Source: Minisyncoccota bacterium (GTDB lineage: Bacteria > Patescibacteriota > Minisyncoccia > Phycocordibacterales > UBA5272). Taken from it: a stretch of 56,559 bases of DNA. The notes under the pieces were generated by a model that had not been told where the DNA came from, ran no database searches, and worked only from the letters and a program-made list of their open reading frames with translations. Location of the stretch: NCBI GenBank assembly GCA_018062965.1, contig JAGORG010000006.1, forward strand, positions 1-56,559, in the 5' to 3' direction. Within the stretch, counting starts at the first letter, position 1, and each line of letters begins with the position of its first letter. Shown piece after piece: positions 1-56,559 of this stretch. A program made the position numbers and the translations under genes.

Positions 1-8
1 AGTACACA
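1..8 (+). repeat. 3' end of a further copy of the 87-bp B repeat (window starts inside it)
   Basis: agtacaca matches the terminal ...cagtacaca of the B copy at 2390-2469. Confidence 0.4.
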
Positions 9-61
9 GATTAATTTAGGTATATAAATAAAGGAATTTTAGACGTACCAATCCGTATGAT

Positions 62-75
62 GGAACTGATATACT
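62..75 (+). promoter_or_regulatory. cassette promoter motif GGAACTGATATACT (extended -10 TGnTATACT)
   Basis: The same motif recurs at 977-990, 1558-1572, 1987-2001, 2703-2717 and 3911-3928. The TATACT box ends 9 nt before ATG 85. Confidence 0.6.
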
Positions 76-84
76 TATAGATAT

Positions 85-849
85 ATGGGAAAATTCGACC
101 CAAAGATATATGAACGAGATGTGTACGAAGAACCTATCTACTCTTCTTGGCTGAAATATACCAACCAGAGAGACTTGCTAGAACTGTTTTTAACAGAAAA
201 CTTTCATAAGTGGTGCAAGACAAACCCTATTTCAATTCTGGAACTAGGATGTGGTTCAGGTTCAGCCGCCCAGAGGATATTTTCTATTCTAGAAAAAAAC
301 AAAATCTCATATTCCTACCTTGGTGTTGACCCATATCAGGACCAGTTGAATAGATGGCCACAGGCTCTAGTAGAAAAAAGTAATATAACTCTTATGCAGG
401 GTACTGTTGAAAGTTTTATACCAAAACAGAAATTCGACCTTATTCTGATTATTCATGCTTTGTATTATGTTGATGATTTACCTGAAACGCTTATTAAAGT
501 CAACTCACTAGGAACGACAAAGCTCATCGTTCACCATGGGGAATTTGGTATCAATGAAGTGCAAGAAAAATTTCGTTCGTATGTAAAATCGGGCCCAAAT
601 ATCATTAGTACTTACCACGATGTGAAGCGTGTTCTTGATTCGGTGAATATACCGTATGAGCTTAATGTCGTTGATACGAAAGTAGACATACGGCCGTGTC
701 ATGATTTGAAAAACAAGGATGGCACTAATCTTATAAAGTTTTTTCTCGAGCACTCCGAGTTACCAGAAGAAACCCTTACACAAGTCAGTGCTTTCTTAAA
801 AAATAAAGGGGATATCATTAAGCAAGATGATGGATACTTCTTTATCTAA
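85..849 (+). CDS. class I SAM-dependent methyltransferase
   Basis: 254-aa ORF with motif I ILELGCGSGSAA and a later FDLILIIHALYY motif-II-like segment. Confidence 0.75.
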   Translation: MGKFDPKIYERDVYEEPIYSSWLKYTNQRDLLELFLTENFHKWCKTNPISILELGCGSGSAAQRIFSILEKNKISYSYLGVDPYQDQLNRWPQALVEKSNITLMQGTVESFIPKQKFDLILIIHALYYVDDLPETLIKVNSLGTTKLIVHHGEFGINEVQEKFRSYVKSGPNIISTYHDVKRVLDSVNIPYELNVVDTKVDIRPCHDLKNKDGTNLIKFFLEHSELPEETLTQVSAFLKNKGDIIKQDDGYFFI

Positions 850-863
850 ACTTAGGTAATACA

Positions 864-999
864 GTTCTAATCCTCTCCACCACCGCACACCAATCAATAT
901 AAACTAAAAATCCCCTTGTGAAAGAGGGGGGGTAGTTCCAATCTCTGTCTATCCAATCGAGAAAATTGGTGAGGTTGGAACTGCTATACTATTTGATAT
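864..999 (+). repeat. A-type intergenic module copy 1 (GTTCTAATCC core, hairpin, promoter)
   Basis: Contains GTTCTAATCCTCTCCACCACCGCACACCAAT, then the hairpin aaaaatcccctt/aagagggg, then GGAACTGCTATACT. Alignable with 1872-2010 and 3826-3931. Confidence 0.7.
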
Positions 1000-1392
1000 A
1001 TGAAAACAATTTTAGTAGATGCTGTAGATGCATTTGTGATTGAAGGTGAGGGTATTTATAATCCAATGTATGATTTGCTTGAATCGTATCCAAATGTAAA
1101 GATTATTTTGACTGGAGCGAATGATTCACAAATTGAACAATTTGGTCTTACGAATATGCCGTACGAGTTATTTACACTCAAGCATAATCCTGAAAAAACA
1201 GATCCTTCATACTACCAAAAAATGTTAGAGCAGTTTAATCTAAGTAAAGATGATGTAATATATTTTGAACATAATCCAAAAGCAGTAGAGAGTGCTCGGT
1301 CTGTAGGAATAAATACTTATCACTATGATTTCGAAAAGAAAGATTTAGTTCAGCTCAAAAAGTTTTTAGATGACAATATTAATACAGTGTAA
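1000..1392 (+). CDS. HAD-superfamily hydrolase-like protein
   Basis: 130-aa ORF with N-terminal ILVDAVD (DxD-like) and C-terminal VIYFEHNPKAVESARSVGI resembling HAD motifs. Confidence 0.55.
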   Translation: MKTILVDAVDAFVIEGEGIYNPMYDLLESYPNVKIILTGANDSQIEQFGLTNMPYELFTLKHNPEKTDPSYYQKMLEQFNLSKDDVIYFEHNPKAVESARSVGINTYHYDFEKKDLVQLKKFLDDNINTV

Positions 1393-1420
1393 ACACGAGT
1401 AGGGTAATTATCTTTAGCTC

Positions 1421-1507
1421 ATCTGAGTTCTAATCCCGCACCTAAAGGTATTGCTAAAACATAGTCGCAAAGCTCCTTGTTTTGAGGGAATCTACGATAG
1501 TACACCA
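1421..1507 (+). repeat. B repeat copy 1 (87 bp)
   Basis: atctgaGTTCTAATCCCGCACCTAAAGG...GGGAATCTACGATAGTACACCA. At most 2 mismatches to the copies at 3701-3787 and 4827-4913. Confidence 0.9.
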
Positions 1508-1557
1508 CGAATTAGAGTAATAAAATCAAGGCATACTTACTGCAACCTTTAGAGACT

Positions 1558-1572
1558 TAGAACTGATATACT
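1558..1572 (+). promoter_or_regulatory. cassette promoter motif TAGAACTGATATACT
   Basis: Shared motif. ATG 1576 lies 3 nt and ATG 1582 lies 9 nt after the TATACT box. Confidence 0.55.
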
Positions 1573-1575
1573 AAA

Positions 1576-1872
1576 ATGATTATGTCATTAGAAATGCCAA
1601 ACCAGAATCCGTTATCAGTGAAGGAAAAGTTAATAGCAAAAGCTGACAAGGAAGGATTTGTTTCAATTGGAGATTTTGCAACTCAAGAATTAAAAAGACA
1701 ATCAAAAAGTATAGCTGCATTTTTGGATGGCGATGAAGGAATACAACCAGAAATAAATTTTGGGGAAGGAATAAGATTTAAAGGATCTTCAGGAAATTAT
1801 TCAGATATGAAAGTGCATGTTGACGATCTGGAGGAATTTATAAAACGTGTGCGTGATTATTACGGAAACTAG
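1576..1872 (+). CDS. hypothetical protein (cassette gene)
   Basis: 98-aa ORF. Its stop codon TAG overlaps the next GTTCTAATCC core. The start may be the second ATG at 1582. Confidence 0.6.
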   Translation: MIMSLEMPNQNPLSVKEKLIAKADKEGFVSIGDFATQELKRQSKSIAAFLDGDEGIQPEINFGEGIRFKGSSGNYSDMKVHVDDLEEFIKRVRDYYGN

Positions 1873-2010
1873 TTCTAATCCTCTCCACCACAGCACACCA
1901 ATTCATAAATACTAAAAATCTCCTTATGAAAGAGGGGATTTTTAGTTCTAACATTTTGGTACCCTTTAGCGAATTACAGGGGAGGTTTGAACTGATATAC
2001 TGTTTAGTAT
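1872..2010 (+). repeat. A-type intergenic module copy 2
   Basis: Contains GTTCTAATCCTCTCCACCACAGCACACCAAT, the hairpin aaaaatctcctt-atga-aagaggggattttt, and TTGAACTGATATACT. Confidence 0.7.
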
Positions 2011-2379
2011 ATGAAAATGGAAAATACGGCTGAGTAAAATTTACCAAATTTAGAAAGTGTTAAACTAGAAGCTTTTTTGAATAGCAAGGAAGTCAGTACT
2101 ATTTTAGCTGAAGGATCTGGAAATATAGATGGTGAATCTATAAGAAAAAAGCTCATTGAGTTGTTTAAAGGTTCAGAAGAAATTGGATTTCACAAAAAAC
2201 TTGTACGTAGCTGTGGTTCTTTAAAGGAATGGTTAATGAGTGTTGATCCAGAAAATAAAAGTACAGTTGATGAGTTTTGGTTAGAGATAGCATCACTTGC
2301 TACAACAAATGCCTTAGAAGATGACAGAGTTCCAGAAGGTTACAGTCCTAATGTAATTGAGCTAAAGAATTTTCGTTGA
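2011..2379 (+). pseudogene. cassette gene interrupted by an in-frame TAA (codon 9); the remainder is the 100-aa ORF from TTG 2077
   Basis: ATG 2011 sits the usual 9 nt after TATACT. It is in frame with ORF 2077-2379, with a single TAA at 2035-2037. Confidence 0.45.
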
Positions 2380-2389
2380 AGCAATTATG

Positions 2390-2469
2390 GTTCTAATCCC
2401 GCACCTAAAGGTATTGCTAAAACATAGTCGCAAAGCTCCTTGTTTTGAGGGAATCTACGACAGTACACA
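2390..2469 (+). repeat. B repeat copy 2 (lacks the first 6 nt; ends CACAC)
   Basis: Identical to the other copies across GTTCTAATCCCGCACC...CGACAGTACAC. Confidence 0.9.
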
Positions 2470-2481
2470 CAGTATTTTGAG

Positions 2482-2501
2482 AAAACCCCGAAAGGGGTTT
2501 T
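2482..2501. terminator. hairpin aaaacccc-gaaa-ggggtttt (usable on either strand)
   Basis: Perfect 8-bp stem flanked by A and T runs. Confidence 0.6.
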
Positions 2502-2504
2502 CTT

Positions 2505-2638
2505 GTGTGCCTATCGAGATTCGAACCGAGAGGAAAAACGGGTTTAGTTTTCCCGTGGCGGAAGAATGGAAACCGAAGGATTTCCAAACCGAGAGTGAGC
2601 GAAGTGAACGAAGGTTGTAAGATTCTCGATAGGCACAC
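2505..2638. other. 134-nt element closed by a 15-bp perfect inverted repeat; tRNA-like fragments; possible structured RNA
   Basis: gtgtgcctatcgaga (2505-2519) pairs with tctcgataggcacac (2624-2638). Internal small hairpins cggg..cccg and ggaaa..tttcc. Contains TTCGAA(C/T)C T-loop-like strings. Confidence 0.5.
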
Positions 2639-2702
2639 CAACCGAGAACATCAATAAAGTCAACGGTTATTTTCTATACTCTATTGAGAAAAAGTTTAAG
2701 GT

Positions 2703-2717
2703 AGGAACTGGTATACT
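2703..2717 (+). promoter_or_regulatory. cassette promoter motif AGGAACTGGTATACT
   Basis: Shared motif, 21 nt upstream of ATG 2739. Confidence 0.55.
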
Positions 2718-2738
2718 TAATAATATAACAATATATTT

Positions 2739-3686
2739 ATGAACAAAGCACCAGGAATGTCGGTAGGTTCTCAAGAAACGATTTCATTGTTTGAGCAGGA
2801 AAAAATGCTTAAAGGAATTACAGATCTCGTGGCAGAAATAAAGGTCCACAATGATAATCATGGTGTTGGCGCCATGTTGGGGAAGGCTCTCGCAGGAGTA
2901 ATAGTTCATGATATAAAACCACAAGAAGGAGAAGAGAACAAATCTACTGAGGATGTGGTCAGAGGTGTTCAGTCAGAAATAGAGGCTGGTGGTCATGCGG
3001 GTCTAGTTGCACTCAAGTCTCGCAACGAATCAACCCTAAAAGAATTCGGACTCTCTTTAGACCATCAACGTTCACACTACGACCCCAATGAATCTCTGGA
3101 TACTATTGTGTTTAAAGTGGTTGACGTCAAAAAGTTTATAAGTAGTATTGAGATGTTAAAACATGCTATTAAGGCAGAATCTATCGATGCTGTTTTTAAG
3201 ACAGTACTTGAAAATCTTTTAGAGCAAGTATATTTTACAAACCAAGAAGATGTATTAGACGCTGGAGGAAATATTAATTCCAATCTCACAGATATTTCAA
3301 AAGCATTTCATGACGCCCTCCCTGGTATGGATCTTATAAGGTTGGACACCTATGCAAAATTTAAAGGAGAGGGTCGCCTTAAAAATTATATTGCGGTAGA
3401 AAAAGAAAACCTTTGGGCGGAACCAGGGAAAAATTTCGGCCCCGCAGATTGGGTCAGAGATATTTCACCTGAAGGTCTTGAGAAAAAGTGGGATCATGCG
3501 CTGGGTGTGCTTAGTGTCCAGGATCTTGAGAAAGAGCGAGGAGTTGCTCCTGAACTACGAGAACATTTACTCAAATGTATTACTTCAGCGTTTGAAACAA
3601 GTAAATCTTCTCCATGGGCGGCAGAGTTCGAACCAATCTTAATAAAATACACTCAAAAGATTGTAGGTAATAACTCACTTAACTAA
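2739..3686 (+). CDS. hypothetical protein (cassette gene)
   Basis: 315-aa ORF with no motif I recognise, bounded by B copies. Confidence 0.7.
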   Translation: MNKAPGMSVGSQETISLFEQEKMLKGITDLVAEIKVHNDNHGVGAMLGKALAGVIVHDIKPQEGEENKSTEDVVRGVQSEIEAGGHAGLVALKSRNESTLKEFGLSLDHQRSHYDPNESLDTIVFKVVDVKKFISSIEMLKHAIKAESIDAVFKTVLENLLEQVYFTNQEDVLDAGGNINSNLTDISKAFHDALPGMDLIRLDTYAKFKGEGRLKNYIAVEKENLWAEPGKNFGPADWVRDISPEGLEKKWDHALGVLSVQDLEKERGVAPELREHLLKCITSAFETSKSSPWAAEFEPILIKYTQKIVGNNSLN

Positions 3687-3700
3687 ACACTCTTTTGTTC

Positions 3701-3787
3701 ATCTGAGTTCTAATCCCGCACCTAAAGGTATTGCTAAAACATAGTCGCAAAGCTCCTTGTTTTGAGGGAATCTACGACGGTACACCA
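3701..3787 (+). repeat. B repeat copy 3 (87 bp)
   Basis: Differs from copy 1 only within cgaCGg versus cgaTAg. Confidence 0.9.
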
Positions 3788-3825
3788 CTTCACAAAGATT
3801 ACTTTGCTTCGCGGTGTACGCATCA

Positions 3826-3931
3826 ATCAATAATAACTAAAAATCTCCTTTTAAACGGGGGATTTTTAGTTCTCACATTTAGTAACCCAATCGGGAATTA
3901 CATGTAAGGTTGGAACTGGTATCATACTCTG
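3826..3931 (+). repeat. A-type module copy 3 (lacks the GTTCTAATCC head)
   Basis: atcaatcaataataactaaaaatctcc...gggggatttttagttctcacattt...ggttggaactggtatcatact aligns with A1 and A2. Confidence 0.6.
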
Positions 3932-4783
3932 ATGACTTCATGGATGTTTTATGCAGTTTTTGGAATGTTGCAGAGCGGACTTTTAATGGCTCTCTTTAAA
4001 GTTCCAGCAGCAAAACAAATCAATAAGTACAGTTTGTCTGCTTGGGCATATTTATTTGCAATGCTTATTGCTGGCTATGTGTTACGTGGATATATTGTAT
4101 TTGATATACGGGCAATCATTTTTTCATTTGTATGGGGAACTAGTTTTGCAATCCTTAGTATTACCCAGATGCATGTACTTCATAAACATGATACTAGTGG
4201 CGTATTTCCTTTCACAAGTTTAGCTTCAAATGTTTTTGTTGTTATTGGTGGGGTGTTTTTCTTGAATAATTCTATCTCACTACTTCAGTGGGTTGCTATC
4301 ATGTTGTCAGTTTTTTTATTTATCGGAGCACACTGGGGCAGTAAGAAGACTTTCATTATTGAGATATTACCCTCATTCATGTTTATTGCACTGCTTTCTA
4401 CATTTAATAAGTTTGTACAAAATGCCGGAGCTAATCATGTAGAGGTTAATAATTTTATTTTTTGGCAACTCGTATTTGCTTTTATCTCATCACTTGTAAT
4501 GCTTTTCTTTGTAAAAAAGCAGATTTCACTTAATGACCTTGTTCATAGACATCTTATTGGTTGGGCATTTCTTATTGGGGTTCTTCAATTTGGAAACACG
4601 TATGCAGTTGTAAAAGCTCTTTCACTCGGTCCAATTTCCCTCGTATTTATTGTGCTTGGGCTGTATACATTTTTTACTACGATATTTGCCTCACTACTTT
4701 TTAAAGAAAAAATAACTACTAAAAAAATTGTTTTTATCACCTTATCATTTTTGGTTGTGCTTCTTATTAAGTTGGGTAACTAA
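3932..4783 (+). CDS. multi-pass membrane protein, DMT/EamA-like transporter (tentative)
   Basis: 283-aa ORF, roughly ten hydrophobic segments in two halves. Confidence 0.5.
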   Translation: MTSWMFYAVFGMLQSGLLMALFKVPAAKQINKYSLSAWAYLFAMLIAGYVLRGYIVFDIRAIIFSFVWGTSFAILSITQMHVLHKHDTSGVFPFTSLASNVFVVIGGVFFLNNSISLLQWVAIMLSVFLFIGAHWGSKKTFIIEILPSFMFIALLSTFNKFVQNAGANHVEVNNFIFWQLVFAFISSLVMLFFVKKQISLNDLVHRHLIGWAFLIGVLQFGNTYAVVKALSLGPISLVFIVLGLYTFFTTIFASLLFKEKITTKKIVFITLSFLVVLLIKLGN

Positions 4784-4826
4784 ATAATTTAATCTAAAAA
4801 CTAGTAGGGTGAATTGTTTTCTACCT

Positions 4827-4913
4827 ATCTGAGTTCTAATCCCGCACCTAAAGGTATTGCTAAAACATAGTCGCAAAGCTCCTTGTTTTGAGGGAATCTA
4901 CGACAGTACACCA
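4827..4913 (+). repeat. B repeat copy 4 (87 bp)
   Basis: Near-identical to copies 1 and 3. Its 3' end CACCA abuts the methyltransferase fragment. Confidence 0.9.
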
Positions 4914-5255
4914 AAAGATTCTTTTGATTTTATTTACGGCAAGTCTATAGCTTTTGTTCCACGTGGAGATATTGAAGTCTTTTTACAACGATTGAGAGAG
5001 TCTTTAAAACAAAACGGTTTACTATGTGCAGTCTTTTCTGGAGAAGGTGACACATGGCGACCATATGCTTACTCTAGAGAAGAACTCGAAGAGCTTTTTG
5101 TAAAAAGTGGTTTTCTGCTAACTAACTATAAAGCTATACAAGAAGCAAGAGATGCTTTAGATGGCAAGGTGGGGACAGCGCACGAGCTTCTTATTCTTGC
5201 ACGAAGAGATGATACAGACTCCCTAATATTTACGTTTCCTGAAGAAGAAAAGTAA
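4914..5255 (+). pseudogene. 3' fragment of a SAM-dependent methyltransferase gene (motif II onward)
   Basis: Translation DSFDFIYGKSIAFVPRGDIEVFLQRLRESLKQNGLL... resembles a class I MTase from motif II. No motif I is present. The apparent N-terminus of ORF 4857-5255 is read from the B repeat. Confidence 0.55.
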
Positions 5256-5319
5256 CTGGCGTTCTTTTAAAAGAATACGTTTATCGAATCTCTGTTTTTA
5301 TTGGTGATATACTTATACT

Positions 5320-5949
5320 ATGAAAATAGCGCTATATGTTGGTGTAGTTATTGCAATTATTATTGTGTGGTCACTATACGGGTACTTTACTTCTCGTGTA
5401 GAACAAACACCATACACGGTAACCAAAAAAACTGATACGTATGAAATACGGCAGTACCCAAGTCATTTAGTTGCTCAGACAACTGTTAGTGGTTCATACA
5501 AGGATTCGCTCAACGAGGGCTTTAGTATTGTGGCGGGGTATATCTTTGGTGCCAATATCCAGAAGCAAAAAATAGCAATGACATCTCCTGTAGTTGCAAC
5601 TGACGAAGGATCAGAAAAAATAGCAATGACTGCACCGGTTCTTGCAACGGATAATCAGGGTAGTACAACAATAGCGTTCGGTATGCCTCAGTCTTATACA
5701 GAGGAAACTCTTCCAACACCAACGGACTCACGGGTACGTGTTGTGCGTGTTCCTGAGACAACATTCGCTGTTATAAGTTCTACTGGATATAGAACTGATG
5801 CTCGCCTCAAGCGCATGGAAACCACATTACGAGAAGCTCTTGTCCAAGACGGCGTTCAAGCAAATGGAAAAGTTTCATACGCTGGATATAATGCACCAGG
5901 TACACCACCATGGATGACACGTAATGAAATCCTCATTGAACTCAAGTAG
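5320..5949 (+). CDS. SOUL heme-binding family protein with N-terminal membrane anchor
   Basis: YEIRQYP...GFSIVAGYIFGANIQKQKIAMTSPV...IAMTAPV pattern typical of the SOUL/HEBP family. Confidence 0.65.
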   Translation: MKIALYVGVVIAIIIVWSLYGYFTSRVEQTPYTVTKKTDTYEIRQYPSHLVAQTTVSGSYKDSLNEGFSIVAGYIFGANIQKQKIAMTSPVVATDEGSEKIAMTAPVLATDNQGSTTIAFGMPQSYTEETLPTPTDSRVRVVRVPETTFAVISSTGYRTDARLKRMETTLREALVQDGVQANGKVSYAGYNAPGTPPWMTRNEILIELK

Positions 5950-5954
5950 TCTAT

Positions 5955-6353
5955 ATGGTTTCATCTTCTCAAATCCCACACTTTCATCTGAAAGATCAAC
6001 CAAAACTCGTTAAAGAGGGAGTGTTTCTGTTGGATGGAGAAGTGTGGAGCACGCAAAAAAGAATTGCGCGTATCTACGGACGAAGTATTCCAACTATCAA
6101 TGACCACCTCAAAAAAATTTATCGAGAAAAAGAACTTATCAAATCTGCAAGTGAGATAGCTGTGATGGTTACACAAAAAGAGGGCAAGAAAGAAGTTACA
6201 CGAAAGATTTTTGTATACAATACAGACGCTGTGATAGCAATTGGTTTCCGCGTAACAGGTGAGTGGGGGAAGGAGTTTCGTGTATGGGCTCGGGATATTG
6301 TTCGAGGAAGTTACGATCCAAAAGAACAGATACGTCATCTCATCGCACGCTAG
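5955..6353 (+). CDS. RhuM-family protein, short (N-terminal region only)
   Basis: VWSTQKRIARIYGRSIPTINDHLKKIY...YNTDAVIAIGFRV...FRVWA resembles the RhuM N-terminal domain. Confidence 0.55.
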   Translation: MVSSSQIPHFHLKDQPKLVKEGVFLLDGEVWSTQKRIARIYGRSIPTINDHLKKIYREKELIKSASEIAVMVTQKEGKKEVTRKIFVYNTDAVIAIGFRVTGEWGKEFRVWARDIVRGSYDPKEQIRHLIAR

Positions 6354-7921
6354 TGCGTACGTAGTTGATGTTTTATTGAAGGAGCGCTATAGGCTTTTTT
6401 GGATGGAGCAAGTAGTGCGTGTGGGTCACAGATACGTCGCAGTTCTCCAAAGAGTGTTTGTAGTGGTTGAGAAAAGTGCAGCTTTGCATAGTCTGTGCGT
6501 GTTACACCATCGCCGTTACCTCCTGTGACGCTACCTTTATATTCTGCAATGTGTGAGTGTATGTAGGTTTGTATTGTGTTTAGTTTCACACCAGTAGTGT
6601 CTCCTTGTTTGTCATGTAAAAATATAACAGAAACGTGACCACTTGCTGGGTATCCTTGAATACTTCCTATGATACCCTCGGTTTCAAAATAGCTTGCAAT
6701 TGATTGTATATACGTAGAGATGTGCCCCTCTGGAAGAACACATGACTCATACATCATAATTGGTGTAAGGTAGCTTTGCCCATAGAGAGCAAGAGTATCT
6801 CGAGCGTGTGAAGAAATACGGGAAAGGGAATGGAACTCAGTATCTGTACATAGATGAGATGATACTCTGTGTCCCGTAAGTGAATGCACAAGTTCTTTTT
6901 GTAAAAGCTTTATTTTGTGCTCGTCTGTACCTTTGTGTGTTGCGACGAGTATGTAACGGTGGGCTTCTTTTCCTTCCATAATAGGTGCAAGTACAGTAAC
7001 AGTTGTTGGGTCTGCGTACGAAACCAAAGATGTGTCCACCAAAAATAATTCATCGACATGATGTTGTTTGTAGATTTGAGTTGTGTCTTCTACGGTATCT
7101 GCATCAACATACGCAGCACAAGATACTGACACAGGTTTTTGAGGGGTGGTGCGTAATGTTATAGATGTCAGTATGCCGAGTGTCCCTTCGCTCCCAATAA
7201 AAATATCCATAAGTTGCCGAGGTCCAATAGCTTGGTTCCATACATTAAATCCGGACGTAGTGCGGATATTTTCTTCTTGAAATTTTTGAATAGCTTTGGT
7301 GTGGTGTTGGAGTAAAGGAAATAGTGACATGTATATTTCGAGAAGTCTGCCACTTGGAGTTATGCCGTCTGCTATATGATGCTCCTCTCCGTTATCTAGT
7401 AGTACGGTTATGCTTTTTACCCAAGACCCAATATCTCCGTGAGTAGATGTTGCAGCTGTCGATATGTTTGTTGAAACCGCTCCCCCAATAGTGCATGTAT
7501 GTTCTTTGTTTGTGAATACAGGAATATCCATGCCCCAGCCATGAAGGCGTTCACGTAGATGTTCTACGAGAGCTCCTGCTTCAGCTGTCACTGTATGATT
7601 ATGTATATCAACTGAAGACACACTGTTGAGATAGCGGTGCATGCATATCACTATTCCTGGAGATAAACTACCACCACCTGTGCCTTGATTATTTCCAGAA
7701 ATAGAAATTGGCATGCCGTGCTCTTTTGCAAAAGCAAGAACGTGTTTAATATCTCGAACTGATTTTGGAAACACAACAGCACGCGGCTTGATGATGACCT
7801 CTGACATGTCTGTGCTCCACGTTATTAGATCTTCTTGTGAACAAAGCACATCACCGAGTAGCACTTTTTGAAGTTCTGAAAACAAAGGTGGGAGTGCCGC
7901 AAGCCTAGAGTCCGTTGTCAT
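6350..7921 (-). CDS. FAD-binding oxidase/dehydrogenase (PCMH-type, GlcD-like)
   Basis: Long ORF with FAD_binding_4-like GNNQGTGGGS and TIGGAVSTN segments. ATG 7921 is preferred over the TTG at 7948. Confidence 0.75.
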   Translation of the reverse strand: MTTDSRLAALPPLFSELQKVLLGDVLCSQEDLITWSTDMSEVIIKPRAVVFPKSVRDIKHVLAFAKEHGMPISISGNNQGTGGGSLSPGIVICMHRYLNSVSSVDIHNHTVTAEAGALVEHLRERLHGWGMDIPVFTNKEHTCTIGGAVSTNISTAATSTHGDIGSWVKSITVLLDNGEEHHIADGITPSGRLLEIYMSLFPLLQHHTKAIQKFQEENIRTTSGFNVWNQAIGPRQLMDIFIGSEGTLGILTSITLRTTPQKPVSVSCAAYVDADTVEDTTQIYKQHHVDELFLVDTSLVSYADPTTVTVLAPIMEGKEAHRYILVATHKGTDEHKIKLLQKELVHSLTGHRVSSHLCTDTEFHSLSRISSHARDTLALYGQSYLTPIMMYESCVLPEGHISTYIQSIASYFETEGIIGSIQGYPASGHVSVIFLHDKQGDTTGVKLNTIQTYIHSHIAEYKGSVTGGNGDGVTRTDYAKLHFSQPLQTLFGELRRICDPHALLAPSKKAYSAPSIKHQLRTH

Positions 7922-8084
7922 AGATGCTTTTACCGTTGTAGTACACAAGAGCTACAATCGCGAGTATTCCAAGAAGAACCAAACCTATAAAAAATAGTCT
8001 TCGTAGCCAAGGGTAAAGATTTGTTGGTGCAGGGGATGAAACTGCGGTTTCTGATATTTGGGGTTGTGTAGGTAAGGTGTCCAT
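7905..8084 (-). CDS. small membrane protein (59 aa), overlaps the oxidase start by 17 nt
   Basis: ATG 8084 lies 7 nt after a TATACT box. One hydrophobic helix (LFFIGLVLLGILAIVALVYY). Too short to appear in the ORF track. Confidence 0.35.
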   Translation of the reverse strand: MDTLPTQPQISETAVSSPAPTNLYPWLRRLFFIGLVLLGILAIVALVYYNGKSIYDNGL

Positions 8085-8205
8085 ACAATACAGTATATAT
8101 GTTCTAAGGGTGTTTGAGCGCTCTATGTGTCCACAGGGATATAAGCTTTATCTGGCGTATACTAAAGGTATATATTATTAGTAAAAACTTTATTAGACAC
8201 ACTCT

Positions 8206-10242
8206 ATGAAACTCATTGTTCGTATCCTTTCACTTATATATCAATATGCAACGGCATTTATTGTTATTGGGTCACCTCTCTTTTTTATTCCAGCGGCAAA
8301 CTTTACTCCAGACATTACGTACTACCTCATCATGACGCTTGCGGTTGCTATCGCTTTGTCTGCATACATAGTTCAAGCTTCTATCACAAAATCATGGCAT
8401 GCGATTTCTCGATTTGAGTTATTTGCATACGGTTCTTTCTCGCTTGCGGTTTTTCTCTCAACTGTTTTCTCAAGAGACATACAAGCAACATTGTTTGGAT
8501 ATGGAATCAATCCATTTACTGCAGCCTCACTACTTGCACTCCCTGCAATCATGTATCTCGTTCGAACACTGCCAGATACATTTAGAGACAAGCTTAAGCA
8601 GATACTTGTAGTTGTTCTTGCTGTTGCATCAGCGCTCTTTATCTTTTCGTTCATGATTCAAGGTGCATTCGGTCAAGCTCTCACTCGAGTGTTTTCAGGA
8701 TTCACAAGCTCACTCTCGCTCGCTACGTATGTAGGTTTGTTCGTTCTTGCTGTGGCTGTATATCTACGACGTTCAACGCTTCACATAAAACATAAAATCC
8801 CTGTAGGTTTGGGAGCGCTCGTGTTTGTGGTGCTTCTCGTTACGCTTGGCTACCAAGGAGATGTGCGTCCAAATATTTCAAGCTCTGCTGTTGTCGCGCG
8901 TGATGTATTGGTGAATCATGGCGTGTTTGGAATAGGGGCGGGAGACTATGCGCGTGCTTGGCAGTTGTATCGTCCAAGTAGTGTGATAGCTAGCGAGTAC
9001 TTTAATATTGATTTCAACCAAGGGTCGGGGACGCTTATGACATTCCTCTCTACTATCGGTATCGTTGGAACACTTGCGTTTCTATTTTTGACAGGAGGTG
9101 CGTGGGTTGCAACATACCGTGCATACAAAAAAGCACAAGCAGGTAAGGAACGTCTCATACTAGGGTTCTTGGCTCTCCTACTTGGGTACTTTACTATTCT
9201 TTCTGTTATTGTTCCGCTCTCATACGCGATGCTTGTTGTGTGGATGGTGATAGCTGGATTTGGTATCGCACGACTACCTCTTGATCATATGTATGCAAGT
9301 AAAAAAATTGCATACGTACTTGTTCCGCTTACGGTGCTTGTACTTGGTCATACATATATGACAACCAACAAGGCGCTCGCCATGAACGTCTACATGCAAG
9401 CACAAAAAGAGTTGACTGAAAAAGGTCCAACAGACCAGGCGGAAACTCTTCTTGCTCGTGCTGCAGCACTCTCTTCATTTGATGGTTTTTATAGAACACA
9501 AGTAGAATACGCAATTGCTCGCGAGCGTGCTCTTCTTTCAAGCACTGAACTAAGTGAAGAAGAGGTTCGTACAAAGTATCTTGAGAAAGCTCAGTACGCT
9601 GTTGACGCCGGTCTTGCAGCTGTGAAAGCTAACCCAAACAACTATCAGAACTATGTGTCACTTGGGCGCGCATACGAACTCGCTGTACCTTTTGATAAAA
9701 CAGCTGGGTACGATAACGCAAAGAAGTCATACCAAGAAGCTATTCGTCTCTATCCAAATAATCCATATCTGTATGTGATGCTCGCTCGCCTTGAGGCTTC
9801 AGCTGGAACAAAAGAAGGGGTACGTGTTCACCTTGGAGAAGCTCTCGGTAAGAAGCAAAACTTTGCAGATGCGCTCTATCTCATGAGTCAACTCGAAGTT
9901 TCAGAAGAACGTCTAGAAGAAGCTCTTGCGTATGCTGTTGAAGCAGTAAAGGCTGCACCAAATGATCCAAACGTATATATCCAAGCAGGACTTCTTTTCT
10001 ACGCAAAGAAGGATTACCAAAATGCAGTAGCTGCACTCGACCGAGCGCTTGCTCTTGAACCAGCGAATGCAAACACTGCTTACTTCTTGGCACTCTCTCT
10101 TCGAGATGGGGGACAGGTTGATATTGCAAAACAAATCGGTGAAGAGCTCCTCAAGCGAAATCCTGGCAATGCAGATCTTGAAGCTTTTCTATCATCAGTT
10201 GAATCTCAGCCATTGACGGCAACGACAACTCCAAAGAAGTAA
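8206..10242 (+). CDS. O-antigen ligase/polymerase-like membrane protein with C-terminal TPR repeats
   Basis: About 12 TM segments, FGIGAGDYARAW loop motif, C-terminal third made of TPR-like repeats. Confidence 0.65.
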   Translation: MKLIVRILSLIYQYATAFIVIGSPLFFIPAANFTPDITYYLIMTLAVAIALSAYIVQASITKSWHAISRFELFAYGSFSLAVFLSTVFSRDIQATLFGYGINPFTAASLLALPAIMYLVRTLPDTFRDKLKQILVVVLAVASALFIFSFMIQGAFGQALTRVFSGFTSSLSLATYVGLFVLAVAVYLRRSTLHIKHKIPVGLGALVFVVLLVTLGYQGDVRPNISSSAVVARDVLVNHGVFGIGAGDYARAWQLYRPSSVIASEYFNIDFNQGSGTLMTFLSTIGIVGTLAFLFLTGGAWVATYRAYKKAQAGKERLILGFLALLLGYFTILSVIVPLSYAMLVVWMVIAGFGIARLPLDHMYASKKIAYVLVPLTVLVLGHTYMTTNKALAMNVYMQAQKELTEKGPTDQAETLLARAAALSSFDGFYRTQVEYAIARERALLSSTELSEEEVRTKYLEKAQYAVDAGLAAVKANPNNYQNYVSLGRAYELAVPFDKTAGYDNAKKSYQEAIRLYPNNPYLYVMLARLEASAGTKEGVRVHLGEALGKKQNFADALYLMSQLEVSEERLEEALAYAVEAVKAAPNDPNVYIQAGLLFYAKKDYQNAVAALDRALALEPANANTAYFLALSLRDGGQVDIAKQIGEELLKRNPGNADLEAFLSSVESQPLTATTTPKK

Positions 10243-10248
10243 CTAACG

Positions 10249-10989
10249 ATGAATCTTACCGAGATTAAACATGCAGTAGAAAAAATAGTAGCCCTTAACC
10301 CTGGTATCACCAAGGAGCGTCTTACGACGCTCCTTGTGGCGTCTGGGTGGGAGATGGGATCTATCCAAGAAGCTCTTGTTCTCTACGAAACTATCACTCC
10401 TGACTTACCAGCGCCACATGTTATTGCAGAAGATTATCGTATCTCTGAACATACAACTACATTACCAAAAGATGATATAGTTTCGCTCTCCGAACCAGAA
10501 GTAATATCAACTATAGCCGAGGAGGTTTACACGGCGCCAACTGTCGAACCGATTGAAGTGGTTCACGTAGAACAACAAGTTACAGAACCTATACAAGAAG
10601 AACCCCAGTCACGTATTCCTGAAACACTTCAAGAAGAAACACCTAGTTCCAAAAAAGAAGCCCCTGAAATTCCTGACGAGTTACCACTTCGACCATTTGA
10701 AGGGTCTCCACATGTGTGGTCGTTCTCAAAATATAAAGCTCTTTTTTCTGGAGATGTAGCACCGGAACTAGAAGTGCAGATTGTCCCACCACCACTTCCT
10801 CAAGTGATGGAACCTGTTACAGTTCATCGTGAAGAGGTGGTTCATCAGCATGTGCACGTCACTGTTCCGGTTGTTTTTAAACCAGAACCTTTGTCACAAA
10901 AAGACAAGCAGCTTGTTATAACGGCAAGCGTGCTACTTCTTGTTATACTGTTAATGCTTTGGTATATGTACTCTCAAGGTAGAATATAA
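10249..10989 (+). CDS. hypothetical Pro/Glu-rich protein with C-terminal TM anchor
   Basis: 246-aa ORF starting 6 nt after the previous stop. C-terminal VITASVLLLVILLMLWYMY. Confidence 0.65.
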   Translation: MNLTEIKHAVEKIVALNPGITKERLTTLLVASGWEMGSIQEALVLYETITPDLPAPHVIAEDYRISEHTTTLPKDDIVSLSEPEVISTIAEEVYTAPTVEPIEVVHVEQQVTEPIQEEPQSRIPETLQEETPSSKKEAPEIPDELPLRPFEGSPHVWSFSKYKALFSGDVAPELEVQIVPPPLPQVMEPVTVHREEVVHQHVHVTVPVVFKPEPLSQKDKQLVITASVLLLVILLMLWYMYSQGRI

Positions 10990-11054
10990 GTATCATACGT
11001 ATTAGCTTGTATGATTCGACGGGCATAGTTATTAAATAATCTATTTACTATAGT

Positions 11055-11849
11055 ATGGAAACTTTTGATTATAAAAAATGGATGTTTATCGCAGGTATGG
11101 TTGCATTATTTGCAGCTGCGTTTGCGGCGCTTGTGATAGGGATGACAACATGGAAGACCTCAAATCTTCCAGCAGGGCAGGTGCCAACAATAACAGTAGC
11201 CGGTGAAGGTGAAGTAACAGCAGCACCAGATATCGCAACAGTTAGTTTTACTATTCGTGAATCAGCAAAGACAGTTCCTGAAGCTCAAAAACTTGTTGAA
11301 GAAAAAACAACTAAAGTTTTGGCTGAATTAAGTGCGCTTTCAATTGAAAAGAAAGATACTAAAACAGTTTCGTATACAGTTAACCCAAAGTATGAGTATG
11401 TAAGTGTTCCGCAAGGAGGCGTTATGTATCCTGGAGCATCTAACCAAAAAATAGTTGGATACGAAGTCGCTCAGACAATGGAGGTTAAGGTTCGTAACGT
11501 TGGTGGAGCGGGTGACGTAATCGGTGCTATTGGAAATACTAACATCACAGAAATCTACGGTCCAAACTTTACACTTGATGATCCAGAAAAAGCAACTGCA
11601 GAAGCTAAGGAAAAAGCTATCAAACAAGCTGAAGAAAAAGCAAAGAGCATAGCAAAGTCACTCGGGGTATCACTCGGATCAATCGTTGCCTACAACGAGG
11701 ATAACGGTGGGTACTATCCGATGTACTATGCACGTGACGCTGTCATGAGTTCTAGTGTTGGAAAGGGTGGAGCTGCGCCTGAAGTTTCTCTTCCAGCAGG
11801 TGAAAATGTGATTAAGGTGCGTGTAAATGTGACATACTCTCTTCGGTAG
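11055..11849 (+). CDS. SIMPL (DUF541) domain protein
   Basis: ITVAGEGEVTAAPDIATVSFTI...YEVAQTMEVKV...KAIKQAEEKAKSIAKSLG pattern. Confidence 0.65.
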   Translation: METFDYKKWMFIAGMVALFAAAFAALVIGMTTWKTSNLPAGQVPTITVAGEGEVTAAPDIATVSFTIRESAKTVPEAQKLVEEKTTKVLAELSALSIEKKDTKTVSYTVNPKYEYVSVPQGGVMYPGASNQKIVGYEVAQTMEVKVRNVGGAGDVIGAIGNTNITEIYGPNFTLDDPEKATAEAKEKAIKQAEEKAKSIAKSLGVSLGSIVAYNEDNGGYYPMYYARDAVMSSSVGKGGAAPEVSLPAGENVIKVRVNVTYSLR

Positions 11850-11871
11850 TCTACTGCCCTAGAGTAAAAAT

Positions 11872-11903
11872 AAAGGGCGGGCACCTACGGTGCCCGCCCT
11901 TTA
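11872..11903 (+). terminator. rho-independent terminator
   Basis: aaagggcgggcacc-tacg-gtgcccgcccttt. Confidence 0.8.
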
Positions 11904-11921
11904 TGTACACCTTGATGTCTA

Positions 11922-11950
11922 TTGACTTTTATGTCAAAGCACGATATAAT
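11922..11950 (+). promoter_or_regulatory. consensus sigma70-type promoter TTGACT-N17-TATAAT
   Basis: Exact hexamers with a 17-nt spacer, followed by the hairpin gccctcgggggc plus a T-run at 11964-11985. Confidence 0.6.
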
Positions 11951-12012
11951 TGAGAGATATAAATGCCCTCGGGGGCGTTTTTTAGAATAAGGTTTTCTTA
12001 TATACGTACACT

Positions 12013-12198
12013 ATGTCTTCATTCATTGCATATCTCAAAGCTACAAAAGAAGAACTTAAAGAAGTTCGTTTTCCTACTATTCCAACAACAATCTCATATA
12101 CGATTATTGTTATCGTTGTATCTGTTGCAATAGCAGTACTTCTCGGAGCTGTTGACCTTGGACTCAAGGAAGCAGTTGCAAAACTTATTATCAAATAA
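12013..12198 (+). CDS. secE: preprotein translocase subunit SecE
   Basis: 61 aa with KEELKEVRFPT plus a single TM. Located upstream of nusG. Confidence 0.85.
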   Translation: MSSFIAYLKATKEELKEVRFPTIPTTISYTIIVIVVSVAIAVLLGAVDLGLKEAVAKLIIK

Positions 12199-12246
12199 AT
12201 AACAACTAGTACGAGTTCACCTCTGTAGTAGTTACTATCTATCACC

Positions 12247-12792
12247 ATGGCTAAACAAGAATTTACAGGAGAGCGTCACTGGTACGCAATCCATACATAC
12301 AGTGGATACGAAAACGCGGTGCAGCGTAACTTGAAGCAGCGTATCGAGTCTCTTGGTATGGAAAACAAAATATTTGCCGTTGTTGTTCCAGTTGAAAAGA
12401 AGATTAAAATAAAAGGAACTAAGCGCGTTGAGGTTGAAGAAAAGGTATACCCTGGATACGTACTGGTTGATATGATCGTGGATGACAACAGTTGGTACGT
12501 TGTACGTAACACACCTCGCGTGACTGGATTCGTTGGAGCGGGGACTACACCAGTTCCACTTACTCAAAAAGAAATCGATTTCCTCTTCTCTCGTATGAAC
12601 ACAGGAGAAGTAGAACACGACATCACTATGGATGTAGGGGAGCTTGTATCTATTGTGGATGGTCCGTTTAAGGAATTTGAAGGAAAAGTATCTGAAGTCG
12701 ACAAAGCTCGTGGAAAACTCAAAGTTCTCGTCAATATGTTTGGGCGAGAGACTCCTGTTGAGCTAGACTTCCTTCAAGTTAAAAAGATATAA
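12247..12792 (+). CDS. nusG: transcription termination/antitermination factor NusG
   Basis: HWYAIHTYSGYENAV... NGN domain plus a C-terminal KOW (VSIVDGPFKEFEGKV). Confidence 0.9.
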   Translation: MAKQEFTGERHWYAIHTYSGYENAVQRNLKQRIESLGMENKIFAVVVPVEKKIKIKGTKRVEVEEKVYPGYVLVDMIVDDNSWYVVRNTPRVTGFVGAGTTPVPLTQKEIDFLFSRMNTGEVEHDITMDVGELVSIVDGPFKEFEGKVSEVDKARGKLKVLVNMFGRETPVELDFLQVKKI

Positions 12793-12808
12793 AAGCCATA
12801 CCTTGCCT

Positions 12809-12897
12809 CACTTACTTTGTTGTGGGTCCCGGTTTACTCAGTCAACGTACTAAATGTACGTCTCCATCGTAAACCTCCCCACGCCTCGTAATTGAAG
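12809..12897 (+). ncRNA. conserved structured intergenic motif, copy 1
   Basis: Nested stems gtggg/cccac, ggtttac/gtaaacc and acgtac/gtacgt. Same architecture and flanks as 31721-31808, with compensatory changes. Confidence 0.5.
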
Positions 12898-12922
12898 CAA
12901 CTTCTGACTTTTATAGATACGG

Positions 12923-12951
12923 TTGTCAAAACCTACAAAACCTGATAGAAT
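12923..12951 (+). promoter_or_regulatory. promoter TTGTCA-N17-(TGa)TAGAAT for rplK
   Basis: Hexamers with 17-nt spacing, 23 nt upstream of ATG 12975. Confidence 0.55.
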
Positions 12952-12974
12952 AAGCAAACTTTTTAAACCACATT

Positions 12975-13388
12975 ATGGCAGCAAAGAAAATTACAAAATA
13001 CGTAAAGGTTCAGATTGAAGCCGGCAAAGCAATGCCTGCTCCACCACTTGGTCCCGCCCTTGGGCAGGCTGGTGTTCAGATTGGGGATTTCGTTCAGAAA
13101 TTCAACGCTGCAACAAAAGACATGCAGGGTCGTCTTTCTGTAAAGATCTATGTATACGAAGATCGTACATACGATTTCGTTATCAAAACTCCAACAGCTA
13201 CATCTCTTGTTATGAAAGCAGCAAACGTTGCAAAAGGTAACTCAAAGGGAAATGCTGGAACAATCTCGTCTGACAAGATTCGTGAAATCGCAGAACTTAA
13301 ACTCAAAGACCTTACTGCTCACACAGTGGAACAGGCTATGAAGATTATCGAGGGAACTGCTCGTTCAATCGGTATCAAAGTAAAGTAG
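12975..13388 (+). CDS. rplK: 50S ribosomal protein L11
   Basis: KVQIEAGKAMPAPPLGPALGQAGV... canonical uL11. Confidence 0.95.
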   Translation: MAAKKITKYVKVQIEAGKAMPAPPLGPALGQAGVQIGDFVQKFNAATKDMQGRLSVKIYVYEDRTYDFVIKTPTATSLVMKAANVAKGNSKGNAGTISSDKIREIAELKLKDLTAHTVEQAMKIIEGTARSIGIKVK

Positions 13389-13393
13389 TCATA

Positions 13394-13426
13394 AAAATAC
13401 CCGCACCTCGCGGGTATTTTTATTTT
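13394..13426 (+). terminator. rho-independent terminator after rplK
   Basis: aaaatacccgc-acct-cgcgggtatttttatttt. Confidence 0.8.
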
Positions 13427-13502
13427 ATGGTAGTGTACTTGTGTACGCTCACACGTAAGTGTGTTTATTAACAAAGTTCTTTGCCCAAGGAGGGCGATTA
13501 TC

Positions 13503-14120
13503 ATGAAAGAGTTCGAAAAAGGTATTCCCCTTCAATGGGTTCCGGGTACCAATCCAAGTGTCCTCAGCAAAATGTTTCCTCACAAACTTCGCTTAGACTA
13601 TGAAAGACCAACTCGGCTTGATGTTGAAGCGCAAAAAGTAATCATTATTTCGCGGAGAGCAACTTGCCTCTTCTATGAAGTTGGTTCCACCATCTTTCAT
13701 GTGAAGGACGGTAACTTTTTTCATCTATCCGATGGCTATAACGGCCCTGCGAAAGGTGATGTTGATCCCCGTTATGCAGGTTGTGCACGGGTAGTAAATG
13801 GTGAATTGAAACAAGGTCAGGGGTTCTGCCGTGGTTCTCACTCTGAACTCAACAGTATTGGTAACAGTCCTGTCGACACGAGTCTTTACGATGACGTGCG
13901 GATGATGGTGACTCTTCATCCGTGCCACACATGTGCCAAGCAGATTGTGAACCGTGGCATCGGCACTGTCTACTACATCTGGGAGTACGGTCGCGAAGAG
14001 TTTGTTACAGAATATCTTCGTTCTAAAGGTGTGAAGGTTGAGCGCTACACTTCACCACTTCTTGAAAAATGGATAGAACTCAATGGCTATCAAGCGGTTG
14101 GATCCTGTTGTGGGCACTAA
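13503..14120 (+). CDS. deoxycytidylate (dCMP) deaminase
   Basis: Zn motifs HSELNSI and PCHTCAKQI. ATG 13503 follows the SD AAGGAGGG (13487-13494). Confidence 0.8.
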   Translation: MKEFEKGIPLQWVPGTNPSVLSKMFPHKLRLDYERPTRLDVEAQKVIIISRRATCLFYEVGSTIFHVKDGNFFHLSDGYNGPAKGDVDPRYAGCARVVNGELKQGQGFCRGSHSELNSIGNSPVDTSLYDDVRMMVTLHPCHTCAKQIVNRGIGTVYYIWEYGREEFVTEYLRSKGVKVERYTSPLLEKWIELNGYQAVGSCCGH

Positions 14121-14133
14121 CTAGCGATATTCA

Positions 14134-14162
14134 AAAAACTCGTTCTCGGACGAGTTTTTTTG
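14134..14162 (+). terminator. rho-independent terminator
   Basis: aaaaactcgt-tctcgg-acgagttttttt. Confidence 0.75.
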
Positions 14163-14175
14163 TTACAATGTATAT

Positions 14176-14595
14176 ATGAAACTCAAAATTAAAAAACTAC
14201 AACCAGAAGCTGTCTTACCGACATTTGCTTTAGAAAAAGATTCCGGTATTGATATGTTTGCATGTGGAGTTCAGACACTTCAACCTGGAGAGCTTAAGAA
14301 AATTTCTACTGGTGTTTCTATTCAGTTACCACCTGATCACGCGGGTCTTATTTGGGACAAATCAAGCGTTGGTTCAAAAGGTCTAAAAGTTTTTTGTGGC
14401 GTGTTTGATGAAGAGTATCGAGGTGAATATTTTATAGTAATAAAAAACTTTACAGATGCACCATATACATTTGAGCATGGGCAAAAGGTTGCACAGATGC
14501 TTATTCAAAAAATTGAACGACCAGAAATTATAGAGGTGGATGAACTTGACGCAACCGTACGTGGAGAAGGGGGTTTTGGAAGTACAGGAAAATAG
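14176..14595 (+). CDS. dut: dUTP diphosphatase
   Basis: 139 aa with GIDMFA, EYRGE and C-terminal RGEGGFGSTG motifs. Confidence 0.85.
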   Translation: MKLKIKKLQPEAVLPTFALEKDSGIDMFACGVQTLQPGELKKISTGVSIQLPPDHAGLIWDKSSVGSKGLKVFCGVFDEEYRGEYFIVIKNFTDAPYTFEHGQKVAQMLIQKIERPEIIEVDELDATVRGEGGFGSTGK

Positions 14596-14663
14596 TGTTT
14601 TGCTTTTGCATATAATTCCATGTAGGCTATAGATGGATTGTTTTTAACCAACAGGAGATTGAC

Positions 14664-15194
14664 ATGTTTGAAGGTAAAAAGGTTATCACTATTGGAGCTT
14701 TTTCAAAAGATTTTGCTGTGTATAGCAAAAACGGTGGTATTCCGTGGAGGATCCCCGAAGAGCAGCAACACTTCAAAGCAAAAACAATGGGACACGCTGT
14801 GATTATGGGGCGAAAGTCCTGGGAGTCACTTCCTTCCAAAATGCGTCCGCTTCCTGGACGAGAGAATGTTGTTATTACAAGGAGTAAAGATTTTGAAGCC
14901 GATGGTGCTCGAGTTGTGACCTCGCTTGAAGAAGCAATTCATACAGCTGATTCAGAAACTGTGTTTGTGACTGGCGGTCGCAACTTCTGGATTCCGGCGA
15001 TGGATTTTGCTGATGAGGCATGGATTACGGTTGTTCACATACAACAACCTGAAACTGAAGAAGTGCTTCTTCATGCAACGGAGATGCTTCACCTCCAGTT
15101 GTACTGGCCACAGTTTGAACTGTATCAAGTCGATAGAAAACAACCTACTGAGTCAACTCCAGGTTACGATGTTCAACATTGGATACGGCAGTAA
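14664..15194 (+). CDS. folA: dihydrofolate reductase
   Basis: GGIPWRIPEEQQHFKAKTMGHAVIMGRKSWESLP...LPGRENVVITRS. SD AGGAGA lies 5 nt upstream. Confidence 0.85.
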   Translation: MFEGKKVITIGAFSKDFAVYSKNGGIPWRIPEEQQHFKAKTMGHAVIMGRKSWESLPSKMRPLPGRENVVITRSKDFEADGARVVTSLEEAIHTADSETVFVTGGRNFWIPAMDFADEAWITVVHIQQPETEEVLLHATEMLHLQLYWPQFELYQVDRKQPTESTPGYDVQHWIRQ

Positions 15195-15196
15195 AT

Positions 15197-15227
15197 AAAA
15201 ACCCCGCGTAATGCGGGGTTGTTTTTT
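15197..15227. terminator. bidirectional terminator between convergent folA and thyA
   Basis: aaaaaccccgc-gtaat-gcggggtt-gtttttt. Confidence 0.8.
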
Positions 15228-16131
15228 ACTTGGCGACATCACCTTTGATGTGTGGATGGGCTTCATAGCCCTCAAACACAAAGTCCTCAAATACGAAATC
15301 CTCAATCCTTTTTCGTGGATTCAACTTAAACGTAGGAAGTGGATACGCTCTACGTGACAGTTGTAGCTCACATTGGCGAAAGTGGTTACTGTAAATGTGG
15401 CAATCGCCACCTGTCCAAATGAAGTCCCCAACTTCGAAGTCACACTGTTGTGCAACGATGTGCGTAAGCATTGCATAGCTTGCGATGTTGAATGGAACAC
15501 CCAAGAACCAGTCAGCGCTACGTTGATACAGCTTACAAGAAAGTCTACCTCCTGCAACATAGAACTGAAAGAATGCGTGACAGGGCATGAGGGACATTTT
15601 GTCGAGTTGTGCAACATTCCATGCGCTTATAAGCATTCTTCGTGAATCAGGGTTATTGCGGAGAATCTCAAGAACGCAAGCTAGCTGGTCGATAGTGTTT
15701 CCGTCATAGGTGGGCCATGCCCGCCACTGTTCGCCGTACACTGGGCCAAGCTCTCCACCTTTTTGTGCCCATTCGTCCCAAATGGTTACGCCGCGTTCCT
15801 TGAGCCAGTTGTTATTTGTCATACCGTTCATTATCCAGATGAGTTCGTGGGTGATCGCTTTTGTGTTGAGTTTTTTTGTTGTTATCAAAGGAAAGCCTTT
15901 TCGCAGGTCAAACCTCATCTGCAAACCAAACTTACTGATTGTCCCTGTGCCAGTACGATCCGTCTTGGGTGTACCGTTTGAGTAGATGTCGGCCATGCAG
16001 TCTTCGTAGGGACCTTGACCTGGGACAAAGCCAAGTTCATCAAGTGACTTCCGTGACGCAAATGCAGCAAGAGCATTTGTGCGTGCACGTTCAAATTTTT
16101 CCTGGGTGACAAGATTATGTTCGTAGTCCAT
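15226..16131 (-). CDS. thyA: thymidylate synthase (ThyA type)
   Basis: [36 protein letters not shown] 16131 is preceded by GGAGG. Confidence 0.9.
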
Positions 16132-16237
16132 GAAAACCTCCAAAGGTTACTGAAAAGATCTAAAGGATAACCTTGTTCACTGTACATGTTTTTTGTGGAC
16201 ATAACAAATATTGACAGTATGTTTACCTGTTGTAAAT

Positions 16238-16263
16238 AAAAATCGGCACCTGGGTGCCGATTT
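16238..16263 (-). terminator. terminator downstream of the second DHFR-like gene
   Basis: aaatcggcacc-cag-gtgccgattttt on the minus strand. Confidence 0.7.
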
Positions 16264-16276
16264 GGAAAAGTCTGTA

Positions 16277-16903
16277 TTACGCTTGCTTTGGTTTGAGGTA
16301 GTTACGAAACTCGAGCTGCACCTCGGCGGTACCCCACATATCTGTCATAGGAACACGCTCGCACTGCATGCCTGCAAATGTTTCATCACGAAGCAGCTCC
16401 GGAAGTCGACGAACCAAACCCTTTGTATGTGGACTCATAGCAACTGAGTCACACATCACGACGGTGATAAAAGCTGCATTGCAGAGTCCGCTCTTTAACC
16501 CTTCAAGCCAGACGGTCTCACCGCCAAACAGAAAGATATGCCCACAGTCTTTGAATTGCAGCGCTTGAGTAACAGCCTGGTGGATGTTCTGGGCAATGGC
16601 GGTACGGTTTTCACCATCTCGCCCTAGGTTAACGTCATGTTCCGTAAGTGTTTGAGACACAACGATAGTACGTCGTCCCGGGAGTGATCGTTTTCCGATT
16701 GAGTCAAATGTTCCACGTCCCATGATCAGTACGTTTTTTGTATCTGGAGCAAAGAGTGTGTTCCTTGTAATCAACACGAGTCGACCCATATCGAGCTTTA
16801 TAGCGCTTCGCCCTGTTTCGTTTGACCAGGGAAGATAGCTGCCGATACCAAAGACGCCATTTTGGTCAATGCCAGCAATGGGTGCAATAAGTCTGTCAGA
16901 CAT
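16277..16903 (-). CDS. second dihydrofolate reductase-like protein
   Basis: IAPIAGIDQNGVFG...LPW...VLIMGRGTFDSIGKRSLPGRRTIVVS is a DHFR-fold pattern. SD AAGGA upstream. Confidence 0.65.
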   Translation of the reverse strand: MSDRLIAPIAGIDQNGVFGIGSYLPWSNETGRSAIKLDMGRLVLITRNTLFAPDTKNVLIMGRGTFDSIGKRSLPGRRTIVVSQTLTEHDVNLGRDGENRTAIAQNIHQAVTQALQFKDCGHIFLFGGETVWLEGLKSGLCNAAFITVVMCDSVAMSPHTKGLVRRLPELLRDETFAGMQCERVPMTDMWGTAEVQLEFRNYLKPKQA

Positions 16904-17005
16904 GATGAATTCCTTTCAGTGAGGTTATATGAACTGTACTGTGCCCATCCTACACCAAATCGCTCATCTGTGAAAATGCCTTCAAATAAGGTAGTATTAG
17001 ATGAT

Positions 17006-18709
17006 ATGAATTCGTATGAATTAATCAGAGACGCGATTACACGTTTCATGGAAGAAAAAGGGGCTGCAGGTTCTTTTTCTCTTGACCAACCAGAAGATGT
17101 GGCGCATGGAGACTATGCAACTAATGCTGCATTTCTTTTGTCTAAAACGGTAGGACATTCACCTAAAGAATCCGCTGAAATGATGGTGGATAGTTTGCGC
17201 GGTGAACTATCTGAAACAGTGGAGCGCATCGAGATAGCAGGACCTGGGTTTATCAACTTCTATCTTCATGATGACGTACGAACAGATGAAGCAGAGGTGG
17301 TTGCGCTCAGTGATATTTCAAATACGTCTGGAAAAGGAAAGGTGATCGTTGAATACACAGATCCTAATCCGTTTAAACTATTTCATATCGGACATCTTGT
17401 GCCAAACGCAATCGGGGAATCTGTCGCTCGTATCTATGAAGCAGTTGGATACGATGTGACTCGTGTCTGCTATCAAGGAGATGTTGGTATGCATGTCGCT
17501 ACTACACTGTGGGGACTACAGCATCTTGGTGAAAGTTTTCCAGAAGAGAGTATTTCTTTGAAAGATAAAGTTGCGTATCTTGGCCGTGCGTATGCATACG
17601 GTACACAAGCTCTCGCGGAGAATGTATCCATAAAAGATGAGATTGTTACGCTCAACAAAAAGATATTTGCTCGAAGTGACGACGAGACAAACCGTGTATA
17701 TGATCTAGGTAAACAGTGGAGTCTGGATTATTTTGAAACACTCTACAAAAAACTTGGCACAACATTTGATCATTATATTTTTGAAAGTGAAGTAGGGGAT
17801 GATGGTATTCGCATTGTTCGAGAAAATATCGGAAAGGTATTTGAAGAATCAGATGGAGCGGTTGTCTTTAAGGGTGAAGATGTTGGATTGCATACTCGTG
17901 TGTTTATCAACTCACAAGGTCTTCCAACATACGAAGCTAAAGAGCTTGGAAATACCTATAAGAAGCAATCACTTGTTCCTGACGCAGAGCTTTCTGTTGT
18001 TGTAACAGCAAAAGAAATAGACGAATACTTTAAAGTTATTAAGGCAGTTCTTGATCAGATAGATAAACCTCTTGCAGACAAACTTCTCCATGTTTCTCAT
18101 GGCATGCTCCGTCTACCTGAAGGTAAGATGTCATCACGTAAAGGAAACGTCATTCCAGCTGAAGAGTTGATAGATATGGTGAGTGAAAAGATAACTGCAA
18201 GAATCGAAGACATGAAAGTAGATGCTGGTGACAAAGCGGCTCTTGTGAATGACATCGCAGTCGGTGCTATCAAATTTTCTATCCTCAAGTCTGCTCCTGG
18301 GAAAGATATGATTTTCGATTTTGAAAAGTCGCTCTCATTTGAAGGGGACTCAGGGCCGTACCTACAGTACACACACGCTCGACTCTCTGCATTGTTGGAC
18401 AAGGCTCATGCTGCCGCAATAGATATGGAGAGTTATGCAGTAGAATCACCAGAGCGAGCGCTTGAACAAGCAATTATTGGGTACACACAAGTGATTGAAA
18501 AAGCACACAAAGAACGTGGACCTCATCATATTGTTCAACATCTACTCGTGCTCACACGAGCATTTAATAACATGTATGGACGCGTACAGATTGTTGATGT
18601 AGAACACAAAGATACAAGTGGTTACTACTGCATGCTTGCACAAGCTACAAAAAATATTCTTGCACACGGGCTACGTACACTTGGTATCAAAGCCCCAGAG
18701 AGGATGTAG
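17006..18709 (+). CDS. argS: arginine--tRNA ligase
   Basis: Class I motifs NPFKLFHIGH and MSSRKG plus a C-terminal DALR-type domain. ATG 17006 was chosen because the longer ORF overlaps the convergent gene. Confidence 0.85.
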   Translation: MNSYELIRDAITRFMEEKGAAGSFSLDQPEDVAHGDYATNAAFLLSKTVGHSPKESAEMMVDSLRGELSETVERIEIAGPGFINFYLHDDVRTDEAEVVALSDISNTSGKGKVIVEYTDPNPFKLFHIGHLVPNAIGESVARIYEAVGYDVTRVCYQGDVGMHVATTLWGLQHLGESFPEESISLKDKVAYLGRAYAYGTQALAENVSIKDEIVTLNKKIFARSDDETNRVYDLGKQWSLDYFETLYKKLGTTFDHYIFESEVGDDGIRIVRENIGKVFEESDGAVVFKGEDVGLHTRVFINSQGLPTYEAKELGNTYKKQSLVPDAELSVVVTAKEIDEYFKVIKAVLDQIDKPLADKLLHVSHGMLRLPEGKMSSRKGNVIPAEELIDMVSEKITARIEDMKVDAGDKAALVNDIAVGAIKFSILKSAPGKDMIFDFEKSLSFEGDSGPYLQYTHARLSALLDKAHAAAIDMESYAVESPERALEQAIIGYTQVIEKAHKERGPHHIVQHLLVLTRAFNNMYGRVQIVDVEHKDTSGYYCMLAQATKNILAHGLRTLGIKAPERM

Positions 18710-18894
18710 ACAAAAAATTGATATCTACTAAGTTGGAACCAAGATACCGGCCAAGTTTGGTCTGTTCAAAGTAATTTGGTTCCTTCCTGTTTGTCAAACG
18801 TGCAACATGGAGCAAGTATTTTTTCATAGATTAATTAATAATATATGGTAAATATCAAGTCCTGGTTTGTTAGTTATGTTACACTTACATCATA

Positions 18895-19740
18895 ATGAAA
18901 AAATACGCTACACCGTTTCTTTTTTTTGTCTTTGCTATCTCAACAGTGCAAGCTCTTACTCCAGGCCTTAAGCTGACAGCAACAGGAAATGGAGATTCTG
19001 TGTTAATTGAGACAATAGGAGAACCTAATGTTCCAGTCGAACTTTACTACACATCAACGAAAGCCACTATGGAGAAGGTAACTCTCGGCACAACAGACGC
19101 CCAAGGTATCTTCTCTAAAGTCATAAGCACTGCTACATACTCCATTGATTCTTATTATAAAGTTACCTTGGTTGTTGGGTATCAAGAATTTCAAGATCAA
19201 AAATGGCCGTACAGGACTCGTCCACCATCACCGCCAATCCGTGTGAGTCCTGCAATTGTAACATTAACTCCCGGAGAGAAATCAACAATTGCCATTACTG
19301 GCGGGGGAGAACCTGATTCAATCCCATCGGTTACTTTTACTACTAGTGAGACCAAAGTCGCAGACCCATACTCCTTTGCAGATGATATGAAAAGTGTAGT
19401 TCTTATTGCTAAAAGTATAGGTACTACCACTATTCAAATTTGTCTTGATGATGCTTGTGCATCTGTGTTTGTGGTAGTTAAAAACGAAAAAGTCCAGACA
19501 CCTTTTTCATCCGGAACAGATACTAAGTTTATTTTTAGCCAAACGATGTCGCTGGGGTCAACTGGACCCGAAGTTGTTGAGCTACAAAAATTTCTTATTC
19601 GCCAAAAGTACCTCAAAAGTACAGCAACAGGATACTATGGTAACCTGACTATTGCTGCTGTGAGAAAATTCCAGAAAAATGCAGGTATTTCTCAAACAGG
19701 GGCGATTGGACCGGTAACACGAAGTTTCCTTAACAGGTAA
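18895..19740 (+). CDS. secreted protein with Ig-like segment and C-terminal peptidoglycan-binding domain
   Basis: Signal peptide. C-terminus GSTGPEVVELQKFL...YYGNLTIAAVRKFQKNAGISQTGAIG is PG_binding_1-like. Confidence 0.7.
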   Translation: MKKYATPFLFFVFAISTVQALTPGLKLTATGNGDSVLIETIGEPNVPVELYYTSTKATMEKVTLGTTDAQGIFSKVISTATYSIDSYYKVTLVVGYQEFQDQKWPYRTRPPSPPIRVSPAIVTLTPGEKSTIAITGGGEPDSIPSVTFTTSETKVADPYSFADDMKSVVLIAKSIGTTTIQICLDDACASVFVVVKNEKVQTPFSSGTDTKFIFSQTMSLGSTGPEVVELQKFLIRQKYLKSTATGYYGNLTIAAVRKFQKNAGISQTGAIGPVTRSFLNR

Positions 19741-19800
19741 GAGATACACGCTACTGCTCACCACATTGCTTTTATGTGTATTTGTTGTAATATAAATACA

Positions 19801-19978
19801 TAGCGTCGACGGGACTAATCACCCCTGAGCTTCGGGAAGAAAACCACATTGGCTAGTAGAACCCACAAATAAGGTCTGTGTATACAGATAAAACAAGGTG
19901 GTACCACGGGAATCAGCAGAAACTCGTCCTTGAGAAGCAATTCGTATGAATTGTTTTCCAAGGACGAGTTTTTATTTT
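19801..19978 (+). promoter_or_regulatory. T-box leader upstream of ileS
   Basis: T-box core aaGGTGGTACCaCGgg at 19895-19910. Terminator aactcgtccttg...caaggacgagtt plus a T-run. Candidate AUC(A) specifier at 19818-19821. Confidence 0.7.
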
Positions 19979-19996
19979 TATAACCAACATATATTC

Positions 19997-22900
19997 ATGG
20001 CAGAACAACCTAAACAAAAAACAATCAACGAAAAAGAACTCGAAACTCTCGCCTCATGGCAAGAGAACGAGATTTTTGAAAAGTCAGTTGCAACCCCAGC
20101 AGGCGAATCGCCTCGTGGACAGTTTTCGTTTTATGATGGTCCACCATTTGCAACAGGTATGCCACACCATGGGACGCTCATGGCAGGTACGGTGAAGGAT
20201 GTTATCCCTCGTTATCAAACCATGAAAGGTAACAGTGTTCGTCGTGTGTGGGGGTGGGACTGCCATGGTCTGCCAATTGAAAACCTCATCGAGAAAAAAC
20301 TTGGACTTCAGTCAAAGAAAGACATCGAAGAGTATGGAATAGACAAGTTCAATAAAGACGCATTTGATAGCGTGCTTCAATACGAAGCAGAATGGAAGAA
20401 AGTGATTCCTCGATTGGGTAGATTTGTCGACATGGAACATCCGTACAAGACGATGGATGCAACATACACTGAAAGTATTTGGTGGGCATGGAAACAGCTC
20501 ATGGAAAAAGGTCTTGCATATGAAGGTCACAAGATGATGCATATTTGTCCGAGATGTGAGACACCGCTTGCTCAGTCAGAAGTTGGGCTTGAGTATCATG
20601 ACGTTACTGACTTGTCTGTTACGGCGGAGTTTGAGCTCGTAGATGAGCCTGGTACGTTTGTGCTTGCATGGACAACAACACCGTGGACGCTTCCTGGAAA
20701 TACTGCGCTTGCCGTAAATAAGACAATTGCGTATGTAAAAGTGAAAAGTACTTTCGAAGACAAAACTAATTATTTTATTCTCGCAAAAAGTAAGGTAGAA
20801 GAATATTTTAAAGACAGTGCATTGATTGAAGTTGTGGAAGAATTTACTGGCGTTGCACTGATTGGAAAATCATATAAACCAGTTTTCTCATATTTCAAAA
20901 ATACAGAGATTGAAAACAAAGAAAATATCTGGAAAATTTGGCATGCAGATTTTATAACTGAAGATGCAGGTACTGGTATCGCGCACGAAGCACCAGCCTT
21001 TGGTGCAGAAGACATGGAACTCGCCAAGGCAAATAATATCCCAGTGATTAAGCATGTAAAGATGGATGGAACATTTATCGACGTGGTGACTGACTTTGCT
21101 GGCATGAAAGTAAAAGTAAAAGATGATACACAGTCTGCTGACATTGAAATCATCAAATACCTCGCACACAACGGAACTCTATTTGAAAAACATAAAATTA
21201 TTCACTCATATCCACTTTGCTGGCGATGTAAAACACCGCTTCTTAACTACGCAACAAGTAGCTGGTTCGTTGATGTTCCAAAGATGAAAGAAAAGCTTCT
21301 TTCAGAAAATCAGAGTATCGGGTGGACACCAGAACATATTCGCGATGGGCGATTTGGTAAATGGCTAGAAGGTGCTCGCGAGTGGGCTGTTTCCCGTACA
21401 CGGTACTGGGGCGCACCGCTTCCTGTGTGGAAGAACGCAGACGGAAGCGAACTAAAAGTGATTGGATCTCTCAAGGAGTTGGCTCATAATAGACTTCCTA
21501 AAAATACATACTATGTGATGCGACATGGTCAGGCACAGAGTAATGTACGGGGGATTATTGAAGTAGGAGACGATATAACAAACACACTTACCGACGAAGG
21601 AAAAGCTCACATAGAAGAACAATCTCAAGCTCTGCGAGAACATCATATCGATATGATTGTCGCTTCTCCTGTACTTCGTTCTATGCAAACTGCGGAAATC
21701 GTGAGCCGTGTTCTCGGTGGTGTTCCAGTCGTGTGCGATGATCGTTTACGAGAAAACAACGTTGGAGTATTTAACGGAAAAACAATTGACGAGTATCTAG
21801 CTTCAGAAGGTTCAACTGACTTTCTTCGCATGAAGCATCGCCCAGAAGGAGGGGAGACGCATGAAGAAATACAGAATCGCATGATGGCAGTGTTTATGGA
21901 TTGCGAAAAGGAACATGTTGGCAAAACCATTCTGTTCATTAGTCACGGTGGACCGCTTCGTATGTTAATTGCGGGCACTGCTCTTAAGACAGAGGAAGAA
22001 ATTCTTGCTGATGAAATGGAAGAGCATACACAAATGTATTTGAAAAATGGAGAGTTTCAAAAACTTGATGAAGTTTACTTGGTGCCACGAGATGAAACAG
22101 GTGCTGTTAATCTGCATCGTCCATATATTGACGATGTGACATTTGTAGACAGTAAAGGTGAAACAATGAAGCGTATACCAGATGTGTTTGATTGTTGGTT
22201 TGAATCAGGGTCTATGCCATTTGCTTCCCTTCATTATCCGTTTGAGAACAAAGACATATTTGATAAAAATTATCCAGCAGATTTCATTGCAGAGAGTATG
22301 GATCAAACACGAGGGTGGTTCTACTCACTCATTAATCTTGGTGTTGGGCTCTTTGATAAAGCGCCATACAAACATGTTATCTGTAACGGACTTATTAACG
22401 GAGCTGATGGTCAAAAGATTTCAAAGAGTCTTGGAAATTACACAGACCCACTTCTTTTGGTTGAAAAGTTTGGCGCGGACGCTTTCCGTTACTACATGAT
22501 GTCGAGTCCTGTTATCAAGGGAGAAAGTGTTAACTTCAAAGATACTGAACTCGAAGACGTATACAAGAAACTCATTATGCGTCTTGAAAATGTTTTGTCA
22601 TTATATGAAATGAACAAACCAGCCAGTGTGTCGCGAAGTGCTGCATCAGAAGATGTTCTTGATACATGGATTATTAGCCGTGTACATGAAGTAGTCAAGG
22701 CTACGACGGATGGGTACGAACAGTACAAGCTTGATGAAGCGGTACGACCGGTTGATCAGTTCGTGGATGATCTTTCTGTGTGGTATGTTCGTCGTGCTCG
22801 TTCACGTCTTAAGGGGGACGAAGGGGAGGATGTGCGCAATCGTACATACGAAACGCTCTCATATGTACTACATACATTTGCTCGTACGATTGCTCCTGTT

Positions 22901-23449
22901 ATGCCGTTTATAGCAGAGCGTATATACACAATCGTTGCAGGTGAAAAAGAATCTGTGCATCTTGAGTCATGGCCTGGGGTGGGTGTAACCGATGGAGATG
23001 TGATAGCGCGCATGAAAACAGCGCGAGAGGTTGTATCAAGTGCTCTTATGAAAAGAACTGAGAGTAAAATCGCTGTTAGACAACCACTTGCAACACTTAC
23101 TATCACTGAAGATTTACCAGAAAGCTATCTCTCTATTATCCAAGAAGAAGTGAACGTAAAAGCTGTTACTGTTGGAGCTGAGCTATCGCTTGATACAACG
23201 ATAACAGAAGACCTTCGTATTGAAGGGGATATTCGAAACCTTATGCGCGCAGTACAAGACAAGAGAAAAGAGATGAATCTTTCCCCAAAAGATGGTATCT
23301 CTCTTACCCTTCAAACACCGTACGACCTTGGAGATGTTTCAGAACTTTCTCGTGTATGTAACATACAAACTATTTCACGCAGTGATACTTCACAAGAAAC
23401 AGAAGTTGCTTTGTCACAAGGCTCTGCCTCGTTTACTATTACGCTCTAA
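19997..23449 (+). CDS. ileS: isoleucine--tRNA ligase (type 2) with an inserted histidine-phosphatase domain
   Basis: GPPFATGMPHHGT and KISKS motifs plus a CP1 editing region. About 200 extra aa at roughly 21490-22110 carry the RHG and SHGG motifs. Confidence 0.9.
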   Translation: MAEQPKQKTINEKELETLASWQENEIFEKSVATPAGESPRGQFSFYDGPPFATGMPHHGTLMAGTVKDVIPRYQTMKGNSVRRVWGWDCHGLPIENLIEKKLGLQSKKDIEEYGIDKFNKDAFDSVLQYEAEWKKVIPRLGRFVDMEHPYKTMDATYTESIWWAWKQLMEKGLAYEGHKMMHICPRCETPLAQSEVGLEYHDVTDLSVTAEFELVDEPGTFVLAWTTTPWTLPGNTALAVNKTIAYVKVKSTFEDKTNYFILAKSKVEEYFKDSALIEVVEEFTGVALIGKSYKPVFSYFKNTEIENKENIWKIWHADFITEDAGTGIAHEAPAFGAEDMELAKANNIPVIKHVKMDGTFIDVVTDFAGMKVKVKDDTQSADIEIIKYLAHNGTLFEKHKIIHSYPLCWRCKTPLLNYATSSWFVDVPKMKEKLLSENQSIGWTPEHIRDGRFGKWLEGAREWAVSRTRYWGAPLPVWKNADGSELKVIGSLKELAHNRLPKNTYYVMRHGQAQSNVRGIIEVGDDITNTLTDEGKAHIEEQSQALREHHIDMIVASPVLRSMQTAEIVSRVLGGVPVVCDDRLRENNVGVFNGKTIDEYLASEGSTDFLRMKHRPEGGETHEEIQNRMMAVFMDCEKEHVGKTILFISHGGPLRMLIAGTALKTEEEILADEMEEHTQMYLKNGEFQKLDEVYLVPRDETGAVNLHRPYIDDVTFVDSKGETMKRIPDVFDCWFESGSMPFASLHYPFENKDIFDKNYPADFIAESMDQTRGWFYSLINLGVGLFDKAPYKHVICNGLINGADGQKISKSLGNYTDPLLLVEKFGADAFRYYMMSSPVIKGESVNFKDTELEDVYKKLIMRLENVLSLYEMNKPASVSRSAASEDVLDTWIISRVHEVVKATTDGYEQYKLDEAVRPVDQFVDDLSVWYVRRARSRLKGDEGEDVRNRTYETLSYVLHTFARTIAPVMPFIAERIYTIVAGEKESVHLESWPGVGVTDGDVIARMKTAREVVSSALMKRTESKIAVRQPLATLTITEDLPESYLSIIQEEVNVKAVTVGAELSLDTTITEDLRIEGDIRNLMRAVQDKRKEMNLSPKDGISLTLQTPYDLGDVSELSRVCNIQTISRSDTSQETEVALSQGSASFTITL

Positions 23450-24003
23450 TGGCTATAGACAAGTACACTACCAAAAGTATTGTGTTGGCGTCATACCCGC
23501 AAGGCGAACATGACCGGGTGTACAAACTTTTTACTCGTGACTTTGGTATGGTTATGGCTCATGCAAAAAGCATTAGAAGATTAGAGAGTAAATTGCGTTC
23601 CCATGTTGAACCAGGGAACCTTAGTGTTGTTACTTTGGTTAAAGGTCGCGACATATGGCGTCTAGTTGGTGCTGAACGCGAATATATAACATCGCCGTAC
23701 CTACCTCTCATCACAGCCCTCCTTGCGCGATTCATACAAGGAGAAGGCACGTATAAGGCGCTCTATGATCGCATCGTACAGGTACTTGCTGTTGCTCCAT
23801 CGTACGATAAAGACATAACGCACATCCTCGTTTACTACGTCCTTCTTGTTGGTCTGGGGTATGCAGATGCTCGAGTGATCGGCACCAAAGACATTAACGA
23901 ATACGTCACATGGTCAGCAGATGATTTGTATACACATATGGTTCTTCGCAAACAAGAGGTGAGAACCCATGTGCATATGGTGCTTAAGGAAATGCAGCTC
24001 TAA
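23449..24003 (+). CDS. recO: DNA repair protein RecO (short form)
   Basis: N-terminal OB-fold pattern SIVLASYPQGEHDRVYKLFTRDFGMVMAHAKSIRR. The start overlaps the ileS stop (TAATG). Confidence 0.65.
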   Translation: MAIDKYTTKSIVLASYPQGEHDRVYKLFTRDFGMVMAHAKSIRRLESKLRSHVEPGNLSVVTLVKGRDIWRLVGAEREYITSPYLPLITALLARFIQGEGTYKALYDRIVQVLAVAPSYDKDITHILVYYVLLVGLGYADARVIGTKDINEYVTWSADDLYTHMVLRKQEVRTHVHMVLKEMQL

Positions 24004-24029
24004 TAGTAAAGTCTTGGTATACTAAGAAG

Positions 24030-25889
24030 ATGAACAATGAGAAAAAAAGCTCGCTTGAAAAACTGGAAGGAGCGCTGTATGACAGAGGGAGAGAGGAGGT
24101 TACACCACAAGTTCACGGTATACGAACAGCTCGCAATGAAGACGTTCCAACATCCTGGGGTGAGCGCACCGCAGCTGTTACTCCAACCAAAGAAGAAAAA
24201 GGTCTTTCTTTCGGTGCTAGGTTTTTAATCGCCTCAACGGCACTTCTTGTATGTGCAATACTTTTTACGGTATGGCGTGTTGTTTCACTTCGAAATGTAG
24301 TTTCTTCTGCAAACATTGATATCGTAGTTGATTCAACGCCATATATTGAAGGAGGGGAAAATCTTCCAGTTTCGGTAAGTATCAATAACAGAAACACAAT
24401 CGATCTCAAAGAAGCGACGCTTAGCTTTTCATATGACAAAGGAGTAGGTGAAGCTGAGGAGCAACAAAAAATAACTGAAAAACGAGTACTCGGAGATATA
24501 CCAACCAATCAACTCAAAAAAGAAAACTTTGATGTTGTTGTATACGGTGAAGAATCAACAACCCGAGATCTTATTGCTAAACTCGAGTACAAAATAGATG
24601 GGTCAAACGCACTTTTTAGTAAAGTGGTGACGGGTTCTGTAGTACTCAAATCTCCTCCAGTATCTGTTACGTTAGACGGTCCGGTATCACTCACTCCAGG
24701 GCAGCTTGGTATCTATACATTGCGTGTTCGTAACAACTCTACATCTCCAAGTCTTCCTCTTAAGCTTGTTTTCAATACACCGCTTACATTTACAAAAGAC
24801 ACTGTTTCTCCAAAACAAACATCTTCTCGTGAAATAAGTTGGAACATAGAACCGCTCACTCCGGGGGAATCAAAGACATACACAGTGTCTGGGTCGTTTA
24901 CTGGTGGAGGAGGTGAAAGTCTCGTTCTTAAAGCCGTAGCTGGAAGTGCGCAAGGTAGTGGAGATATACAAGTTGTATTCTCACAAGTTACAAAAGATAT
25001 CACATTGCGAGCCACCCCGCTCAAGCTCGGAATATTTGCCGATAGTGATAGAGGAGATGTTTCGTCACTTCGTTTCGGAGATCGCCCGACTATTACAGTT
25101 ACATACGAAAACGCAAGTCAGCAAACACTTCGCAATGTAGAGCTCGAAGCAATTCTCGGTGGGGATGCTGCGGTCGCTAGCGAAATTAGTCCTGAGAATG
25201 GATACTATAACTCTGTAGCGAGAAGTATTGTTTGGAATAAGGCAACATTTCCAGAGTTAGAAAATGTTCGCCCAGGAGCAAAGGGTGCTGTTCGTGTCAT
25301 TGTACCAATAGTTACTCAAGGAGCAGTTAATCCATCCCTTCGTTTGGATGTTATAGGTAGAGCAGACATACTAGAGCCGCTAGATGTACAAACAAGCAGT
25401 AGCAAGTCGTGGGCAGTACAGGGAGCAGCAAGTATAAACGGCTGGACATCGTACAAGGATTCACCTTTTGCAAATAGCGGACCACTCCCACCAAAAGCAA
25501 ACATCCCAACTACATATACACTTCATCTTGTTGCTTCATCTCAAAATACGCTTGCTGGTACAAAGGTTTCATTTATTCTTCCTGTGTATGTTACGTGGCA
25601 AAATGTGTTTACAAGTAACGCTAACATTACCTACAACGCAAATACTCGTACGGTGACGTGGAATGTAGGTACCTTACAAGGTGGAAAAACAGTTGCTGCG
25701 GATATTCAGGTATCGGTTCGTCCTTCGCTTAGTCATGTGGGGACGTCTCCTTCAATAACATCAGGAATAACCCTCGATGCCGAAGAGGCTGATTCAAAGG
25801 CTCGCATCAAAAATACACTTAATCCGCTTACAACAGCTCTTTCTCGAGAAGTTGGTGGCGCGCAAGTCTCTCGTGTCGTTTCTGAATAA
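24030..25889 (+). CDS. hypothetical membrane-anchored, beta-rich extracellular protein
   Basis: 619-aa ORF with one N-terminal TM and repeated beta-strand-rich segments. Confidence 0.7.
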   Translation: MNNEKKSSLEKLEGALYDRGREEVTPQVHGIRTARNEDVPTSWGERTAAVTPTKEEKGLSFGARFLIASTALLVCAILFTVWRVVSLRNVVSSANIDIVVDSTPYIEGGENLPVSVSINNRNTIDLKEATLSFSYDKGVGEAEEQQKITEKRVLGDIPTNQLKKENFDVVVYGEESTTRDLIAKLEYKIDGSNALFSKVVTGSVVLKSPPVSVTLDGPVSLTPGQLGIYTLRVRNNSTSPSLPLKLVFNTPLTFTKDTVSPKQTSSREISWNIEPLTPGESKTYTVSGSFTGGGGESLVLKAVAGSAQGSGDIQVVFSQVTKDITLRATPLKLGIFADSDRGDVSSLRFGDRPTITVTYENASQQTLRNVELEAILGGDAAVASEISPENGYYNSVARSIVWNKATFPELENVRPGAKGAVRVIVPIVTQGAVNPSLRLDVIGRADILEPLDVQTSSSKSWAVQGAASINGWTSYKDSPFANSGPLPPKANIPTTYTLHLVASSQNTLAGTKVSFILPVYVTWQNVFTSNANITYNANTRTVTWNVGTLQGGKTVAADIQVSVRPSLSHVGTSPSITSGITLDAEEADSKARIKNTLNPLTTALSREVGGAQVSRVVSE

Positions 25890-25908
25890 TCTGTGTTAGG
25901 ATTAGGGT

Positions 25909-26958
25909 ATGAACGAAAAAACATATGTCTCCATTTCTACGGGGAGTGTCCTTAAAATTATAGGGATTTTGGTGTTTGCTTGGGCGCTCTTTTACGTGCG
26001 AGATTTTGTCGTGGCGCTCTTGGTTGCTGTTGTTTTGGCATCTGCCGCAGAACCGCCTGTTCGTCTTCTTTCAAAGTATGGCGTACCACGTGGTCTTGCT
26101 GTTGGAATTTTATTCTTGTCATTGTTTGCAATCATTGCCGCTGTTGCGCTTATCTTTATTCCGCCACTCGCAGACGACGTAGCTCGATTCGTCCGTACAC
26201 TTCCACAGCTTTTGGAGTCTATACGCATCTTTGGAAAAGATATGGGATTCGGAGACTTGGCTGCATCACTTAATACACTCTCTCAAGATATTTCAAAAGG
26301 GCAGATTCTTACAGTTCTCAAAAATACATTCTTTGGTTCAACTGGTGTCTTTGCAACATCCGCTGCTGTTATCAGTAGTGTATTTAACCTTGTTATTACG
26401 TTTGTGCTTGCATTTTATCTCGCACTCGAAGAACGTGGTGTGCAAAAGTTTCTTAGACTTATTGTTCCACGATCACATGAACTATACATTGAAGATCTCT
26501 GGAGTCGTGCTCAGCGAAAGATTTCTCTTTGGATGCAAGGGCAACTACTCCTTTCATTCCTTGTTGCGCTTCTTGTGTATGTTCCGATGCTTATCTTGAG
26601 TATGCCGTACGCTGCGCTTCTCGCTGTGCTTGCATTTGCTGGTGAACTTATCCCGATGGTTGGGCTTACGCTTGCAACTATTCCTGCGCTTGCTATCGCA
26701 TGGACTCATGGCGGACTGCCTCTCCTTGGTATTGTTGCGATTATCTACTTTATTATCGCTCAACTTGAAAACCATGTGCTCTACCCAAAGGTGATGAACA
26801 AAATGGTGGGTGTGCCTTCGGTTATTGTTATCATCGCGCTTATCATTGGAGCAAAGTTTGCAGGTATCTGGGGTATCATTCTCTCTGTTCCGCTCGCGTC
26901 TATCTTCATGGAATTCATAGGAGATATGGAAAAGAAGAAAACATCACATGGTGAATAA
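25909..26958 (+). CDS. AI-2E family (PerM/UPF0118) transporter
   Basis: 349 aa with about 8 TM segments. The layout and the C-terminal GIWGIILSVPLAS segment are typical of the family. Confidence 0.7.
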   Translation: MNEKTYVSISTGSVLKIIGILVFAWALFYVRDFVVALLVAVVLASAAEPPVRLLSKYGVPRGLAVGILFLSLFAIIAAVALIFIPPLADDVARFVRTLPQLLESIRIFGKDMGFGDLAASLNTLSQDISKGQILTVLKNTFFGSTGVFATSAAVISSVFNLVITFVLAFYLALEERGVQKFLRLIVPRSHELYIEDLWSRAQRKISLWMQGQLLLSFLVALLVYVPMLILSMPYAALLAVLAFAGELIPMVGLTLATIPALAIAWTHGGLPLLGIVAIIYFIIAQLENHVLYPKVMNKMVGVPSVIVIIALIIGAKFAGIWGIILSVPLASIFMEFIGDMEKKKTSHGE

Positions 26959-28390
26959 GCCTTTTTACATCACTACAACACTTCCTTATGTAAACGCAGA
27001 ACCACACTTGGGTCATGCGCTTGAGTTTGTGCGAGCGGACGTGGTCGCACGATACAAAAAGTCTCTCGGGTACGATGTGTTTTTTAACACAGGAACAGAT
27101 GAGCATGGAACCAAAATCCTAGAAGGAGCAGAAAAAGAGGGGATACCGGTACAAGAATACGTCGACCGCAATGCGGCACGTTTCAAAGAGTTATATCCAA
27201 AACTCGGCATCACAGATGACATTCATTTTATTCGTACAACAGACGACGTGCACATCAAAGCGGCGCAAGAGATGTGGAAGAGATGCGAAGCAAACGGTTA
27301 CATCTACAAAAAAGAGTATGAAGCAACATACTGTGTTGGATGTGAGCTCTACAAAACAGACAGTGAGCTTGTAGATGGTAAATGTCCTATTCACCCAAAT
27401 CGCGACATTGAAATTATCAAAGAAGAAAATTACTTCTTTGATTTTAAGAAAGTTGCGCCACTTCTTAAAAAACTATACGAAGAGAATCCGACACTTGTAA
27501 TACCTGACTTTCGTTTTAACGAAATCAAAGCGTTTCTTGATCGCGGGCTTGAAGACTTTTCTATTTCACGTTTGAAATCAAAAATGTCATGGGGTGTTCC
27601 AGTACCAGGAGATGATGAGCATGTGATGTACGTATGGTTTGATGCGCTCACAAGTTATATTTCTACACTTGGCTGGCCAGATGAGTCTGGAGATTTTAGA
27701 TATTGGAAAGAGGGAACACCAGTGCAATACTGTGGAAAGGACAACCTTCGTCAACAGTCTGCTATTTGGCAGGGTATGCTTTTGGCTGCTGGACTTCCTC
27801 ATACACACAACATCATCATCGACGGATTTATCATTTCTGGTGGACAAAAGATGAGTAAGTCAATTGGAAACGTAATCAACCCATTTGATGTGATTGAAAT
27901 GTTTAAAGATGTAACTGATTACCCAGAAGACGTGTTGCGATTTATCTTGCTTCACGAAGTGCCTTCATTTGAAGATGGAGACATAACGATCGAGTCTATT
28001 AAAACTGCATACACTGCATATCTCGCAAATGGAATTGGGAACCTCACGAGTCGTATTATGAAGATGGCTACAGTAAACGGTGTTACGTTGCAAGGGGACG
28101 GAACTATAGAACTGAGTAATTATTTTGAAGATTATAATGTAAATGTAGCTCTGCATGTCCTTATGCACAAAGTTTCTCAAATCGATAAAACGATAGCAGA
28201 CAGTGAGCCTTTTAAGCTCATAAAAACAGAGCCAGAAAAAGCTAAAGAAATTATTCGCCAGTTAATAAGAGAGTTGTATGCCTGTGCAAAGGCACTTGAA
28301 GTATTTATACCAAAAACTTCTGCAAAGATTTTAGAATGCATTCGTGAGAATAAGATGCCAGAAAAGCCTCTCTTTGCCAGACTCGCTTAA
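26948..28390 (+). CDS. metG: methionine--tRNA ligase
   Basis: PYVNAEPHLGHALE (HIGH region), KMSKSIGN, and a CxxC...C knuckle. Confidence 0.9.
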   Translation: MVNKPFYITTTLPYVNAEPHLGHALEFVRADVVARYKKSLGYDVFFNTGTDEHGTKILEGAEKEGIPVQEYVDRNAARFKELYPKLGITDDIHFIRTTDDVHIKAAQEMWKRCEANGYIYKKEYEATYCVGCELYKTDSELVDGKCPIHPNRDIEIIKEENYFFDFKKVAPLLKKLYEENPTLVIPDFRFNEIKAFLDRGLEDFSISRLKSKMSWGVPVPGDDEHVMYVWFDALTSYISTLGWPDESGDFRYWKEGTPVQYCGKDNLRQQSAIWQGMLLAAGLPHTHNIIIDGFIISGGQKMSKSIGNVINPFDVIEMFKDVTDYPEDVLRFILLHEVPSFEDGDITIESIKTAYTAYLANGIGNLTSRIMKMATVNGVTLQGDGTIELSNYFEDYNVNVALHVLMHKVSQIDKTIADSEPFKLIKTEPEKAKEIIRQLIRELYACAKALEVFIPKTSAKILECIRENKMPEKPLFARLA

Positions 28391-28395
28391 TCTGT

Positions 28396-28761
28396 ATGAA
28401 AAAAACGTACAACAAACTTGTTCGTGACAAAATGATAGACATCTATAAGCACGATGTTGAGAACAAAATAAGCGCGAGTGGTTATAGTGTGCGCTACATG
28501 GAACGTGAGGAAACACTTGAACGCTTGAAAGATAAATTACTTGAAGAAGCACAAGAGGTGTTCGAGGCCTACGGAAAAGAAGACAAAACCGCTCTTAAAG
28601 AAGAACTCGCAGACGTGATCGAAGTGATAGATGCAATTCTTTATCACAACGATATTTCTCTCACTGAAGTGCTTGCGATTCGTGATGCGAAAAAAGAAAA
28701 GAAAGGTGGTTTTGAAACAGGGCTCTTTTTGGAAAGTATTGATTATTTTGATACCAAATAA
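28396..28761 (+). CDS. MazG-like nucleoside triphosphate pyrophosphohydrolase family protein
   Basis: KLVRDK...LLEEAQEV...EELADVIEVIDAI all-alpha NTP-PPase pattern. Confidence 0.6.
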   Translation: MKKTYNKLVRDKMIDIYKHDVENKISASGYSVRYMEREETLERLKDKLLEEAQEVFEAYGKEDKTALKEELADVIEVIDAILYHNDISLTEVLAIRDAKKEKKGGFETGLFLESIDYFDTK

Positions 28762-28764
28762 CAT

Positions 28765-29373
28765 ATGACTCCGCATTCACAGGGTTTGATAGATATAGGA
28801 AAGTTAGCCTTCAGATTTTCAAAGACTAATCGAGTTACGCTTCATGAAGATGGGGAATATGAATCAAACACGGACCACACTGTTATGCTGTCGCTTTGTG
28901 CATGCGCGCTTGCCTCTGCTTTGTACAAAGAAAAGTTAGATATCGGTAAAGTTGCGCAGTTTGCTATTGTTCATGATTTGGTTGAAGCGTATGTAGGGGA
29001 TACAAATACTATCAACATTTCAGACACTGCTCGTGCAGAAAAAGACAAGAGGGAGATGGACTCACTTCTAAAAATTGAAGCAGAGTTTAAACACATATAT
29101 CCGTGGATACACACTACGATTGCCGAGTATGAGCGTCGCGATACACCAGAAGCGCGTTTTGTGAAAACACTCGACAAGTCGATGACTAAAATCACCAACA
29201 CAATAAACAAAGGTGCTGCCCTTAGAAAACTTGGAACAACACGAGAAGAAATAGAAAAACACTTCGTCACTCAACTTAATGAGTACAGAAAAAAGTACGG
29301 AGAAGAGTTTCCAGAACTCATGGACATAACAGAAGAGCTCATGAATAATATGTTACAAGAAATATATGTATAA
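28765..29373 (+). CDS. HD-domain phosphohydrolase (YfbR-like 5'-nucleotidase)
   Basis: ESNTDHT...VHDLVEAYVGDT HD motif. Confidence 0.65.
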   Translation: MTPHSQGLIDIGKLAFRFSKTNRVTLHEDGEYESNTDHTVMLSLCACALASALYKEKLDIGKVAQFAIVHDLVEAYVGDTNTINISDTARAEKDKREMDSLLKIEAEFKHIYPWIHTTIAEYERRDTPEARFVKTLDKSMTKITNTINKGAALRKLGTTREEIEKHFVTQLNEYRKKYGEEFPELMDITEELMNNMLQEIYV

Positions 29374-30205
29374 CTTTTTTGATACACACGCACACATACA
29401 CGATAAAGCGTTTGATAAAGATAGAGCGGACGTACTTGCTCGTATGGAAGCTCTTCCGATGGCTGCTATAACTATCGGAACAGATAAACAGGAAAGCGAA
29501 AAAGCTGTTCAAATAGCTCAATCTCACTCACATGTTTACGCAGCCGTCGGTCTTCATCCAGCAGATAATGTCTTAGAAGAATTTAATTATGACCTGTATA
29601 AACATCTTGCAGAGCAGGATAAGGTGGTTGCGCTTGGTGAATGCGGACTTGATTACTACTATGTGGAAACGTTTTTTGAAAAAGATAAACAAGAAAAAGG
29701 GGTATCTTGGAATAAAGATGCGGAAGTAGACAGACAGAAGCGAATTTTCGAAGAGCATATCAACCTGGCATCTGAATTGCGTAAGCCGCTCATGCTTCAT
29801 ATTCGTGATGTAAAAGGATCATGCGATGCATATGAAGATGCGCTTCATATGCTAGAGAACGCACAAGTTTCTGGTAAAAATGTTCGAGGTAACGTGCACT
29901 TTTTTGCAGGCAGCATAGACATTGCTCAAAAGTTTTTAGACATAGGATTTACTATCTCGTTTCCGGGCACGATTACGTTTACAAAGGAGTATGACGATGT
30001 AGTTAGATTTGTTCCACTTGATATGTTGCACGCTGAAACAGATAGTCCATACGCTGCACCTGTGCCGTATCGCGGCAAAAGAAATGAGCCTGTATATGTT
30101 CAAGAAGTAGTTGCAAAAATAGCAGTACTCAAAGAGGTGCCAATGGAAGAGGTGAGGGTGCAATTACTAGAAAACGCCAAGCGTGTCTTTGGTTTGACTT
30201 TTTAA
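29366..30205 (+). CDS. TatD-family metal-dependent hydrolase
   Basis: FFDTHAHI...GECGLDYYY...HIRD...HFF...ETDSPY motifs. Confidence 0.85.
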   Translation: MYNFFDTHAHIHDKAFDKDRADVLARMEALPMAAITIGTDKQESEKAVQIAQSHSHVYAAVGLHPADNVLEEFNYDLYKHLAEQDKVVALGECGLDYYYVETFFEKDKQEKGVSWNKDAEVDRQKRIFEEHINLASELRKPLMLHIRDVKGSCDAYEDALHMLENAQVSGKNVRGNVHFFAGSIDIAQKFLDIGFTISFPGTITFTKEYDDVVRFVPLDMLHAETDSPYAAPVPYRGKRNEPVYVQEVVAKIAVLKEVPMEEVRVQLLENAKRVFGLTF

Positions 30206-30255
30206 GCCAAAAGGAGCAGGATTGGGGCAGATCAACCAACCTCAAAGGGGGTCAC

Positions 30256-30651
30256 ATGAAAGACTCAACAACAACTGTACCTTTCTCACATGTTTGGGGA
30301 TTTATCACCAACATTCGTCTATGTCCCAGTAACAACAGCTATGTCCTCGTAAGGATTGCTGGAAAAGAATATCGCTTTGTTCGTTGTGCTGCAGGTCTCA
30401 AAAAGATGAATCTTTTTCAGTTCTCTAAAAAACGTAGAAAAGTTCTTCTGGTATTCTATGAAGGTGTGGGTGGTGATACGTCTATTCTCGCTGGATGGAA
30501 CAATCCTTCAGATGACGTAGCTCGCTATATCATTCAATGTACATCGGTGGCTTGTGCCAAGTCTTTGCCGCCTCATCGCCTTGAATTGCTTCAGCTGTGG
30601 CGAGAGTGCATAACCAATCATCCACATTGGAATGCTCCCAAACCTCGATGA
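30256..30651 (+). CDS. hypothetical protein
   Basis: 131-aa ORF preceded by an SD-like AGGGGG and followed by a terminator. Confidence 0.55.
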   Translation: MKDSTTTVPFSHVWGFITNIRLCPSNNSYVLVRIAGKEYRFVRCAAGLKKMNLFQFSKKRRKVLLVFYEGVGGDTSILAGWNNPSDDVARYIIQCTSVACAKSLPPHRLELLQLWRECITNHPHWNAPKPR

Positions 30652-30664
30652 GTTCACCACCACA

Positions 30665-30690
30665 AAGCCCCGCACTGCGGGGCTTTTCTT
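30665..30690 (+). terminator. rho-independent terminator
   Basis: aagccccgc-act-gcggggcttttctt. Confidence 0.75.
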
Positions 30691-30720
30691 ATGCTCAAAT
30701 TCGTGTTATAATACAGCCCT

Positions 30721-31221
30721 ATGACAGAAATTAATGAAACCACAGTAGATAGCCGTGTATACGAAATTTCTTTCATCTTTGATAACAAACTAGATGAAAG
30801 CGCGGCGCTTGAGAAGGGGAACGCACTCAAGCAATCTATTGCTACCCTAGGTGGTAGCTTCATTTCTGAAGAAGCTCCGTACATGCGAGAGCTTGCTTAC
30901 GAAATGATTCGCGTCCAAAACAATATTAACGTTCGTTTTAATGAAGGATATTTCGGATGGATCAAGTTCGAAATGGAGCCAAGTAAAGTAAAAGGTTTTG
31001 AAAAGCAGCTCATGCTTGATGAACAAATGGTTCGCTTCCTTATCGTTTCTACTGTTCGTGAAAACACTGTGTACACAAAGCGTGCACCGGTAGTAAAAAT
31101 CGAATCACTCGCAAATAACGAAGACGATGTGAACATTGATACAACAAAAGAAGTTGATATTGTTCCAGAAATCGCTGAAGAAACAAAGACAGATATCGTA
31201 TCTAGCGAGGAGGTTAAATAA
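30721..31221 (+). CDS. rpsF: 30S ribosomal protein S6 with extended acidic C-terminus
   Basis: YEISFIF...ELAYEM pattern. Position upstream of ssb-rpsR. Confidence 0.75.
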   Translation: MTEINETTVDSRVYEISFIFDNKLDESAALEKGNALKQSIATLGGSFISEEAPYMRELAYEMIRVQNNINVRFNEGYFGWIKFEMEPSKVKGFEKQLMLDEQMVRFLIVSTVRENTVYTKRAPVVKIESLANNEDDVNIDTTKEVDIVPEIAEETKTDIVSSEEVK

Positions 31222-31240
31222 GGAGTACACTTAGTACATT

Positions 31241-31705
31241 ATGTATTTAAACAAAGCATTCCTTTTTGGAAACCTTACACGCGACCCAGAAATGAAGTCG
31301 CTTCCTAATGGAAACAAAGTAACTTCGTTTTCTTTAGCAACGAATCGTGTATACAAAGATCAAGCAGGGAACAAGCAAGAGCAAGTAGAATATCACAACA
31401 TTGTAGTATTCGGACGCCAAGCAGAAACCTCAGCTCAGTACCTTAAAAAAGGGCAAGGTGTGATGATAGAAGGTCGCATTCAGACACGAAGTTGGGATGA
31501 CAAAACAACTGGCGAGAAAAAGTACCGCACAGAAGTTGTGGCAGATGCTGTCCAGTTTGGTCCTAAGTCAGGCGGCGCACCAAGTGGCGCAGTACAAGGC
31601 GAAGGATATACTCCAACCTCTGAATCAAAAGCATCTTCATCTCCAGATCTCGATACTATCGATTACGGTGATGCTAATATCAACGTTGATGACATTCCTT
31701 TCTAA
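31241..31705 (+). CDS. ssb: single-stranded DNA-binding protein
   Basis: NKAFLFGNLTRDPE...HNIVVFGRQAE OB fold and C-terminal DDIPF tail. Confidence 0.9.
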   Translation: MYLNKAFLFGNLTRDPEMKSLPNGNKVTSFSLATNRVYKDQAGNKQEQVEYHNIVVFGRQAETSAQYLKKGQGVMIEGRIQTRSWDDKTTGEKKYRTEVVADAVQFGPKSGGAPSGAVQGEGYTPTSESKASSSPDLDTIDYGDANINVDDIPF

Positions 31706-31720
31706 ACGAATAAAGTATTT

Positions 31721-31808
31721 CATTTACTTTGTCGCAACATCACTTTTTTCGGTCAATGTACCACTCGTACATCTTCCTCAAAAAGTTCATTGCTTCGCGT
31801 AACTAAAA
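31721..31808 (+). ncRNA. conserved structured intergenic motif, copy 2
   Basis: Stems gcaa/ttgc, acttttt/aaaaagt and atgtac/gtacat. Shares the flanks CAyTTACTTTGTyG and CGTAAyT with 12809-12897. Confidence 0.5.
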
Positions 31809-31859
31809 CACTTTCTTGGTTTAGATTATCTCGAAAAGAAAACTACTAACAATACCACT

Positions 31860-32063
31860 ATGCACAAACAAGATTACTTCAACCAGAACAACATCAAGTT
31901 CATCGACTACAAGGATACAGAAATTCTTGCAAAGTTTTTGAACCCACATGCTCGTATTCTCAATCGTCGCAAGACAGGGCTTACAGCAAAGAACCAACGC
32001 TTGCTAGCAAACGCTGTAAAGCGCGCACGCTTCATGGGACTTCTCCCATATGTAAACTACTAG
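31860..32063 (+). CDS. rpsR: 30S ribosomal protein S18
   Basis: [14 protein letters not shown]...[29 protein letters not shown]. Confidence 0.9.
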
Positions 32064-32070
32064 TCTACGA

Positions 32071-32110
32071 AAAAAATAGCCGTTTGCCTTTGGCAAACGG
32101 CTATTTTTTT
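32071..32110 (+). terminator. rho-independent terminator after rpsR
   Basis: aaaaaatagccgtttgcc-tttg-gcaaacggctattttttt. Confidence 0.85.
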
Positions 32111-32153
32111 GCTAGTATTACACCTATTAATCGCTTACATCAACATCACCACT

Positions 32154-32765
32154 ATGCATCCTAAAAAAGAAAGAACATTTGTTATTTTGAAGCCTGACGC
32201 AATTCAGCGTGGACTTATTGGAGAAATCATTCAGCGTTTTGAACGTATTGGACTTAAGATTGTTGGTATGAAGATGCACATGGTTGAGGAGAGTGTTCTT
32301 TGGGAGCACTATAATAAAGATGATGCATGGTATGAAAAGAAAGGGGCAAAGATTCTTGAAAACAAGAAGTCACTTGGCCATACGATAGACAAGGAAGCGA
32401 TTGAATACGGAAAAGATATTATTCGAGCCATGGTGCACTATATGTGTGCTGGACCCGTTGTTTCTCTTGTTATTGAAGGTAACAGTGCTCAAGCTGTAGT
32501 AAAGCGTATTGTTGGAGGAACAGAACCAGCAACTGCTGATTCAGGAACAATTCGTGGTGACTTTGCGCTCGACTCATACTACCTCTGTGATGTTGATGGT
32601 AGTCGTGGTATGCGAAACCTTATTCACTGTACTGACCCTGCCGATGGAGAGGGTGCGTATCAGCGAGAGGTGGACCTTTGGTTTACACAAGAAGAAATTA
32701 TGAACTATCGTCTTGTAACAGAAGCAATGCTTTACGATGTGAACCTAGACGGCATCATGGAATAA
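32154..32765 (+). CDS. ndk: nucleoside-diphosphate kinase (long form with internal insertion)
   Basis: ERTFVILKPDAIQRGLIGEIIQRFE and NLIHCTD (active-site His). ATG 32154 was chosen. About 50 aa longer than typical Ndk. Confidence 0.8.
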   Translation: MHPKKERTFVILKPDAIQRGLIGEIIQRFERIGLKIVGMKMHMVEESVLWEHYNKDDAWYEKKGAKILENKKSLGHTIDKEAIEYGKDIIRAMVHYMCAGPVVSLVIEGNSAQAVVKRIVGGTEPATADSGTIRGDFALDSYYLCDVDGSRGMRNLIHCTDPADGEGAYQREVDLWFTQEEIMNYRLVTEAMLYDVNLDGIME

Positions 32766-32770
32766 AGAAA

Positions 32771-32797
32771 ACAAAACCGCCCTACGGGCGGTTTTGT
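32771..32797 (+). terminator. rho-independent terminator after ndk
   Basis: acaaaaccgccc-tac-gggcggttttgtt. Confidence 0.8.
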
Positions 32798-32802
32798 TAT
32801 AT

Positions 32803-33951
32803 ATGATGCTACACTTTAATAAACCTATGGAACCACAAACTACACCCATTACCGATCTGTCAAATGTTACAAATACGCTTTCGCCCGGTACTAATCAAAA
32901 TAGCGCTTCCCAAGTCATTCCTGTTCGTGCAAATTCTTCACCATCTAAGTATTTTGTATATACGCTACTAGCTGCATTATTTTTTGTAGCTGTCTTTTTT
33001 GGAGCACAGTATGGATTTTTCTCAGCCGAGCAGTCAACTCTTTCAGAGAGTGAGTGTATAGACTTTGCTATAAGTTCTAAAAACAAACCAAAATGTCTTT
33101 CTACTATCGCTTGGCATACTGTTTCTACAAGCACTAATCAAGGGAGACTGGCAAGTCTTTCATATATTTCAAATCAGAACAACCAAGCTATTTTTAAGTA
33201 TGAAATAGAAAAGCCTTGGCTTGATAAAAAGTGGTACTCGCTTGAATCTATTGACTCCTCTCTTCTAACTGAATCGGTTAAGCTTATATCAATTTATAGC
33301 TTTGGGTCTGATTACATGTATCTTCGAGATGGACCGTTCTTATTTGATACGTACGATATGGACTTACTAACCTTTAAGACTTCCCGAAACCCGCAAGCGC
33401 AAGAACGAAAGTCTGTAGATTTTCTTAAGGATGGTACGCCAGTTTTATATGAAACTGTTCACACAGCAACTTCATCACAAATTATGTTCTTCACCATGTC
33501 ACCTGATGGGTTTAAGGAAAAAGATAGATTTATGTTACCCGAAGATATATTTGCAGCAGGTAACAAGATTGAAGCACCGTGCTTGGGGTATGGTTGTATT
33601 GATATTAAAAATCACCCATTTGAGTACGTTGGTGGTTCTGAGATTATTATTTTATATAGTGGCTCCGCCAGAGATGTTGAGTTTAGTTGTCCGGTGAATT
33701 TAAATCTAAAATCAGAACTTCTGGTTGATCTTTACAAGAGGACTGGTGAAATTGTTCCTATGCTGGACCAAGGCGGACTTAAAAGGAATTGCGCACTAGC
33801 GTCTCCTCTTGCGGTAGGTGAAAGCGCTGTTCTCGATGAACAACTTCTTTTATCATATGACGGTTCCTATAAAAGCAAAGATAATAGCAGTCTTATGGTG
33901 AAAACAAATATGTACATTACAGGAAAAATACCTTATATACTTTCCAAGTAA
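32803..33951 (+). CDS. hypothetical membrane-anchored protein
   Basis: Long ORF with one TM (YFVYTLLAALFFVAVFFGAQYGFF). The start was moved to ATG 32803 because TTG 32794 lies inside the terminator. Confidence 0.65.
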   Translation: MMLHFNKPMEPQTTPITDLSNVTNTLSPGTNQNSASQVIPVRANSSPSKYFVYTLLAALFFVAVFFGAQYGFFSAEQSTLSESECIDFAISSKNKPKCLSTIAWHTVSTSTNQGRLASLSYISNQNNQAIFKYEIEKPWLDKKWYSLESIDSSLLTESVKLISIYSFGSDYMYLRDGPFLFDTYDMDLLTFKTSRNPQAQERKSVDFLKDGTPVLYETVHTATSSQIMFFTMSPDGFKEKDRFMLPEDIFAAGNKIEAPCLGYGCIDIKNHPFEYVGGSEIIILYSGSARDVEFSCPVNLNLKSELLVDLYKRTGEIVPMLDQGGLKRNCALASPLAVGESAVLDEQLLLSYDGSYKSKDNSSLMVKTNMYITGKIPYILSK

Positions 33952-33987
33952 GTTGCCTTTTTAAAGGAATTGATTATAATAAAAAAT

Positions 33988-34143
33988 AGGGTGCTTAGGT
34001 ATTTTTCTGGATACCACATCTTCGGGTCATGGAAGATTGTGATGTTGACCGTGGTCTCATCCTTTTCCTACCCACCTGACTTAAAACATCAGGAAGATGT
34101 CCTAAGTACCCACGTAAAAAAGCGTACGCACGTACGCTTTTTT
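33988..34143 (+). ncRNA. candidate small structured RNA with its own promoter and terminator; class unassigned
   Basis: TATAAT at 33975-33980. An 11-bp closing stem gggtgcttagg/cctaagtaccc, stacked stems acatcttc/gaagatgt and tgatgtt/aacatca, and terminator aaaaaagcgtacg-ca-cgtacgctttttt. Confidence 0.5.
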
Positions 34144-34162
34144 ACGTGGTATACTTTTTGGT

Positions 34163-34519
34163 ATGAAATATGTCGCCTTCTCCTCACTATATCTGGTAGC
34201 CCTTTTTGCTATCTCTAGATACTTATTTGAGCCTATGTATCTGTATTATGAGTTGCCATGGTTAGATATACCGATGCATGTTTTGGGTGGTTTTGGAGTT
34301 GCGTCACTTGCAATAGCACTCCTTCTTCTTAGAAAAAAACGTATTACCGTGCTACCGGTGCTCGTGTCATTTTTTATTATTGCAATTGCGTGGGAGCTCT
34401 ACGAATACTCACTTGATGTGCAAGCATTTCGTCCTTGGATAGGGTGGACAGACACAATCTCAGATATTATTAATGGGCTTATTGGTGCGCTTATCGCGTA
34501 CGGTATTGTTCGCAAGTAG
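34163..34519 (+). CDS. hypothetical small membrane protein (4 TM)
   Basis: 118-aa hydrophobic ORF. TGGTATACT lies 9 nt upstream of the ATG. Confidence 0.65.
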   Translation: MKYVAFSSLYLVALFAISRYLFEPMYLYYELPWLDIPMHVLGGFGVASLAIALLLLRKKRITVLPVLVSFFIIAIAWELYEYSLDVQAFRPWIGWTDTISDIINGLIGALIAYGIVRK

Positions 34520-34521
34520 CT

Positions 34522-35895
34522 ATGAGTACATTTAAAGTTACGTTTGCAGGTGGCGCACAGATGCCGACAGGGTCTAACTTTCTCGTGGAGTTTGGTGGTA
34601 AAAAAATACTCATCGACTGTGGGCTCGTGCAAGGGGAAAAGTACTCTATCCCAATCAACAGTGAGCCGTTTGCATATGACCCAAGCTCAATAGACACGCT
34701 CTTTGTGACACATGCTCACCTGGATCATGTTGGGCGTATCCCACGACTTGTTCATGATGGTTTTAAGGGAAAGATACTAAGCACAGAACCAACACGAGAA
34801 ATGGCCGAGCTTATCATGCTTGACTCCATGGGGGTTCTTGCAAAGGAGTCTAAATTTAACAATCAGCCCCTTCTCTATGAAGAAAAAGATGTCTACGATG
34901 CTGTACGTCTTTGGGATACTACTGTTGAATATGAAAAGCCGTACATATTTGCAACTCATGATGGTGATGCAACTATTACCGCACATGATGCTGGGCATAT
35001 TTTGGGAAGTTGTATATGGGAGATAGAGTATAAAGGTAAAAAACTAGCCTTCACCGGAGATCTCGGAAACACGCCGTCACCACTTATGCGAGACACAACA
35101 TTGCTCCACGACATAGACTACCTAGTCACTGAAAGTGTTTACGGAGATAGAAATCACGAAGACAAAGATAAGCGTATCGAGATGTTCAAAGAAGCTATTA
35201 CTTCAACGATTGCAAAAAAGGGGACAGTTATTATTCCTGCGTTTTCTATTGAACGTACCCAAGAGATTTTACTTGCTTTTAATGAGCTTGTAGAAAGTAA
35301 GCAGATACCAGAAACACCGGTATATTTAGATTCCCCGCTGGGTATTAATATTACAAAAGTCTACAAAAAATATGAGGCATGGTTTAACCATGACATTGGT
35401 AACATCATAGCAAGTGGGGATGATATTTTTGCATTCAAGGGGTTGATTCAAACACCATCTCCTGAAGAGAGTAAAAAAATAAACGCAGATAGTCGTCCAA
35501 AGATCATTATCGCAGGAAGCGGTATGAGTAACGGAGGTCGTATTGTTCATCACGAAGCACGTTATCTTCCAGACCCTAACTCAACAATCATTATTGTTGG
35601 GTATCAGGCAGTAAACACACTCGGTCGTCGTATTGTTGATGGCGTCAAAGAAATTATTATTCACGGAAATCCTATCGAAATACGCGCACGTGTTGTTAAT
35701 ATTCACGGCTTTTCTGCTCATAAGGACTCTGATAATCTTGTATCATTTGTCGGATCTACCGCACAAACACTCAAGAAGGTTATCGTTGTTTTAGGTGAAC
35801 CTAAAAGTGCATATCATCTTGGACAGCGTATTCACGAAACATATCAAGTGCCTGTGGTTATTCCAGAAAAGGGTGATGTCATGGAATTGGACTAA
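34522..35895 (+). CDS. MBL-fold metallo-hydrolase of the beta-CASP (RNA-metabolising) family
   Basis: THAHLDHVGRIP motif, later DAGHILGS, and a C-terminal SAH motif. Length 457 aa. Confidence 0.8.
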   Translation: MSTFKVTFAGGAQMPTGSNFLVEFGGKKILIDCGLVQGEKYSIPINSEPFAYDPSSIDTLFVTHAHLDHVGRIPRLVHDGFKGKILSTEPTREMAELIMLDSMGVLAKESKFNNQPLLYEEKDVYDAVRLWDTTVEYEKPYIFATHDGDATITAHDAGHILGSCIWEIEYKGKKLAFTGDLGNTPSPLMRDTTLLHDIDYLVTESVYGDRNHEDKDKRIEMFKEAITSTIAKKGTVIIPAFSIERTQEILLAFNELVESKQIPETPVYLDSPLGINITKVYKKYEAWFNHDIGNIIASGDDIFAFKGLIQTPSPEESKKINADSRPKIIIAGSGMSNGGRIVHHEARYLPDPNSTIIIVGYQAVNTLGRRIVDGVKEIIIHGNPIEIRARVVNIHGFSAHKDSDNLVSFVGSTAQTLKKVIVVLGEPKSAYHLGQRIHETYQVPVVIPEKGDVMELD

Positions 35896-35944
35896 TGTGC
35901 TTATTCACTATTAGATAGCTGACATTGCCTATATACTATTCTTT

Positions 35945-36520
35945 ATGAAAGCAGACCGCATTACGATAAGTGTTTCCGGGGCAGCTGAAATTGCACACTG
36001 CGGACCATCTGTTATCCCACTCGCAAAAGAAATAGGAAGAGAAATCGCTCGACAAGGGTGTCAGATTGTTACGGGTGCAACTTCTGGTTTTCCGATGTAT
36101 GCAGCAGAAGGTGCCAAAGAGGCCGGAGGGGTTTCTTTTGGGCTTTCTCCTGCAGCAAGTAAGAAAGAGCACGTAGAAGTCTATAGATTGCCGCTTAAGG
36201 CGCTGGACGCCGTCGTATACACCGGATTTGGCTTTTCAGGCAGGGATTTGATGCTTGTACGGTCATCGGACGCTATTGTGATTGGATGTGGCCGTATAGG
36301 GACAATTCACGAGTTTACGGTTGCTTGGGAGGCAAATATGCCTATGGGGATTTTGGTCGGTGAATGGCCAACGGATGAGGTGATACAAAACATCATGCAA
36401 AACAGTGACCGTAAAAATGACAACGTTATATTTGAAAAAGACCCAAAAGTCATGATACAGAGGTTGGTAGACATGGTACGAAAGAAAGAAGAGTCAGGTG
36501 AGGTTGAGGTGAGACTTTAA
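35945..36520 (+). CDS. TIGR00725/LOG-like Rossmann-fold protein
   Basis: ISVSGAA...AKEIGREIARQGCQIVTGATSGFPMYAAEGAKEAGGVSFGLSP pattern. Confidence 0.55.
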   Translation: MKADRITISVSGAAEIAHCGPSVIPLAKEIGREIARQGCQIVTGATSGFPMYAAEGAKEAGGVSFGLSPAASKKEHVEVYRLPLKALDAVVYTGFGFSGRDLMLVRSSDAIVIGCGRIGTIHEFTVAWEANMPMGILVGEWPTDEVIQNIMQNSDRKNDNVIFEKDPKVMIQRLVDMVRKKEESGEVEVRL

Positions 36521-36523
36521 GAT

Positions 36524-36560
36524 AATAATAAAACCGGGCAGATGCCCGGTTTTATTATTA
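36524..36560. terminator. bidirectional terminator between convergent genes
   Basis: aataataaaaccgggc-agat-gcccggttttattatt. Confidence 0.8.
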
Positions 36561-36905
36561 TGCGTTTACCGTAGAAACGATTCGCTTGAATGATTCAGGG
36601 TTTTCTGATGCCATTTCAGCAAGCATCTTGCGGTTGATAACCATTCCCTTCTTTGTCATTTTGTCGATGAATGTACTGTATGTAGATCCTTCTGCGCGAA
36701 GTGCAGCATTAAGACGAACAGTAAAGAGGCGACGCATGTCAGTCTTCTTATCCTTTCGGTGAGCAAATGCATACGCTCCTGCTTTTCGAAGCGCTACCTT
36801 TGCTTCAATTTCCTTCTTGCTTCGTCCAAAACGAAAACCTTTTGCCATCTTAAGGACATTTCGGCGATGCTTCATTGCAATCTTGCTGCGTTTGACTCGA
36901 GACAT
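36558..36905 (-). CDS. rplT: 50S ribosomal protein L20
   Basis: MSRVKRSKIAMKHRRNVLKMAKGFRFGRS... Confidence 0.95.
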   Translation of the reverse strand: MSRVKRSKIAMKHRRNVLKMAKGFRFGRSKKEIEAKVALRKAGAYAFAHRKDKKTDMRRLFTVRLNAALRAEGSTYSTFIDKMTKKGMVINRKMLAEMASENPESFKRIVSTVNA

Positions 36906-36932
36906 GGTTGTGTAATTAAAAAGTAATAACGA

Positions 36933-37121
36933 TTATAGAAGGCCAGGGAGGAAGCGAGACTTCTCCTTTCCTGTCATAACAAATTCCTGCCCACGCTTAG
37001 CAGAAAGCTGCTTGTGACGGCGAGCTTTTGCGTTGAAGTGGTTAAGACCTGGCTTGCGGCCAATAATCTTTCCATTTTTTGTGATTTTGAGTCGCTTGAG
37101 AAGCGATTTGTTTGTCTTCAT
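36933..37121 (-). CDS. rpmI: 50S ribosomal protein L35
   Basis: MKTNKSLLKRLKITKNGKIIGRKPGLNHF... Confidence 0.9.
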   Translation of the reverse strand: MKTNKSLLKRLKITKNGKIIGRKPGLNHFNAKARRHKQLSAKRGQEFVMTGKEKSRFLPGLL

Positions 37122-37205
37122 ACAGGAAATGTGTGATATGCCTATCTATAACAATAGTTTGGGTATTCTAGCACGCTTTTTTGATAATATCAAGTCTTTT
37201 TCTGG

Positions 37206-37718
37206 TTATTTCGCCTTTTCTATGACTATCATGTAGGCTTTTGGCACCTTTTTCAAAGGTTCAGCAATTTTGTATTCTGCTGGGATAACTGCCAGGATTC
37301 TATCCATACGGTCTCGCAAGAACGAATCTTCCATGTATTTCATGCGGCCTTTTAGTTGGAGCTCAATTTTGACACGGTGCCCTTCTTTTATCCAAAGCGC
37401 AGCTTGCTTTGCTTTGATCATAATATCGTGTTCAGAGATGGTTACACTGATCTGGATATTTTTTGTTTCTGTTATGTGAGCCTTTGCTTTAACCTCCTTG
37501 AGTTTTTTAGACATCTCGTAGGTGTACTTTCCGTAGTCCGCAATACGAGCAACAGGAGGGTCAGCATTAGGGGAGACTTCTATCAAGTCAAACCCAGCAG
37601 CCTTTGCTTGAGCAAGGGCGTCTTCTTTTGTGAGAACTCCCAGGTTTTCACCGTGCGCTCCGATAACGCGGAGTTTTGGTGAACGAATATTATTGTTGAT
37701 GCTTACTTTGTCTGCCAA
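37206..37718 (-). CDS. infC: translation initiation factor IF-3
   Basis: INNNIRSPKLRVIGAHGENLGV...LIEVSPNADPPVARIADYGKY. Non-ATG (TTG) start, as is usual for infC. Confidence 0.9.
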   Translation of the reverse strand: MADKVSINNNIRSPKLRVIGAHGENLGVLTKEDALAQAKAAGFDLIEVSPNADPPVARIADYGKYTYEMSKKLKEVKAKAHITETKNIQISVTISEHDIMIKAKQAALWIKEGHRVKIELQLKGRMKYMEDSFLRDRMDRILAVIPAEYKIAEPLKKVPKAYMIVIEKAK

Positions 37719-37779
37719 GTTGTTTAGAAATTATGTGAGTATTACCCTCTATACTAGCAAATTAAGGCCTACATAACAA

Positions 37780-38577
37780 TCACGCGTCTTGTTTTGGTGG
37801 CATTGGAACAAATGCACTCGTTCGTGCTTTGTAAGTTTCCCATTCAGGGTTGCCAGTAAATCGCTTCTCAAGCATTGGGATTCCAGATACATACAAGAGA
37901 AGGTAGGTGATAAGAATCGGCGACAAAAATACAAACGGATTTCCTGAAATAGAGAATCCCAAGAACGCAAGACCCCACCACATGAGAGATTCGCCAAAGT
38001 AGTTTGGGTGACGTGAGTACTTCCACAATCCCGAGTGCATGATGAGCCCCTTGAGAGGGTTTGGATCTTTGATGAAGCGGTCAAGCTGTGCATCTGCTAT
38101 TGATTCAAAAAGAAATCCTATGCACCACAAAGCGATACCAAGGTATGACAGTATCATAAACTGTCCTATGTTTTGTACCGTAAGCGTAAATGGTAGCAGT
38201 ACGATACTTACAACGAGGGCTTGAAGAAGAAATATTTGGAGATATGAACGAGTATAAAAATACGCTTTTCCTTTAAGCATCCACGCGTCGCGCCAAGCTT
38301 TATATCTAAAGTCTTCTGGCTTGCCTTTGTTTTTGCGATAAATACGTGTCGCCAATCGTAGTGCCCATACGGTAATGAAAAGCAGGATTAAAACAGAGTG
38401 TGGGGCAAGTGGGAACAGGGTGAGTGCTATAAAGGCAGTTACATAGCTCGCCACAAGAAATGCCGGACCATACGCGATATCCATGATGCTGTTATCTTTT
38501 TTGATACACGCAAGCGCAAACATTGTTGTTGCATAAATAAAGAGCACCGCACATGAAAAAAGGTATACGTAAAGCAT
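37780..38577 (-). CDS. DUF1295 / steroid 5-alpha-reductase-like membrane protein
   Basis: Polytopic ORF with GLWKYSRHPNYFGESLMWWG motif. Confidence 0.7.
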   Translation of the reverse strand: MLYVYLFSCAVLFIYATTMFALACIKKDNSIMDIAYGPAFLVASYVTAFIALTLFPLAPHSVLILLFITVWALRLATRIYRKNKGKPEDFRYKAWRDAWMLKGKAYFYTRSYLQIFLLQALVVSIVLLPFTLTVQNIGQFMILSYLGIALWCIGFLFESIADAQLDRFIKDPNPLKGLIMHSGLWKYSRHPNYFGESLMWWGLAFLGFSISGNPFVFLSPILITYLLLYVSGIPMLEKRFTGNPEWETYKARTSAFVPMPPKQDA

Positions 38578-38592
38578 GGGTTAAGTATATCA

Positions 38593-38627
38593 AAAACAAA
38601 GCAGCGCCGTAGGCGCTGCTTTGTTTT
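38593..38627 (-). terminator. terminator downstream of ssrA
   Basis: aaaacaaagcagcgcc-(gt/ac)-ggcgctgctttgtttt. Confidence 0.8.
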
Positions 38628-38633
38628 CTTGTG

Positions 38634-39024
38634 TGGAGATGGGCGGAATTGAACCGCCGTGTATACCAGAACGATGTATGAATCTACAGTGTTTAGTGTG
38701 CTTCGTTGTAATCATCTAGCATAGAAAGCAAACGAAAACGATAGATGATGTGCATGAATTGTTTCGGTGAAAAGTTCATGCAAGCTTTTCACCTACATCT
38801 CCTGTTATTATGCCCTAGCTCTTTCCGGAGATGCGCAAGAGAAGGACACCTGGTCGGCGTTATTACGCGAACGCAGGAACGAGTCCGTTTGCCATATATG
38901 GTGAACGGATCGCCGTTGCAGATTTGTTTGCAACATGGGTGGCAGAATGGTTACGAGCAATTCTGCCGGTCTCGACACAGCACATACAATCATTGTCGAT
39001 ATATCAAAGCCAAAGATCATCCCC
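38634..39024 (-). ncRNA. ssrA: tmRNA (SsrA)
   Basis: 5' GGGGATG pairs with 3' CATCTCC, including the G3-U pair. T-arm GGCGGTTCAATTCCGCC. PK1 ggcagaat/attctgcc. Tag frame GCA AAC ... GCG TTC GCG TAA TAA. Immediately downstream of smpB. Confidence 0.9.
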
Positions 39025-39025
39025 A

Positions 39026-39460
39026 TTATTCTCGAAGACGCATTTCACGTCGAGAGATTTCTTGTTTAACCTTTTCTCGTTTGTCATGCTTCTGTAGTTT
39101 TTTACAAAGCGCAATGTCGCACTTAACAAGGTTGTTTTTAATATACAATGAAATAGGGTGTACTGTCAACCCTCGAACCTCCTCTTGATGAAGTAATTCA
39201 GCAATTTCTTTTTTGTTCAGAAGTAATCTGCGAGTTCGGTGTTCATCATACGATGCTGGAGTATTTGCGGCTTGGTATGGTGGTATGTATGAACCAACCA
39301 AAAACGCTTCTCCGCCACGAATAATCACTTTACTGCCTTCAAGAGAGCCAAGTTTTTGTCGCAATGCTTTTACTTCATGTCCGACTAGTTCAATACCAGC
39401 GGTGTATGTGTCCATGACTTCATATACCAGGCGGAGTTTTTTGTTTTCAACCAGTTTCAT
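39026..39460 (-). CDS. smpB: SsrA-binding protein SmpB
   Basis: YEVMDTYTAGIELVGHEVKALR...GSYIPPY...RTRRLLLNKKEI. Confidence 0.9.
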   Translation of the reverse strand: MKLVENKKLRLVYEVMDTYTAGIELVGHEVKALRQKLGSLEGSKVIIRGGEAFLVGSYIPPYQAANTPASYDEHRTRRLLLNKKEIAELLHQEEVRGLTVHPISLYIKNNLVKCDIALCKKLQKHDKREKVKQEISRREMRLRE

Positions 39461-39492
39461 ACGGCTATTCTAGCATATGGTAGAATCACTAT

Positions 39493-41415
39493 ATGGCACA
39501 AAAACTACCAAAGCTCTTCAGAGCAGAAACAAAATCTAAGGATAAAAAAGAAACGACGCCAACTAAGCTAAACAAGATTGGTGGATTTTCTCAGCAGTTT
39601 GTCATCACGGTGATGATTTTTCTTGCACTTACCTGGGGGTATTCACTTCTTACGGATACAACAGCTACACAAAAAGTTTCGCTTTCTGAAATGGCGGTAC
39701 TCGTAAATGATTATCAAATCAAGAGTATTGAAGTACGCGGAGATACACTCATCGCTCTTAAAAAAGATGATTCTAAAGTTGAAAGCAAAAAAGAGTCTGC
39801 ATCATCAGCCGTTGAAACACTCAAAGACTATGGCGTGACACCGGAAGCAATAGCTACAACGACGATTACTATCGGCTCAGACACTGGAGCATCGTTTTGG
39901 TTCTCTATACTTCCTATCTTGTTGCCAATTTTATTTTTGATTCTCATGATCTGGTATCTTGCTCGTGGTATCAAGGGTGCAAACATGCAGGCGTTATCAT
40001 TTGGACAATCTCGCGCAAAGATTATTCACCCAGATGATGGAAAACAAAAAGTAACATTTAAAGATGTTGCTGGTGCAAAAGAAGCAAAAGAAGAACTTTC
40101 TGAAATTGTTGATTTTTTGAGAAGCCCAAAGAAATTTACTGACATCGGTGCAGTTATTCCAAAAGGGGTACTCTTGATGGGTGCGCCAGGAACAGGAAAG
40201 ACTATGCTCGCTCGTGCTGTTGCGGGAGAGGCGGGGGTACCGTTCTTCCATCTTTCAGGTTCTGAGTTTGAAGAAATGTTTGTTGGAGTCGGGGCATCTC
40301 GTGTGCGAGATCTCTTTGATATGGCAAAAAAGTCTGCTCCAGCAATTATCTTTATTGATGAAATCGATGCGGTTGGACGAGCTCGTTCTCCGTCTATGGG
40401 TGGACAAGGGGAGGCACGTGAACAAACACTTAACCAAATACTTGTAGAGATGGATGGTTTTGAACAAACAGAAAACGTGATTGTCATGGCAGCAACAAAC
40501 AGACCTGATGTGCTAGACCAGGCACTCCTTCGTCCTGGACGATTTGATCGTCGTGTGACGTTAGATCTTCCTGATCGTAGCGACCGTGAAGCGATATTAA
40601 ATGTCCACATCAAAGAAAAGCCACTCGCAGAAGACATCAATCTTTCGATTATTGCTGAACGCACTCCTGGGTTTTCAGGTGCTGACCTTAACTCGCTCAT
40701 GAACGAAGCGGCTATCCTCGCTGCTCGTGAAGGACGAAAGAAAGTTGCACAGTTTGATCTCATTCGTTCTATAGAAAAGGTGATGCTTGGTCCAGAGCGA
40801 AAGAGTCATGTGCTCTCACCTCATGAAAAGAAAATAACTGCGTATCACGAAGCAGGGCATGCACTTGTTGCGTCGTGTCTTCCTGACGCAGATCCAGTGC
40901 ACAAGATTTCTATCATTGCTCGTGGTTCTGCGGGCGGATATACGCTCAAGCTTCCGCTAGATGATAGACGCCTCATGAGTCGAGCGTCATTTTTGGATGA
41001 CATCGCAATGTCACTTGGCGGGTATGTTGCTGAAAAAGAAATCTTTGGAGACATAACTACTGGCCCATCAAATGATCTACAAGTTGCAACTGCTATGGCT
41101 CGCGACATGGTTACTAAGTACGGTATGAGTACACTAGGTCCAATAGCTCTCGAGGGAAATGGTCGCGCACTATTTGGGGGAGGGTTGTACGGAAAAGAGT
41201 ACAGTGAAGCTATGGGTACGAAAATAGATGATGAAGTAAAACGTATCATGGATGACGCATGGGCTCGCGCTCGAAAAATCATCTTAGACAAACGTGATAC
41301 ACTCACCGCTATTGCTGAAGAGTTGATTCGTGTTGAAAATATCGAACGTGAAGAATTTGAAAAGTTACTCATCGTTCACGGAATCACTCCAAAGAAAAAA
41401 GAGGAAACAGTATAA
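39493..41415 (+). CDS. ftsH: ATP-dependent zinc metalloprotease FtsH
   Basis: Walker A GAPGTGKT, second region of homology, and HEAGHA zinc motif. Confidence 0.95.
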
Positions 41416-41417
41416 AT

Positions 41418-41448
41418 AAAAAGAACGGCCCCAGATGGGGTCGTTTTT
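41418..41448. terminator. bidirectional terminator (ftsH and convergent small gene)
   Basis: aaaaagaacggcccc-agat-ggggtcgttttt. Confidence 0.8.
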
Positions 41449-41461
41449 GATGGTGGAGGTT

Positions 41462-41719
41462 TTAACCAACCAGTAACTGCAGAGGGACAGGTGATCTGCG
41501 AAAGACTTTTCCGTCACTGAGATGTCCGTGCCCGTCCTCACCGGCATCTATTGCGAGGTGGAGCAGTGCCTGAGCTCTTTTTTTGTCGGCGTCTGGCTTT
41601 TTCTCATTGCCTGCGCAGTCGCATTTTTTTTGTAGAGACGGGCAAGTTCCTTGCTCTAGTGCGGCGGAGCATTCAAGTCCGCCCGGTAGTAAGTTGCACA
41701 TAAACTGTTGCTCCTTCAT
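41462..41719 (-). CDS. hypothetical small Cys/His-containing protein in a GC-rich segment
   Basis: ORF with internal starts at 41719 or 41701 (the latter lies 9 nt after AAGGAG). Visibly GC-richer than its flanks. No motif recognised. Confidence 0.4.
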   Translation of the reverse strand: MKEQQFMCNLLPGGLECSAALEQGTCPSLQKKCDCAGNEKKPDADKKRAQALLHLAIDAGEDGHGHLSDGKVFRRSPVPLQLLVG

Positions 41720-41804
41720 TGTTCTAGATCCGTCACCATTGGCGGGTCCACTACTAATCCTACGCCTCAAATAAAATCTTGTAAAGATATCTTATAAACG
41801 TTTG

Positions 41805-41877
41805 TGCATCCACCTGGACTCGAACCAGGGACCAGTCGTGTATAAGACGACGGCTCTACCAACTGAGCTATGGATGC
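41805..41877 (-). tRNA. tRNA-Ile with anticodon UAU; CCA not encoded
   Basis: Manual cloverleaf: acceptor GCATCCA/TGGATGC, D arm GCTC/GAGC, anticodon stem GTCGT/ACGAC with loop CTTATAC, T arm CCTGG-TTCGAGT-CCAGG. Confidence 0.85.
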
Positions 41878-41912
41878 GATATTGTGGGTAAACTATATCA
41901 AAATTTGAGGCT

Positions 41913-44075
41913 TTATTCCATATGCACTGTATCTCTGTCTTTGATGAGTTGTGCAAGATCCGGATAACTTTGTAAATCCGGTTCATTGTCGATAAGGTTT
42001 CTGGCTTCTTGGCGCGCTATCTCTACAAGCTTTGGGTTCTTGATAGCCTCCATCGCAAGGTCACTCATTCCCCATTGTTTACCATCCATGAGTGTTCCAA
42101 CGCCACGTGTAAGCATGTCTTGCTCTGCAAGTTCAAATCCATTCTTTGCTGTTACGAGTGCCTCTAGTCGCTTCTGTGTCATTTCTCCCGTGCTTTCTGT
42201 AAAGAGATAGCAGTATGACTGATGTTCCGCTCGTCCCACTCGTCCACGTAACTGGTGAAGCTGAGCAAGTCCAAAACGGTCAGCATGCTCAATGACGATA
42301 CATGTTGCATTTGGAACATTCACCCCAACCTCAACAACAGATGTTGCAACCAAGATATCAGACTTTTTTGCAAGAAAATCCTCCATCACTTCTTCCTTCT
42401 CTTCTTTTTTCATTTTGCTGTGAAGGATATCCACTATAAATTCAGGAAATATAACATCAGCCAAACGACGTGCCTCTTCTTTAACACTTTTCAACATTCT
42501 TTTTTGTCGTTCTTCTTCGTCTTGTTCGTCAATGCGCGGACAAATAACATATACCTGTCTACCTTGCTTTAGTTCAGATCTAATATGTTCATACGTTACT
42601 TCACGTTTAGATGTTGGCACAATTTCAGTGATGATACGTTTACGGTTACTTGGCATTTGGTCGATCACTGTGAGGTCTAGGTCTCCAAACATAGTAAGGG
42701 CAAGCGTTCGTGGGATAGGGGTTGCGGTCATTGAAAGAAGGTGAGGAAGTTCTTTCCGCGTGTCTCCTTGTTTATGTGCTAACATTTTTCGCTGGCGCAC
42801 ACCAAAGCGATGCTGCTCGTCAATAATGACTAAAGCAAGATTTGCAAAGGTTACTGTTTTTTGGATAAGCGCGTGCGTCCCTATAACGATAGATACCCGC
42901 CCTTCGGATAACCATTTCAAGAGTTGTGTTCGTGATATGTCTGTATAGGTTTCTCCGTATGACTTGCTTGGAAACTTTTTACAACCAGATCCAGTGAGTA
43001 GTCCAATCTCTATACCTGTGCCTTCAAAGAATTGTATAAAGCTTTCAAAATGTTGCTTTGCGAGAATTTCGGTTGGCGCCATATATGCAACTTGAAGAGG
43101 GGGACCTGTTTTACCTACTCTGTTTTGTAATGTCGCATACGCTGCTACTGCTGCGACAAATGTTTTACCACTACCCACATCTCCTTCAAGAAGTCGTCCC
43201 ATTGGGTCACTACGATTCATATCATCTAGTAGTGTGTCTATTGCATCGACTTGCGCCTGTGTTGGAGTAAAAGGAAATGATGAAATAAAATCATCTACTT
43301 GTTGGGTGCGTTTAACTGAATAAGCAAGAGAGTGCTTTGCATCAACTTTTTCTCTGTACTGCTTAAGCTGCATAAAAAATATTTCTTGAAAAGCAAAACG
43401 TTTTCGCGCAGCAACGGTGTAGGGTTCGTTCTTTGGGAAATGTATGTACAAAAAAGCATCTTTAAGTTCGGGTAGGCTTAGCTTCTTGAGAATATGTGGA
43501 GGAATAGGGTCATGTATCTCGTCTAATATGCCACCTGAAATTGCTTTTTTGATGAGTATATAGAGATAGTTTGAAGAGACACCTTTTGTCTCTCTGTAGA
43601 CTGGTATTAAAAATTCTGGCGGTACAGCTGTTGCAAAAAGCGAGTCTGCACGCTCAGGAAGTGTTTCCAAACGTTCAATGCTTGGATTAGAAAGAAACGT
43701 GCCCTTACTATCTTCTTGTACAGTGCCTGCTATTTTTACTTTTGTACCGTTTGGATACATCTTTCCGATATACGCTTGGTTAAACCATATACAACGTACT
43801 GTGCCTGTATCGTCCGCAACACGCGCTTCTGTCATAGGAATATGTCCTTTGAAACTTCTGCGCACAGTGACTTTTTCCATAACGCCATATATGGTTACAG
43901 GTGCTCCTTTTACAAGTGTTGAAACACTTGACTCTTCTCGAGAGTCTGCGTATCGAGTTGGAAAGTGATAGAGCAAGTCTCGGATACTTTTTATTCCAAG
44001 TCGATGTAGTCCTTCCGCGTGAACTTCTGAAAGTTTGTTAATCGAAGAAATAGGGGAATCTAAAGACGTCTTCAT
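41913..44075 (-). CDS. recG: ATP-dependent DNA helicase RecG
   Basis: Wedge domain plus helicase motifs GDVGSGKT, DEQHRFG, TATPIPRT and QLRGRVGR. ATG 44075 lies 8 nt after TATACT; the longer start would overlap a terminator. Confidence 0.9.
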   Translation of the reverse strand: MKTSLDSPISSINKLSEVHAEGLHRLGIKSIRDLLYHFPTRYADSREESSVSTLVKGAPVTIYGVMEKVTVRRSFKGHIPMTEARVADDTGTVRCIWFNQAYIGKMYPNGTKVKIAGTVQEDSKGTFLSNPSIERLETLPERADSLFATAVPPEFLIPVYRETKGVSSNYLYILIKKAISGGILDEIHDPIPPHILKKLSLPELKDAFLYIHFPKNEPYTVAARKRFAFQEIFFMQLKQYREKVDAKHSLAYSVKRTQQVDDFISSFPFTPTQAQVDAIDTLLDDMNRSDPMGRLLEGDVGSGKTFVAAVAAYATLQNRVGKTGPPLQVAYMAPTEILAKQHFESFIQFFEGTGIEIGLLTGSGCKKFPSKSYGETYTDISRTQLLKWLSEGRVSIVIGTHALIQKTVTFANLALVIIDEQHRFGVRQRKMLAHKQGDTRKELPHLLSMTATPIPRTLALTMFGDLDLTVIDQMPSNRKRIITEIVPTSKREVTYEHIRSELKQGRQVYVICPRIDEQDEEERQKRMLKSVKEEARRLADVIFPEFIVDILHSKMKKEEKEEVMEDFLAKKSDILVATSVVEVGVNVPNATCIVIEHADRFGLAQLHQLRGRVGRAEHQSYCYLFTESTGEMTQKRLEALVTAKNGFELAEQDMLTRGVGTLMDGKQWGMSDLAMEAIKNPKLVEIARQEARNLIDNEPDLQSYPDLAQLIKDRDTVHME

Positions 44076-44091
44076 GTAAGTAGAGTATAAC

Positions 44092-44124
44092 AAAAAGCTG
44101 GCCGCCGTAGGCGGCCAGCTTTTT
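44092..44124 (-). terminator. terminator between the small membrane-protein gene and recG
   Basis: aaaaagctggccgcc-(gtag/ctac)-ggcggccagcttttt. Confidence 0.8.
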
Positions 44125-44491
44125 ATCTAAACTGTGGTCGAGAATGATAAATGATGAGCGCAAGCGTAACAAGAAGAAGAACAAAGAGAAGCATGTTAGA
44201 TGCTGTGTAACTGTGAAGTGAGAAGTTGATGTAGAGCTCACTTGAGATGATAACCAAAGCTACAATGAGGGGTAATATTGGTCGAGGCCAAATGAGGATG
44301 AGTATACCCAAGATAACAAAGAATGCGTGCCAGAGTGTAAAAGCAACCGTTTGTGGAATGTATTCGTTGATACATGCAAACATAGCCATCTTTGTTTTCT
44401 GTGCACCTTCTAGCAAGCTACTTGCATGAGGGTAGATAAAATAAAACGCTACAGCTAAGCGAAGAAGGTAAGGCCAAATGTTAAACATCAT
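44123..44491 (-). CDS. small 4-TM membrane protein (possibly DoxX-like)
   Basis: 122-aa hydrophobic ORF. Family assignment is tentative. Confidence 0.55.
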   Translation of the reverse strand: MMFNIWPYLLRLAVAFYFIYPHASSLLEGAQKTKMAMFACINEYIPQTVAFTLWHAFFVILGILILIWPRPILPLIVALVIISSELYINFSLHSYTASNMLLFVLLLVTLALIIYHSRPQFR

Positions 44492-44541
44492 GTATGTAGT
44501 ATATCAGGATACATGTCACGACAACAAACTACCCAACCAAG

Positions 44542-45717
44542 CTAAATCTTTTGAAGATAGTTCTCAATACTATTAAAACACCACTCACGCACCTTTGGGG
44601 GCTCTAGCTCACATATAGATCTCATTCTTGGTAGTGAGTTTCGGGAGTTGTATATATGTAAAGAGAGTATGTCTCCAATACACGCTTTATGTCGAGGGTC
44701 GTTGTGTGTATATATTGTGCAGAGGCTAAGTATTTTTTCTGGCGCATACAGGTTGTTATTTGTGTCTAACGCAAGACTAAGGATCGCCGCAGCACTCTGG
44801 TAACACATTGTGTTTGCTTCTTGGTTTTTTGATTGACTACATTTCTGCAAAATCATATCTGGATTATAACCATGTACCGTATAGTAAATAGAAGCCATAT
44901 TTCTCCAGCAAGCTTTCTCTGCTGTCCCTGTGTAAGATAGACATGTCTTTTCAAGTTTGAGTGCGTATTCGTTGTTAATATTTAGACTAGATACTAGTCC
45001 ATGTTCAGACAGAGTTGTTTTATGGAAATCTTCCATAAAAACACCATCGTAACAGTTATAAAGCCATGTTTCTTGTAATTCTGAACATATTGACATTGAT
45101 GTAGAAAAGTCGCCGTAGTTAAATACGAGAATCATATGACCTAAGAGGTGCAAGTAAGGGCATGTCATATTTGATTGAGTTTCTTTACAGATATATTCAA
45201 TAAAGTTTTTGTCCATTTCTGTTTCAGGGTGGTCAGTTATATAAGCTTCTAGGAAACCATGAAGCATGCCCATTGAACAAAGGTTTGTATTTATTGTGTT
45301 GAGCACCTTCCAAAAGTCTTTTGAACTTCTTTCATAACTTGCCCTCCCTATGTAATGTCCAATACGATGACAGCTAATTAAAGATGGTTCTTTTTCTTGG
45401 GTTTTTGCAAGAATAGCAGAAGCGGTTACCATTCCATACTTCTTGGTACTCGCCATGAATTCATCCCTGTAACATTCTTCTTTTTTAGTTACCTCTACTT
45501 GCTTACATAAAAATATAATTTCTTCCGCAGCTTTTACTAGCTGAGTATCCTGTAAGTTAATTTTATTAGTAGGATTTAAAATGTTTAATTGTAATAACAA
45601 ACCAAAACTAATTAATATGACCGAAGTAAATGTTGTACCCACTAACAAAAAAAGCCTTTGTTTTTTTGAAAGATTTTTTAAGGTAGTCTTCATGGTATAA
45701 AGGTTAAGACGTAACAA
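44542..45717 (-). CDS. membrane-anchored Cys-rich helical-repeat protein, paralog B
   Basis: Shares CHxIGH, LHGFLEAY, C..LHLLGH, CYDGVFMEDF and CWRNMA motifs in the same order as 45759-47015. Start is TTG 45717 or ATG 45693. Confidence 0.7.
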   Translation of the reverse strand: MLRLNLYTMKTTLKNLSKKQRLFLLVGTTFTSVILISFGLLLQLNILNPTNKINLQDTQLVKAAEEIIFLCKQVEVTKKEECYRDEFMASTKKYGMVTASAILAKTQEKEPSLISCHRIGHYIGRASYERSSKDFWKVLNTINTNLCSMGMLHGFLEAYITDHPETEMDKNFIEYICKETQSNMTCPYLHLLGHMILVFNYGDFSTSMSICSELQETWLYNCYDGVFMEDFHKTTLSEHGLVSSLNINNEYALKLEKTCLSYTGTAEKACWRNMASIYYTVHGYNPDMILQKCSQSKNQEANTMCYQSAAAILSLALDTNNNLYAPEKILSLCTIYTHNDPRHKACIGDILSLHIYNSRNSLPRMRSICELEPPKVREWCFNSIENYLQKI

Positions 45718-45758
45718 CAGCTAAACATGAAGCAGGGTCAAAATGATTGCTTACAAGT

Positions 45759-47015
45759 TTATTGCAAACAAACCCCTCTAAAAACTTCTGGCAAGTAGCT
45801 GCAGTACTGTGCTCTGTCTTTTTTATTAGTAACCACTGCGCGTAGTCGGTCGTTAACCAGGTTAAAGCATGTATTTGCGTAACTTGAAGGAACGCTCGAA
45901 CATAAGGTAACACCTCGAGGTGTAAACTTTGGAGAGTTATAAATGAGAGAAGAAATAAGAACCTGAGTACATGAATCGTACAGCTTCATATCTTGTAGGT
46001 AATAGGCACACAATGAGGTTAGTTTTGAGGGTGTGTCAAAGCCTGGATATACAGCCATCGCTATAACACCCTTTGAATAACAGTCTCTATCAAACTCACT
46101 TGTCTGTGCTTTTGAACAGTTCTTAAAAATAATATCAGGTACGTATCCATACGCATGTGCGTACATTTCTGCCATCTCTGTCCAGCATGCTTTTGCCATA
46201 ACACCTTCCGTTTTTAAACAAAACCCTTCAATTTTATTAAAGTAGTCTTTGTCGAGCTTCGGGAGGGGGAACATTCCATGTTCTGCAAGGATTAGTTTTT
46301 GGTGATCTTCCATAAAAATACCATCGTAACAATTAAAATGCCACTCCTGGCGTAGGTCTTTACACAACAGAAGAGCTTCTTCTAGATTACCAAATGTATT
46401 TATCAAAAAAACGTGTCCAACAAAGTGAACACATGTTCTTTTTCTGTACTCATTGTTCCCTTGACCGCAAATTTTGTTCGTAAAATCGCCGTCAATTGGT
46501 ATCTCTGGGTTAGCTGTTGCATAAGCTTCTAGCACACCATGCAAAAAACCACTCCCGCAAGCATTTACGTTGACTGACTCAATCAACTTGTAGAAGTCAC
46601 CAGGGTTTCTTCTGTATGCTTCACTTGCCATGTTGTGTGCAATCACGTGGCAGCTTTTTGCAAAGTCGTCTGTATCTTGTAGCGCTAAAAGAATAGCTTC
46701 ACCATTTGCGAGGCCGTACATCCTTACTGCTTTTCTCAGTTCAAATTTATAGCAGTCTTGCTTCTTGTTACCGTCTGGAGTGGAACACTCTTCTTTGATT
46801 GAAGTTGCTAATTCTGCAGCTTTTGTTTTTGTTATGCTAACTTTGTCATTTTTATAAATAATTTTAGTAAAGTTCGTACCTACATAGAGCGCTACGCTAA
46901 CACTAAAGAACACAAAAAGAACTGTGTATATAATCTTTGCTTTCTTCGAAGAGAGGTTCTTTTTTTGTACAACTAGCTTTAGCTTTGCAATCGCGCTCCG
47001 TATAGTTTGTTTCAT
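45759..47015 (-). CDS. membrane-anchored Cys-rich helical-repeat protein, paralog A
   Basis: 418 aa. N-terminal TM, then CHVIAH, FLHGVLEAY, CVHFVGH, CYDGIFMEDH and CWTEMAE motifs. Confidence 0.75.
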   Translation of the reverse strand: MKQTIRSAIAKLKLVVQKKNLSSKKAKIIYTVLFVFFSVSVALYVGTNFTKIIYKNDKVSITKTKAAELATSIKEECSTPDGNKKQDCYKFELRKAVRMYGLANGEAILLALQDTDDFAKSCHVIAHNMASEAYRRNPGDFYKLIESVNVNACGSGFLHGVLEAYATANPEIPIDGDFTNKICGQGNNEYRKRTCVHFVGHVFLINTFGNLEEALLLCKDLRQEWHFNCYDGIFMEDHQKLILAEHGMFPLPKLDKDYFNKIEGFCLKTEGVMAKACWTEMAEMYAHAYGYVPDIIFKNCSKAQTSEFDRDCYSKGVIAMAVYPGFDTPSKLTSLCAYYLQDMKLYDSCTQVLISSLIYNSPKFTPRGVTLCSSVPSSYANTCFNLVNDRLRAVVTNKKDRAQYCSYLPEVFRGVCLQ

Positions 47016-47030
47016 ATTCTGCGGTTGCTG

Positions 47031-48095
47031 CTACTGCTCTAATTCGTCAGTCACGAGTACATTTACTTGTTGAGATTGTGAAAGGTTCCCGCAGCGAAGA
47101 TTAAAGGTCGTAGAGTACTCAACAGGGACTGTTTTCTTTCCTTTTGCGTGCGTTGTACTATACGCAGACTGTGTGAGTGCAGCTATCATTGTACGAGTTG
47201 TACCATTGCGTAGCCAGTAAGGGTCATTCACATCAGTGGATCCATTTGTAAGTGTGTTGTTTAGTGTTGCTACAGCTGCGTCACGCGGCGCTTTACATGT
47301 AGTTACGTCACACAAAGCAGGGTAGAGGGCTATAGCACGTAGTCTGCAGGTGCTTGTTGCAACTTCTAAATCCCACGTAAGAGCAGTAGACCCTCCGCGT
47401 TTAATAGACCGCGGACTTGCGGTGAGCGTTCCAAGTTGGGTTGCGAATATGTCACTATCCACTACAAGGCTTGCTGGACTGCTATTTGTTGAGTTGTAAC
47501 GACAGTACACAGTGTACACATCTTCACCGCCTAAACCTCCTGTTGTAACAGGGGAGCCAGAATATGTGCCAGAATACACGATAGTGTTGTTACTTCTGCG
47601 TACCTGATAGTTAGTAGAGTTTGTACATGTGATGGTCACAGTTACATCGTTTACATTTGAACCTTGAAGAACTGCGCTTCCAACATATGGAGTCGGGTCG
47701 TAGGTTTCGTATGACTCATATGAGTTATATGTGTTATATGTATTGTACGTATTATATGCTTCGTACGTATTATAGGTGTTATATGTATTGTACGTATTAT
47801 AGGTGTTATATGTATTGTACGTATTATAGGTGTTATATGTATTGTATTCCTCATACGTCTCGTATGTTTCAACTGCTGGGATGCTTTCTCCAGATGCAGG
47901 CACCACTGAACCAGCCTTTTTGCCCAATACAGAATGTTCAGCAATTGAAAGTTCAGAAGTGTAAGGAGTGGCACCTCTTGTTATTAAGAAGATTCCAATT
48001 AACAAGAGTAGTGCAGTGGAAAAGGTTATTGTACTTGGTCTAAAAAACTTTTTTTTACCAAGAAGATGTTTTATTTTTGTATGAATATGTTTCAT
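47031..48095 (-). CDS. membrane-anchored protein with (Y-N-T)n tandem repeat and beta-rich C-terminal region
   Basis: 354 aa. TM near the N-terminus, then ETYETYEEYNTYNTYNT...SYESYETYD tract. Confidence 0.7.
   Translation of the reverse strand: MKHIHTKIKHLLGKKKFFRPSTITFSTALLLLIGIFLITRGATPYTSELSIAEHSVLGKKAGSVVPASGESIPAVETYETYEEYNTYNTYNTYNTYNTYNTYNTYNTYNTYEAYNTYNTYNTYNSYESYETYDPTPYVGSAVLQGSNVNDVTVTITCTNSTNYQVRRSNNTIVYSGTYSGSPVTTGGLGGEDVYTVYCRYNSTNSSPASLVVDSDIFATQLGTLTASPRSIKRGGSTALTWDLEVATSTCRLRAIALYPALCDVTTCKAPRDAAVATLNNTLTNGSTDVNDPYWLRNGTTRTMIAALTQSAYSTTHAKGKKTVPVEYSTTFNLRCGNLSQSQQVNVLVTDELEQ
47699..47872. repeat. 9-bp periodic coding tandem repeat containing three 27-bp units
   Basis: gtattataggtgttatatgtattgtac at 47767-47793 and 47794-47820, and nearly identical at 47821-47847. 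Degenerate 9-mers flank these. Confidence 0.9.
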
Positions 48096-48166
48096 AGATG
48101 TATCTACCTACCATTATTTAAGCAGTGTATCATGCGTAAAACTAAGATGGTTACCTTGTGCACACT

Positions 48167-48883
48167 TTAGTTAGCCATTTTTTCTTCAACTAGCCTAAGA
48201 TTACTCTCGATAGATTTCTTTGCCGCCCTCAACCCTTGCCCATACACCCTCGGATCATTCCCAGGGTACACCTTACCCCACTCTTTTTCTGTTAGTTTAT
48301 CGGCGGCTACTTTTGCGTAATCAAATGCTACCTTTGCTTCCTTGTACTTTTTCTTATTCATAAGCATTACACCATAGGTGTTTTGTACCCAAGCATTATC
48401 GGTTAGGTGAGTGACAGGGGTTATTGTCTCTAGTGCTGCATCTATATCTCCTATTCTAAACTCAAGCCACGCTTTATCGTTCCTTGCCGCCCAGCTTTCT
48501 GGTTTCCATTCGATGAATTTAGCGAATGCTTCTATGGCTTTTTCTTCTTTGTTCATATACCCGTAAGTAAGTCCAAGCATGTACTGGGCCCTTATATTTT
48601 CAGGGTAGAGGGCCACCTCTTTATTTATTTCTTCTATGGCCCCCTGAAGTTGACCTTTGATAAAATATGTTCTCCCAAGCTGGTAGTGCGCAAACTTCAA
48701 AGCCTTACCAGTCGGAGGATATGAAGCTTGTATAAAGAAAAAATTTGCTAGGTTTAGATTGTAAAGATAAGGAATTTTACCAAAAAATAAGTTACCAGTT
48801 AAAAGATTTAAGAAAGAATAAAATATAATAAAAGAAACAAATGAAGTTGAAACAAAAAACATTTTTAAGTGTGTCATTGACAT
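48167..48883 (-). CDS. TPR-repeat protein with N-terminal TM
   Basis: 238 aa with several 34-aa TPR-like units (YQLGRTYFIKGQLQGAIEE..., YMLGLTYGYMNKEEKAIEAF...). Confidence 0.7.
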   Translation of the reverse strand: MSMTHLKMFFVSTSFVSFIIFYSFLNLLTGNLFFGKIPYLYNLNLANFFFIQASYPPTGKALKFAHYQLGRTYFIKGQLQGAIEEINKEVALYPENIRAQYMLGLTYGYMNKEEKAIEAFAKFIEWKPESWAARNDKAWLEFRIGDIDAALETITPVTHLTDNAWVQNTYGVMLMNKKKYKEAKVAFDYAKVAADKLTEKEWGKVYPGNDPRVYGQGLRAAKKSIESNLRLVEEKMAN

Positions 48884-48885
48884 AA

Positions 48886-50349
48886 TTATTTACTAACGAA
48901 TAATTTAAGTACACGTAGTATTGTGGATATCCATAAAATCCAGTATAAGATATAAAAAATAGTTATGTGACGAATTATGTTTTTCTGAAGCCAACTTGTT
49001 TCGATGGGTTGACTTGTTGAAAGAGAAGAGGGGTAGAGGTATTGTCCAGCTCTAGTATAAGAGCTGTCAACACCATCAGAAGCAAGGTATATATTTTTAT
49101 AAGGTAGTCCTGTGGCAGTTGCTTCACTTTCCAGTTTTATCCAGGAATTATGAACAAAAGGTTTGTATACAAGTTTACATAAATCGGGCTCGTCAATGAT
49201 TTTTTGAAAACTGTTACCATTTATTGAATGTTCAAACTCCCAGGCGTATTTTTCATCACCCTTTAAACAAAACTGCTTCTGGTACATTTTTAAGTATACG
49301 TAAGGGTCACATCTATTTCGGGCATCATAGCTAAAGCGTGTGTGGATAATTTTGTTGAAAGTAACAGTGCTAATACATTGGTGATTTGCTTCAAACATAA
49401 ATAAACCGTAGTTATTTCCCTCTAGTGTTATTTTTTGATCACCAGGTATTTTTATTGCCACAAACTGTAATATAAATAGAATTATAATTATTAAAAAAAA
49501 GCTGTAGCTGCGCTCTTTTTTTAAAGATGAAATAATATTTTTTTCCTTGTCGATACCTACTCCAAATATTATCAATAGTGAAAATAATGAAGTGAACGGG
49601 TAACGAAAACCAACTAATATTGCAGAATAAATATGAAAAAATATGAAAAAATAGATTGCCAAAGTAGATATTTTTGAGTTCTTGCTTAATAAAAACCAAC
49701 CCCCCAACATTTGCATTAGGATGACAATATTTGTTGCCGCGGGAATTAAGATGAACGGGATAAGAGGGAGTCCGTAATATAGCGATGAAAAATAGGTGCC
49801 AGCAATCCAGCCTTCATGTATTTTAATAGTGGAAGCAAGAAAATAAAGGATAACAAAAGTTACTTTAATCAACTCTCTTCGGGAGGGGTATATTAAAAAG
49901 ATTAAGATTAAGACTAAGTCGTAGTAGTCATAGTTGCCTAATCCGTAGTTTAGTAAACAGATTAAGATTTTTACAGTAAATAAAATCCATAAAATTATAT
50001 GGGCGTAGTAGTACTTTTTTTTGTAAAGAAAAATAACCCCCATGGTTATTAGGCTAAAAATGATAGTAAATAACAAAGACTCTTTATAGCTATAAGGTAA
50101 GGGTGTAATATTAAAAAAAGTTTTACAGCTTTGAAAATGAGGGAAACAAGGTAAAGAAGAAATTTTGCTTAGCAGACCTTCACCTGCGTAGCTGTTAAAA
50201 GAGATTAAACATATAAAAAAAGCCCAGTATGCAAATATAGGTGCAAATTTATTTTCTAGGTATGAATTTTGGATTAGGGTGGGCTTTGCTTCTAAATTAA
50301 AAAAAGTTTTTAATTTAGAAGCAAATAGTATAGGGTTCTCTTTTTTCAC
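48886..50349 (-). CDS. polytopic membrane protein, HTTM (vitamin-K-dependent-carboxylase-like) family candidate
   Basis: 487 aa. ILYFLASTIKIHEGWIAGTYF and GNNYGLFMFEAN resemble HTTM-family motifs as I remember them. GTG start lies 10 nt after TATACT. Confidence 0.6.
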   Translation of the reverse strand: MKKENPILFASKLKTFFNLEAKPTLIQNSYLENKFAPIFAYWAFFICLISFNSYAGEGLLSKISSLPCFPHFQSCKTFFNITPLPYSYKESLLFTIIFSLITMGVIFLYKKKYYYAHIILWILFTVKILICLLNYGLGNYDYYDLVLILIFLIYPSRRELIKVTFVILYFLASTIKIHEGWIAGTYFSSLYYGLPLIPFILIPAATNIVILMQMLGGWFLLSKNSKISTLAIYFFIFFHIYSAILVGFRYPFTSLFSLLIIFGVGIDKEKNIISSLKKERSYSFFLIIIILFILQFVAIKIPGDQKITLEGNNYGLFMFEANHQCISTVTFNKIIHTRFSYDARNRCDPYVYLKMYQKQFCLKGDEKYAWEFEHSINGNSFQKIIDEPDLCKLVYKPFVHNSWIKLESEATATGLPYKNIYLASDGVDSSYTRAGQYLYPSSLSTSQPIETSWLQKNIIRHITIFYILYWILWISTILRVLKLFVSK

Positions 50350-50468
50350 TTTAGAGTAGTATAACTCACTCAGTAGTCCCTTATCTTCAATACAGGGACA
50401 AATTCAGTTATTCACTTTATTCTTGAAAGCTAAATTGCTCAAATGGTATTTCGAGGTATAATGATTTT

Positions 50469-50666
50469 ATGAATATAAATTTAAAGAAATTTAAAAAAGG
50501 ACCATTGGTAGTATTGGGAATTTTTTTAACTATTCTCGTATCTAAATTTGCTGATTTTAAAGAGCTCCCTATTTCAGACGGTGATGTAATTGATTTTGTG
50601 TATGCAGAGCATCCAGATGTTCCAGAACCACCAGCTGATGGTTGTGGAGATGATGGCGGAATATAA
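50469..50666 (+). CDS. small protein: N-terminal signal/anchor and acidic Pro/Gly-rich C-terminus ending DGCGDDGGI (candidate substrate peptide)
   Basis: 65-aa ORF. TATAAT lies 7 nt upstream. First gene of the YcaO operon. Confidence 0.5.
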   Translation: MNINLKKFKKGPLVVLGIFLTILVSKFADFKELPISDGDVIDFVYAEHPDVPEPPADGCGDDGGI

Positions 50667-50677
50667 ATTATAATTCA

Positions 50678-51835
50678 ATGAAAAAACTTTATCTTTCTCT
50701 AATTTTTTTCCTGATGCTTTTCACGGTGGTTTTTGTTATAAAAACTTATTTTAAAAATTCTGCGATTGAAAGAGGGTTTTCCTCTTATTATTCAAATTTA
50801 ATTTGGGGTGTTTTTTCCGAGGTTGGCAATAGCTCTGGCACAGAAGCCTCGATAGAGTTGGTTGAAAAATTAGATAAGATTACAAAAGATGAAAACTTGA
50901 ATGAGTACGATCGGCAAGTTTTAAATCTTTTATATGTATCCCGAAAAATTACCACAGAACCCGACTGGTCTTCACCAAAAAGAAAATTACTTCAAGATGA
51001 AGCTTTCCAAGTCTATAAAAATGTAATTGATAGTGTAGATGTGGAGTTAAGTAGCACAAACAAAAGATTGTTTGGCGCAGCGGTCGCCAATTTAATTGGG
51101 GCATACCAAGGTGCTTGCTTCGACCCAGATCTCTTAAAGAATAATGTCCCGGAAAAATATAAGGTTAAATATAATGAATATCTAACTAAGAATTATACAA
51201 ACCAACAAGCAAACCAAGCAATCATACTTGACCTTTTAACAGACGCAAAAAGATTTTTGCCAACAGATAAAGCTATTGTTTCACGACAGCAGATACAAAT
51301 TTCACAGTATCTATTAAATTACGGAGGAACATTATCAGAAGAAGAAAGACAAAAATTAGTAGACATCTTAGAGTTAAATATTTCTATTTCTGGAACATTA
51401 GAAGACATAACAACCTCCAAAGCAACCACTCAAACATTCTTCTTGGCCAGTAACGCATTAGCCTTTGATGTGGCAAATAGAGCTTTTTCTGCTGGGAGCA
51501 CAACACTAAATAATTTAATAAATTCAAATTATGATACAGCTCTGTTAGCAATAAATCCCAACCAAGATCCTGGCCTCGGTTCAGTTTTTGAGAAGTGGAC
51601 AAGGGTTAATTATGCGACTTCACTTTACAATCGAAACCAGCGAGATAGTAACAAAATAGATGAGTTGTTATCTCCGATATATAGCGAGAGGGGTTCTAAT
51701 GAATCTAATATGGCTCTGTCTTACTGCTTAGGTAAAACTTCTGAAGATGCTTGGGATTATACGCGAATGAGCGTGAGTAAGATTGGTGAAAAGAATAGTA
51801 AGCTGGCTGACTATCTTAATCGTATTGCTAAGTAG
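50678..51835 (+). CDS. hypothetical membrane-anchored, predominantly helical protein
   Basis: 385-aa ORF starting 11 nt after the peptide gene. No recognisable motif. Confidence 0.7.
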   Translation: MKKLYLSLIFFLMLFTVVFVIKTYFKNSAIERGFSSYYSNLIWGVFSEVGNSSGTEASIELVEKLDKITKDENLNEYDRQVLNLLYVSRKITTEPDWSSPKRKLLQDEAFQVYKNVIDSVDVELSSTNKRLFGAAVANLIGAYQGACFDPDLLKNNVPEKYKVKYNEYLTKNYTNQQANQAIILDLLTDAKRFLPTDKAIVSRQQIQISQYLLNYGGTLSEEERQKLVDILELNISISGTLEDITTSKATTQTFFLASNALAFDVANRAFSAGSTTLNNLINSNYDTALLAINPNQDPGLGSVFEKWTRVNYATSLYNRNQRDSNKIDELLSPIYSERGSNESNMALSYCLGKTSEDAWDYTRMSVSKIGEKNSKLADYLNRIAK

Positions 51836-51867
51836 CTTACGTTTTAAAATGAGATTGATTTTTTAGT

Positions 51868-53508
51868 ATGTCTGATATTTTATTTAATCTCATAAGAGAC
51901 CATGTATATAATGAGGACCTTATACAAAAGGTGTCGCTTAACTCTTCAGATAAAAAAATAAGGTGGATTTTTAATTTTAAAAATCAGTCCCTTTCAAAAA
52001 TATTTTTAGATGAATTTTCTAAGGTTTTCTGGGGGGTATTCCCAGAGCTTGAGAATGTGCAAATTGGGGGGATGGAGGCTGGGGCTATACCTTTGGTTAC
52101 GGCTATAGCATTAAACACTTCTCAAAATATTAGCTTGAGAAGTTTTTATATACGAAAGTCTAGAAAAAAAAATGATCTTGCAAATCTTGTCGAAGGAGAG
52201 CTTCTGTCCGACGTGCCCATAATCTTGGTGGATGACATTCTTAATAAAGGTGACACGATGGAGCGTCAAGTAAAAATTTTAGAGAATTATGGACATAAAG
52301 TATCTGCAATTTTTGTTTGTTTAAGGTATAGAGATATAAAGGAGTATGAAGGATTGCTTAGTAGGGGCATAAAAATCTATTCAATCTTTGATTTGAACAG
52401 TTTTGAGAGGGTTTTGCCAGTAAAAAATATAACCCCCATTACTCCTGCGGTCTTACTAAGAAGATATGCGCAAGTATATAAGTTAAAATTAACAGAAAAA
52501 CCAAATTTGTACCTGGTCTTGCCAAAATCAGCACCACTTTTAAAAAAAGACTTACTTTACTACGCTGCCGATGACGGAATGTTCTTTTGTGTTAAGTCTG
52601 TAGATGGAGGTGTTGTTTGGTCTCGTAAAATCTTTTTTGGCTCTCGAGGTAAACGTATTTTTTCATCTCCTGAAATTTATGATGACAAGATAATATTTGG
52701 GGCGTACGATGGTAATTTGTACTGTATTAATCGTTTTACAGGTAAAACCATTTGGGTGTTTATGGATGCAGATTGGATTGGGTCATCTCCTTGTATAAAT
52801 TACACACAAGGAATTGTGTACGTCGGGCTAGAGTTTGGTTTATTTAAAAAACAAGGAGGTTTAGTTGCTATAGATATTAATACAGGGAAAGAATTATGGA
52901 AAAATTATTCTATATCAGAGTTTGTTCACGCTAGTCCAGGTTATAACACAAAAAATAATTTAGTGATATGCGGGAGCAATAACGGGTATGTCTATTCTTT
53001 TAATGCAAAGAACGGGCATATTGTGTGGGAATTCAAAACAGAAGGCGAAATAAAATATGGGGTATCTTTTACTAAAGATTTAACCATTGTTGCGTCCATG
53101 GATGGGTATGTTTACCTTCTGTACTCTGAGTCCGGGGTTCTTTATCATAAGTTTTCAGCTGAAGCTGGATTTTACTCTACGCCTTTAGTGTATGATAATA
53201 ATTTCCTGATAGCAGGCTCTTTGGATAAGAAAATTTATTGTTTTAATATACTTAATAAAGCAGTTGAATGGACGTACGAGACTAATGGAAGAATATTATC
53301 AAGTCCAACAGCTTATGAAGGAAGTGTTTACTTGGGGAGTAACGATGGTGTTTTGTACGAGCTGGATATATACACAGGTAAATTATATAGCCGTACCCAA
53401 TTCGGAGAGCGCCTAGTTAACAAAATTCAAATCGAAAGAGAAAACGGTAAAAGGGTTTTATATGTACCGACTCACGCCTGCGAACTTTATAAAATGATGG
53501 AATTATAG
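51868..53508 (+). CDS. fusion protein: type I phosphoribosyltransferase domain plus PQQ-like beta-propeller
   Basis: PRPP loop VPIILVDDILNKGDT in the N-terminal ~190 aa. The C-terminal ~330 aa carry repeated DG.(V/L)Y..(D/N)..(T/N)G...W blades. Confidence 0.75.
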   Translation: MSDILFNLIRDHVYNEDLIQKVSLNSSDKKIRWIFNFKNQSLSKIFLDEFSKVFWGVFPELENVQIGGMEAGAIPLVTAIALNTSQNISLRSFYIRKSRKKNDLANLVEGELLSDVPIILVDDILNKGDTMERQVKILENYGHKVSAIFVCLRYRDIKEYEGLLSRGIKIYSIFDLNSFERVLPVKNITPITPAVLLRRYAQVYKLKLTEKPNLYLVLPKSAPLLKKDLLYYAADDGMFFCVKSVDGGVVWSRKIFFGSRGKRIFSSPEIYDDKIIFGAYDGNLYCINRFTGKTIWVFMDADWIGSSPCINYTQGIVYVGLEFGLFKKQGGLVAIDINTGKELWKNYSISEFVHASPGYNTKNNLVICGSNNGYVYSFNAKNGHIVWEFKTEGEIKYGVSFTKDLTIVASMDGYVYLLYSESGVLYHKFSAEAGFYSTPLVYDNNFLIAGSLDKKIYCFNILNKAVEWTYETNGRILSSPTAYEGSVYLGSNDGVLYELDIYTGKLYSRTQFGERLVNKIQIERENGKRVLYVPTHACELYKMMEL

Positions 53509-53527
53509 TTTCCGCCTTCGATATTAC

Positions 53528-54766
53528 ATGGCAATTAAAAAAATAATTAATTTTCTTTTTAATAATTATAATAACAAAAGCATCTTTAAAGATAGTAAGC
53601 TAAGTGCTTTAATGTATGATTTATATCACATTAAAATCTTTGCGGGTGAAGAAAAGAATTCTTTTTTTGGGATTGTTAAATTTGGAATTTCTGCAGACTC
53701 AATAAATGTTTACTCAAGTTCAGTAAAGATAAACATTATAAAAAATGATAATTATAAAATGAAAGGGCTGGGGGAGTTCTTGGAAAGATTTTCCGCGAAG
53801 CTTCCACTTGACCAAACGTTAAGCCAAAGCAAAGTGTTCTCGTGGAGTTTACTTGGGCTCAAATTTAAATTCTCTAACAAAGAAGAATTATACTATGGAA
53901 TCAAAAGCCCAAATTCAGTAAGGGGGCACCAAAAAACAACTAACGGCTATGCTGGGCACTTTTTTTTAAAAAACGCCATATTAAATGCCTGGTTAGAATT
54001 AGTGGAGAGAGACTCATTTATGGTTTATTGGTTAAATAGTATTGCCCCTAAACAAATTTCACTTAAAGATCCTGTATTTGAATCAAATCAAAGATTAAAA
54101 GAGATTAAAAGTTACTTAAGTCACTATAAATTAAATTTAATTATTTTGGATATAACGTCAGATCTAGCCATCCCCTCAATTGCCTGCGTCCTGTACTCTC
54201 ATGAGGTTGGTAATACATATTTTGGGGTTGGTGCTTGCTCTGGCTTTAATTTTGAAGATATATTCTTATCTGCTCTTTCAGAGTCTCTGAGTGTCGCTGC
54301 GTTTACTCACAACAAAGAAAGTTCTTTGTTAATTAATACTGCTGATCCTTCAGCCAATAAAGATTATATTGATAAAAATGTAAGGTTGCTAATTTATTTA
54401 AATAAAGAAAATTTTAGTAAAATTAGTTTTTTTGTATCAAATCGGGGTACCACCAGTATAGAAAATTTAACGAGCAACCTTCCTAGGCTAGACACACTTC
54501 CTCAAAAAATGAACTATTTAAAAAATATATTTAGAAAAAGACTAAAAAGTAACAAAGATTACAATGTTTATTTTTATCGTATAAAAAATAAATTACTTAA
54601 AAAATTGGGTTATTTTGTCGTGAAGGTTACCTGCAGTGCTCTTTACCCGTTTTACTTGCGAGAAAGGTATATAAATTTAGAACACTCACGTCTTAAAGAA
54701 TTTACTAGGAACATGGGGTTGACTGATGAAGCAAAAGATAATTTCTGCCCACACCCCTTCCCATAA
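53528..54766 (+). CDS. YcaO-domain protein (TOMM cyclodehydratase-like)
   Basis: TTNGYAGHFFLKNAILNAWLELVERDSF matches the YcaO ATP/Mg region. C-terminus ends PHPFP (PxPxP motif). Confidence 0.8.
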   Translation: MAIKKIINFLFNNYNNKSIFKDSKLSALMYDLYHIKIFAGEEKNSFFGIVKFGISADSINVYSSSVKINIIKNDNYKMKGLGEFLERFSAKLPLDQTLSQSKVFSWSLLGLKFKFSNKEELYYGIKSPNSVRGHQKTTNGYAGHFFLKNAILNAWLELVERDSFMVYWLNSIAPKQISLKDPVFESNQRLKEIKSYLSHYKLNLIILDITSDLAIPSIACVLYSHEVGNTYFGVGACSGFNFEDIFLSALSESLSVAAFTHNKESSLLINTADPSANKDYIDKNVRLLIYLNKENFSKISFFVSNRGTTSIENLTSNLPRLDTLPQKMNYLKNIFRKRLKSNKDYNVYFYRIKNKLLKKLGYFVVKVTCSALYPFYLRERYINLEHSRLKEFTRNMGLTDEAKDNFCPHPFP

Positions 54767-54773
54767 TAGGGTA

Positions 54774-54801
54774 TTGACTTATTTTTTTATTGTGATACAA
54801 T
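54774..54801 (+). promoter_or_regulatory. sigma70-type promoter TTGACT-N16-(TGa)TACAAT
   Basis: Upstream of the GC-rich lipoprotein gene, giving a leader of about 70 nt that ends in the SD GGAGA. Confidence 0.5.
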
Positions 54802-54874
54802 AAATTCACCGAAAGTAGCAGTATGGATTGCACTTAAGGAAGACGTTCTGTTTATAAACCTGACTGGAGAAATC

Positions 54875-55174
54875 ATGAAAAAATCCTTTGTTTCCATGCC
54901 TGTTGCCGCCCTCATCATGGCACTCTGCGGCTGCGCCATCGCACAGCCCGCAGAGCCCGCCGCAACGGCCAGCACGGCAACCTCCGCTCCCGCTCCGAAG
55001 AAATGGACCTGCGAAGCCCCGAACCTGATTTCGGCTACCTACGGTGGCGGCGACTGGGCTTCGGTGCACCTGTCTCCGTACAGCTCCGGTGGTAGCTACC
55101 GTGTCACCAAGGAAGGTGCCACGGCTACTGGTGTGACCGCAAACGGCACCAAGTTCATCTGCACCCAGAAATAG
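54875..55174 (+). CDS. small putative lipoprotein in a sharply GC-rich segment
   Basis: MKKSFVSMPVAALIMALCGC is a signal plus lipobox-like LCGC. GC3-rich codons. SD GGAGA lies 5 nt upstream. Confidence 0.65.
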   Translation: MKKSFVSMPVAALIMALCGCAIAQPAEPAATASTATSAPAPKKWTCEAPNLISATYGGGDWASVHLSPYSSGGSYRVTKEGATATGVTANGTKFICTQK

Positions 55175-55212
55175 GCAAGCAGTCCAATGGCTTCACCGCC
55201 AAACAAAAGAGT

Positions 55213-55245
55213 CCCCTCTGTTGAAAAACAGGGGGGCTTTTCTTT
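55213..55245 (+). terminator. rho-independent terminator
   Basis: cccctctgtt-gaaaa-acaggggggcttttcttt. Confidence 0.75.
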
Positions 55246-55314
55246 ATTGGGGTTAATTGAGTGTAAGGTAGGTTTTATTGTACAGCTTATTATCTGTGGT
55301 AGAATAGCTCCATT

Positions 55315-56559
55315 ATGAAAGCAAAGATTAAAGCGTTTTGGATGATTGTTGTGGTTCTACTTATTGGCGGATGGCTTTGGAAAGGGGACACTCTATTTAA
55401 TGGAGAGTTCAAAAAAGACTTTGTTTTAGGGCTTGATTTGGCGGGAGGAGCAGCTTTAACGTATACAATTGAGACTAGCTCACTTCCAAAAGAAGTAAAC
55501 GTTAACGAGAGCGTAGAAGCTCTTAGAGATGTTGTTGAGCGGCGAGTGAACCTTTTTGGAGTTCGTGAACCAACAGTAACTACTCAGTTTAGCCGCCTTC
55601 AGCAGGAGTGGAGATTGGTTGTTGAGCTTCCTGGCGTTGCTAACGTTGATGAGGCTGCCAAGCTGATCGGCGAAACTCCGGTGCTTGAATTTAGAACCAG
55701 TAAACCTGACGCCAAAGAACTTACCGCTTCTTCAACTCTCTTGGATCTTGTCAATAATTTCGAAAGAACAGAACTTTCAGGCAGCTATCTAAAGAGGGCA
55801 GCTCTTGTGTTTGACCCAACTACTAATCGACCAATGGTAGAGCTTACCTTTGATGAGGTAGGCGCTCAGCTTTTTGCTACCATTACTAAAGAAAATATTG
55901 GCAAGCAAGTTGCGATATTCTTAGATGGTGTGCCAATCTCGTCTCCAACTGTTAACGAAGAAATCACAGCTGGGAAGGCAGTTATTTCAGGAGACTTTAC
56001 TATTGAGGAAGCGCGTATTTTGGTGGGGCGACTTAATTCAGGGGCTCTTCCAGTGCCAATTACTCTTGTCGGGAAGACAATTGTTGAGCCATCACTCGGT
56101 GAAAAGGCTGTTGGAGCAGGAGCTAAAGCGGCAGTCGCAGGTTTCGGACTCATCGCCCTTTTCATGATTCTCTGGTACAGACTTCCAGGAGTTATGGCAT
56201 CACTTGCACTTGTTTCATATGTGGTGATTATGCTCACACTCTTTAAACTAATCCCAGTTACGCTCACATCCGCGGGTATTGCAGGTCTTATTATCTCGCT
56301 TGGTCTTGCAGTGGATGCGAACGTTCTTACATTTGAAAGAATGAAAGAAGAACTCGCTCGTGGGAAAGGTTTGCGAGATGCTATGGAAACAGGGTTTGCA
56401 CGAGCGTGGACATCAATTCGCGATTCACATATTGCAGCTATTATCGTATCGGTAATTCTTTTCTGGTTCGGAACCTCTGTCGTGAAAGGGTTTGCCTTCA
56501 CGTTTTTCTTAGGTGCAGTTATATCACTCTTTTCAGCTCAGGTAGTAACGCGACTCTTT
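55315..56559 (+). CDS. secD: protein translocase subunit SecD (5' part; runs off the window)
   Basis: Open frame of 415 codons, absent from the ORF track because it has no stop. LGLDLAGG, VERRVNLFGVREP, VVELPGV and the TM bundle LAVDANVLTFERMKEE. TGGTAGAAT lies 10 nt upstream. Confidence 0.85.
   Translation, partial: MKAKIKAFWMIVVVLLIGGWLWKGDTLFNGEFKKDFVLGLDLAGGAALTYTIETSSLPKEVNVNESVEALRDVVERRVNLFGVREPTVTTQFSRLQQEWRLVVELPGVANVDEAAKLIGETPVLEFRTSKPDAKELTASSTLLDLVNNFERTELSGSYLKRAALVFDPTTNRPMVELTFDEVGAQLFATITKENIGKQVAIFLDGVPISSPTVNEEITAGKAVISGDFTIEEARILVGRLNSGALPVPITLVGKTIVEPSLGEKAVGAGAKAAVAGFGLIALFMILWYRLPGVMASLALVSYVVIMLTLFKLIPVTLTSAGIAGLIISLGLAVDANVLTFERMKEELARGKGLRDAMETGFARAWTSIRDSHIAAIIVSVILFWFGTSVVKGFAFTFFLGAVISLFSAQVVTRLF

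Follow-up and report, generated by a model that had tools for sequence, protein, structure and literature searches.

The first 5255 nucleotides of the window, the whole 56,559-nt (56.5-kb) stretch of DNA that we analyzed, carry a row of unrelated genes separated by reiterated repeats. This arrangement raises the question of what holds such an array together and how its genes are gained and exchanged. A preliminary description had likened the locus to integron-like or recombinase-associated cassette arrays. Our data supported a cassette array of unrelated, co-oriented genes with a promoter per gene, and defined the cassette end and the place where the array is attached.

We searched the 56.5 kb for the decamer GTTCTAATCC, which had been noted at the ends of six gene units. 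Exact copies were found at 864, 1427, 1872, 2390, 3707, and 4833, all on the + strand, reproducing every position and adding no other. All were confined to positions 1 to 4842 (6 observed vs 0.13 expected; 0 of 100 shuffles gave 6). The decamer is the opening of a cassette-end element, named C3, with the consensus GTTCTAATCCCGTCTACGACAG-YACAC. It is not the functional boundary as formerly thought; the true boundary, YACAC|, lies beyond the decamer end, by 17 nt in short-form copies and by 69 nt in the B repeat. The four B copies, reported as near-identical, shared 97.5–100% identity over 79–82 nt and consist of GTTCTAATCCCG, a 52-nt insert, and TCTACGAYAGTACAC. B and A, described as two spacer kinds, are instead the long and variant forms of C3. 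Across 54 distinct copies, the 27-nt core was 70–99% conserved, and conservation dropped directly after ACAC. A same-strand ORF ended between − 65 and + 7 nt relative to the core start in 50 of 59 distinct copies, and an optional module, U, preceded C3 in about 40% of copies across lineages of the candidate phyla radiation (CPR).

The window begins within the array. Positions 1 to 8 (+ strand) are the end-element tip AGTACAC|AG of a cassette lying upstream, so the array extends upstream of position 1. This was identified by comparing junctions: in locus L007 the junction after a Cu-oxidase cassette, ...GACAGTACAC|AGATTAATTT, is the same as at the window start, and that right-hand sequence also comes after tRNA-His (...GGCACAC|) in L001. 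These last 7–8 nt (AGTACAC) had been taken for a partial B copy, but the tip is shared by every end type and the fragment is not assignable to B. The features below are all on the + strand. The MT cassette (9–849) comprises a 5′ spacer, the promoter GGAACTGATATACT (62–75), and a class I SAM-methyltransferase ORF (85–849), identified by Pfam (Methyltransf_23/12/11) and motif; its protein is identical on 23 contigs with differing contexts. It is followed by the C3 variant form GTTCTAATCCTCTCCACCACCGCACAC (864–890), a type also present in the Nomurabacteria locus L013 and in L011. The right part of an A module (891–999), recognized by alignment with tRNA-His flanks and by folding, contains CAATCAATATAAAC, a terminator-like hairpin (about 906–933), and GGTTGGAACTGCTATACT (973–990). 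It leads into a HAD-like hydrolase ORF of 130 aa (1000–1392; Pfam HAD_2). The stop codon of this ORF is held by a U module defined by copy comparison (1384–1426; ACAGTGTAAAC...GAGTAGGG...CATCTGA), and a C3 long form (B repeat; 1427–1505, by repeat alignment) follows. HAD127, a paralogue of this gene with 96.7% DNA identity, carries the C3 short form.

The next cassette (1506–1898) has a spacer, a promoter (1559–1572), a 98-aa ORF (1576–1872), and a variant C3 (1872–1898) whose core is overlapped by the TAG stop; a relative with 75% DNA identity occurs in L025, a locus of another Saccharibacteria species. The cassette at 1899–2468 contains an A-type 5′ module (promoter 1988–2001), an ORF (2011–2379), and a C3 long form (2390–2468). 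The ORF had been listed as a hypothetical gene and is indeed present, but its codon 9 is an in-frame TAA that interrupts it. An ORF-less unit (2469–2638, by folding and homologues) consists of a terminator-like hairpin (2476–2504) and an element named X (2505–2642), and its 3′ end reads ...GATAGGCACAC|CA. Fifteen perfect base pairs form the X stem, which reproduces the acceptor and T-stem of tRNA-His, and the element folds with − 49.8 kcal/mol; z is − 4.1 for the + strand and − 5.5 for the − strand. The unit has homologues in L037, L011, and L036 and related classes in L012, L014, L024, and L027; neither it nor X matched Rfam. The 315-aa cassette (2639–3785) has a spacer, a promoter (2704–2717), an ORF without a family match (2739–3686), and a C3 long form (3707–3785); metagenome contigs with this gene are broken at the B copies on either side of it. 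In the EamA cassette (3786–4911), a degenerate end remnant (...GCGGTGTACGC) comes first, then an A-type module (3814–3925) with its promoter at 3912–3925. An EamA/DMT transporter ORF (3932–4783; Pfam EamA), a U-like stretch, and a C3 long form (4833–4911) follow. The earlier methyltransferase, HAD-like, and DMT-like calls are thus backed by Pfam. At the distal end, an orphan reading frame (4912–5255) lacking its own promoter directly adjoins the last ...TACAC|CA and has no homologue, PDB match, or Pfam family. Normal chromosome starts again at the TGATATACT promoter at 5305.

A modules occur at 864–990 and 1872–2001, with the 3′ part alone at 3814–3925. When aligned with the sequence that natively lies downstream of tRNA-His in L009 and L014, the module was seen to be a variant C3 joined to a copy of that sequence, comprising a terminator and then the GGTTGGAACTGnTATACT promoter. 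The promoter motif GGAACTGnTATACT was found with no mismatch at 62, 977, and 2704, with one at 1559 and 1988, and with two at 3912; the single match outside the array had two mismatches and lay on the minus strand (12544–12557), for a total of 7 matches where 1.3 were expected. Lacking the GGAAC prefix, TGnTATACT was also found at 5305, 24015, 34147, 38584, and 44498, among others, and is a general promoter of this genome. The motif previously assigned to the units is therefore present across the array, but its core is genome-wide rather than array-specific. The extended − 10 promoter TGnTATACT lies only 8–12 nt before the cassette ATG, and the cassette mRNA is thus essentially leaderless.

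In related contigs, the same methyltransferase cassette lies directly 3′ of tRNA-His(GTG), joined within the encoded CCA (...GGCACAC|CA), and its start coincides with the exact tRNA-His end in L001, L002, L004, L006, and L009. Same-strand cassettes downstream of tRNA-His were found in seven further CPR loci (L012, L014, L019, L024, L028, and L029 by ARAGORN; L031 as an Rfam tRNA, His by sequence), and the tRNA before the core in L036 has the same sequence as the tRNA-His of L012. The native ATCAATAAA flank follows tRNA-His genes with ...CACACCA, and those carrying an insert read ...CACAC|insert. Wherever tRNA-His was present, the core was downstream of it. Positions 1–5255 are best read as the distal part of an array built on the tRNA-His(GTG) 3′ end in CPR/Patescibacteria, the present host being almost certainly a Saccharibacterium. 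This array starts outside the window, and the preliminary description lacked sight of the anchor, the 3′ CCA end of tRNA-His. The array repeats differ from the local tRNA-His 3′ end and are not copies of it; C3 is similar to the T-loop-to-CCA end of tRNA-His without being a copy. Some loci also contain inverted and direct tRNA-end fragments and palindromes.

A genome scan detected a 22-mer of the core in 20 stretches from 19 species genomes, 18 of them labelled CPR (Saccharibacteria, Nomurabacteria, Taylorbacteria, Paceibacterota, and Gracilibacteria); the remaining contig is labelled Gammaproteobacteria. The core was on a single contig in 18 of the 19, and none of the repeats occurred elsewhere in the window, so the repeats are confined to the locus. 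Across CPR classes, the 27-mer is more strictly conserved than tRNA-His 3′ ends. The GC content is 35% in the array against 42–47% in the flanks, and the accessory or defence-like cargo consists of methyltransferase, HAD, Fic, APH-like kinase, Cu-oxidase, GNAT, and a reverse transcriptase with a Bro-N partner; both features give the array a foreign character.

Comparison of contigs, all from metagenome assemblies, revealed precise junctions. The MT cassette is preceded by three different sequences, and identity begins after CACAC. The end of the Cu-oxidase cassette is followed by six different sequences that diverge exactly after ACAC; between L007 and L033 this cassette is 99.9% identical over 1530 nt, ending at ACAC|. 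Cassette 4 of L001 and L002 is 100% identical from about 10 nt past CACAC| to its own end. Gene orders were 6-0-1-2-3-4, 6-0-1-4-2-3, and 2-5-6-0, and one cassette was absent, terminal, or internal according to the contig. Cassette 4 is missing in L066, L068 carries an additional HAD127 unit inserted at CACAC|, and the junction of L002 recurred exactly in the independent assembly L067. The polymorphism in presence, absence, and order proposed for detecting cassette movement was therefore found among contigs with identical cassettes; the circular junctions proposed alongside it were not, as no circular cassette contig was seen in these assemblies.

The main rival, which we consider unlikely, is homology-driven exchange in competent cells with no dedicated recombinase: a gene would enter between conserved modules (C3 and the tRNA-His flank) by RecA double crossover or unequal crossing-over. 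The A module is an about 135-nt repeated copy of the tRNA-His downstream region and thus also permits RecA-type exchange. The cassette 2 ORF is 100% identical in three contexts while its 5′ and U modules differ, with some breakpoints within conserved modules and not at ACAC; modules of tandem HAD127/HAD130 units are identical; and no recombinase was found near any array examined. Natural competence of Saccharibacteria is reported (PMC10187176 / PMC10633639). However, many junctions have exact boundaries though no homology exists to the right of ACAC, as AGATTAATTT, TGACAAAAC, and CGCTAACG all follow the same Cu-oxidase end. Many cassettes have only C3 and the − 10 box in common, which are too short for efficient homologous recombination; the 27 nt of C3 are at or below the usual length requirement for RecA exchange. 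This model also leaves unexplained the strict conservation of the 27-mer and the array start always inside CCA. In Neisseria, minimal mobile elements place one alternative cassette between two conserved genes by homology. They likewise bring different genes to one site between conserved flanks in competent hosts with no dedicated recombinase, but the present locus differs in its multi-cassette array, dedicated 27-nt end element, precise joins, and tRNA anchor.

Pfam analysis of the whole window gave no recombinase candidate, in agreement with the preliminary description, and one expected beside the array was not found even 10 kb further upstream in related contigs. Precomputed Pfam lists for L001–L010 contained no recombinase, and phmmer with XerD, IntI1, and resolvase queries gave no match in L001–L040 (about 280 kb). 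The absence of any integrase or fragment from these 40 loci makes it highly improbable that the array is a decayed island, in which successive integrase-bearing elements (tycheposon-like or prophage-like) entered at tRNA-His and lost their integrases and most genes, leaving single genes between partial-tRNA scars. The tRNA 3′-end location with tRNA-like direct repeats, the tRNA-end fragments and palindromes, and the low GC would fit such an origin, and islands of this kind are documented in Prochlorococcus (10.1101/2020.12.28.424599). However, the units uniformly hold one ORF each, in a common orientation and with a promoter, the end element is found no more than tens of bases from the stop, the repeats differ from the local tRNA-His end, and identical cassettes move one at a time. 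Prochlorococcus tycheposons resemble the array in forming islands beside specific tRNA genes in streamlined genomes, with older insertions pushed outward by newer ones, tRNA-like repeats between units, and adaptive or defence cargo. They are kb-scale, encode a tyrosine recombinase of their own and in many cases replication genes, and have true partial copies of the target tRNA as repeats (10.1101/2020.12.28.424599), whereas here the units are single genes of 0.4–1.5 kb without recombinase, the repeat has a conserved sequence that differs from the end of the local tRNA, and joining is inside CCA.

The tRNA minihelix stem of X bears on another explanation, namely that C3, B, and X are primarily RNA elements, i.e., 3′-UTR or tRNA-like processing or stability signals such as RNase P/Z punctuation, in an array grown by duplication whose repeats are kept for expression, not mobility. 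C3 lies in the 3′ UTR ahead of a terminator, its GTTCTAATCC is T-loop-like and its end reads ...ACCA, the inner hairpins of X show compensatory changes (9 of 25 predicted pairs; 6 sequences), and the A-module fold contains G-U pairs. We regard this as improbable, as C3 and B gave no significant fold or covariation and no Rfam match, and precise DNA junctions, reordering between strains, and anchoring in the tRNA-His CCA are left unexplained. An RNA role could coexist with a DNA role.

B did not fold better than shuffles, and C3 has no dyad symmetry, hairpin, or supported covariation, making it unlike known tyrosine or serine recombinase sites and unlike attC. A classical integron or CALIN (an attC cluster without integrase) with divergent attC, as an array of single-ORF cassettes in one orientation, with a repeat after each, might suggest, is hardly credible: IntI was not found, the repeats have no hairpin or R''/R' boxes, their core, GTTCTAA, departs from GTTRRRY and lies at the ORF-proximal instead of the distal end of the repeat, and each cassette has its own promoter. 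The earlier statement that the repeats are not attC therefore holds. The array nevertheless shares with sedentary chromosomal integrons (IntI, attI, attC) a fixed attachment point, one direction, mostly single-gene cassettes, and a conserved recombination-site-like cassette end with the stop codon often in or beside it. ORF-less cassettes, accessory cargo, a GC content below the surroundings, and variable cassette presence, absence, and order between close strains are also shared. It differs in that no IntI is adjacent or was detected anywhere searched, attachment is at the tRNA-His CCA end and not at attI beside intI, the end is a sequence-conserved, non-palindromic 27-nt element rather than a structure-conserved attC hairpin, and the hosts are CPR bacteria. 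Each cassette has its own promoter and often its own terminator, so that, unlike integrons, the array has no Pc.

Xer-dependent integrative elements (IMEX) and pdif modules are likewise gene modules without their own recombinase; they have short conserved sites of about 28 bp at their borders and presumably depend on a host enzyme whose gene lies elsewhere. In contrast, C3 has no convincing dif architecture; an 11-6-11 parse is possible, but only 6 of 11 arm positions agree, and the junction as mapped falls outside what would be the central region. The array does not coincide with a GC-skew switch, and its sites are all direct repeats, unlike the alternating orientation in pdif modules.

We favor, with a probability of roughly 0.55, an integron-like cassette platform on tRNA-His served by an unlinked enzyme. 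A cassette consists of a 5′ spacer, one ORF, and C3 starting at most a few tens of bases from the stop, the spacer often being a copy of the tRNA-His downstream region with its terminator and ending in the extended − 10 promoter. Gain, loss, and movement of cassettes would take place through breakage and joining within a 7-nt segment, AG-YACAC. In the tRNA, this point falls between C74 and C75 of the encoded CCA, and in resident cassettes it is the C3 tip, such that the tRNA would stay intact and every insertion would remake the target. The cassette anatomy, the attachment at tRNA-His, the exact and repeated junctions, the polymorphism among strains, and the conservation between lineages were observed directly. 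The reaction itself is inferred to be conservative site-specific recombination, with the recombinase acting in trans from a gene at another place in the genome and its substrates probably being circular or incoming cassettes, as in integrons. The flanks may be scrambled further by homologous recombination or gene conversion between modules of about 135 nt. We found no description of C3 in the literature, and the array appears to represent an undescribed integron-like gene-capture system in CPR bacteria that is reshuffled between strains.

The preliminary description had reported a decamer at the end of each of six genes in the first 5255 bases of the window, separated by two kinds of spacer, the B repeat and the A module. 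Exact sites of GTTCTAATCC were found at 864, 1427, 1872, 2390, 3707, and 4833, all on the + strand, and nowhere else in the 56,559-base window (expected count from shuffled sequence, 0.13). The B copies and A modules were returned by a repeat finder, and the B copies were mutually 97.5–100% identical by BLAST. The division into two spacer kinds was not retained, as both contain one shared end element, designated C3. This element opens with the decamer, was common to all intergenic regions read, and has the minimal form GTTCTAATCCCGTCTACGACAG(C/T)ACAC. In the B repeat, 52 nt are inserted into C3 between CCCG and TCTACGA, and the A module opens with a variant C3 of 27 nt (GTTCTAATCCTCTCCACCACCGCACAC). 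The remainder of the A module aligned over its full length with the native sequence downstream of tRNA-His in two related loci, L009 and L014. This flank consists of CACACCA directly followed by ATCAATAAA(A/T)AC, a terminator hairpin, and then GGTTGGAACTGGTATAC. A further upstream module, U (ATArTGTAAAC...GAGTAGGG...CATCTGA), is optional and often holds a stop codon.

The 27 nt of C3 were 70–99% conserved in 54 distinct short-form copies, with conservation of approximately 0.7 just past the element (C, A) and approximately 0.5 further out. In 50 of 59 distinct copies, a same-strand ORF ended close to the core start, from 65 nt ahead of it to 7 nt past it. The long and short forms were both found on the gene of 316/296 aa (long in L001, short in L002), and the HAD-like gene HAD130 carries the long form and its paralogue HAD127 (96.7% identical) the short form. 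The B insert, of 52–57 nt, is itself an indel, as near-identical genes occur with or without it; it was located at 1438–1489 and in the other three B copies of the window and at 14100–14156 of L001. Two insert units were in tandem in L013, and the insert was always between CCCG and TCTACGA. C3 showed no dyad symmetry and no fold. The B repeat was rejected as a structured RNA or attC-like hairpin, because its folding was no better than that of shuffled sequences (z = 0.35 and − 0.33) and covariation was absent.

C3 aligned with the 3' end of tRNA-His (GTTCnAATCyCG...CACACCA), although C3 has 5 additional nt and a different acceptor part. The tmRNA and other tRNA 3' ends were rejected as the source of the repeat, as the tmRNA end of the window (38631–39024) and the tRNAs of the related loci did not match C3. 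The tmRNA gene itself (38631–39460, − strand; Rfam, 87 bits) is directly downstream of smpB and was not called by ARAGORN.

The same promoter motif had been described before each unit. GGAACTGnTATACT was indeed located upstream of every array gene (62, 977, 1559, 1988, 2704, and 3912), with a TGnTATACT box 8–12 nt before the ATG in each cassette. However, the box also fronts ordinary genes (5305, 24015, 34147, 38584, and 44498). It is the general promoter box of this genome, and the GGAAC prefix alone distinguishes the array copies. Pfam analysis confirmed a class I methyltransferase, a HAD hydrolase, and an EamA transporter, and returned no family for three array ORFs. The GC content was 35–38% in the first 6 kb versus 41–45% over most of the remaining window. 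The ORF at 2011–2379 is interrupted at codon 9 by an in-frame TAA, just past its promoter and ATG, and is probably a recently inactivated cassette gene. The distal ORF (4912–5255) is an orphan; a truncated methyltransferase at 4857–5255 was considered but not supported, with no Pfam, PDB, or homologue matches. Just past the array, a short ORF (5955–6353) matched the first 50 positions only of the RhuM virulence-protein family and is likely a gene fragment.

A search for contigs encoding an identical methyltransferase (MT) yielded ten loci. In five of the related loci (L001, L002, L004, L006, and L009), the MT cassette starts exactly at the 3' end of tRNA-His(GTG), and this tRNA gene directly precedes the array in these five and in L012, L014, L019, L024, L028, and L029. 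Position 4 of the window corresponds to position 9920 of L001, with 99.4% identity over 2 kb. The window itself starts inside an array: it opens with AGTACAC, which, as in L007, is the tip of a further cassette end. Attempts to extend it upstream through the 315-aa cassette found only short contigs identical to the window, which broke at B copies.

The tRNA-His genes reading ...GGCACACCA lead into native flank, and those with an insert read ...GGCACAC immediately followed by the insert. These two readings place the join between C74 and C75 of the encoded CCA, leaving the tRNA body untouched. The encoded CCA was absent in five of the six other tRNA genes read in the loci and the window; therefore, losing the encoded CA should do no harm. 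The tRNA-His 3' ends vary among these lineages, whereas C3 is nearly invariant. Two tRNA-His genes in opposite orientation (1650–1724, − strand; 3796–3868, + strand) were found in L009, each with array-type modules outward, which suggests two divergent arrays in one strain. A perfect palindrome of approximately 60 nt lies directly after tRNA-His ...GCCACAC in L024 (760–830); it includes the CACAC tip together with another T-loop fragment, arranged head-to-head. The terminator stem is likewise extended in L038 and L027 and pairs with CACACCA. Palindromes of the L024 type could have arisen as side products of the joining.

The stretches between consecutive end elements were clustered as units and numbered: 6, MT; 0, HAD; 1, 98 aa; 2, Fic-like, 359 aa; 3, 316/296 aa; 4, APH-like, 339 aa; and 5, Cu-oxidase. 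The order was tRNA-His, 6, 0, 1, 2, 3, 4 in L001, L004, and L006 and tRNA-His, 6, 0, 1, 4, 2, 3 in L002. L007 and L008 have a reverse transcriptase–Bro-N (RT–Bro-N) cassette, 2, 5, 6, 0, and the window has 6, 0, and 1 after its missing start, followed by three cassettes not seen elsewhere. In L066, units 1, 2, and 3 are followed directly by a chromosomal gene, and cassette 4 is absent. In L068, an extra HAD127 unit is present between MT and HAD130, exactly after CACAC; this contig is from the same assembly as L055, a contig identical to the window. The polymorphism in cassette presence and order proposed as a check on the array was thus observed, with precise boundaries, among L001, L002, L007, and L066–L068. 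Cassette 4 was 100% identical between L001 and L002 across its whole length, and the exact 1–4 junction of L002 recurred in L067, which came from an independent run and assembler. All loci are metagenome assemblies. An assembly artefact is unlikely, because the k-mer of 119 suggested by several contig names exceeds the length of the end repeats (27–82 nt), and because the modules differ from each other and the same junctions recur across samples. No circular cassette contigs were found.

The left end of MT (AGATTAATTT...) was preceded by three different sequences, namely tRNA-His, the Cu-oxidase cassette end, and the Bro-N cassette end, and identity began past CACAC. Conversely, six different sequences followed the Cu-oxidase cassette end (L007, L011, L017, L018/L033, L039, and L030), diverging exactly past ACAC. 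The Cu-oxidase cassettes of L007 and L033 were 99.9% identical over 1530 nt, and identity ended immediately after ACAC. Differences among the preceding end elements placed the left breakpoint within CTACGACAGTACAC, and the junction between the 98-aa and 339-aa cassettes in L002 narrowed it to AG-YACAC.

We consider site-specific exchange at AG-YACAC to be the primary mechanism, with a probability of roughly 0.55. Recombination by an unlinked enzyme is favored because the joins are exact even without flank homology, C3 is strictly conserved across CPR classes, the anchor inside CCA is invariant, and many cassettes share the 27 nt alone. The main rival is homologous exchange or gene conversion between modules. 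The modules of approximately 135 nt, being copies of the native flank, would offer homology for such exchange. The ORF of cassette 2 was 100% identical in three contexts in which the 5' and U modules differ, and the modules of the HAD127 unit are identical to those of the HAD130 unit. In addition, natural competence of Saccharibacteria is reported in PMC10187176. We regard this process as a less probable main mechanism and assign it a secondary role, site-specific exchange being the preferred reading.

The preliminary description had proposed an integron-like or recombinase-associated array and suggested extending the contig upstream to find the enzyme. No recombinase was found within 10 kb upstream in the related contigs L001 and L002, where rluD, rplS, tRNA-Leu, and a gene for a 201-aa signal-peptide protein are located. 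This last protein, encoded beside tRNA-His, was rejected as a recombinase because of its signal peptide and the lack of any family match. Pfam analysis of every sizeable ORF in the window detected no recombinase or transposase, and no recombinase appeared in the precomputed Pfam lists of L001–L010, including the 10 kb upstream of tRNA-His. The best match of phmmer --max with XerD, IntI1, and gamma-delta resolvase queries had E = 0.37 over approximately 280 kb of loci and the window. The recombinase search covered tyrosine and serine enzymes well; for other classes, coverage came from Pfam lists spanning part of the data. The reverse transcriptase of L007 and L008 was also considered as the engine. 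In L007 (329–2225), it is a defence-type enzyme (PADLOC RT, 1e-54; UG17-like) with a Bro-N/PDC-S13 partner, and the pair forms a two-gene cassette ending in a variant end element; hence, it was assigned to the cargo.

One unit of the window array (2469–2638), designated X, has no ORF. Past ...TACAC, it contains a terminator-like hairpin and then a 136-nt element (2505–2642) with a perfect 15-bp closing stem, GTGTGCCTATCGAGA/TCTCGATAGGCACAC, and CA at its end. The stem corresponds to the acceptor stem plus T-stem of tRNA-His, and the fold gave z values of − 4.1 and − 5.5 on the two strands. Related X units follow tRNA-His or C3 in L012, L014, L015, L016, L024, L027, L031, and L037, and an X-related unit in L036 follows tRNA-Leu and has a stem that copies the tRNA-Leu end. 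In the window element and those at 820–918 of L012, 4210–4308 of L014, 1094–1190 of L027, and 3663–3759 of L036 (100–135 nt), the closing stem copies the acceptor and T-stem minihelix of the neighboring tRNA, which is tRNA-His at most loci. Several interior classes were distinguished, and in the class GAACCGCGG...GGTTTCGAG...GAGAGGCAAATCC, 9 of the 25 pairs predicted carried compensatory changes among six sequences. X units begin past CACAC and end in ...CACAC, as cassettes do, and their ends are true copies of tRNA ends. A search of window positions 1–5400 against Rfam 15 (E ≤ 10) gave no match except a chance snoRNA, and only tRNAs were significant in six related loci. By analogy, the X stem would reproduce a double-stranded attachment site, recalling the folded attC that mimics a duplex site. 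These elements may be an undescribed ncRNA of the CPR or a folded recombination site.

The distribution of the array was examined by an exact scan for the core GTTCTAATCCNNTCTACGACAG, with one genome per species and approximately one chance match expected from the database size. The core was found in 20 stretches of 19 genomes, confined to a single contig in 18 and to two contigs in one. All genomes but one carry a CPR label (Saccharibacteria, Nomurabacteria, Taylorbacteria, Paceibacterota, Gracilibacteria, and one unclassified 'bacterium'). The exception, a contig labelled Gammaproteobacteria with the same Cu-oxidase cassette, is probably mis-binned. Wherever a tRNA-His gene was present in the fetched stretch, it headed the array in the same direction. 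Metagenome contigs provided 10 more loci. Consistent with the confinement to one locus, no repeat copy was present at 5–56.5 kb of the window, and scatter of the REP or MITE type next to ordinary genes was not seen there or in the 19-genome scan. A phage or plasmid origin was rejected: the exact core had 0 matches in IMG/VR viral contigs, a looser pattern gave only coding-sequence coincidences, and the X-element motif and the tRNA-His 3' end had 0 matches each in viral contigs. The cargo included GNAT acetyltransferases, cupins, HIT, GH15, GH130, Ddl, NADAR, TspO, Fic, and HAD proteins, and Cu-oxidases. These are among the 25 commonest Pfam families of 127 ORFs, a selection outside which single-copy transposase families (DDE, HUH, or IS110) in L011–L040 would fall.

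Like an integron, the array has a fixed site and a direction, and its cassettes hold single genes, end in a site, and are reshuffled. The cassettes are co-oriented and mostly of a single ORF plus a site, and their order and content vary at precise boundaries. However, intI is not adjacent to the first cassette. GTTCTAA does not fit the attC R' box GTTRRRY (R'' = RYYYAAC) and is located at the ORF-proximal end of the repeat, and no attC-type hairpin was detected, as judged by boxes, folding, and covariation. The cassettes also carry their own promoters, unlike the promoterless integron cassettes under a common Pc. Tycheposon-type islands likewise insert in the 3' part of a specific tRNA gene, but the cassettes here have no element-borne integrases or kb-scale structure. 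Xer-dependent elements (IMEX and pdif modules) similarly have no recombinase of their own; however, the C3 arms GTTCTAATCCC and GACAGTACACC match at only 6 of 11 positions as inverted repeats (by inspection), and the junction at AGYACAC is away from the putative center GTCTAC. Location at the replication terminus, where dif would be expected, was rejected because the GC skew was positive on both sides in L001 and throughout the window, with no switch. Full-text literature searches found no description of such arrays in CPR bacteria. We regard the array as a gene-cassette platform, and there is a substantial chance that its enzyme, once found, would make it a new system.

Several other features of the window were recorded. 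A 1167-aa isoleucyl-tRNA synthetase-like protein (19946–23449) has a histidine phosphatase domain (His_Phos_1) inserted at residues 523–678, an unusual fusion. A tRNA-Ile gene (41804–41877, − strand) has the anticodon TAT, which is uncommon in bacteria, most of which read AUA via a lysidine-modified CAT tRNA. A thymidylate synthase gene lies between two DHFR-family genes (14664–15194, + strand; 16277–16903, − strand) at 14664–16903, with dUTPase and deaminase genes just upstream. A second low-GC stretch (44100–54800; 33–37%) contains large ORFs without a Pfam family (391, 418, 354, 487, and 385 aa), followed by a PQQ-propeller/phosphoribosyltransferase protein and a YcaO protein, and may be another accessory region.

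Taken as a whole, we tentatively propose, at lower confidence than the exchange mechanism itself, an independent gene-capture system across the CPR. The CCA end of tRNA-His would serve as the attachment site, each self-expressed cassette would carry a 27-nt tRNA-like tag, and an unlinked, possibly new recombinase or nuclease would act on them, with X units as ORF-less attC-like cassettes or RNAs of the reaction. Because Saccharibacteria are now transformable, the mechanism is directly testable, and genetic tools could come to use the site as a natural landing pad. The 27-mer would also be a sequence tag for harvesting a 'cassette metagenome' of the CPR. CPR bacteria (Patescibacteria) comprise a large share of bacterial diversity, with tiny genomes and host dependence, and their acquisition and exchange of accessory and defence genes are poorly understood. 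If the proposal is true, a tRNA-His cassette platform present in lineages ranging from Saccharibacteria to Gracilibacteria would rank among the main routes by which genes move through the radiation, and would be a second, independently evolved answer, in ultra-small symbiotic bacteria, to the problem that integrons solve.

Follow-up and report, generated by a model that had tools for sequence, protein, structure and literature searches.

A histidine phosphatase nested in the isoleucyl-tRNA synthetase of Patescibacteria

Few enzymes are as conserved as the aminoacyl-tRNA synthetases, and each extra domain found in them so far has indicated some further biological role, be it editing, signalling or the assembly of complexes. 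The isoleucyl-tRNA synthetase (IleRS) analyzed here, encoded in a 56,559-nucleotide stretch of DNA from a Minisyncoccota bacterium (contig JAGORG010000006.1; hereafter, the window), appears from its sequence to hold, nested within it, a second active site of a kind never before linked to aminoacylation. An initial annotation had described this segment as a complete branch-1 histidine phosphatase (HP) domain inserted in frame, which raises the questions of whether the domain is real, what kind of phosphatase it is, how widely it occurs and whether it works together with its host synthetase.

Architecture of ileS and its inserted domain

The ileS gene lies in a single open reading frame (19946..23449, +, 1167 aa) that, as originally described, contains no stops or frameshifts. 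Independent gene calls place its start at the ATG at 19997, the frame being open from 19946; residue numbers given here (e.g. His527) count along the 1167-aa reading frame and not along the 1150-aa protein. The gene, its upstream neighbour and the synthetase parts are as follows:

16976..18709, + strand: argS (arginyl-tRNA synthetase), upstream of ileS (gene calls)
19997..23449, + strand: ileS, type-2 IleRS with nested phosphatase, 1150 aa (TIGR00392 and independent gene calls)
19997..21484, + strand: N-terminal IleRS part, running through the first Rossmann-fold half, CP core, CP1 editing domain and CP2 into the opening half of CP3, up to ...GSLKELA (counterpart of yeast IleRS 12-489)
20165..20176, + strand: HIGH signature, variant HHGT, fourth position His to Thr (motif)
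22109..23446, + strand: C-terminal IleRS part, with the remaining halves of CP3 (NLHRPYID...) and of the Rossmann fold, then the KMSKS loop and the anticodon-binding and C-terminal domains (counterpart of yeast IleRS 498-867)
22415..22429, + strand: KMSKS signature, variant KISKS (motif)

The two stretches flanking the insert match the TIGR00392 ileS model with 832.4 bits against a cut-off of 621.4, and the best PDB matches of the IleRS body are the yeast, P. megaterium (IleRS2) and T. thermophilus enzymes, with the type-1 S. aureus enzyme scoring far lower (E 6e-85). The synthetase motifs on both sides of the insert are intact, as the initial annotation had noted: in addition to HHGT and KISKS, the body conserves the editing motifs TTTPWT and GTGxxHxAP (here GTGIAHEAP), as well as WAVSRTRYWG, DQTRGWF and the tRNA-pocket motifs. 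From these motifs, the low dN/dS of the body (0.06-0.07) and the lack of a second ileS in the 56-kb window, we infer that the gene encodes a working type-2 IleRS that charges tRNA-Ile.

When aligned with IleRS of known structure, both type-2 and eukaryotic, the protein has contiguous flanks and sets 207 residues against 8 in yeast IleRS (489-498), in agreement with the earlier statement that a short linker is normal at this point of type-2 enzymes. The insertion point falls inside CP3, a surface subdomain that spans residues 459-526 in yeast IleRS. The insert had been located at 21490-22110; the region was correct and its start was out of frame, the in-frame insert being delimited as follows:

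21485..22108, + strand: inserted HP module including linkers, aa 514-721, ~208 residues (motifs, Pfam, alignment, model)
21512..21979, + strand: Pfam His_Phos_1 core match, aa 523-678 (profile match)
21521..21529, + strand: RHG motif, with Arg526, the nucleophile His527 and Gly528 (Arg and His invariant in 154/154 related domains)
21677..21679, + strand: Arg578 (ASPVLR), second phosphate-binding Arg (154/155 related domains)
21752..21754, + strand: Glu603 (LRE), presumed proton donor (146 Glu and 8 Asp among 155)
21944..21946, + strand: His667 (SHG), second catalytic His (151/151 ungapped related domains)
22019..22108, + strand: C-terminal return linker (...YLKNGEFQKLDEVYLVPRDETGAV); stand-alone orthologues stop within this linker, past the last beta strand

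A Pfam search with the insert alone, one of the checks originally proposed, returned His_Phos_1 (PF00300) with 122.3 bits (E 2.6e-35, cut-off 21.7) over profile positions 2-158 of 194, a match that splits the tRNA-synt_1 match in two. The motifs on which the initial annotation had relied are all in frame, with VWKNADGSELKVIGSLKELA (aa 494-513) directly before the insert, YYVMRHGQAQSN (aa 522-533), ASPVLRSMQTA (aa 573-583), LRENNVGVFNG (aa 601-611), EGGETHEE (aa 634-641) and FISHGGPLR (aa 664-672) within the phosphatase, and NLHRPYIDDVTF (aa 722-733) directly past the insert. A complete branch-1 HP domain is hence present inside IleRS, and the segment is not an ordinary IleRS subdomain devoid of the RHG and SHG residues, an outcome that the initial annotation had allowed for.

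The junctions read ...KELA|HNRLPKN... and ...ETGAV|NLHRP..., and their residues are not conserved. An intein or other mobile insertion was rejected, given the lack of splicing motifs at the junctions, of Hint-type Pfam matches and of a compositional break. The protein was likewise not assigned to the IleRS family with an N-acetyltransferase domain (NCBIfam NF040702; 313.6 bits against a cut-off of 1999).

The AF2 model of the full-length protein (pLDDT 92.3, pTM 0.87) matches the IleRS fold and superposes on P. megaterium IleRS2 (8c8v) and yeast IleRS (8wnd), and the model of the HP domain alone reaches a pLDDT of 89.2. The return linker is confidently predicted in the full-length model, and its last ~10 residues are absent from the domain-only model. 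Because the HP enters and exits by two short linkers, both folds stay whole.

Misassembly had been named from the start as what could undo this picture. It is excluded by an identical protein on an 18.5-kb contig of an independent assembly, by a 90% protein cluster of 13 members (8 of them full-length) drawn from JGI, ENA, Logan and NCBI, and by a contig from a different study (L089) that shares 89% DNA identity, the same architecture and the same junctions. GC content and skew are unchanged across the insert and, in the comparison with L089, dN/dS is 0.038 for the insert, against 0.056 and 0.071 for the two IleRS parts. With such a ratio, with catalytic residues that are invariant in more than 150 diverged domains (tandem copies included) and with an insertion site common to more than 140 clusters, it is extremely unlikely that the segment is a product of chimeric assembly, or a decaying or catalytically inactive relic serving only as a structural spacer. 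The HP domain is real, is under strong purifying selection, retains its full set of catalytic residues and is linked genetically to IleRS; judging from those residues, it is almost certainly catalytically active.

Type of phosphatase

The label "PGM-like" attached to the insert holds at the superfamily level and fails if it is taken to mean a mutase. Read literally, it would make the insert a glycolytic cofactor-dependent phosphoglycerate mutase (dPGM) hitch-hiking in IleRS, and the best NCBIfam match of the insert is in fact the archaeal dPGM model NF038349. However, this match, at 93.5 bits, falls well short of the cut-off of 225; TIGR01258 (pgm_1) reaches 25.6 bits against 81.7, other dPGM models 21-38 bits against 305-378, and the insert falls below the cut-off of every NCBIfam equivalog, phosphoglycerate-mutase ones included. 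The hallmarks of dPGMs are an ERHYG-type motif and a longer cap and C-terminal tail, for a total of ~230-250 aa. The HP domain is instead ~175-190 aa long, lacks the extra ~50 mutase residues and presents the phosphatase-form motif LRExxxGxxxG, rather than ERHYG, after the catalytic Glu.

Structural comparison points the same way. The best Foldseek matches of the HP model are the phosphatases PspA (4ij6), a riboflavin-pathway phosphatase (9mmh) and PhoE (1h2e), with TM values of 0.72-0.77 and rmsd of 2.2-2.6 Å. Normalised on the target, TM is 0.63-0.68 for dPGMs versus 0.72-0.78 for PspA and PhoE, and the HP covers dPGMs less completely than PspA and PhoE. A mutase identity is consequently very unlikely, and we read the domain as a short branch-1 HP of the PhoE/PspA type, predicted by sequence and model to make the protein a bifunctional synthetase-phosphatase.

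Distribution and genetic arrangement

Relatives were collected by exhaustive profile search, taking representatives of 50% clusters as the unit and examining the best 150. An HP is present in 145 of these 150 representatives, with 143 domains at the same site as here. The initial annotation had called the insertion unusual, which is apt for synthetases generally; it is not rare, being found over a large part of Patescibacteria (CPR). Among the matches listed in a scan of genome collections, the insert-bearing relatives are all Patescibacteria MAGs, so the earlier guess of a CPR origin holds; none of these listed matches is closely related to the window organism, the highest identity over the insert region being 42-43%.

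The HP also occurs outside the synthetase, as an orthologous ~190-aa phosphatase gene directly upstream of an insert-less ileS. In a survey of 80 metagenome loci picked solely by HP similarity, using a closer HP set, 46 were fused and 34 carried a stand-alone HP. Where downstream sequence was available, ileS lay within 400 nt of the stand-alone HP in 19 of 22 loci, compared to 10 of 22 with argS nearby. The phosphatase gene of split lineages often sits between argS and ileS, as in a locus with the order argS, HP and insert-less ileS and a 4-nt gap (L025), and even between diverged lineages it stays only a few nucleotides away from ileS. Neither the 26 fused genome loci nor the window contains a stand-alone HP copy. 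Simple end-to-end HP-IleRS fusions were absent from both the cluster representatives and the 80 loci, even though loss of a stop codon is all that they would need.

Nested insertion is, from these sequence surveys, the commonest state of IleRS over a large part of the CPR, alternating with a stand-alone gene beside ileS. The two arrangements are best explained as forms of an old IleRS/HP partnership in Patescibacteria, interconverted at least twice, and parsimony suggests that the fused state is ancestral. Fused and split forms provide a clean natural experiment on the partnership. A domain conserved over a very large radiation with minimal genomes is unlikely to be dispensable where it is retained. 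We found no description of the pairing in the literature, and public annotation of such proteins reads only "isoleucyl-tRNA synthetase"; the pairing, fused or next-door, seems to be undescribed so far.

Capture of the HP by synthetase-type enzymes has been repeated and independent. HP domains occur at two further IleRS sites (P0138 and P0121), in several copies, up to four, in a ValRS (P0126), and fused to ArgRS (L140) and to TsaC (L142); the CP3 point used here is also used in a ValRS, and some IleRS of Peribacteria contain two HP copies in tandem. Separately, an alpha/beta-hydrolase domain was observed inside a CPR LeuRS.

These arrangements bear on whether the HP could be a passenger, that is, a phosphatase with an unrelated housekeeping role (e.g. 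on a metabolite) that is kept in or beside ileS solely for co-expression in a streamlined genome, with IleRS as a tolerant scaffold. Its nearest structures are indeed small-molecule phosphatases (PspA, riboflavin-pathway HFP and PhoE), and CP3 is variable and permissive, with a topology that differs among Candida, Thermus and Staphylococcus IleRS. CPR class I synthetases also host other enzyme domains (the LeuRS hydrolase and the GNAT family NF040702), which suggests a general tolerance of insertions. Moreover, were fusion the ancestral condition, the closeness of the two genes in split lineages could in part be left over from fission, and not independent evidence of coupling. A mere passenger is nevertheless hard to reconcile with independent capture at three IleRS sites and in ValRS, ArgRS and TsaC, with 80 loci that were sampled by HP similarity and show no partner beyond the synthetase-type class, with the few-nucleotide spacing to ileS maintained in split lineages, and with the lack of end-to-end fusions. 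We consider the passenger reading rather unlikely and infer that the HP acts jointly with the synthetase, beyond mere co-expression; a functional partnership of the two is probable.

Possible roles of the phosphatase and comparison with known systems

The leading guess for such a joint role, a weak and rather doubtful one, is product clearing. His527 would attack the terminal phosphate of a small by-product of adenylate formation, either pyrophosphate or a nucleotide phosphate, and hydrolysis by the HP would clear this product at its source. The guess stems from the fact that all HP fusion partners found (IleRS, ValRS, ArgRS and TsaC) convert ATP to an adenylate and pyrophosphate. We know of no branch-1 histidine phosphatase that hydrolyses pyrophosphate, and a general product-clearing role does not predict a link to IleRS that far exceeds the link to other adenylate-forming enzymes (19/22 for ileS versus 10/22 for argS). 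The idea that the HP substitutes for an absent pyrophosphatase is weakened by complete Peribacteria genomes, for which an ordinary inorganic pyrophosphatase is reported (PMC4736985); since Peribacteria also have tandem-HP IleRS, the domain is not simply a stand-in for a missing enzyme. Taken as a whole, the explanation of a bifunctional IleRS with a competent PhoE/PspA-type HP in CP3, an old partnership and product clearing falls a little short of an even chance.

The fusion partners are all tRNA-related, which also fits an HP that strips the tRNA 3' end of a 2'/3'-phosphate, or of a pyrophosphate that nucleases or toxins have left there, thereby enabling charging. Toxins that pyrophosphorylate tRNA ends exist, the insertion starts ~25 residues past the CP2-CP3 linker that lines the tRNA CCA-end pocket in yeast IleRS, and the same CP3 point is occupied in a ValRS. 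Repair confined to tRNA-Ile is hard to justify, however, TsaC is not primarily tRNA-binding, and to our knowledge no branch-1 member acts on RNA ends. The HP is also not basic, with a median pI of 7.3 and, for the insert, a pI of 5.1 and a net charge of -6.7 per 100 aa. A role at tRNA ends is accordingly improbable. A tRNA-binding module, considered on the basis of charge, is similarly unsupported, the HP being neutral to acidic.

A protein phosphatase would instead remove phosphates that inhibit the synthetase, such as those added by HipA-like kinase toxins, which target the ATP site of aminoacyl-tRNA synthetases. The histidine phosphatase superfamily includes protein phosphatases (SixA, PGAM5 and Sts-1), the insert has weak matches to SixA models, and its short cap region, in a domain of ~175-190 aa overall, implies that the active site is rather open. 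Against this, no kinase gene lies beside the examined loci, and one tethered phosphatase per substrate, let alone the four of the ValRS, would be an abnormal deployment. PADLOC defence models returned no match, which argues against this role as well, making it quite improbable. Assignment of the HP to a defence system was rejected on the same result.

A broader proposal, speculative and on the whole more doubtful than probable, is that the HP provides an unrecognised accessory activity of Patescibacteria class Ia synthetases, integrated either by nesting in CP3 or as a bound product of the neighbouring gene and needed for efficient or protected charging. Such an activity might hydrolyse pyrophosphate or a by-product nucleotide in the active site, free the tRNA end of a blocking phosphate, or disarm a phosphorylated inhibitor. 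If this were true, the captures at three IleRS sites and in ValRS, ArgRS and TsaC would stem from selection for closeness to a site of adenylate formation. Coupling of the two activities would add a new step to the way in which some bacteria carry out or safeguard tRNA charging, and may explain part of the odd protein architecture of the CPR; if uncoupled, they would still document well how a domain can be inserted into, and split off from, an essential gene.

Outside the insert, the protein is collinear with type-2 IleRS, the eukaryote-like class that resists mupirocin (P. megaterium IleRS2, 8c8v; yeast, 7d5c and 8wnd; T. thermophilus, 1ile), with E values from 6e-200 to 3e-188. It shares with these enzymes the overall fold (target-normalised Foldseek TM reaching 0.9) and the signature, editing and tRNA-pocket motifs, differing from known members in that HIGH reads HHGT. 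Where yeast IleRS has 8 residues in CP3, the ~208 extra residues form a second enzyme fold. This fold shares its size class, its catalytic set (RHG, Arg, Glu and His) and its phosphatase-type motif after the Glu with PhoE/YhfR of G. stearothermophilus (1h2e), the phosphoserine phosphatase PspA of H. thermophilus (4ij5 and 4ij6) and the riboflavin-pathway HFP (9mmh), at just 21-26% identity; unlike these enzymes, the HP lies within a tRNA synthetase or is linked to one genetically.

The inserted domains of class Ia synthetases, such as the CP1 editing domain and the leucine-specific domain of LeuRS, and the NF040702 family likewise place an autonomous domain in a class I catalytic body without disrupting it. 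Those domains, however, act on aminoacyl-tRNA or the adenylate, or belong to another enzyme class, whereas the guest here has a phosphomonoesterase fold without a known role in aminoacylation. Some eukaryotes carry fusions of ATP sulfurylase, APS kinase and pyrophosphatase in which a family I pyrophosphatase is joined end to end. These fusions would be a functional analogue if the HP clears pyrophosphate by the adenylate-forming site, with the difference that the partner here is a predicted histidine phosphatase, nested within the synthetase rather than joined end to end.

A histidine phosphatase domain within IleRS

The ileS gene of the window carries, in frame, a histidine phosphatase domain (HP):

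19946..23449, + strand: ileS, open reading frame without interruption, 1167 aa (1150 aa from the ATG at 19997, the start in independent gene calls)
21485..22108: in-frame HP insert, residues 514-721 of the 1167-aa frame

Pfam His_Phos_1 matched residues 523-678 (122 bits, E 2.6e-35 for the insert alone) and split the tRNA-synt_1 match, with Anticodon_1 and DUF5915 further downstream. The NCBIfam ileS equivalog (832 bits; cut-off 621) was found in two stretches, halting and resuming at the insert. The IleRS flanks are collinear with the solved yeast, Priestia megaterium type-2 and Thermus thermophilus enzymes, and in this alignment ~207 window residues stand opposite 8 yeast residues (489-498). 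The insertion into IleRS, the lack of stops or frame changes and the His_Phos_1 match, all proposed or anticipated in the initial annotation, were therefore confirmed, and every peptide motif that it quoted was found in frame; its start coordinate for the insert was out of frame and is corrected here to nt 21485. GC content and skew revealed nothing remarkable across the insert. The IleRS keeps all its motifs; its HIGH signature (20165-20176) reads HHGT, the fourth His being replaced by Thr. Among 58 HP-bearing relatives this signature is H[YMI]GH in most and G[ILV]HH in at least 12, a swapped form reported to confer mupirocin hyper-resistance in IleRS2 (PMC10485003).

The solved proteins nearest to the insert by sequence are PhoE/YhfR (E 2e-13) and the phosphoserine phosphatase PspA. 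The AlphaFold2 model of the domain (pLDDT 89) matched PspA (4ij6), a riboflavin-pathway histidine-family phosphatase (9mmh) and PhoE (1h2e), with TM scores of 0.72-0.77. The insert reached no NCBIfam equivalog cut-off, its top match being the archaeal dPGM model (93.5 bits against 225), and both the motif behind the catalytic Glu and the short total length are of the phosphatase type, unlike those of mutases. Taken together, these data assign HP to branch 1 of the histidine phosphatase superfamily and show it to be phosphatase-like, so that the earlier term "PGM-like" holds at superfamily level and not for the mutase type.

Since yeast CP3 spans residues 459-526 according to published domain boundaries (PMC7955072), the insertion point lies within CP3, ~25 residues past the CP2-CP3 linker (yeast ARDWNVSRNRYWG, window WAVSRTRYWG) that lines the tRNA CCA-end pocket. 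CP3 differs in structure between organisms: it is beta-beta-alpha-alpha in Candida, includes a zinc knuckle in Thermus and consists of three helices in Staphylococcus (PMC7191050). Many relatives present CxxC on both sides of the insert, indicating that HP occupies the zinc-knuckle loop in those proteins; the cysteines are absent from the window protein. Its full-length AlphaFold2 model (mean pLDDT 92.3, pTM 0.87) superposed on IleRS2 and on yeast IleRS-tRNA in Foldseek. The end of the insert, DEVYLVPRDETGAV, is a return linker that is extra relative to stand-alone HP proteins, which stop exactly at the end of the fold. This linker (...VPRDETGAV) is confident in the full-length model; in the domain-only model its last ~10 residues are not.

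An assembly artefact was ruled out by three lines of evidence: an 18.5-kb Logan contig from run SRR11088391, 100% identical to window positions 12249..30792 and encoding the same 1150-aa protein; a 90%-identity cluster whose 13 members, eight of full length, come from JGI, ENA, Logan and NCBI; and a contig from a separate study (L089) with 89% DNA identity over 8.8 kb and the same architecture. Nei-Gojobori dN/dS between the window and L089 genes was 0.038 for the insert, compared to 0.056 and 0.071 for the N- and C-terminal parts of an IleRS body itself under purifying selection, and the insert is thus constrained at least as much as the synthetase.

Distribution and conservation of HP-bearing synthetases

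A word-indexed protein search for relatives returned two fragments only. An exhaustive HMMER search over 1.84 billion cluster representatives revealed HP in 145 of the 150 best representatives, complete HP-bearing IleRS proteins being ~1100-1250 aa long. Mapping of these 150 onto the window IleRS minus its insert placed 143 HP domains at the usual CP3 point, which is that of the window (site A), six at a second site between ...SMPxAxxHYPF and FPADFIAEG, and five at a third, between the KMSKS/stem-contact region and the anticodon-binding helices. Both additional sites were borne out by reading two of the proteins (P0138 and P0121) and by NCBIfam coordinates. Some IleRS proteins carry HP at two sites or as tandem copies, as in four Peribacteria loci (L024, L026, L028, L029) with two strongly scoring tandem domains at site A in proteins of ~1470-1490 aa. 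Furthermore, a truncated ValRS fragment from an ENA contig (P0126, 1161 aa) harbors at least four copies, one in the CP2 region and three in tandem past WGHRIPVWY, the CP3-equivalent point.

R526, H527, R578 and H667 are invariant over 154-155 HP domains, including tandem and alternative-site copies; at position 603, 146 domains have Glu and 8 have Asp, and N533, E637 and R645 are nearly invariant. The fold is real and conserved, and HP looks catalytically active.

Among the matches listed, all 26 insert-bearing loci in GTDB species genomes belong to Patescibacteria MAGs, and insert-bearing groups comprise Paceibacteria, Minisyncoccia, Yanofskybacteria, Spechtbacterales, Staskawiczbacteria, Peregrinibacteria/Peribacteria and some labelled Saccharibacteria; a Gammaproteobacteria label on one locus is probably wrong. 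Type-2 IleRS without the insert was found, again among the matches listed, in Actinomycetota, Bacteroidota, Bacillota and a few CPR lineages.

Nested and stand-alone states

A domain-only profile matched many Patescibacteria proteins of ~188-200 aa at 195-210 bits, as high as nested copies. In Ca. Staskawiczbacteria (L025), the stand-alone phosphatase (190 aa; N-terminus MKLKNKYYIMRHGQAKSNV compared to PKNTYYVMRHGQAQSNV in the window) has a start that overlaps the argS stop codon and a stop 4 nt before an ileS without insert. A class I synthetase gene lay within a few genes downstream of HP in all three contexts inspected, and argS directly upstream in two of the three. The 80 metagenome loci sampled by similarity to the phosphatase alone presented the following arrangements:

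Arrangement of HP in the sampled metagenome loci
HP nested in ileS, every one at site A: 46 of 80
HP stand-alone: 34 of 80
Stand-alone HP followed by 600 nt or more of sequence: 22
ileS start within 400 nt downstream: 19/22
ileS farther downstream: 1/22
HP fused to TsaC instead: 2/22
argS directly upstream: 10/22 loci with upstream flank

No separate phosphatase gene was seen near fused loci in the genome and metagenome sets examined, nor a stand-alone HP gene in the window, indicating that the two states are complementary. The slot that stand-alone HP takes in split lineages, between argS and ileS, holds in the window (18895-19740) a secreted-looking protein with PG_binding_1 (peptidoglycan-binding). 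Two loci have a CYTH (triphosphate tunnel metalloenzyme) gene between stand-alone HP and ileS (L087 5570-6160, L088 3939-4529).

Elsewhere, the window encodes two dihydrofolate reductases, 14664-15194 (+) and 16277-16903 (-), on either side of thymidylate synthase, 15226-16143 (-), with a dUTPase and a dCMP-deaminase-like gene just upstream; a tmRNA, 38631-39024 (-) (Rfam, 87 bits); a single tRNA gene, 41805-41877 (-); no rRNA; and, at 51868-54763, a 546-aa protein with a phosphoribosyltransferase domain and a PQQ-like beta-propeller, followed by a YcaO-domain protein.

A neighbour-joining tree of IleRS cores minus HP, with non-CPR type-2 IleRS as the root, grouped the split lineages into two clades that both lie within fused lineages. 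In 30 of 30 bootstrap replicates, Fitch parsimony reconstructed two changes and a fused ancestor at the root, so the states interconverted at least twice. An old insertion with two later fissions is favoured by parsimony on this crude tree; several independent insertions from the neighbouring gene are a possible alternative. Under either history this is a "Rosetta stone" pattern, fused in some lineages and adjacent in others, and HP is genetically tied to IleRS.

Other fusions were restricted to one lineage each: ArgRS with HP in one frame, followed by ileS (L140 5369-7555), for which the single occurrence makes sequencing error a possible source, and TsaC (threonylcarbamoyl-AMP synthase) with HP (L142 1615-2943, L143 1-1254). 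A 336-aa relative of the insert (P0003, 32% identity) is joined to a NUDIX hydrolase domain.

Proposed functional coupling and relation to known synthetases

We infer that the HP and IleRS activities work together, and favour such coupling over mere co-expression because, in the sample, only synthetase-type enzymes have acquired HP and have done so repeatedly, because split genes remain tightly adjacent, and because HP occurs in IleRS only at internal placements; no end-to-end fusion was seen, even though stop-codon loss alone would suffice. Among substrates we rank first, tentatively, the pyrophosphate or nucleotide phosphate released by adenylate formation, which HP might clear, since the fusion partners of HP (IleRS, ValRS, ArgRS and TsaC) all turn ATP into adenylate and pyrophosphate. 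Against this, we know of no branch-1 enzyme with such an activity, and it does not explain why IleRS is preferred to other synthetases. An ordinary pyrophosphatase has, moreover, been reported in Peribacteria (PMC4736985). The charge of HP, which is neutral to acidic, speaks against action on tRNA ends. Alternatively, HP could be a protein phosphatase whose target is the synthetase, against which stands the lack of kinase neighbours and of PADLOC matches, or a housekeeping phosphatase unrelated to aminoacylation.

HP-bearing IleRS proteins are already in public databases, those with names being called only IleRS and HP fragments "histidine phosphatase family protein, partial"; full-text searches of ~8 million papers and preprints found no description of a histidine phosphatase within or beside a tRNA synthetase. 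Its spread, conservation and fused/split alternation make HP-IleRS a good target for experiments. Domain insertion in synthetases is a known theme, and L084 (6550-9582) shows a second kind of enzyme embedded in a class I synthetase from the CPR; there, an alpha/beta-hydrolase domain (Pfam Hydrolase_4/Abhydrolase_1/Ser_hydrolase) breaks into a bacterial-type LeuRS (TIGR00396, 956 bits) after ~residue 381, two genes downstream of a stand-alone HP gene.

Follow-up and report, generated by a model that had tools for sequence, protein, structure and literature searches.

The four-gene YcaO operon at positions 50469-54766 of a Minisyncoccota contig (the window, analysed over its whole 56,559 nucleotides) is best read as a chromosomal, RiPP-type TOMM/LAP-like cluster of a Patescibacteria (CPR) bacterium, a reduced copy of a subtype that carries a phosphoribosyltransferase (PRTase)-propeller fusion protein, PRTprop, and that would act by the mechanism proposed below (probability about 0.6). 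This figure blends high confidence that the operon belongs to the CPR YcaO cluster family and that its genes are functionally linked with two more cautious judgements: a thiazoline at Cys59 of the peptide pep65, to which we give slightly less than even odds, and PRTprop as the YcaO partner, which is more tentative still. The family is large, Patescibacteria-specific and TOMM/LAP-like, with YcaO normally paired with a SagB-type dehydrogenase, and PRTprop is the accessory protein that marks one of its cluster subtypes. The window copy is a reduced, probably mosaic derivative of that subtype, not its archetype.

Table 1. Genes of the YcaO operon and of the adjoining divergent group (positions in the window).
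Gene	Position	Strand	Length	Description
pep65	50469-50666	+	65 aa	Predicted precursor peptide
p385	50678-51835	+	385 aa	N-terminal membrane anchor; remote hel400 family member by sequence comparison
PRTprop	51868-53508	+	546 aa	OPRT-like PRTase fused to eight-bladed propeller; predicted cytoplasmic
YcaO	53528-54766	+	412 aa	SagD-like, minimal form
TPR238	48167-48883	-		Membrane-anchored TPR protein; TPR Pfam matches, TM-like segment 10-28
mem487	48886-50349	-		Polytopic, with at least 7 TM-like segments in the membrane protein; encoded divergently from operon
p354	47031-48095	-		Membrane-anchored; VVPASGES motif, NTY-type tandem repeats, C-terminal domain; TM-like segment 21-39
p418	45759-47015	-		Membrane-anchored Cys/His-rich protein

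The open reading frames proved to be exactly as an earlier, sequence-only reading of this DNA had given them, co-directional and separated by 11, 32 and 19 nt, and the operon is AT-rich as claimed there (33.7% GC versus 41.3% in positions 1-45758). Identical or nearly identical copies were found on at least nine further contigs from separate sequencing runs, with the same downstream genes wherever the contigs reach far enough; the operon is therefore not an assembly artefact. The block is unchanged across populations despite diverged flanks, and it held no sequence variation usable for a test of purifying selection. That reading had also reported no E1-like, ThiF or TfuA partner, no adjacent dehydrogenase and no protease or exporter. 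Pfam and NCBIfam searches of the ORFs at 44123-55174 agreed, yielding no E1-like/ThiF, TfuA, SagB, protease or ABC exporter domain. Searches by tblastn with the nitroreductases of related loci gave no match in the whole 56.5 kb window, and the dehydrogenase is also missing from the next 5 kb on L007.

The last gene had been called a clear YcaO with an ATP/Mg region and a C-terminal PHPFP, and this was borne out. Its product matches PF02624 (E=2e-22, 80 bits, cutoff 25.7), carries the motifs TTNGYAGHF...LELVERDSF and has CPHPFP as its C-terminus; C-termini of the PxP type are typical of YcaOs that form azolines (PMC7136475). The best match was to TIGR03604 (SagD), yet at 116.8 bits it stays below the cutoff of 219. 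The protein keeps 26 of the 30 columns that are conserved at 85% or more in 31 other CPR YcaOs, among them every charged position; those retained include K79, E83, E86, R87, E157, R161, D162, E252, R286, E379, R388 and H409. The TIGR03604 profile starts at about residue 27 in the window protein versus residue 123 in L100, and a region of about 100 residues typical of the N-terminus of CPR relatives is missing; in those relatives it might be the peptide-binding element. Foldseek with a low-confidence model (pLDDT 62) returned YcaO structures only (LynD, MusD, TruD, MJ1094 and McbD). No TM segment is predicted, and the closest relatives are all from CPR MAG loci.

The phosphoribosyltransferase-propeller fusion noted beside YcaO turned out to be a real and specific neighbour. 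PRTprop joins a type I PRTase domain (about residues 1-185, with Pribosyltran/pyrE-like similarity at 29-177) to an eight-bladed BamB/PQQ-like propeller (about 200-546, with PQQ-like/ACSF4 repeats at 223-541), and no TM segment is predicted. Its nearest OPRTs in the PDB are 2wns and 5hkf (E about 3e-5), and Foldseek with the AF2 model (pLDDT 93.3) led to BamB. Over 66 homologues of 41-59% identity, R96, K97, K100, E109, D122 and D123 are invariant and S98, R99, K101, N126 and G128 are at least 90% conserved; the window protein was the reference row of this alignment and keeps all invariant residues. A search for homologues yielded 1075 at E<=1e-10. Seven of eight sampled solely on contig size lie within 8 kb of both a nitroreductase and a YcaO, the genes often overlapping or abutting, and PRTprop was absent from all of the non-CPR YcaO loci L040-L094. 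The slot next to YcaO is held by PRTprop, by an AMMECR1-containing protein (F4) or by a 310-aa TM protein, mostly in a mutually exclusive manner. The YcaO and PRTprop phylogenies disagree, a point against the proposed partnership. Our literature search brought up no publication that deals with the PRTase-propeller protein.

The gene context recurs in other CPR loci. A nitroreductase is present in 18 of the 26 CPR YcaO loci (window included), and that of L100 is of SagB type (TIGR03605, 110.9 bits, cutoff 78.4). SagB-type nitroreductases, membrane TPR proteins, precursors of 60-125 aa and also PRTprop recur with CPR YcaO, and relatives of PRTprop show the gene order PRTprop-dehydrogenase-YcaO. 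The window copy is atypical in lacking the dehydrogenase, in its shortened YcaO N-terminus, in its one-Cys core without Ser or Thr and in its signs of mosaicism. The sequence-only reading had not recognised the gene set as a described RiPP or YcaO class; this does not hold, since the relatives form a large TOMM/LAP-like family and LAP clusters of the CPR are already in the literature (PMC7298704).

By its sequence, pep65 fits the precursor pattern of this family. Its N-terminus is basic, with 4 K in 11 residues; residues 12-30 form a TM-like helix and residues 44-47 the junction VYAE. The acidic core, HPDVPEPPADGCGDDGGI, contains Cys59 as its only Cys and lacks Ser, Thr, K and R. The candidate precursors of related CPR loci likewise start with a basic stretch and a TM helix, which lead through a (Y/H)AD(A/V) junction into a core that is acidic and rich in Gly, Cys and Ser. 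Among the 20 that were tabulated, 17 contain x[YH]AD[AVLT] and 19 have a K/R-free core, the exception being L021 (2). Such a small ORF, with its junction and a K/R-free Gly/Cys/Ser/Asp tail, accompanies YcaO even in very divergent CPR loci and in varying gene order. The DGCG of pep65 also occurs in the GDGCGGCSG cores found in clusters of the PRTase-propeller type (L095, L096, L100 and L101). Between 45700 and 55400 there is no second precursor-like small ORF.

The second gene product, p385, is anchored as had been suggested (TM-like segment at 3-21), and it gave no Pfam or NCBIfam match. A search of 1.84 billion representatives returned only two weak relatives, P0130 (E 8.5e-6) and P0131 (E 2.7e-4), which connect p385 to the hel400 proteins of L016, L001 and L005; P0131 matches the L016 hel400 at E 1e-38 and p385 at 2e-9. 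In hhalign, p385 aligned with hel400 at 76% and with F3 at 70% probability, collinear over about 260 columns, and in the nearest relatives hel400 family genes sit directly 3' of the precursor. These comparisons identify p385 as a remote hel400 family member, and its domain is probably extracytoplasmic.

The view of a four-gene operon with a small peptide stood, but the unit is larger, as the divergent TPR238, mem487 and p354 recur in other loci. TPR238 is conserved alongside YcaO clusters of the CPR: homologues of 29-52% identity adjoin YcaO in L001, L003, L005, L016, L019, L021, L023, L028, L029, L033, L034, L037, L065, L095-L097, L100 and L101. Homologues of mem487, for which Pfam and NCBIfam gave no family match, adjoin PRTprop in L098 (39% identity, 451 aa) and L102 (43%, 370 aa), and another in L016 (29%) lies 6.5 kb from YcaO; one possibility is a function in export. 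The N-terminal 70-80 residues of p354 are conserved (35-57% identity) beside the TPR gene in L016, L023, L029, L065, L095, L096, L097 and L100, and p354 probably belongs with that gene as a peripheral component. Cluster membership of p418 is weakly suggested by its sole link, a BLASTP match to a 411-aa protein beside YcaO in L019 (E 4e-5, 25% over 124 aa) with a shared Cys/His pattern; p418 lies outside the block common with L007 and has no Pfam or NCBIfam match.

For the chemistry, topology and export route we propose the following. In pep65, p385, TPR238 and p354 alike, a basic stretch precedes a single N-terminal TM-like segment, and pep65 would be synthesised with its segment as a signal-anchor leader. 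The cytoplasmic SagD-like YcaO would spend ATP on activating one backbone amide of the acidic core, most likely the Gly58-Cys59 amide of DGCG, giving one thiazoline. With a one-Cys core that lacks Ser and Thr and with no dehydrogenase, azol(in)e formation is no more than the default guess; the product would remain an azoline because the locus lacks SagB. PRTprop may fill the slot of the E1-like McbB/SagC partner of classical clusters. BamB-like propellers are a protein- or peptide-binding fold, and that of PRTprop probably docks the peptide or YcaO; the strongly conserved OPRT-like site could take PRPP or a nucleotide as its ligand and might install a second modification, although we know of no precedent for PRPP-dependent peptide modification. 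Modified pep65 would be translocated via its own leader and, outside the cell, handled by the membrane-anchored p385, TPR238 and p354 together with the polytopic mem487.

On a Gly/Asp/Pro-rich core, YcaO could instead perform backbone thioamidation, amidine formation or MusD-like ATP-dependent peptide-bond cleavage, with the PRTase giving or attaching a phosphoribosyl-derived group. The scarcity of modifiable residues in the window core is consistent with this, as are the invariant PRPP-binding residues of PRTprop, the related L027, which has a core without Cys and no nitroreductase, and the nitroreductase-less L022 and L030, where triple rhodanese genes suggest sulfur transfer. Further, the YcaO family profile searched against PDB sequences ranked the thioamide-forming MJ1094 first and MusD second. 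We nevertheless consider such chemistry unlikely. No TfuA, rhodanese or other sulfur-donor gene was found in the window, the Cys of DGCG is the single core feature conserved with azole-type relatives, and the thioamidation HMM scored 41.1 bits on YcaO, well below the SagD HMM.

Two further readings appear improbable, each clearly more so than non-azoline chemistry. The operon could be the decaying remnant of a canonical PRTprop-SagB-YcaO cluster that lost its dehydrogenase and was partly overwritten, its pathway dead: among about 15 PRTprop loci with YcaO context the window alone lacks the nitroreductase, and the truncated YcaO, the poor core, the apparently mosaic origin and the low GC would suit decay. 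Against this, every ORF is intact and tightly spaced, the family-conserved positions of YcaO and PRTprop are retained as described, and the block is identical in populations with diverged flanks. Alternatively, the system might not make a secreted RiPP: pep65-type ORFs could be small membrane proteins or other non-substrates, while YcaO and PRTprop act on another cellular target or in the nucleotide metabolism of these auxotrophic bacteria. YcaOs have precedents for both action on McrA and an accessory role for RimO; JGI labels one YcaO relative 'S12 methylthiotransferase accessory factor', the leaders resemble ordinary signal anchors, and the OPRT-like domain keeps orotate-PRTase-type loops. 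However, the small ORF with its (Y/H)AD junction tracks YcaO through very divergent loci, SagB-type peptide dehydrogenases co-occur, and PRTprop scores 53.8 against the pyrE equivalog cutoff of 106.8, its PRTase domain being always fused to the propeller.

Compared with known proteins, PRTprop can be aligned through its N-terminal domain with PyrE over both the flexible loop (RKSxK...L[IV]EG) and the PRPP loop (VDD..N.G.T), but it scores below the equivalog cutoff. Superposed on BamB, its C-terminal domain reaches a target-normalised TM of about 0.8; BamB is periplasmic, whereas PRTprop has no signal peptide; its fusion architecture and YcaO-cluster context match neither PyrE nor the BamB/PQQ-like propellers. 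Partner-independent ('standalone') YcaOs include bottromycin BotC/BotCD, that of streptamidine and the McrA-Gly thioamidation YcaO MJ1094. The window shares with them a minimal-length YcaO with no E1-like, ThiF-like or TfuA gene nearby, and among PDB sequences the family profile matches MJ1094 best. Its YcaO sequence is nearer to the SagD type than to methanogen marker YcaOs, however, the neighbouring gene encodes a dedicated, conserved accessory protein, and the precursor type differs.

LAP clusters have been described superficially in CPR genomes, with YcaO, nitroreductase and peptidase as the only components listed (110 clusters in 93 genomes, with a nitroreductase beside YcaO in 89; Sharrar et al. 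2020, mBio, PMC7298704). They come from the same phylum-level lineage and pair YcaO with a precursor of about 84 aa, whereas neither a nitroreductase nor a peptidase is present in the window. That paper (PMC7298704) does not describe the components PRTase-propeller, AMMECR1, TPR and hel400/F3, nor the leader grammar that the precursors have in common. Compared with the LAP/TOMM systems of microcin B17 (McbABCD) and streptolysin S (SagBCD), the window has no E1-like (McbB/SagC) or ThiF-like partner, no detectable RRE and no dehydrogenase, ABC exporter, immunity gene or leader peptidase; its leader is a predicted signal-anchor TM helix, its strongly acidic core contains just one Cys, and it has the OPRT-like/propeller fusion instead. 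What it shares with these systems is a SagD-like YcaO ending in PxPxP and a small precursor whose core is Gly-rich and contains Cys. CPR family precursors are Gly/Cys/Ser-rich like that of microcin B17, and in the relatives a SagB-type FMN dehydrogenase adjoins YcaO in an accessory-dehydrogenase-YcaO order that mirrors mcbB-mcbC-mcbD.

The sequence-only reading had described an AT-rich operon of four co-directional genes, and all four were recovered at the proposed positions, with intergenic gaps of 11, 32 and 19 nt and a GC content of 33.7%, compared to 41.3% across positions 1-45758 of the window. They encode pep65 (the predicted precursor peptide), p385 (an anchored protein), PRTprop (a phosphoribosyltransferase-propeller fusion) and a YcaO enzyme. 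The window is chromosomal, carrying RecG, FtsH, several aminoacyl-tRNA synthetases, a tmRNA and secD, the last being 74% identical at the DNA level to a Saccharibacteria-labelled MAG.

Coordinates of features in the window and in comparison loci
Feature	Sequence	Position	Strand	Description
pep65	window	50469-50666	+	65 aa, no family match
p385	window	50678-51835	+	385 aa, no family match
PRTprop	window	51868-53508	+	546 aa, OPRT-like PRTase domain, then PQQ/ACSF4-type propeller repeats
YcaO	window	53528-54766	+	412 aa, PF02624
p354	window	47031-48095	-	divergent anchored protein
p354 repeat run	window	~47650-47900	-	NTY/ETY/ESY tripeptides
Antisense ORF	window	46924-47073	+	49 aa, GTG start, antisense to the p418/p354 junction; probably spurious
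99-aa ORF	window	54875-55174	+	lipoprotein-like, MKKS...ALCGC lipobox-like
Promoter-like site of 99-aa ORF	window	54774-54801		sigma70-like
Terminator of 99-aa ORF	window	55213-55236		strong
Class I aminoacyl-tRNA synthetase	window	19946-23449	+	1167 aa, tRNA-synt_1 plus Anticodon_1, His_Phos_1 inserted at residues 523-678
tmRNA	window	38631-39024	-	full length, 87 bits, near tRNA-Ile
tRNA-Ile	window	41804-41877	-	anticodon TAT, just downstream of RecG
7.5-kb block	window	48243-55781		100% identical to L007 2364-9902
Adjoining YcaO clusters	L097	2764-6992 and 8001-13660		one AMMECR1-type, one PRTase-propeller-type
Rhodanese triplet	L022	4264-5567
Rhodanese triplet	L030	12448-13964
Rhodanese gene	L028	2391-2885
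Rhodanese gene	L097	17132-17485
Rhodanese gene	L098	12242-12700
PF05118 gene	L003	12980-13606	-	abuts PRTprop gene
PF05118 gene	L099	7307-7993	+	abuts PRTprop gene
PF05118 homologue	L001	9118-9687		cluster end
Post-nitroreductase gene pair	L001	6526-9003
Post-nitroreductase gene pair	L005	7649-10215
Post-nitroreductase gene pair	L016	11828-14408
Post-nitroreductase gene pair	L102	6598-7590

The last gene indeed encodes a YcaO protein. PF02624 scores 80.3 bits against a cutoff of 25.7 (E 2e-22), and the motifs read from the sequence are in place, TTNGYAGHF...LELVERDSF internally and CPHPFP (PHPFP) at the C-terminus. The best NCBIfam model was TOMM SagD (TIGR03604) with 116.8 bits, below its cutoff of 219.25, compared to 41 bits for the McrA-thioamidation model. 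The E-x-x-E-R and E-x-x-x-R-D residues (E83, E86, R87, E157, R161 and D162) are kept, as are E252, R286, E379 and R388, and these are conserved in 30-31 of 31 other YcaOs from CPR (Patescibacteria). Of 30 positions with at least 85% conservation across those 31 YcaOs, the protein also retains 26, every charged one included. No additional domain is fused, and the ~100-residue N-terminal extension is missing, with the SagD profile beginning near residue 27 versus 123 in the relative from L100. Foldseek searches with a model built from a 7-sequence alignment (pLDDT 62, residues 1-85 below 50) returned YcaO structures exclusively, which at this low confidence confirms the fold alone. A word-indexed search of 5.8 billion proteins yielded only six relatives (28-40% identity). 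The closest loci in GTDB species genomes, retrieved by a pattern scan, all belong to MAGs of Patescibacteria/CPR (Saccharibacteria, Parcubacteria, Paceibacterota, Woesebacteria and others), one of them carrying the label Rickettsiales.

The reported absence of canonical partners was confirmed. Pfam and NCBIfam scans of all ORFs between 44123 and 55174 matched neither an E1-like (SagC/McbB) or ThiF-like protein with RRE nor TfuA, and the SagB, peptidase and ABC-exporter models had zero matches in the same ORFs. A nitroreductase was found neither in the entire window by tblastn with the proteins of three relatives nor in the 5 kb downstream on L007, a contig from another strain. The operon was recovered, identical or near-identical, on at least nine further contigs from separate runs, and those of sufficient length carry the same 99-aa ORF, then secD and secF, downstream. 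Hence the missing canonical partners are not due to an assembly artefact. A chimeric assembly as the source of the GC jump after position 54800 was ruled out, as the same junction and 99-aa ORF are present on seven other contigs. The 99-aa ORF itself, with 61% GC amid surroundings of 34-41%, a promoter-like site of its own and a terminator, resembles a foreign insertion between YcaO and secD, and is found on every contig reaching that point. We also ruled out a defence system, with PADLOC yielding just a marginal generic PRTase match (E 6.6e-4) and no system membership.

The proposed fusion in PRTprop was recovered by Pfam and NCBIfam as an OPRT-like PRTase domain and propeller repeats, although PF00156 was borderline (26.2 bits, cutoff 26.3). 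The two parts account for the whole protein, and no TM segment was predicted in it. In the AlphaFold2 model (pLDDT 93.3, pTM 0.87), which is confident, the C-terminal domain is an 8-bladed BamB-like propeller by Foldseek comparison; the Foldseek results were dominated by propeller matches and gave no information on the acceptor of the PRTase. In 66 aligned homologues, which share 41-59% identity with PRTprop of the window, R96, K97, K100, E109, D122 and D123 are invariant and S98, R99, K101, N126 and G128 are at least 90% conserved. By alignment with human and M. tuberculosis OPRT, these residues fall on the OPRT flexible loop (RKSxK...LVEG) and the PRPP loop (VDD..N.G.T). The latter reads VDDILNKGDT in the window protein, with the PRPP-binding acidic pair and the phosphate loop conserved. 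A housekeeping pyrE/OPRT was rejected on the score for the pyrE equivalog TIGR00336 (53.8 bits, cutoff 106.8), the fusion architecture and the gene context.

At E<=1e-10, a search with PRTprop gave 1075 homologues. Those listed at the top are almost all full-length fusions of ~550 aa, and they are of CPR origin wherever named. Eight homologues (L095-L102) were picked solely for the length of their surrounding sequence, and seven of them (L095, L096, L097, L099, L100, L101 and L102) have both a nitroreductase and a YcaO no more than 8 kb away. The usual order in the sampled loci is PRTprop, nitroreductase, YcaO, precursor and a ~375-aa protein, with a TPR gene divergent. The exception is L098, where a homologue of mem487 (a polytopic membrane protein encoded divergently in the window), a rhodanese and a thioredoxin lie near PRTprop instead. 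No PRTprop was found in the non-CPR YcaO loci (L040-L094). We conclude that the association of PRTprop and YcaO is strong and widespread. Asp/Asn beta-hydroxylase-like genes (PF05118) abut the PRTprop gene in two loci and a homologue stands at the end of a third cluster, which is notable beside the Asp-rich cores.

ORFs were called and clustered in 27 sources (26 CPR loci and the window), YcaO ORFs being clustered from 26 of the 27, and a recurring gene set was derived from these clusters combined with Pfam and NCBIfam scans. A nitroreductase is present in 18 of 26 YcaO loci; that of L100 passes the SagB peptide-dehydrogenase model TIGR03605 (110.9 bits, cutoff 78.4). A membrane-anchored TPR protein occurs in 14 of 26 loci, and was later found in L095-L097, L100 and L101 too. 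Further, a small ORF recurs with YcaO and is directly followed by a gene for a membrane-anchored protein of ~330-520 aa, belonging to family F3, F12 (papain-like plus TPR) or hel400. YcaO is adjoined by one of three largely mutually exclusive accessories: the PRTase-propeller fusion, a ~610-aa AMMECR1-containing protein (F4) or a ~310-aa TM protein (tm310). Since an AMMECR1-type and a PRTase-propeller-type cluster lie side by side on the L097 contig, we suggest that these two are alternative accessory modules. Two more conserved genes, encoding a DUF6817/metallo-beta-lactamase-fold protein and a PAP2/vanadium-haloperoxidase-like protein, follow the nitroreductase in the closest YcaO relatives; neither is in the window.

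The sequence-only reading had taken the gene set as unrecognised. This is supported in part. It holds for the partner proteins, which are undescribed, and for the lack of E1, ThiF and TfuA, but the cluster is not a new YcaO class, as its context recurs: YcaO is found together with PRTprop, a precursor and the TPR gene in CPR loci. The window holds a pared-down and atypical representative of a TOMM-like family that is large, specific to Patescibacteria and hardly characterised so far.

Candidate precursors were collected from the CPR YcaO loci; 20 were tabulated and more were found afterwards. They open with a basic stretch and a single hydrophobic helix, continue with a spacer and end in a Gly/Asp/Ser/Cys/Thr-rich tail. 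The spacer ends in x(Y/H)AD(A/V/L/T) in 17 of the 20, and the tail is free of Lys and Arg in 19. Cores of PRTase-propeller-type clusters look like ...GGGDGCGGCSG... (compare L095, L096, L100 and L101). In pep65, four Lys are among the first 11 residues, followed by a TM-like segment (12-30), VYAE (44-47) and the core HPDVPEPPADGCGDDGGI, which contains ADGCGDDGG and so keeps the DGCG motif. Judged by sequence, pep65 fits the precursor pattern: its N-terminus is basic, a TM helix follows, the junction has the (Y/H)A(D/E) form, and the DGCG core is acidic, rich in Gly and free of K and R. This core stands out by its single Cys, its four Pro and its lack of Ser and Thr, compared to 1-8 Cys plus Ser and Thr in its relatives. 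No other precursor-like ORF was found between 45700 and 55400. A 49-aa antisense ORF with a Cys/Ser/Thr-rich tail (CGCCYCSNSSVTSTFTC) was rejected as a second precursor, as it has no leader of the family type and two genes overlap it.

For p385, a word-index search retrieved no protein other than itself, and HMMER over 1.84 billion representatives gave two weak full-length matches, P0130 (E 8.5e-6) and P0131 (E 2.7e-4). These bridge p385 to the hel400 proteins encoded directly after the precursor in L016, L001 and L005; P0131 matches the L016 hel400 protein with E 1e-38 and p385 with E 2e-9. Additionally, hhalign gave 76% probability against the hel400 alignment and 70% against F3, both collinear over ~260 columns. 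Based on this bridge and collinearity, p385 is a fast-evolving member of the post-precursor family.

The divergent genes also have counterparts. Homologues of the membrane TPR protein TPR238 (29-52% identity) occur in about 20 loci; identity reaches 52% for the TPR gene of L016 and 45-49% for those of L095-L097, L100 and L101. Homologues of mem487 adjoin PRTprop in L098 and L102, and the p354 N-terminus adjoins the TPR gene in eight loci. As these three recur with the CPR YcaO family, the functional unit spans at least 47031-54766. Between its membrane anchor and C-terminal domain, p354 holds a tripeptide repeat run (…YNTYNTYNTYNTY…), and its VVPASGES corresponds to PASCES in homologues, with Cys replaced by Gly.

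The window is the sole PRTprop-type locus with a YcaO context that lacks a nitroreductase. No SagB-type nitroreductase lies between its PRTprop and YcaO genes, whereas 13 other PRTprop-type loci have a nitroreductase, and its gene order is precursor, p385, PRTprop, YcaO. The loci closest by PRTprop (L095, L096, L100, L101 and L102; 54-59% identity) have YcaOs just 26-29% identical to that of the window, while YcaO and p385 are closest to hel400/tm310-type loci (L001, L005 and L016). In L003, the YcaO is close (38%) and PRTprop merely 44% identical. These discordant nearest relatives suggest a mosaic origin of the cluster. Further, the block identical to L007 takes in mem487, the operon and the 99-aa ORF, together with most of TPR238 and the first ~470 bp of secD. 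In the rest of secD, 118 codons differ, 99 of them synonymously, and the left flank has ~72-74% identity and a different gene content. Such a block would stem either from a recent transfer or recombination event or from a metagenome contig that is chimeric.

TM prediction gave an N-in signal-anchor-like segment in each of pep65, p385, TPR238 and p354, and a polytopic mem487. YcaO and PRTprop are predicted to be cytoplasmic, using the cytoplasmic cofactors ATP and PRPP. What is established is homology and conservation; in the most economical route that we infer from them, the pep65 core would be modified in the cytoplasm. The most likely change would be cyclodehydration of Cys59 onto the Gly58 carbonyl, giving a thiazoline. 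A SagB/McbC-type FMN dehydrogenase is needed for azoles and optional for azolines; because no SagB is present, the thiazoline would be left unoxidised. PRTprop would fill the McbB/SagC slot as docking partner and possibly serve as a second modifying enzyme. Translocation of the peptide via its leader would follow, and the anchored proteins would take over on the outer side of the membrane.

Other YcaO chemistries, namely thioamide or amidine formation or MusD-like cleavage, may operate instead of cyclodehydration. The few Cys, Ser and Thr residues in the pep65 core point in this direction, as do the Cys-free cores of some nitroreductase-less relatives (L027) and the rhodanese triplets of others (L022 and L030). 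Rhodanese-domain genes accompany nitroreductase-less CPR YcaO clusters, and further ones are present in L028, L097 and L098, which hints at sulfur-transfer (thioamide?) subtypes. As for PRTprop, it is possible, if rather unlikely (roughly three chances in ten), that it is a third kind of YcaO partner beside E1/ThiF-like proteins and TfuA, confined to Patescibacteria and encoded in hundreds to thousands of clusters. The propeller would recruit signal-anchored acidic precursors, and PRPP would serve to install a phosphoribosyl-type modification or to gate YcaO. The products would form a new class of RiPPs, exposed at the surface of the episymbionts or released from it, with the dehydrogenase-free single-Cys variant of the window as the minimal form.

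Given the very small genomes of Patescibacteria and their life attached to host cells, a conserved, apparently exchangeable cluster whose modified peptide is secreted or stays on the surface makes a good candidate for a factor in host interaction or competition. Azoline-making YcaOs are thought to depend on an E1-like or ThiF-like partner for leader-peptide recognition, and our results bear on substrate recognition by YcaOs that have no E1-like partner. Should the PRTase-propeller protein prove to be the partner for recognition or activation, YcaO biochemistry would follow wider rules than those known; if it adds a PRPP-derived group, this would be a new peptide modification. The four-gene version in the window is a compact test case, small enough for direct heterologous expression.

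For CPR, LAP clusters with a YcaO, a nitroreductase, a peptidase and an 84-aa precursor were described by Sharrar et al. 2020 (PMC7298704), with 110 clusters in 93 genomes, 89 of the clusters having a nitroreductase that adjoins YcaO. We found nothing on PRTase-propeller or AMMECR1 accessories of YcaO in the literature, the coverage of which was incomplete, so this is absence of evidence only. According to reviews, azoline-forming YcaOs normally require an E1-like or ThiF-like partner, and TfuA is a marker of thioamide clusters (PMC7136475); the window locus differs from these known systems in having none of the three. LAP/TOMM clusters, for example those of microcin B17 and streptolysin S, are the nearest systems described. 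Across a whole bacterial radiation, SagB/SagD-type clusters appear to operate with a lineage-specific accessory, the PRTase-propeller or AMMECR1 fusion, in place of the E1-like partner.
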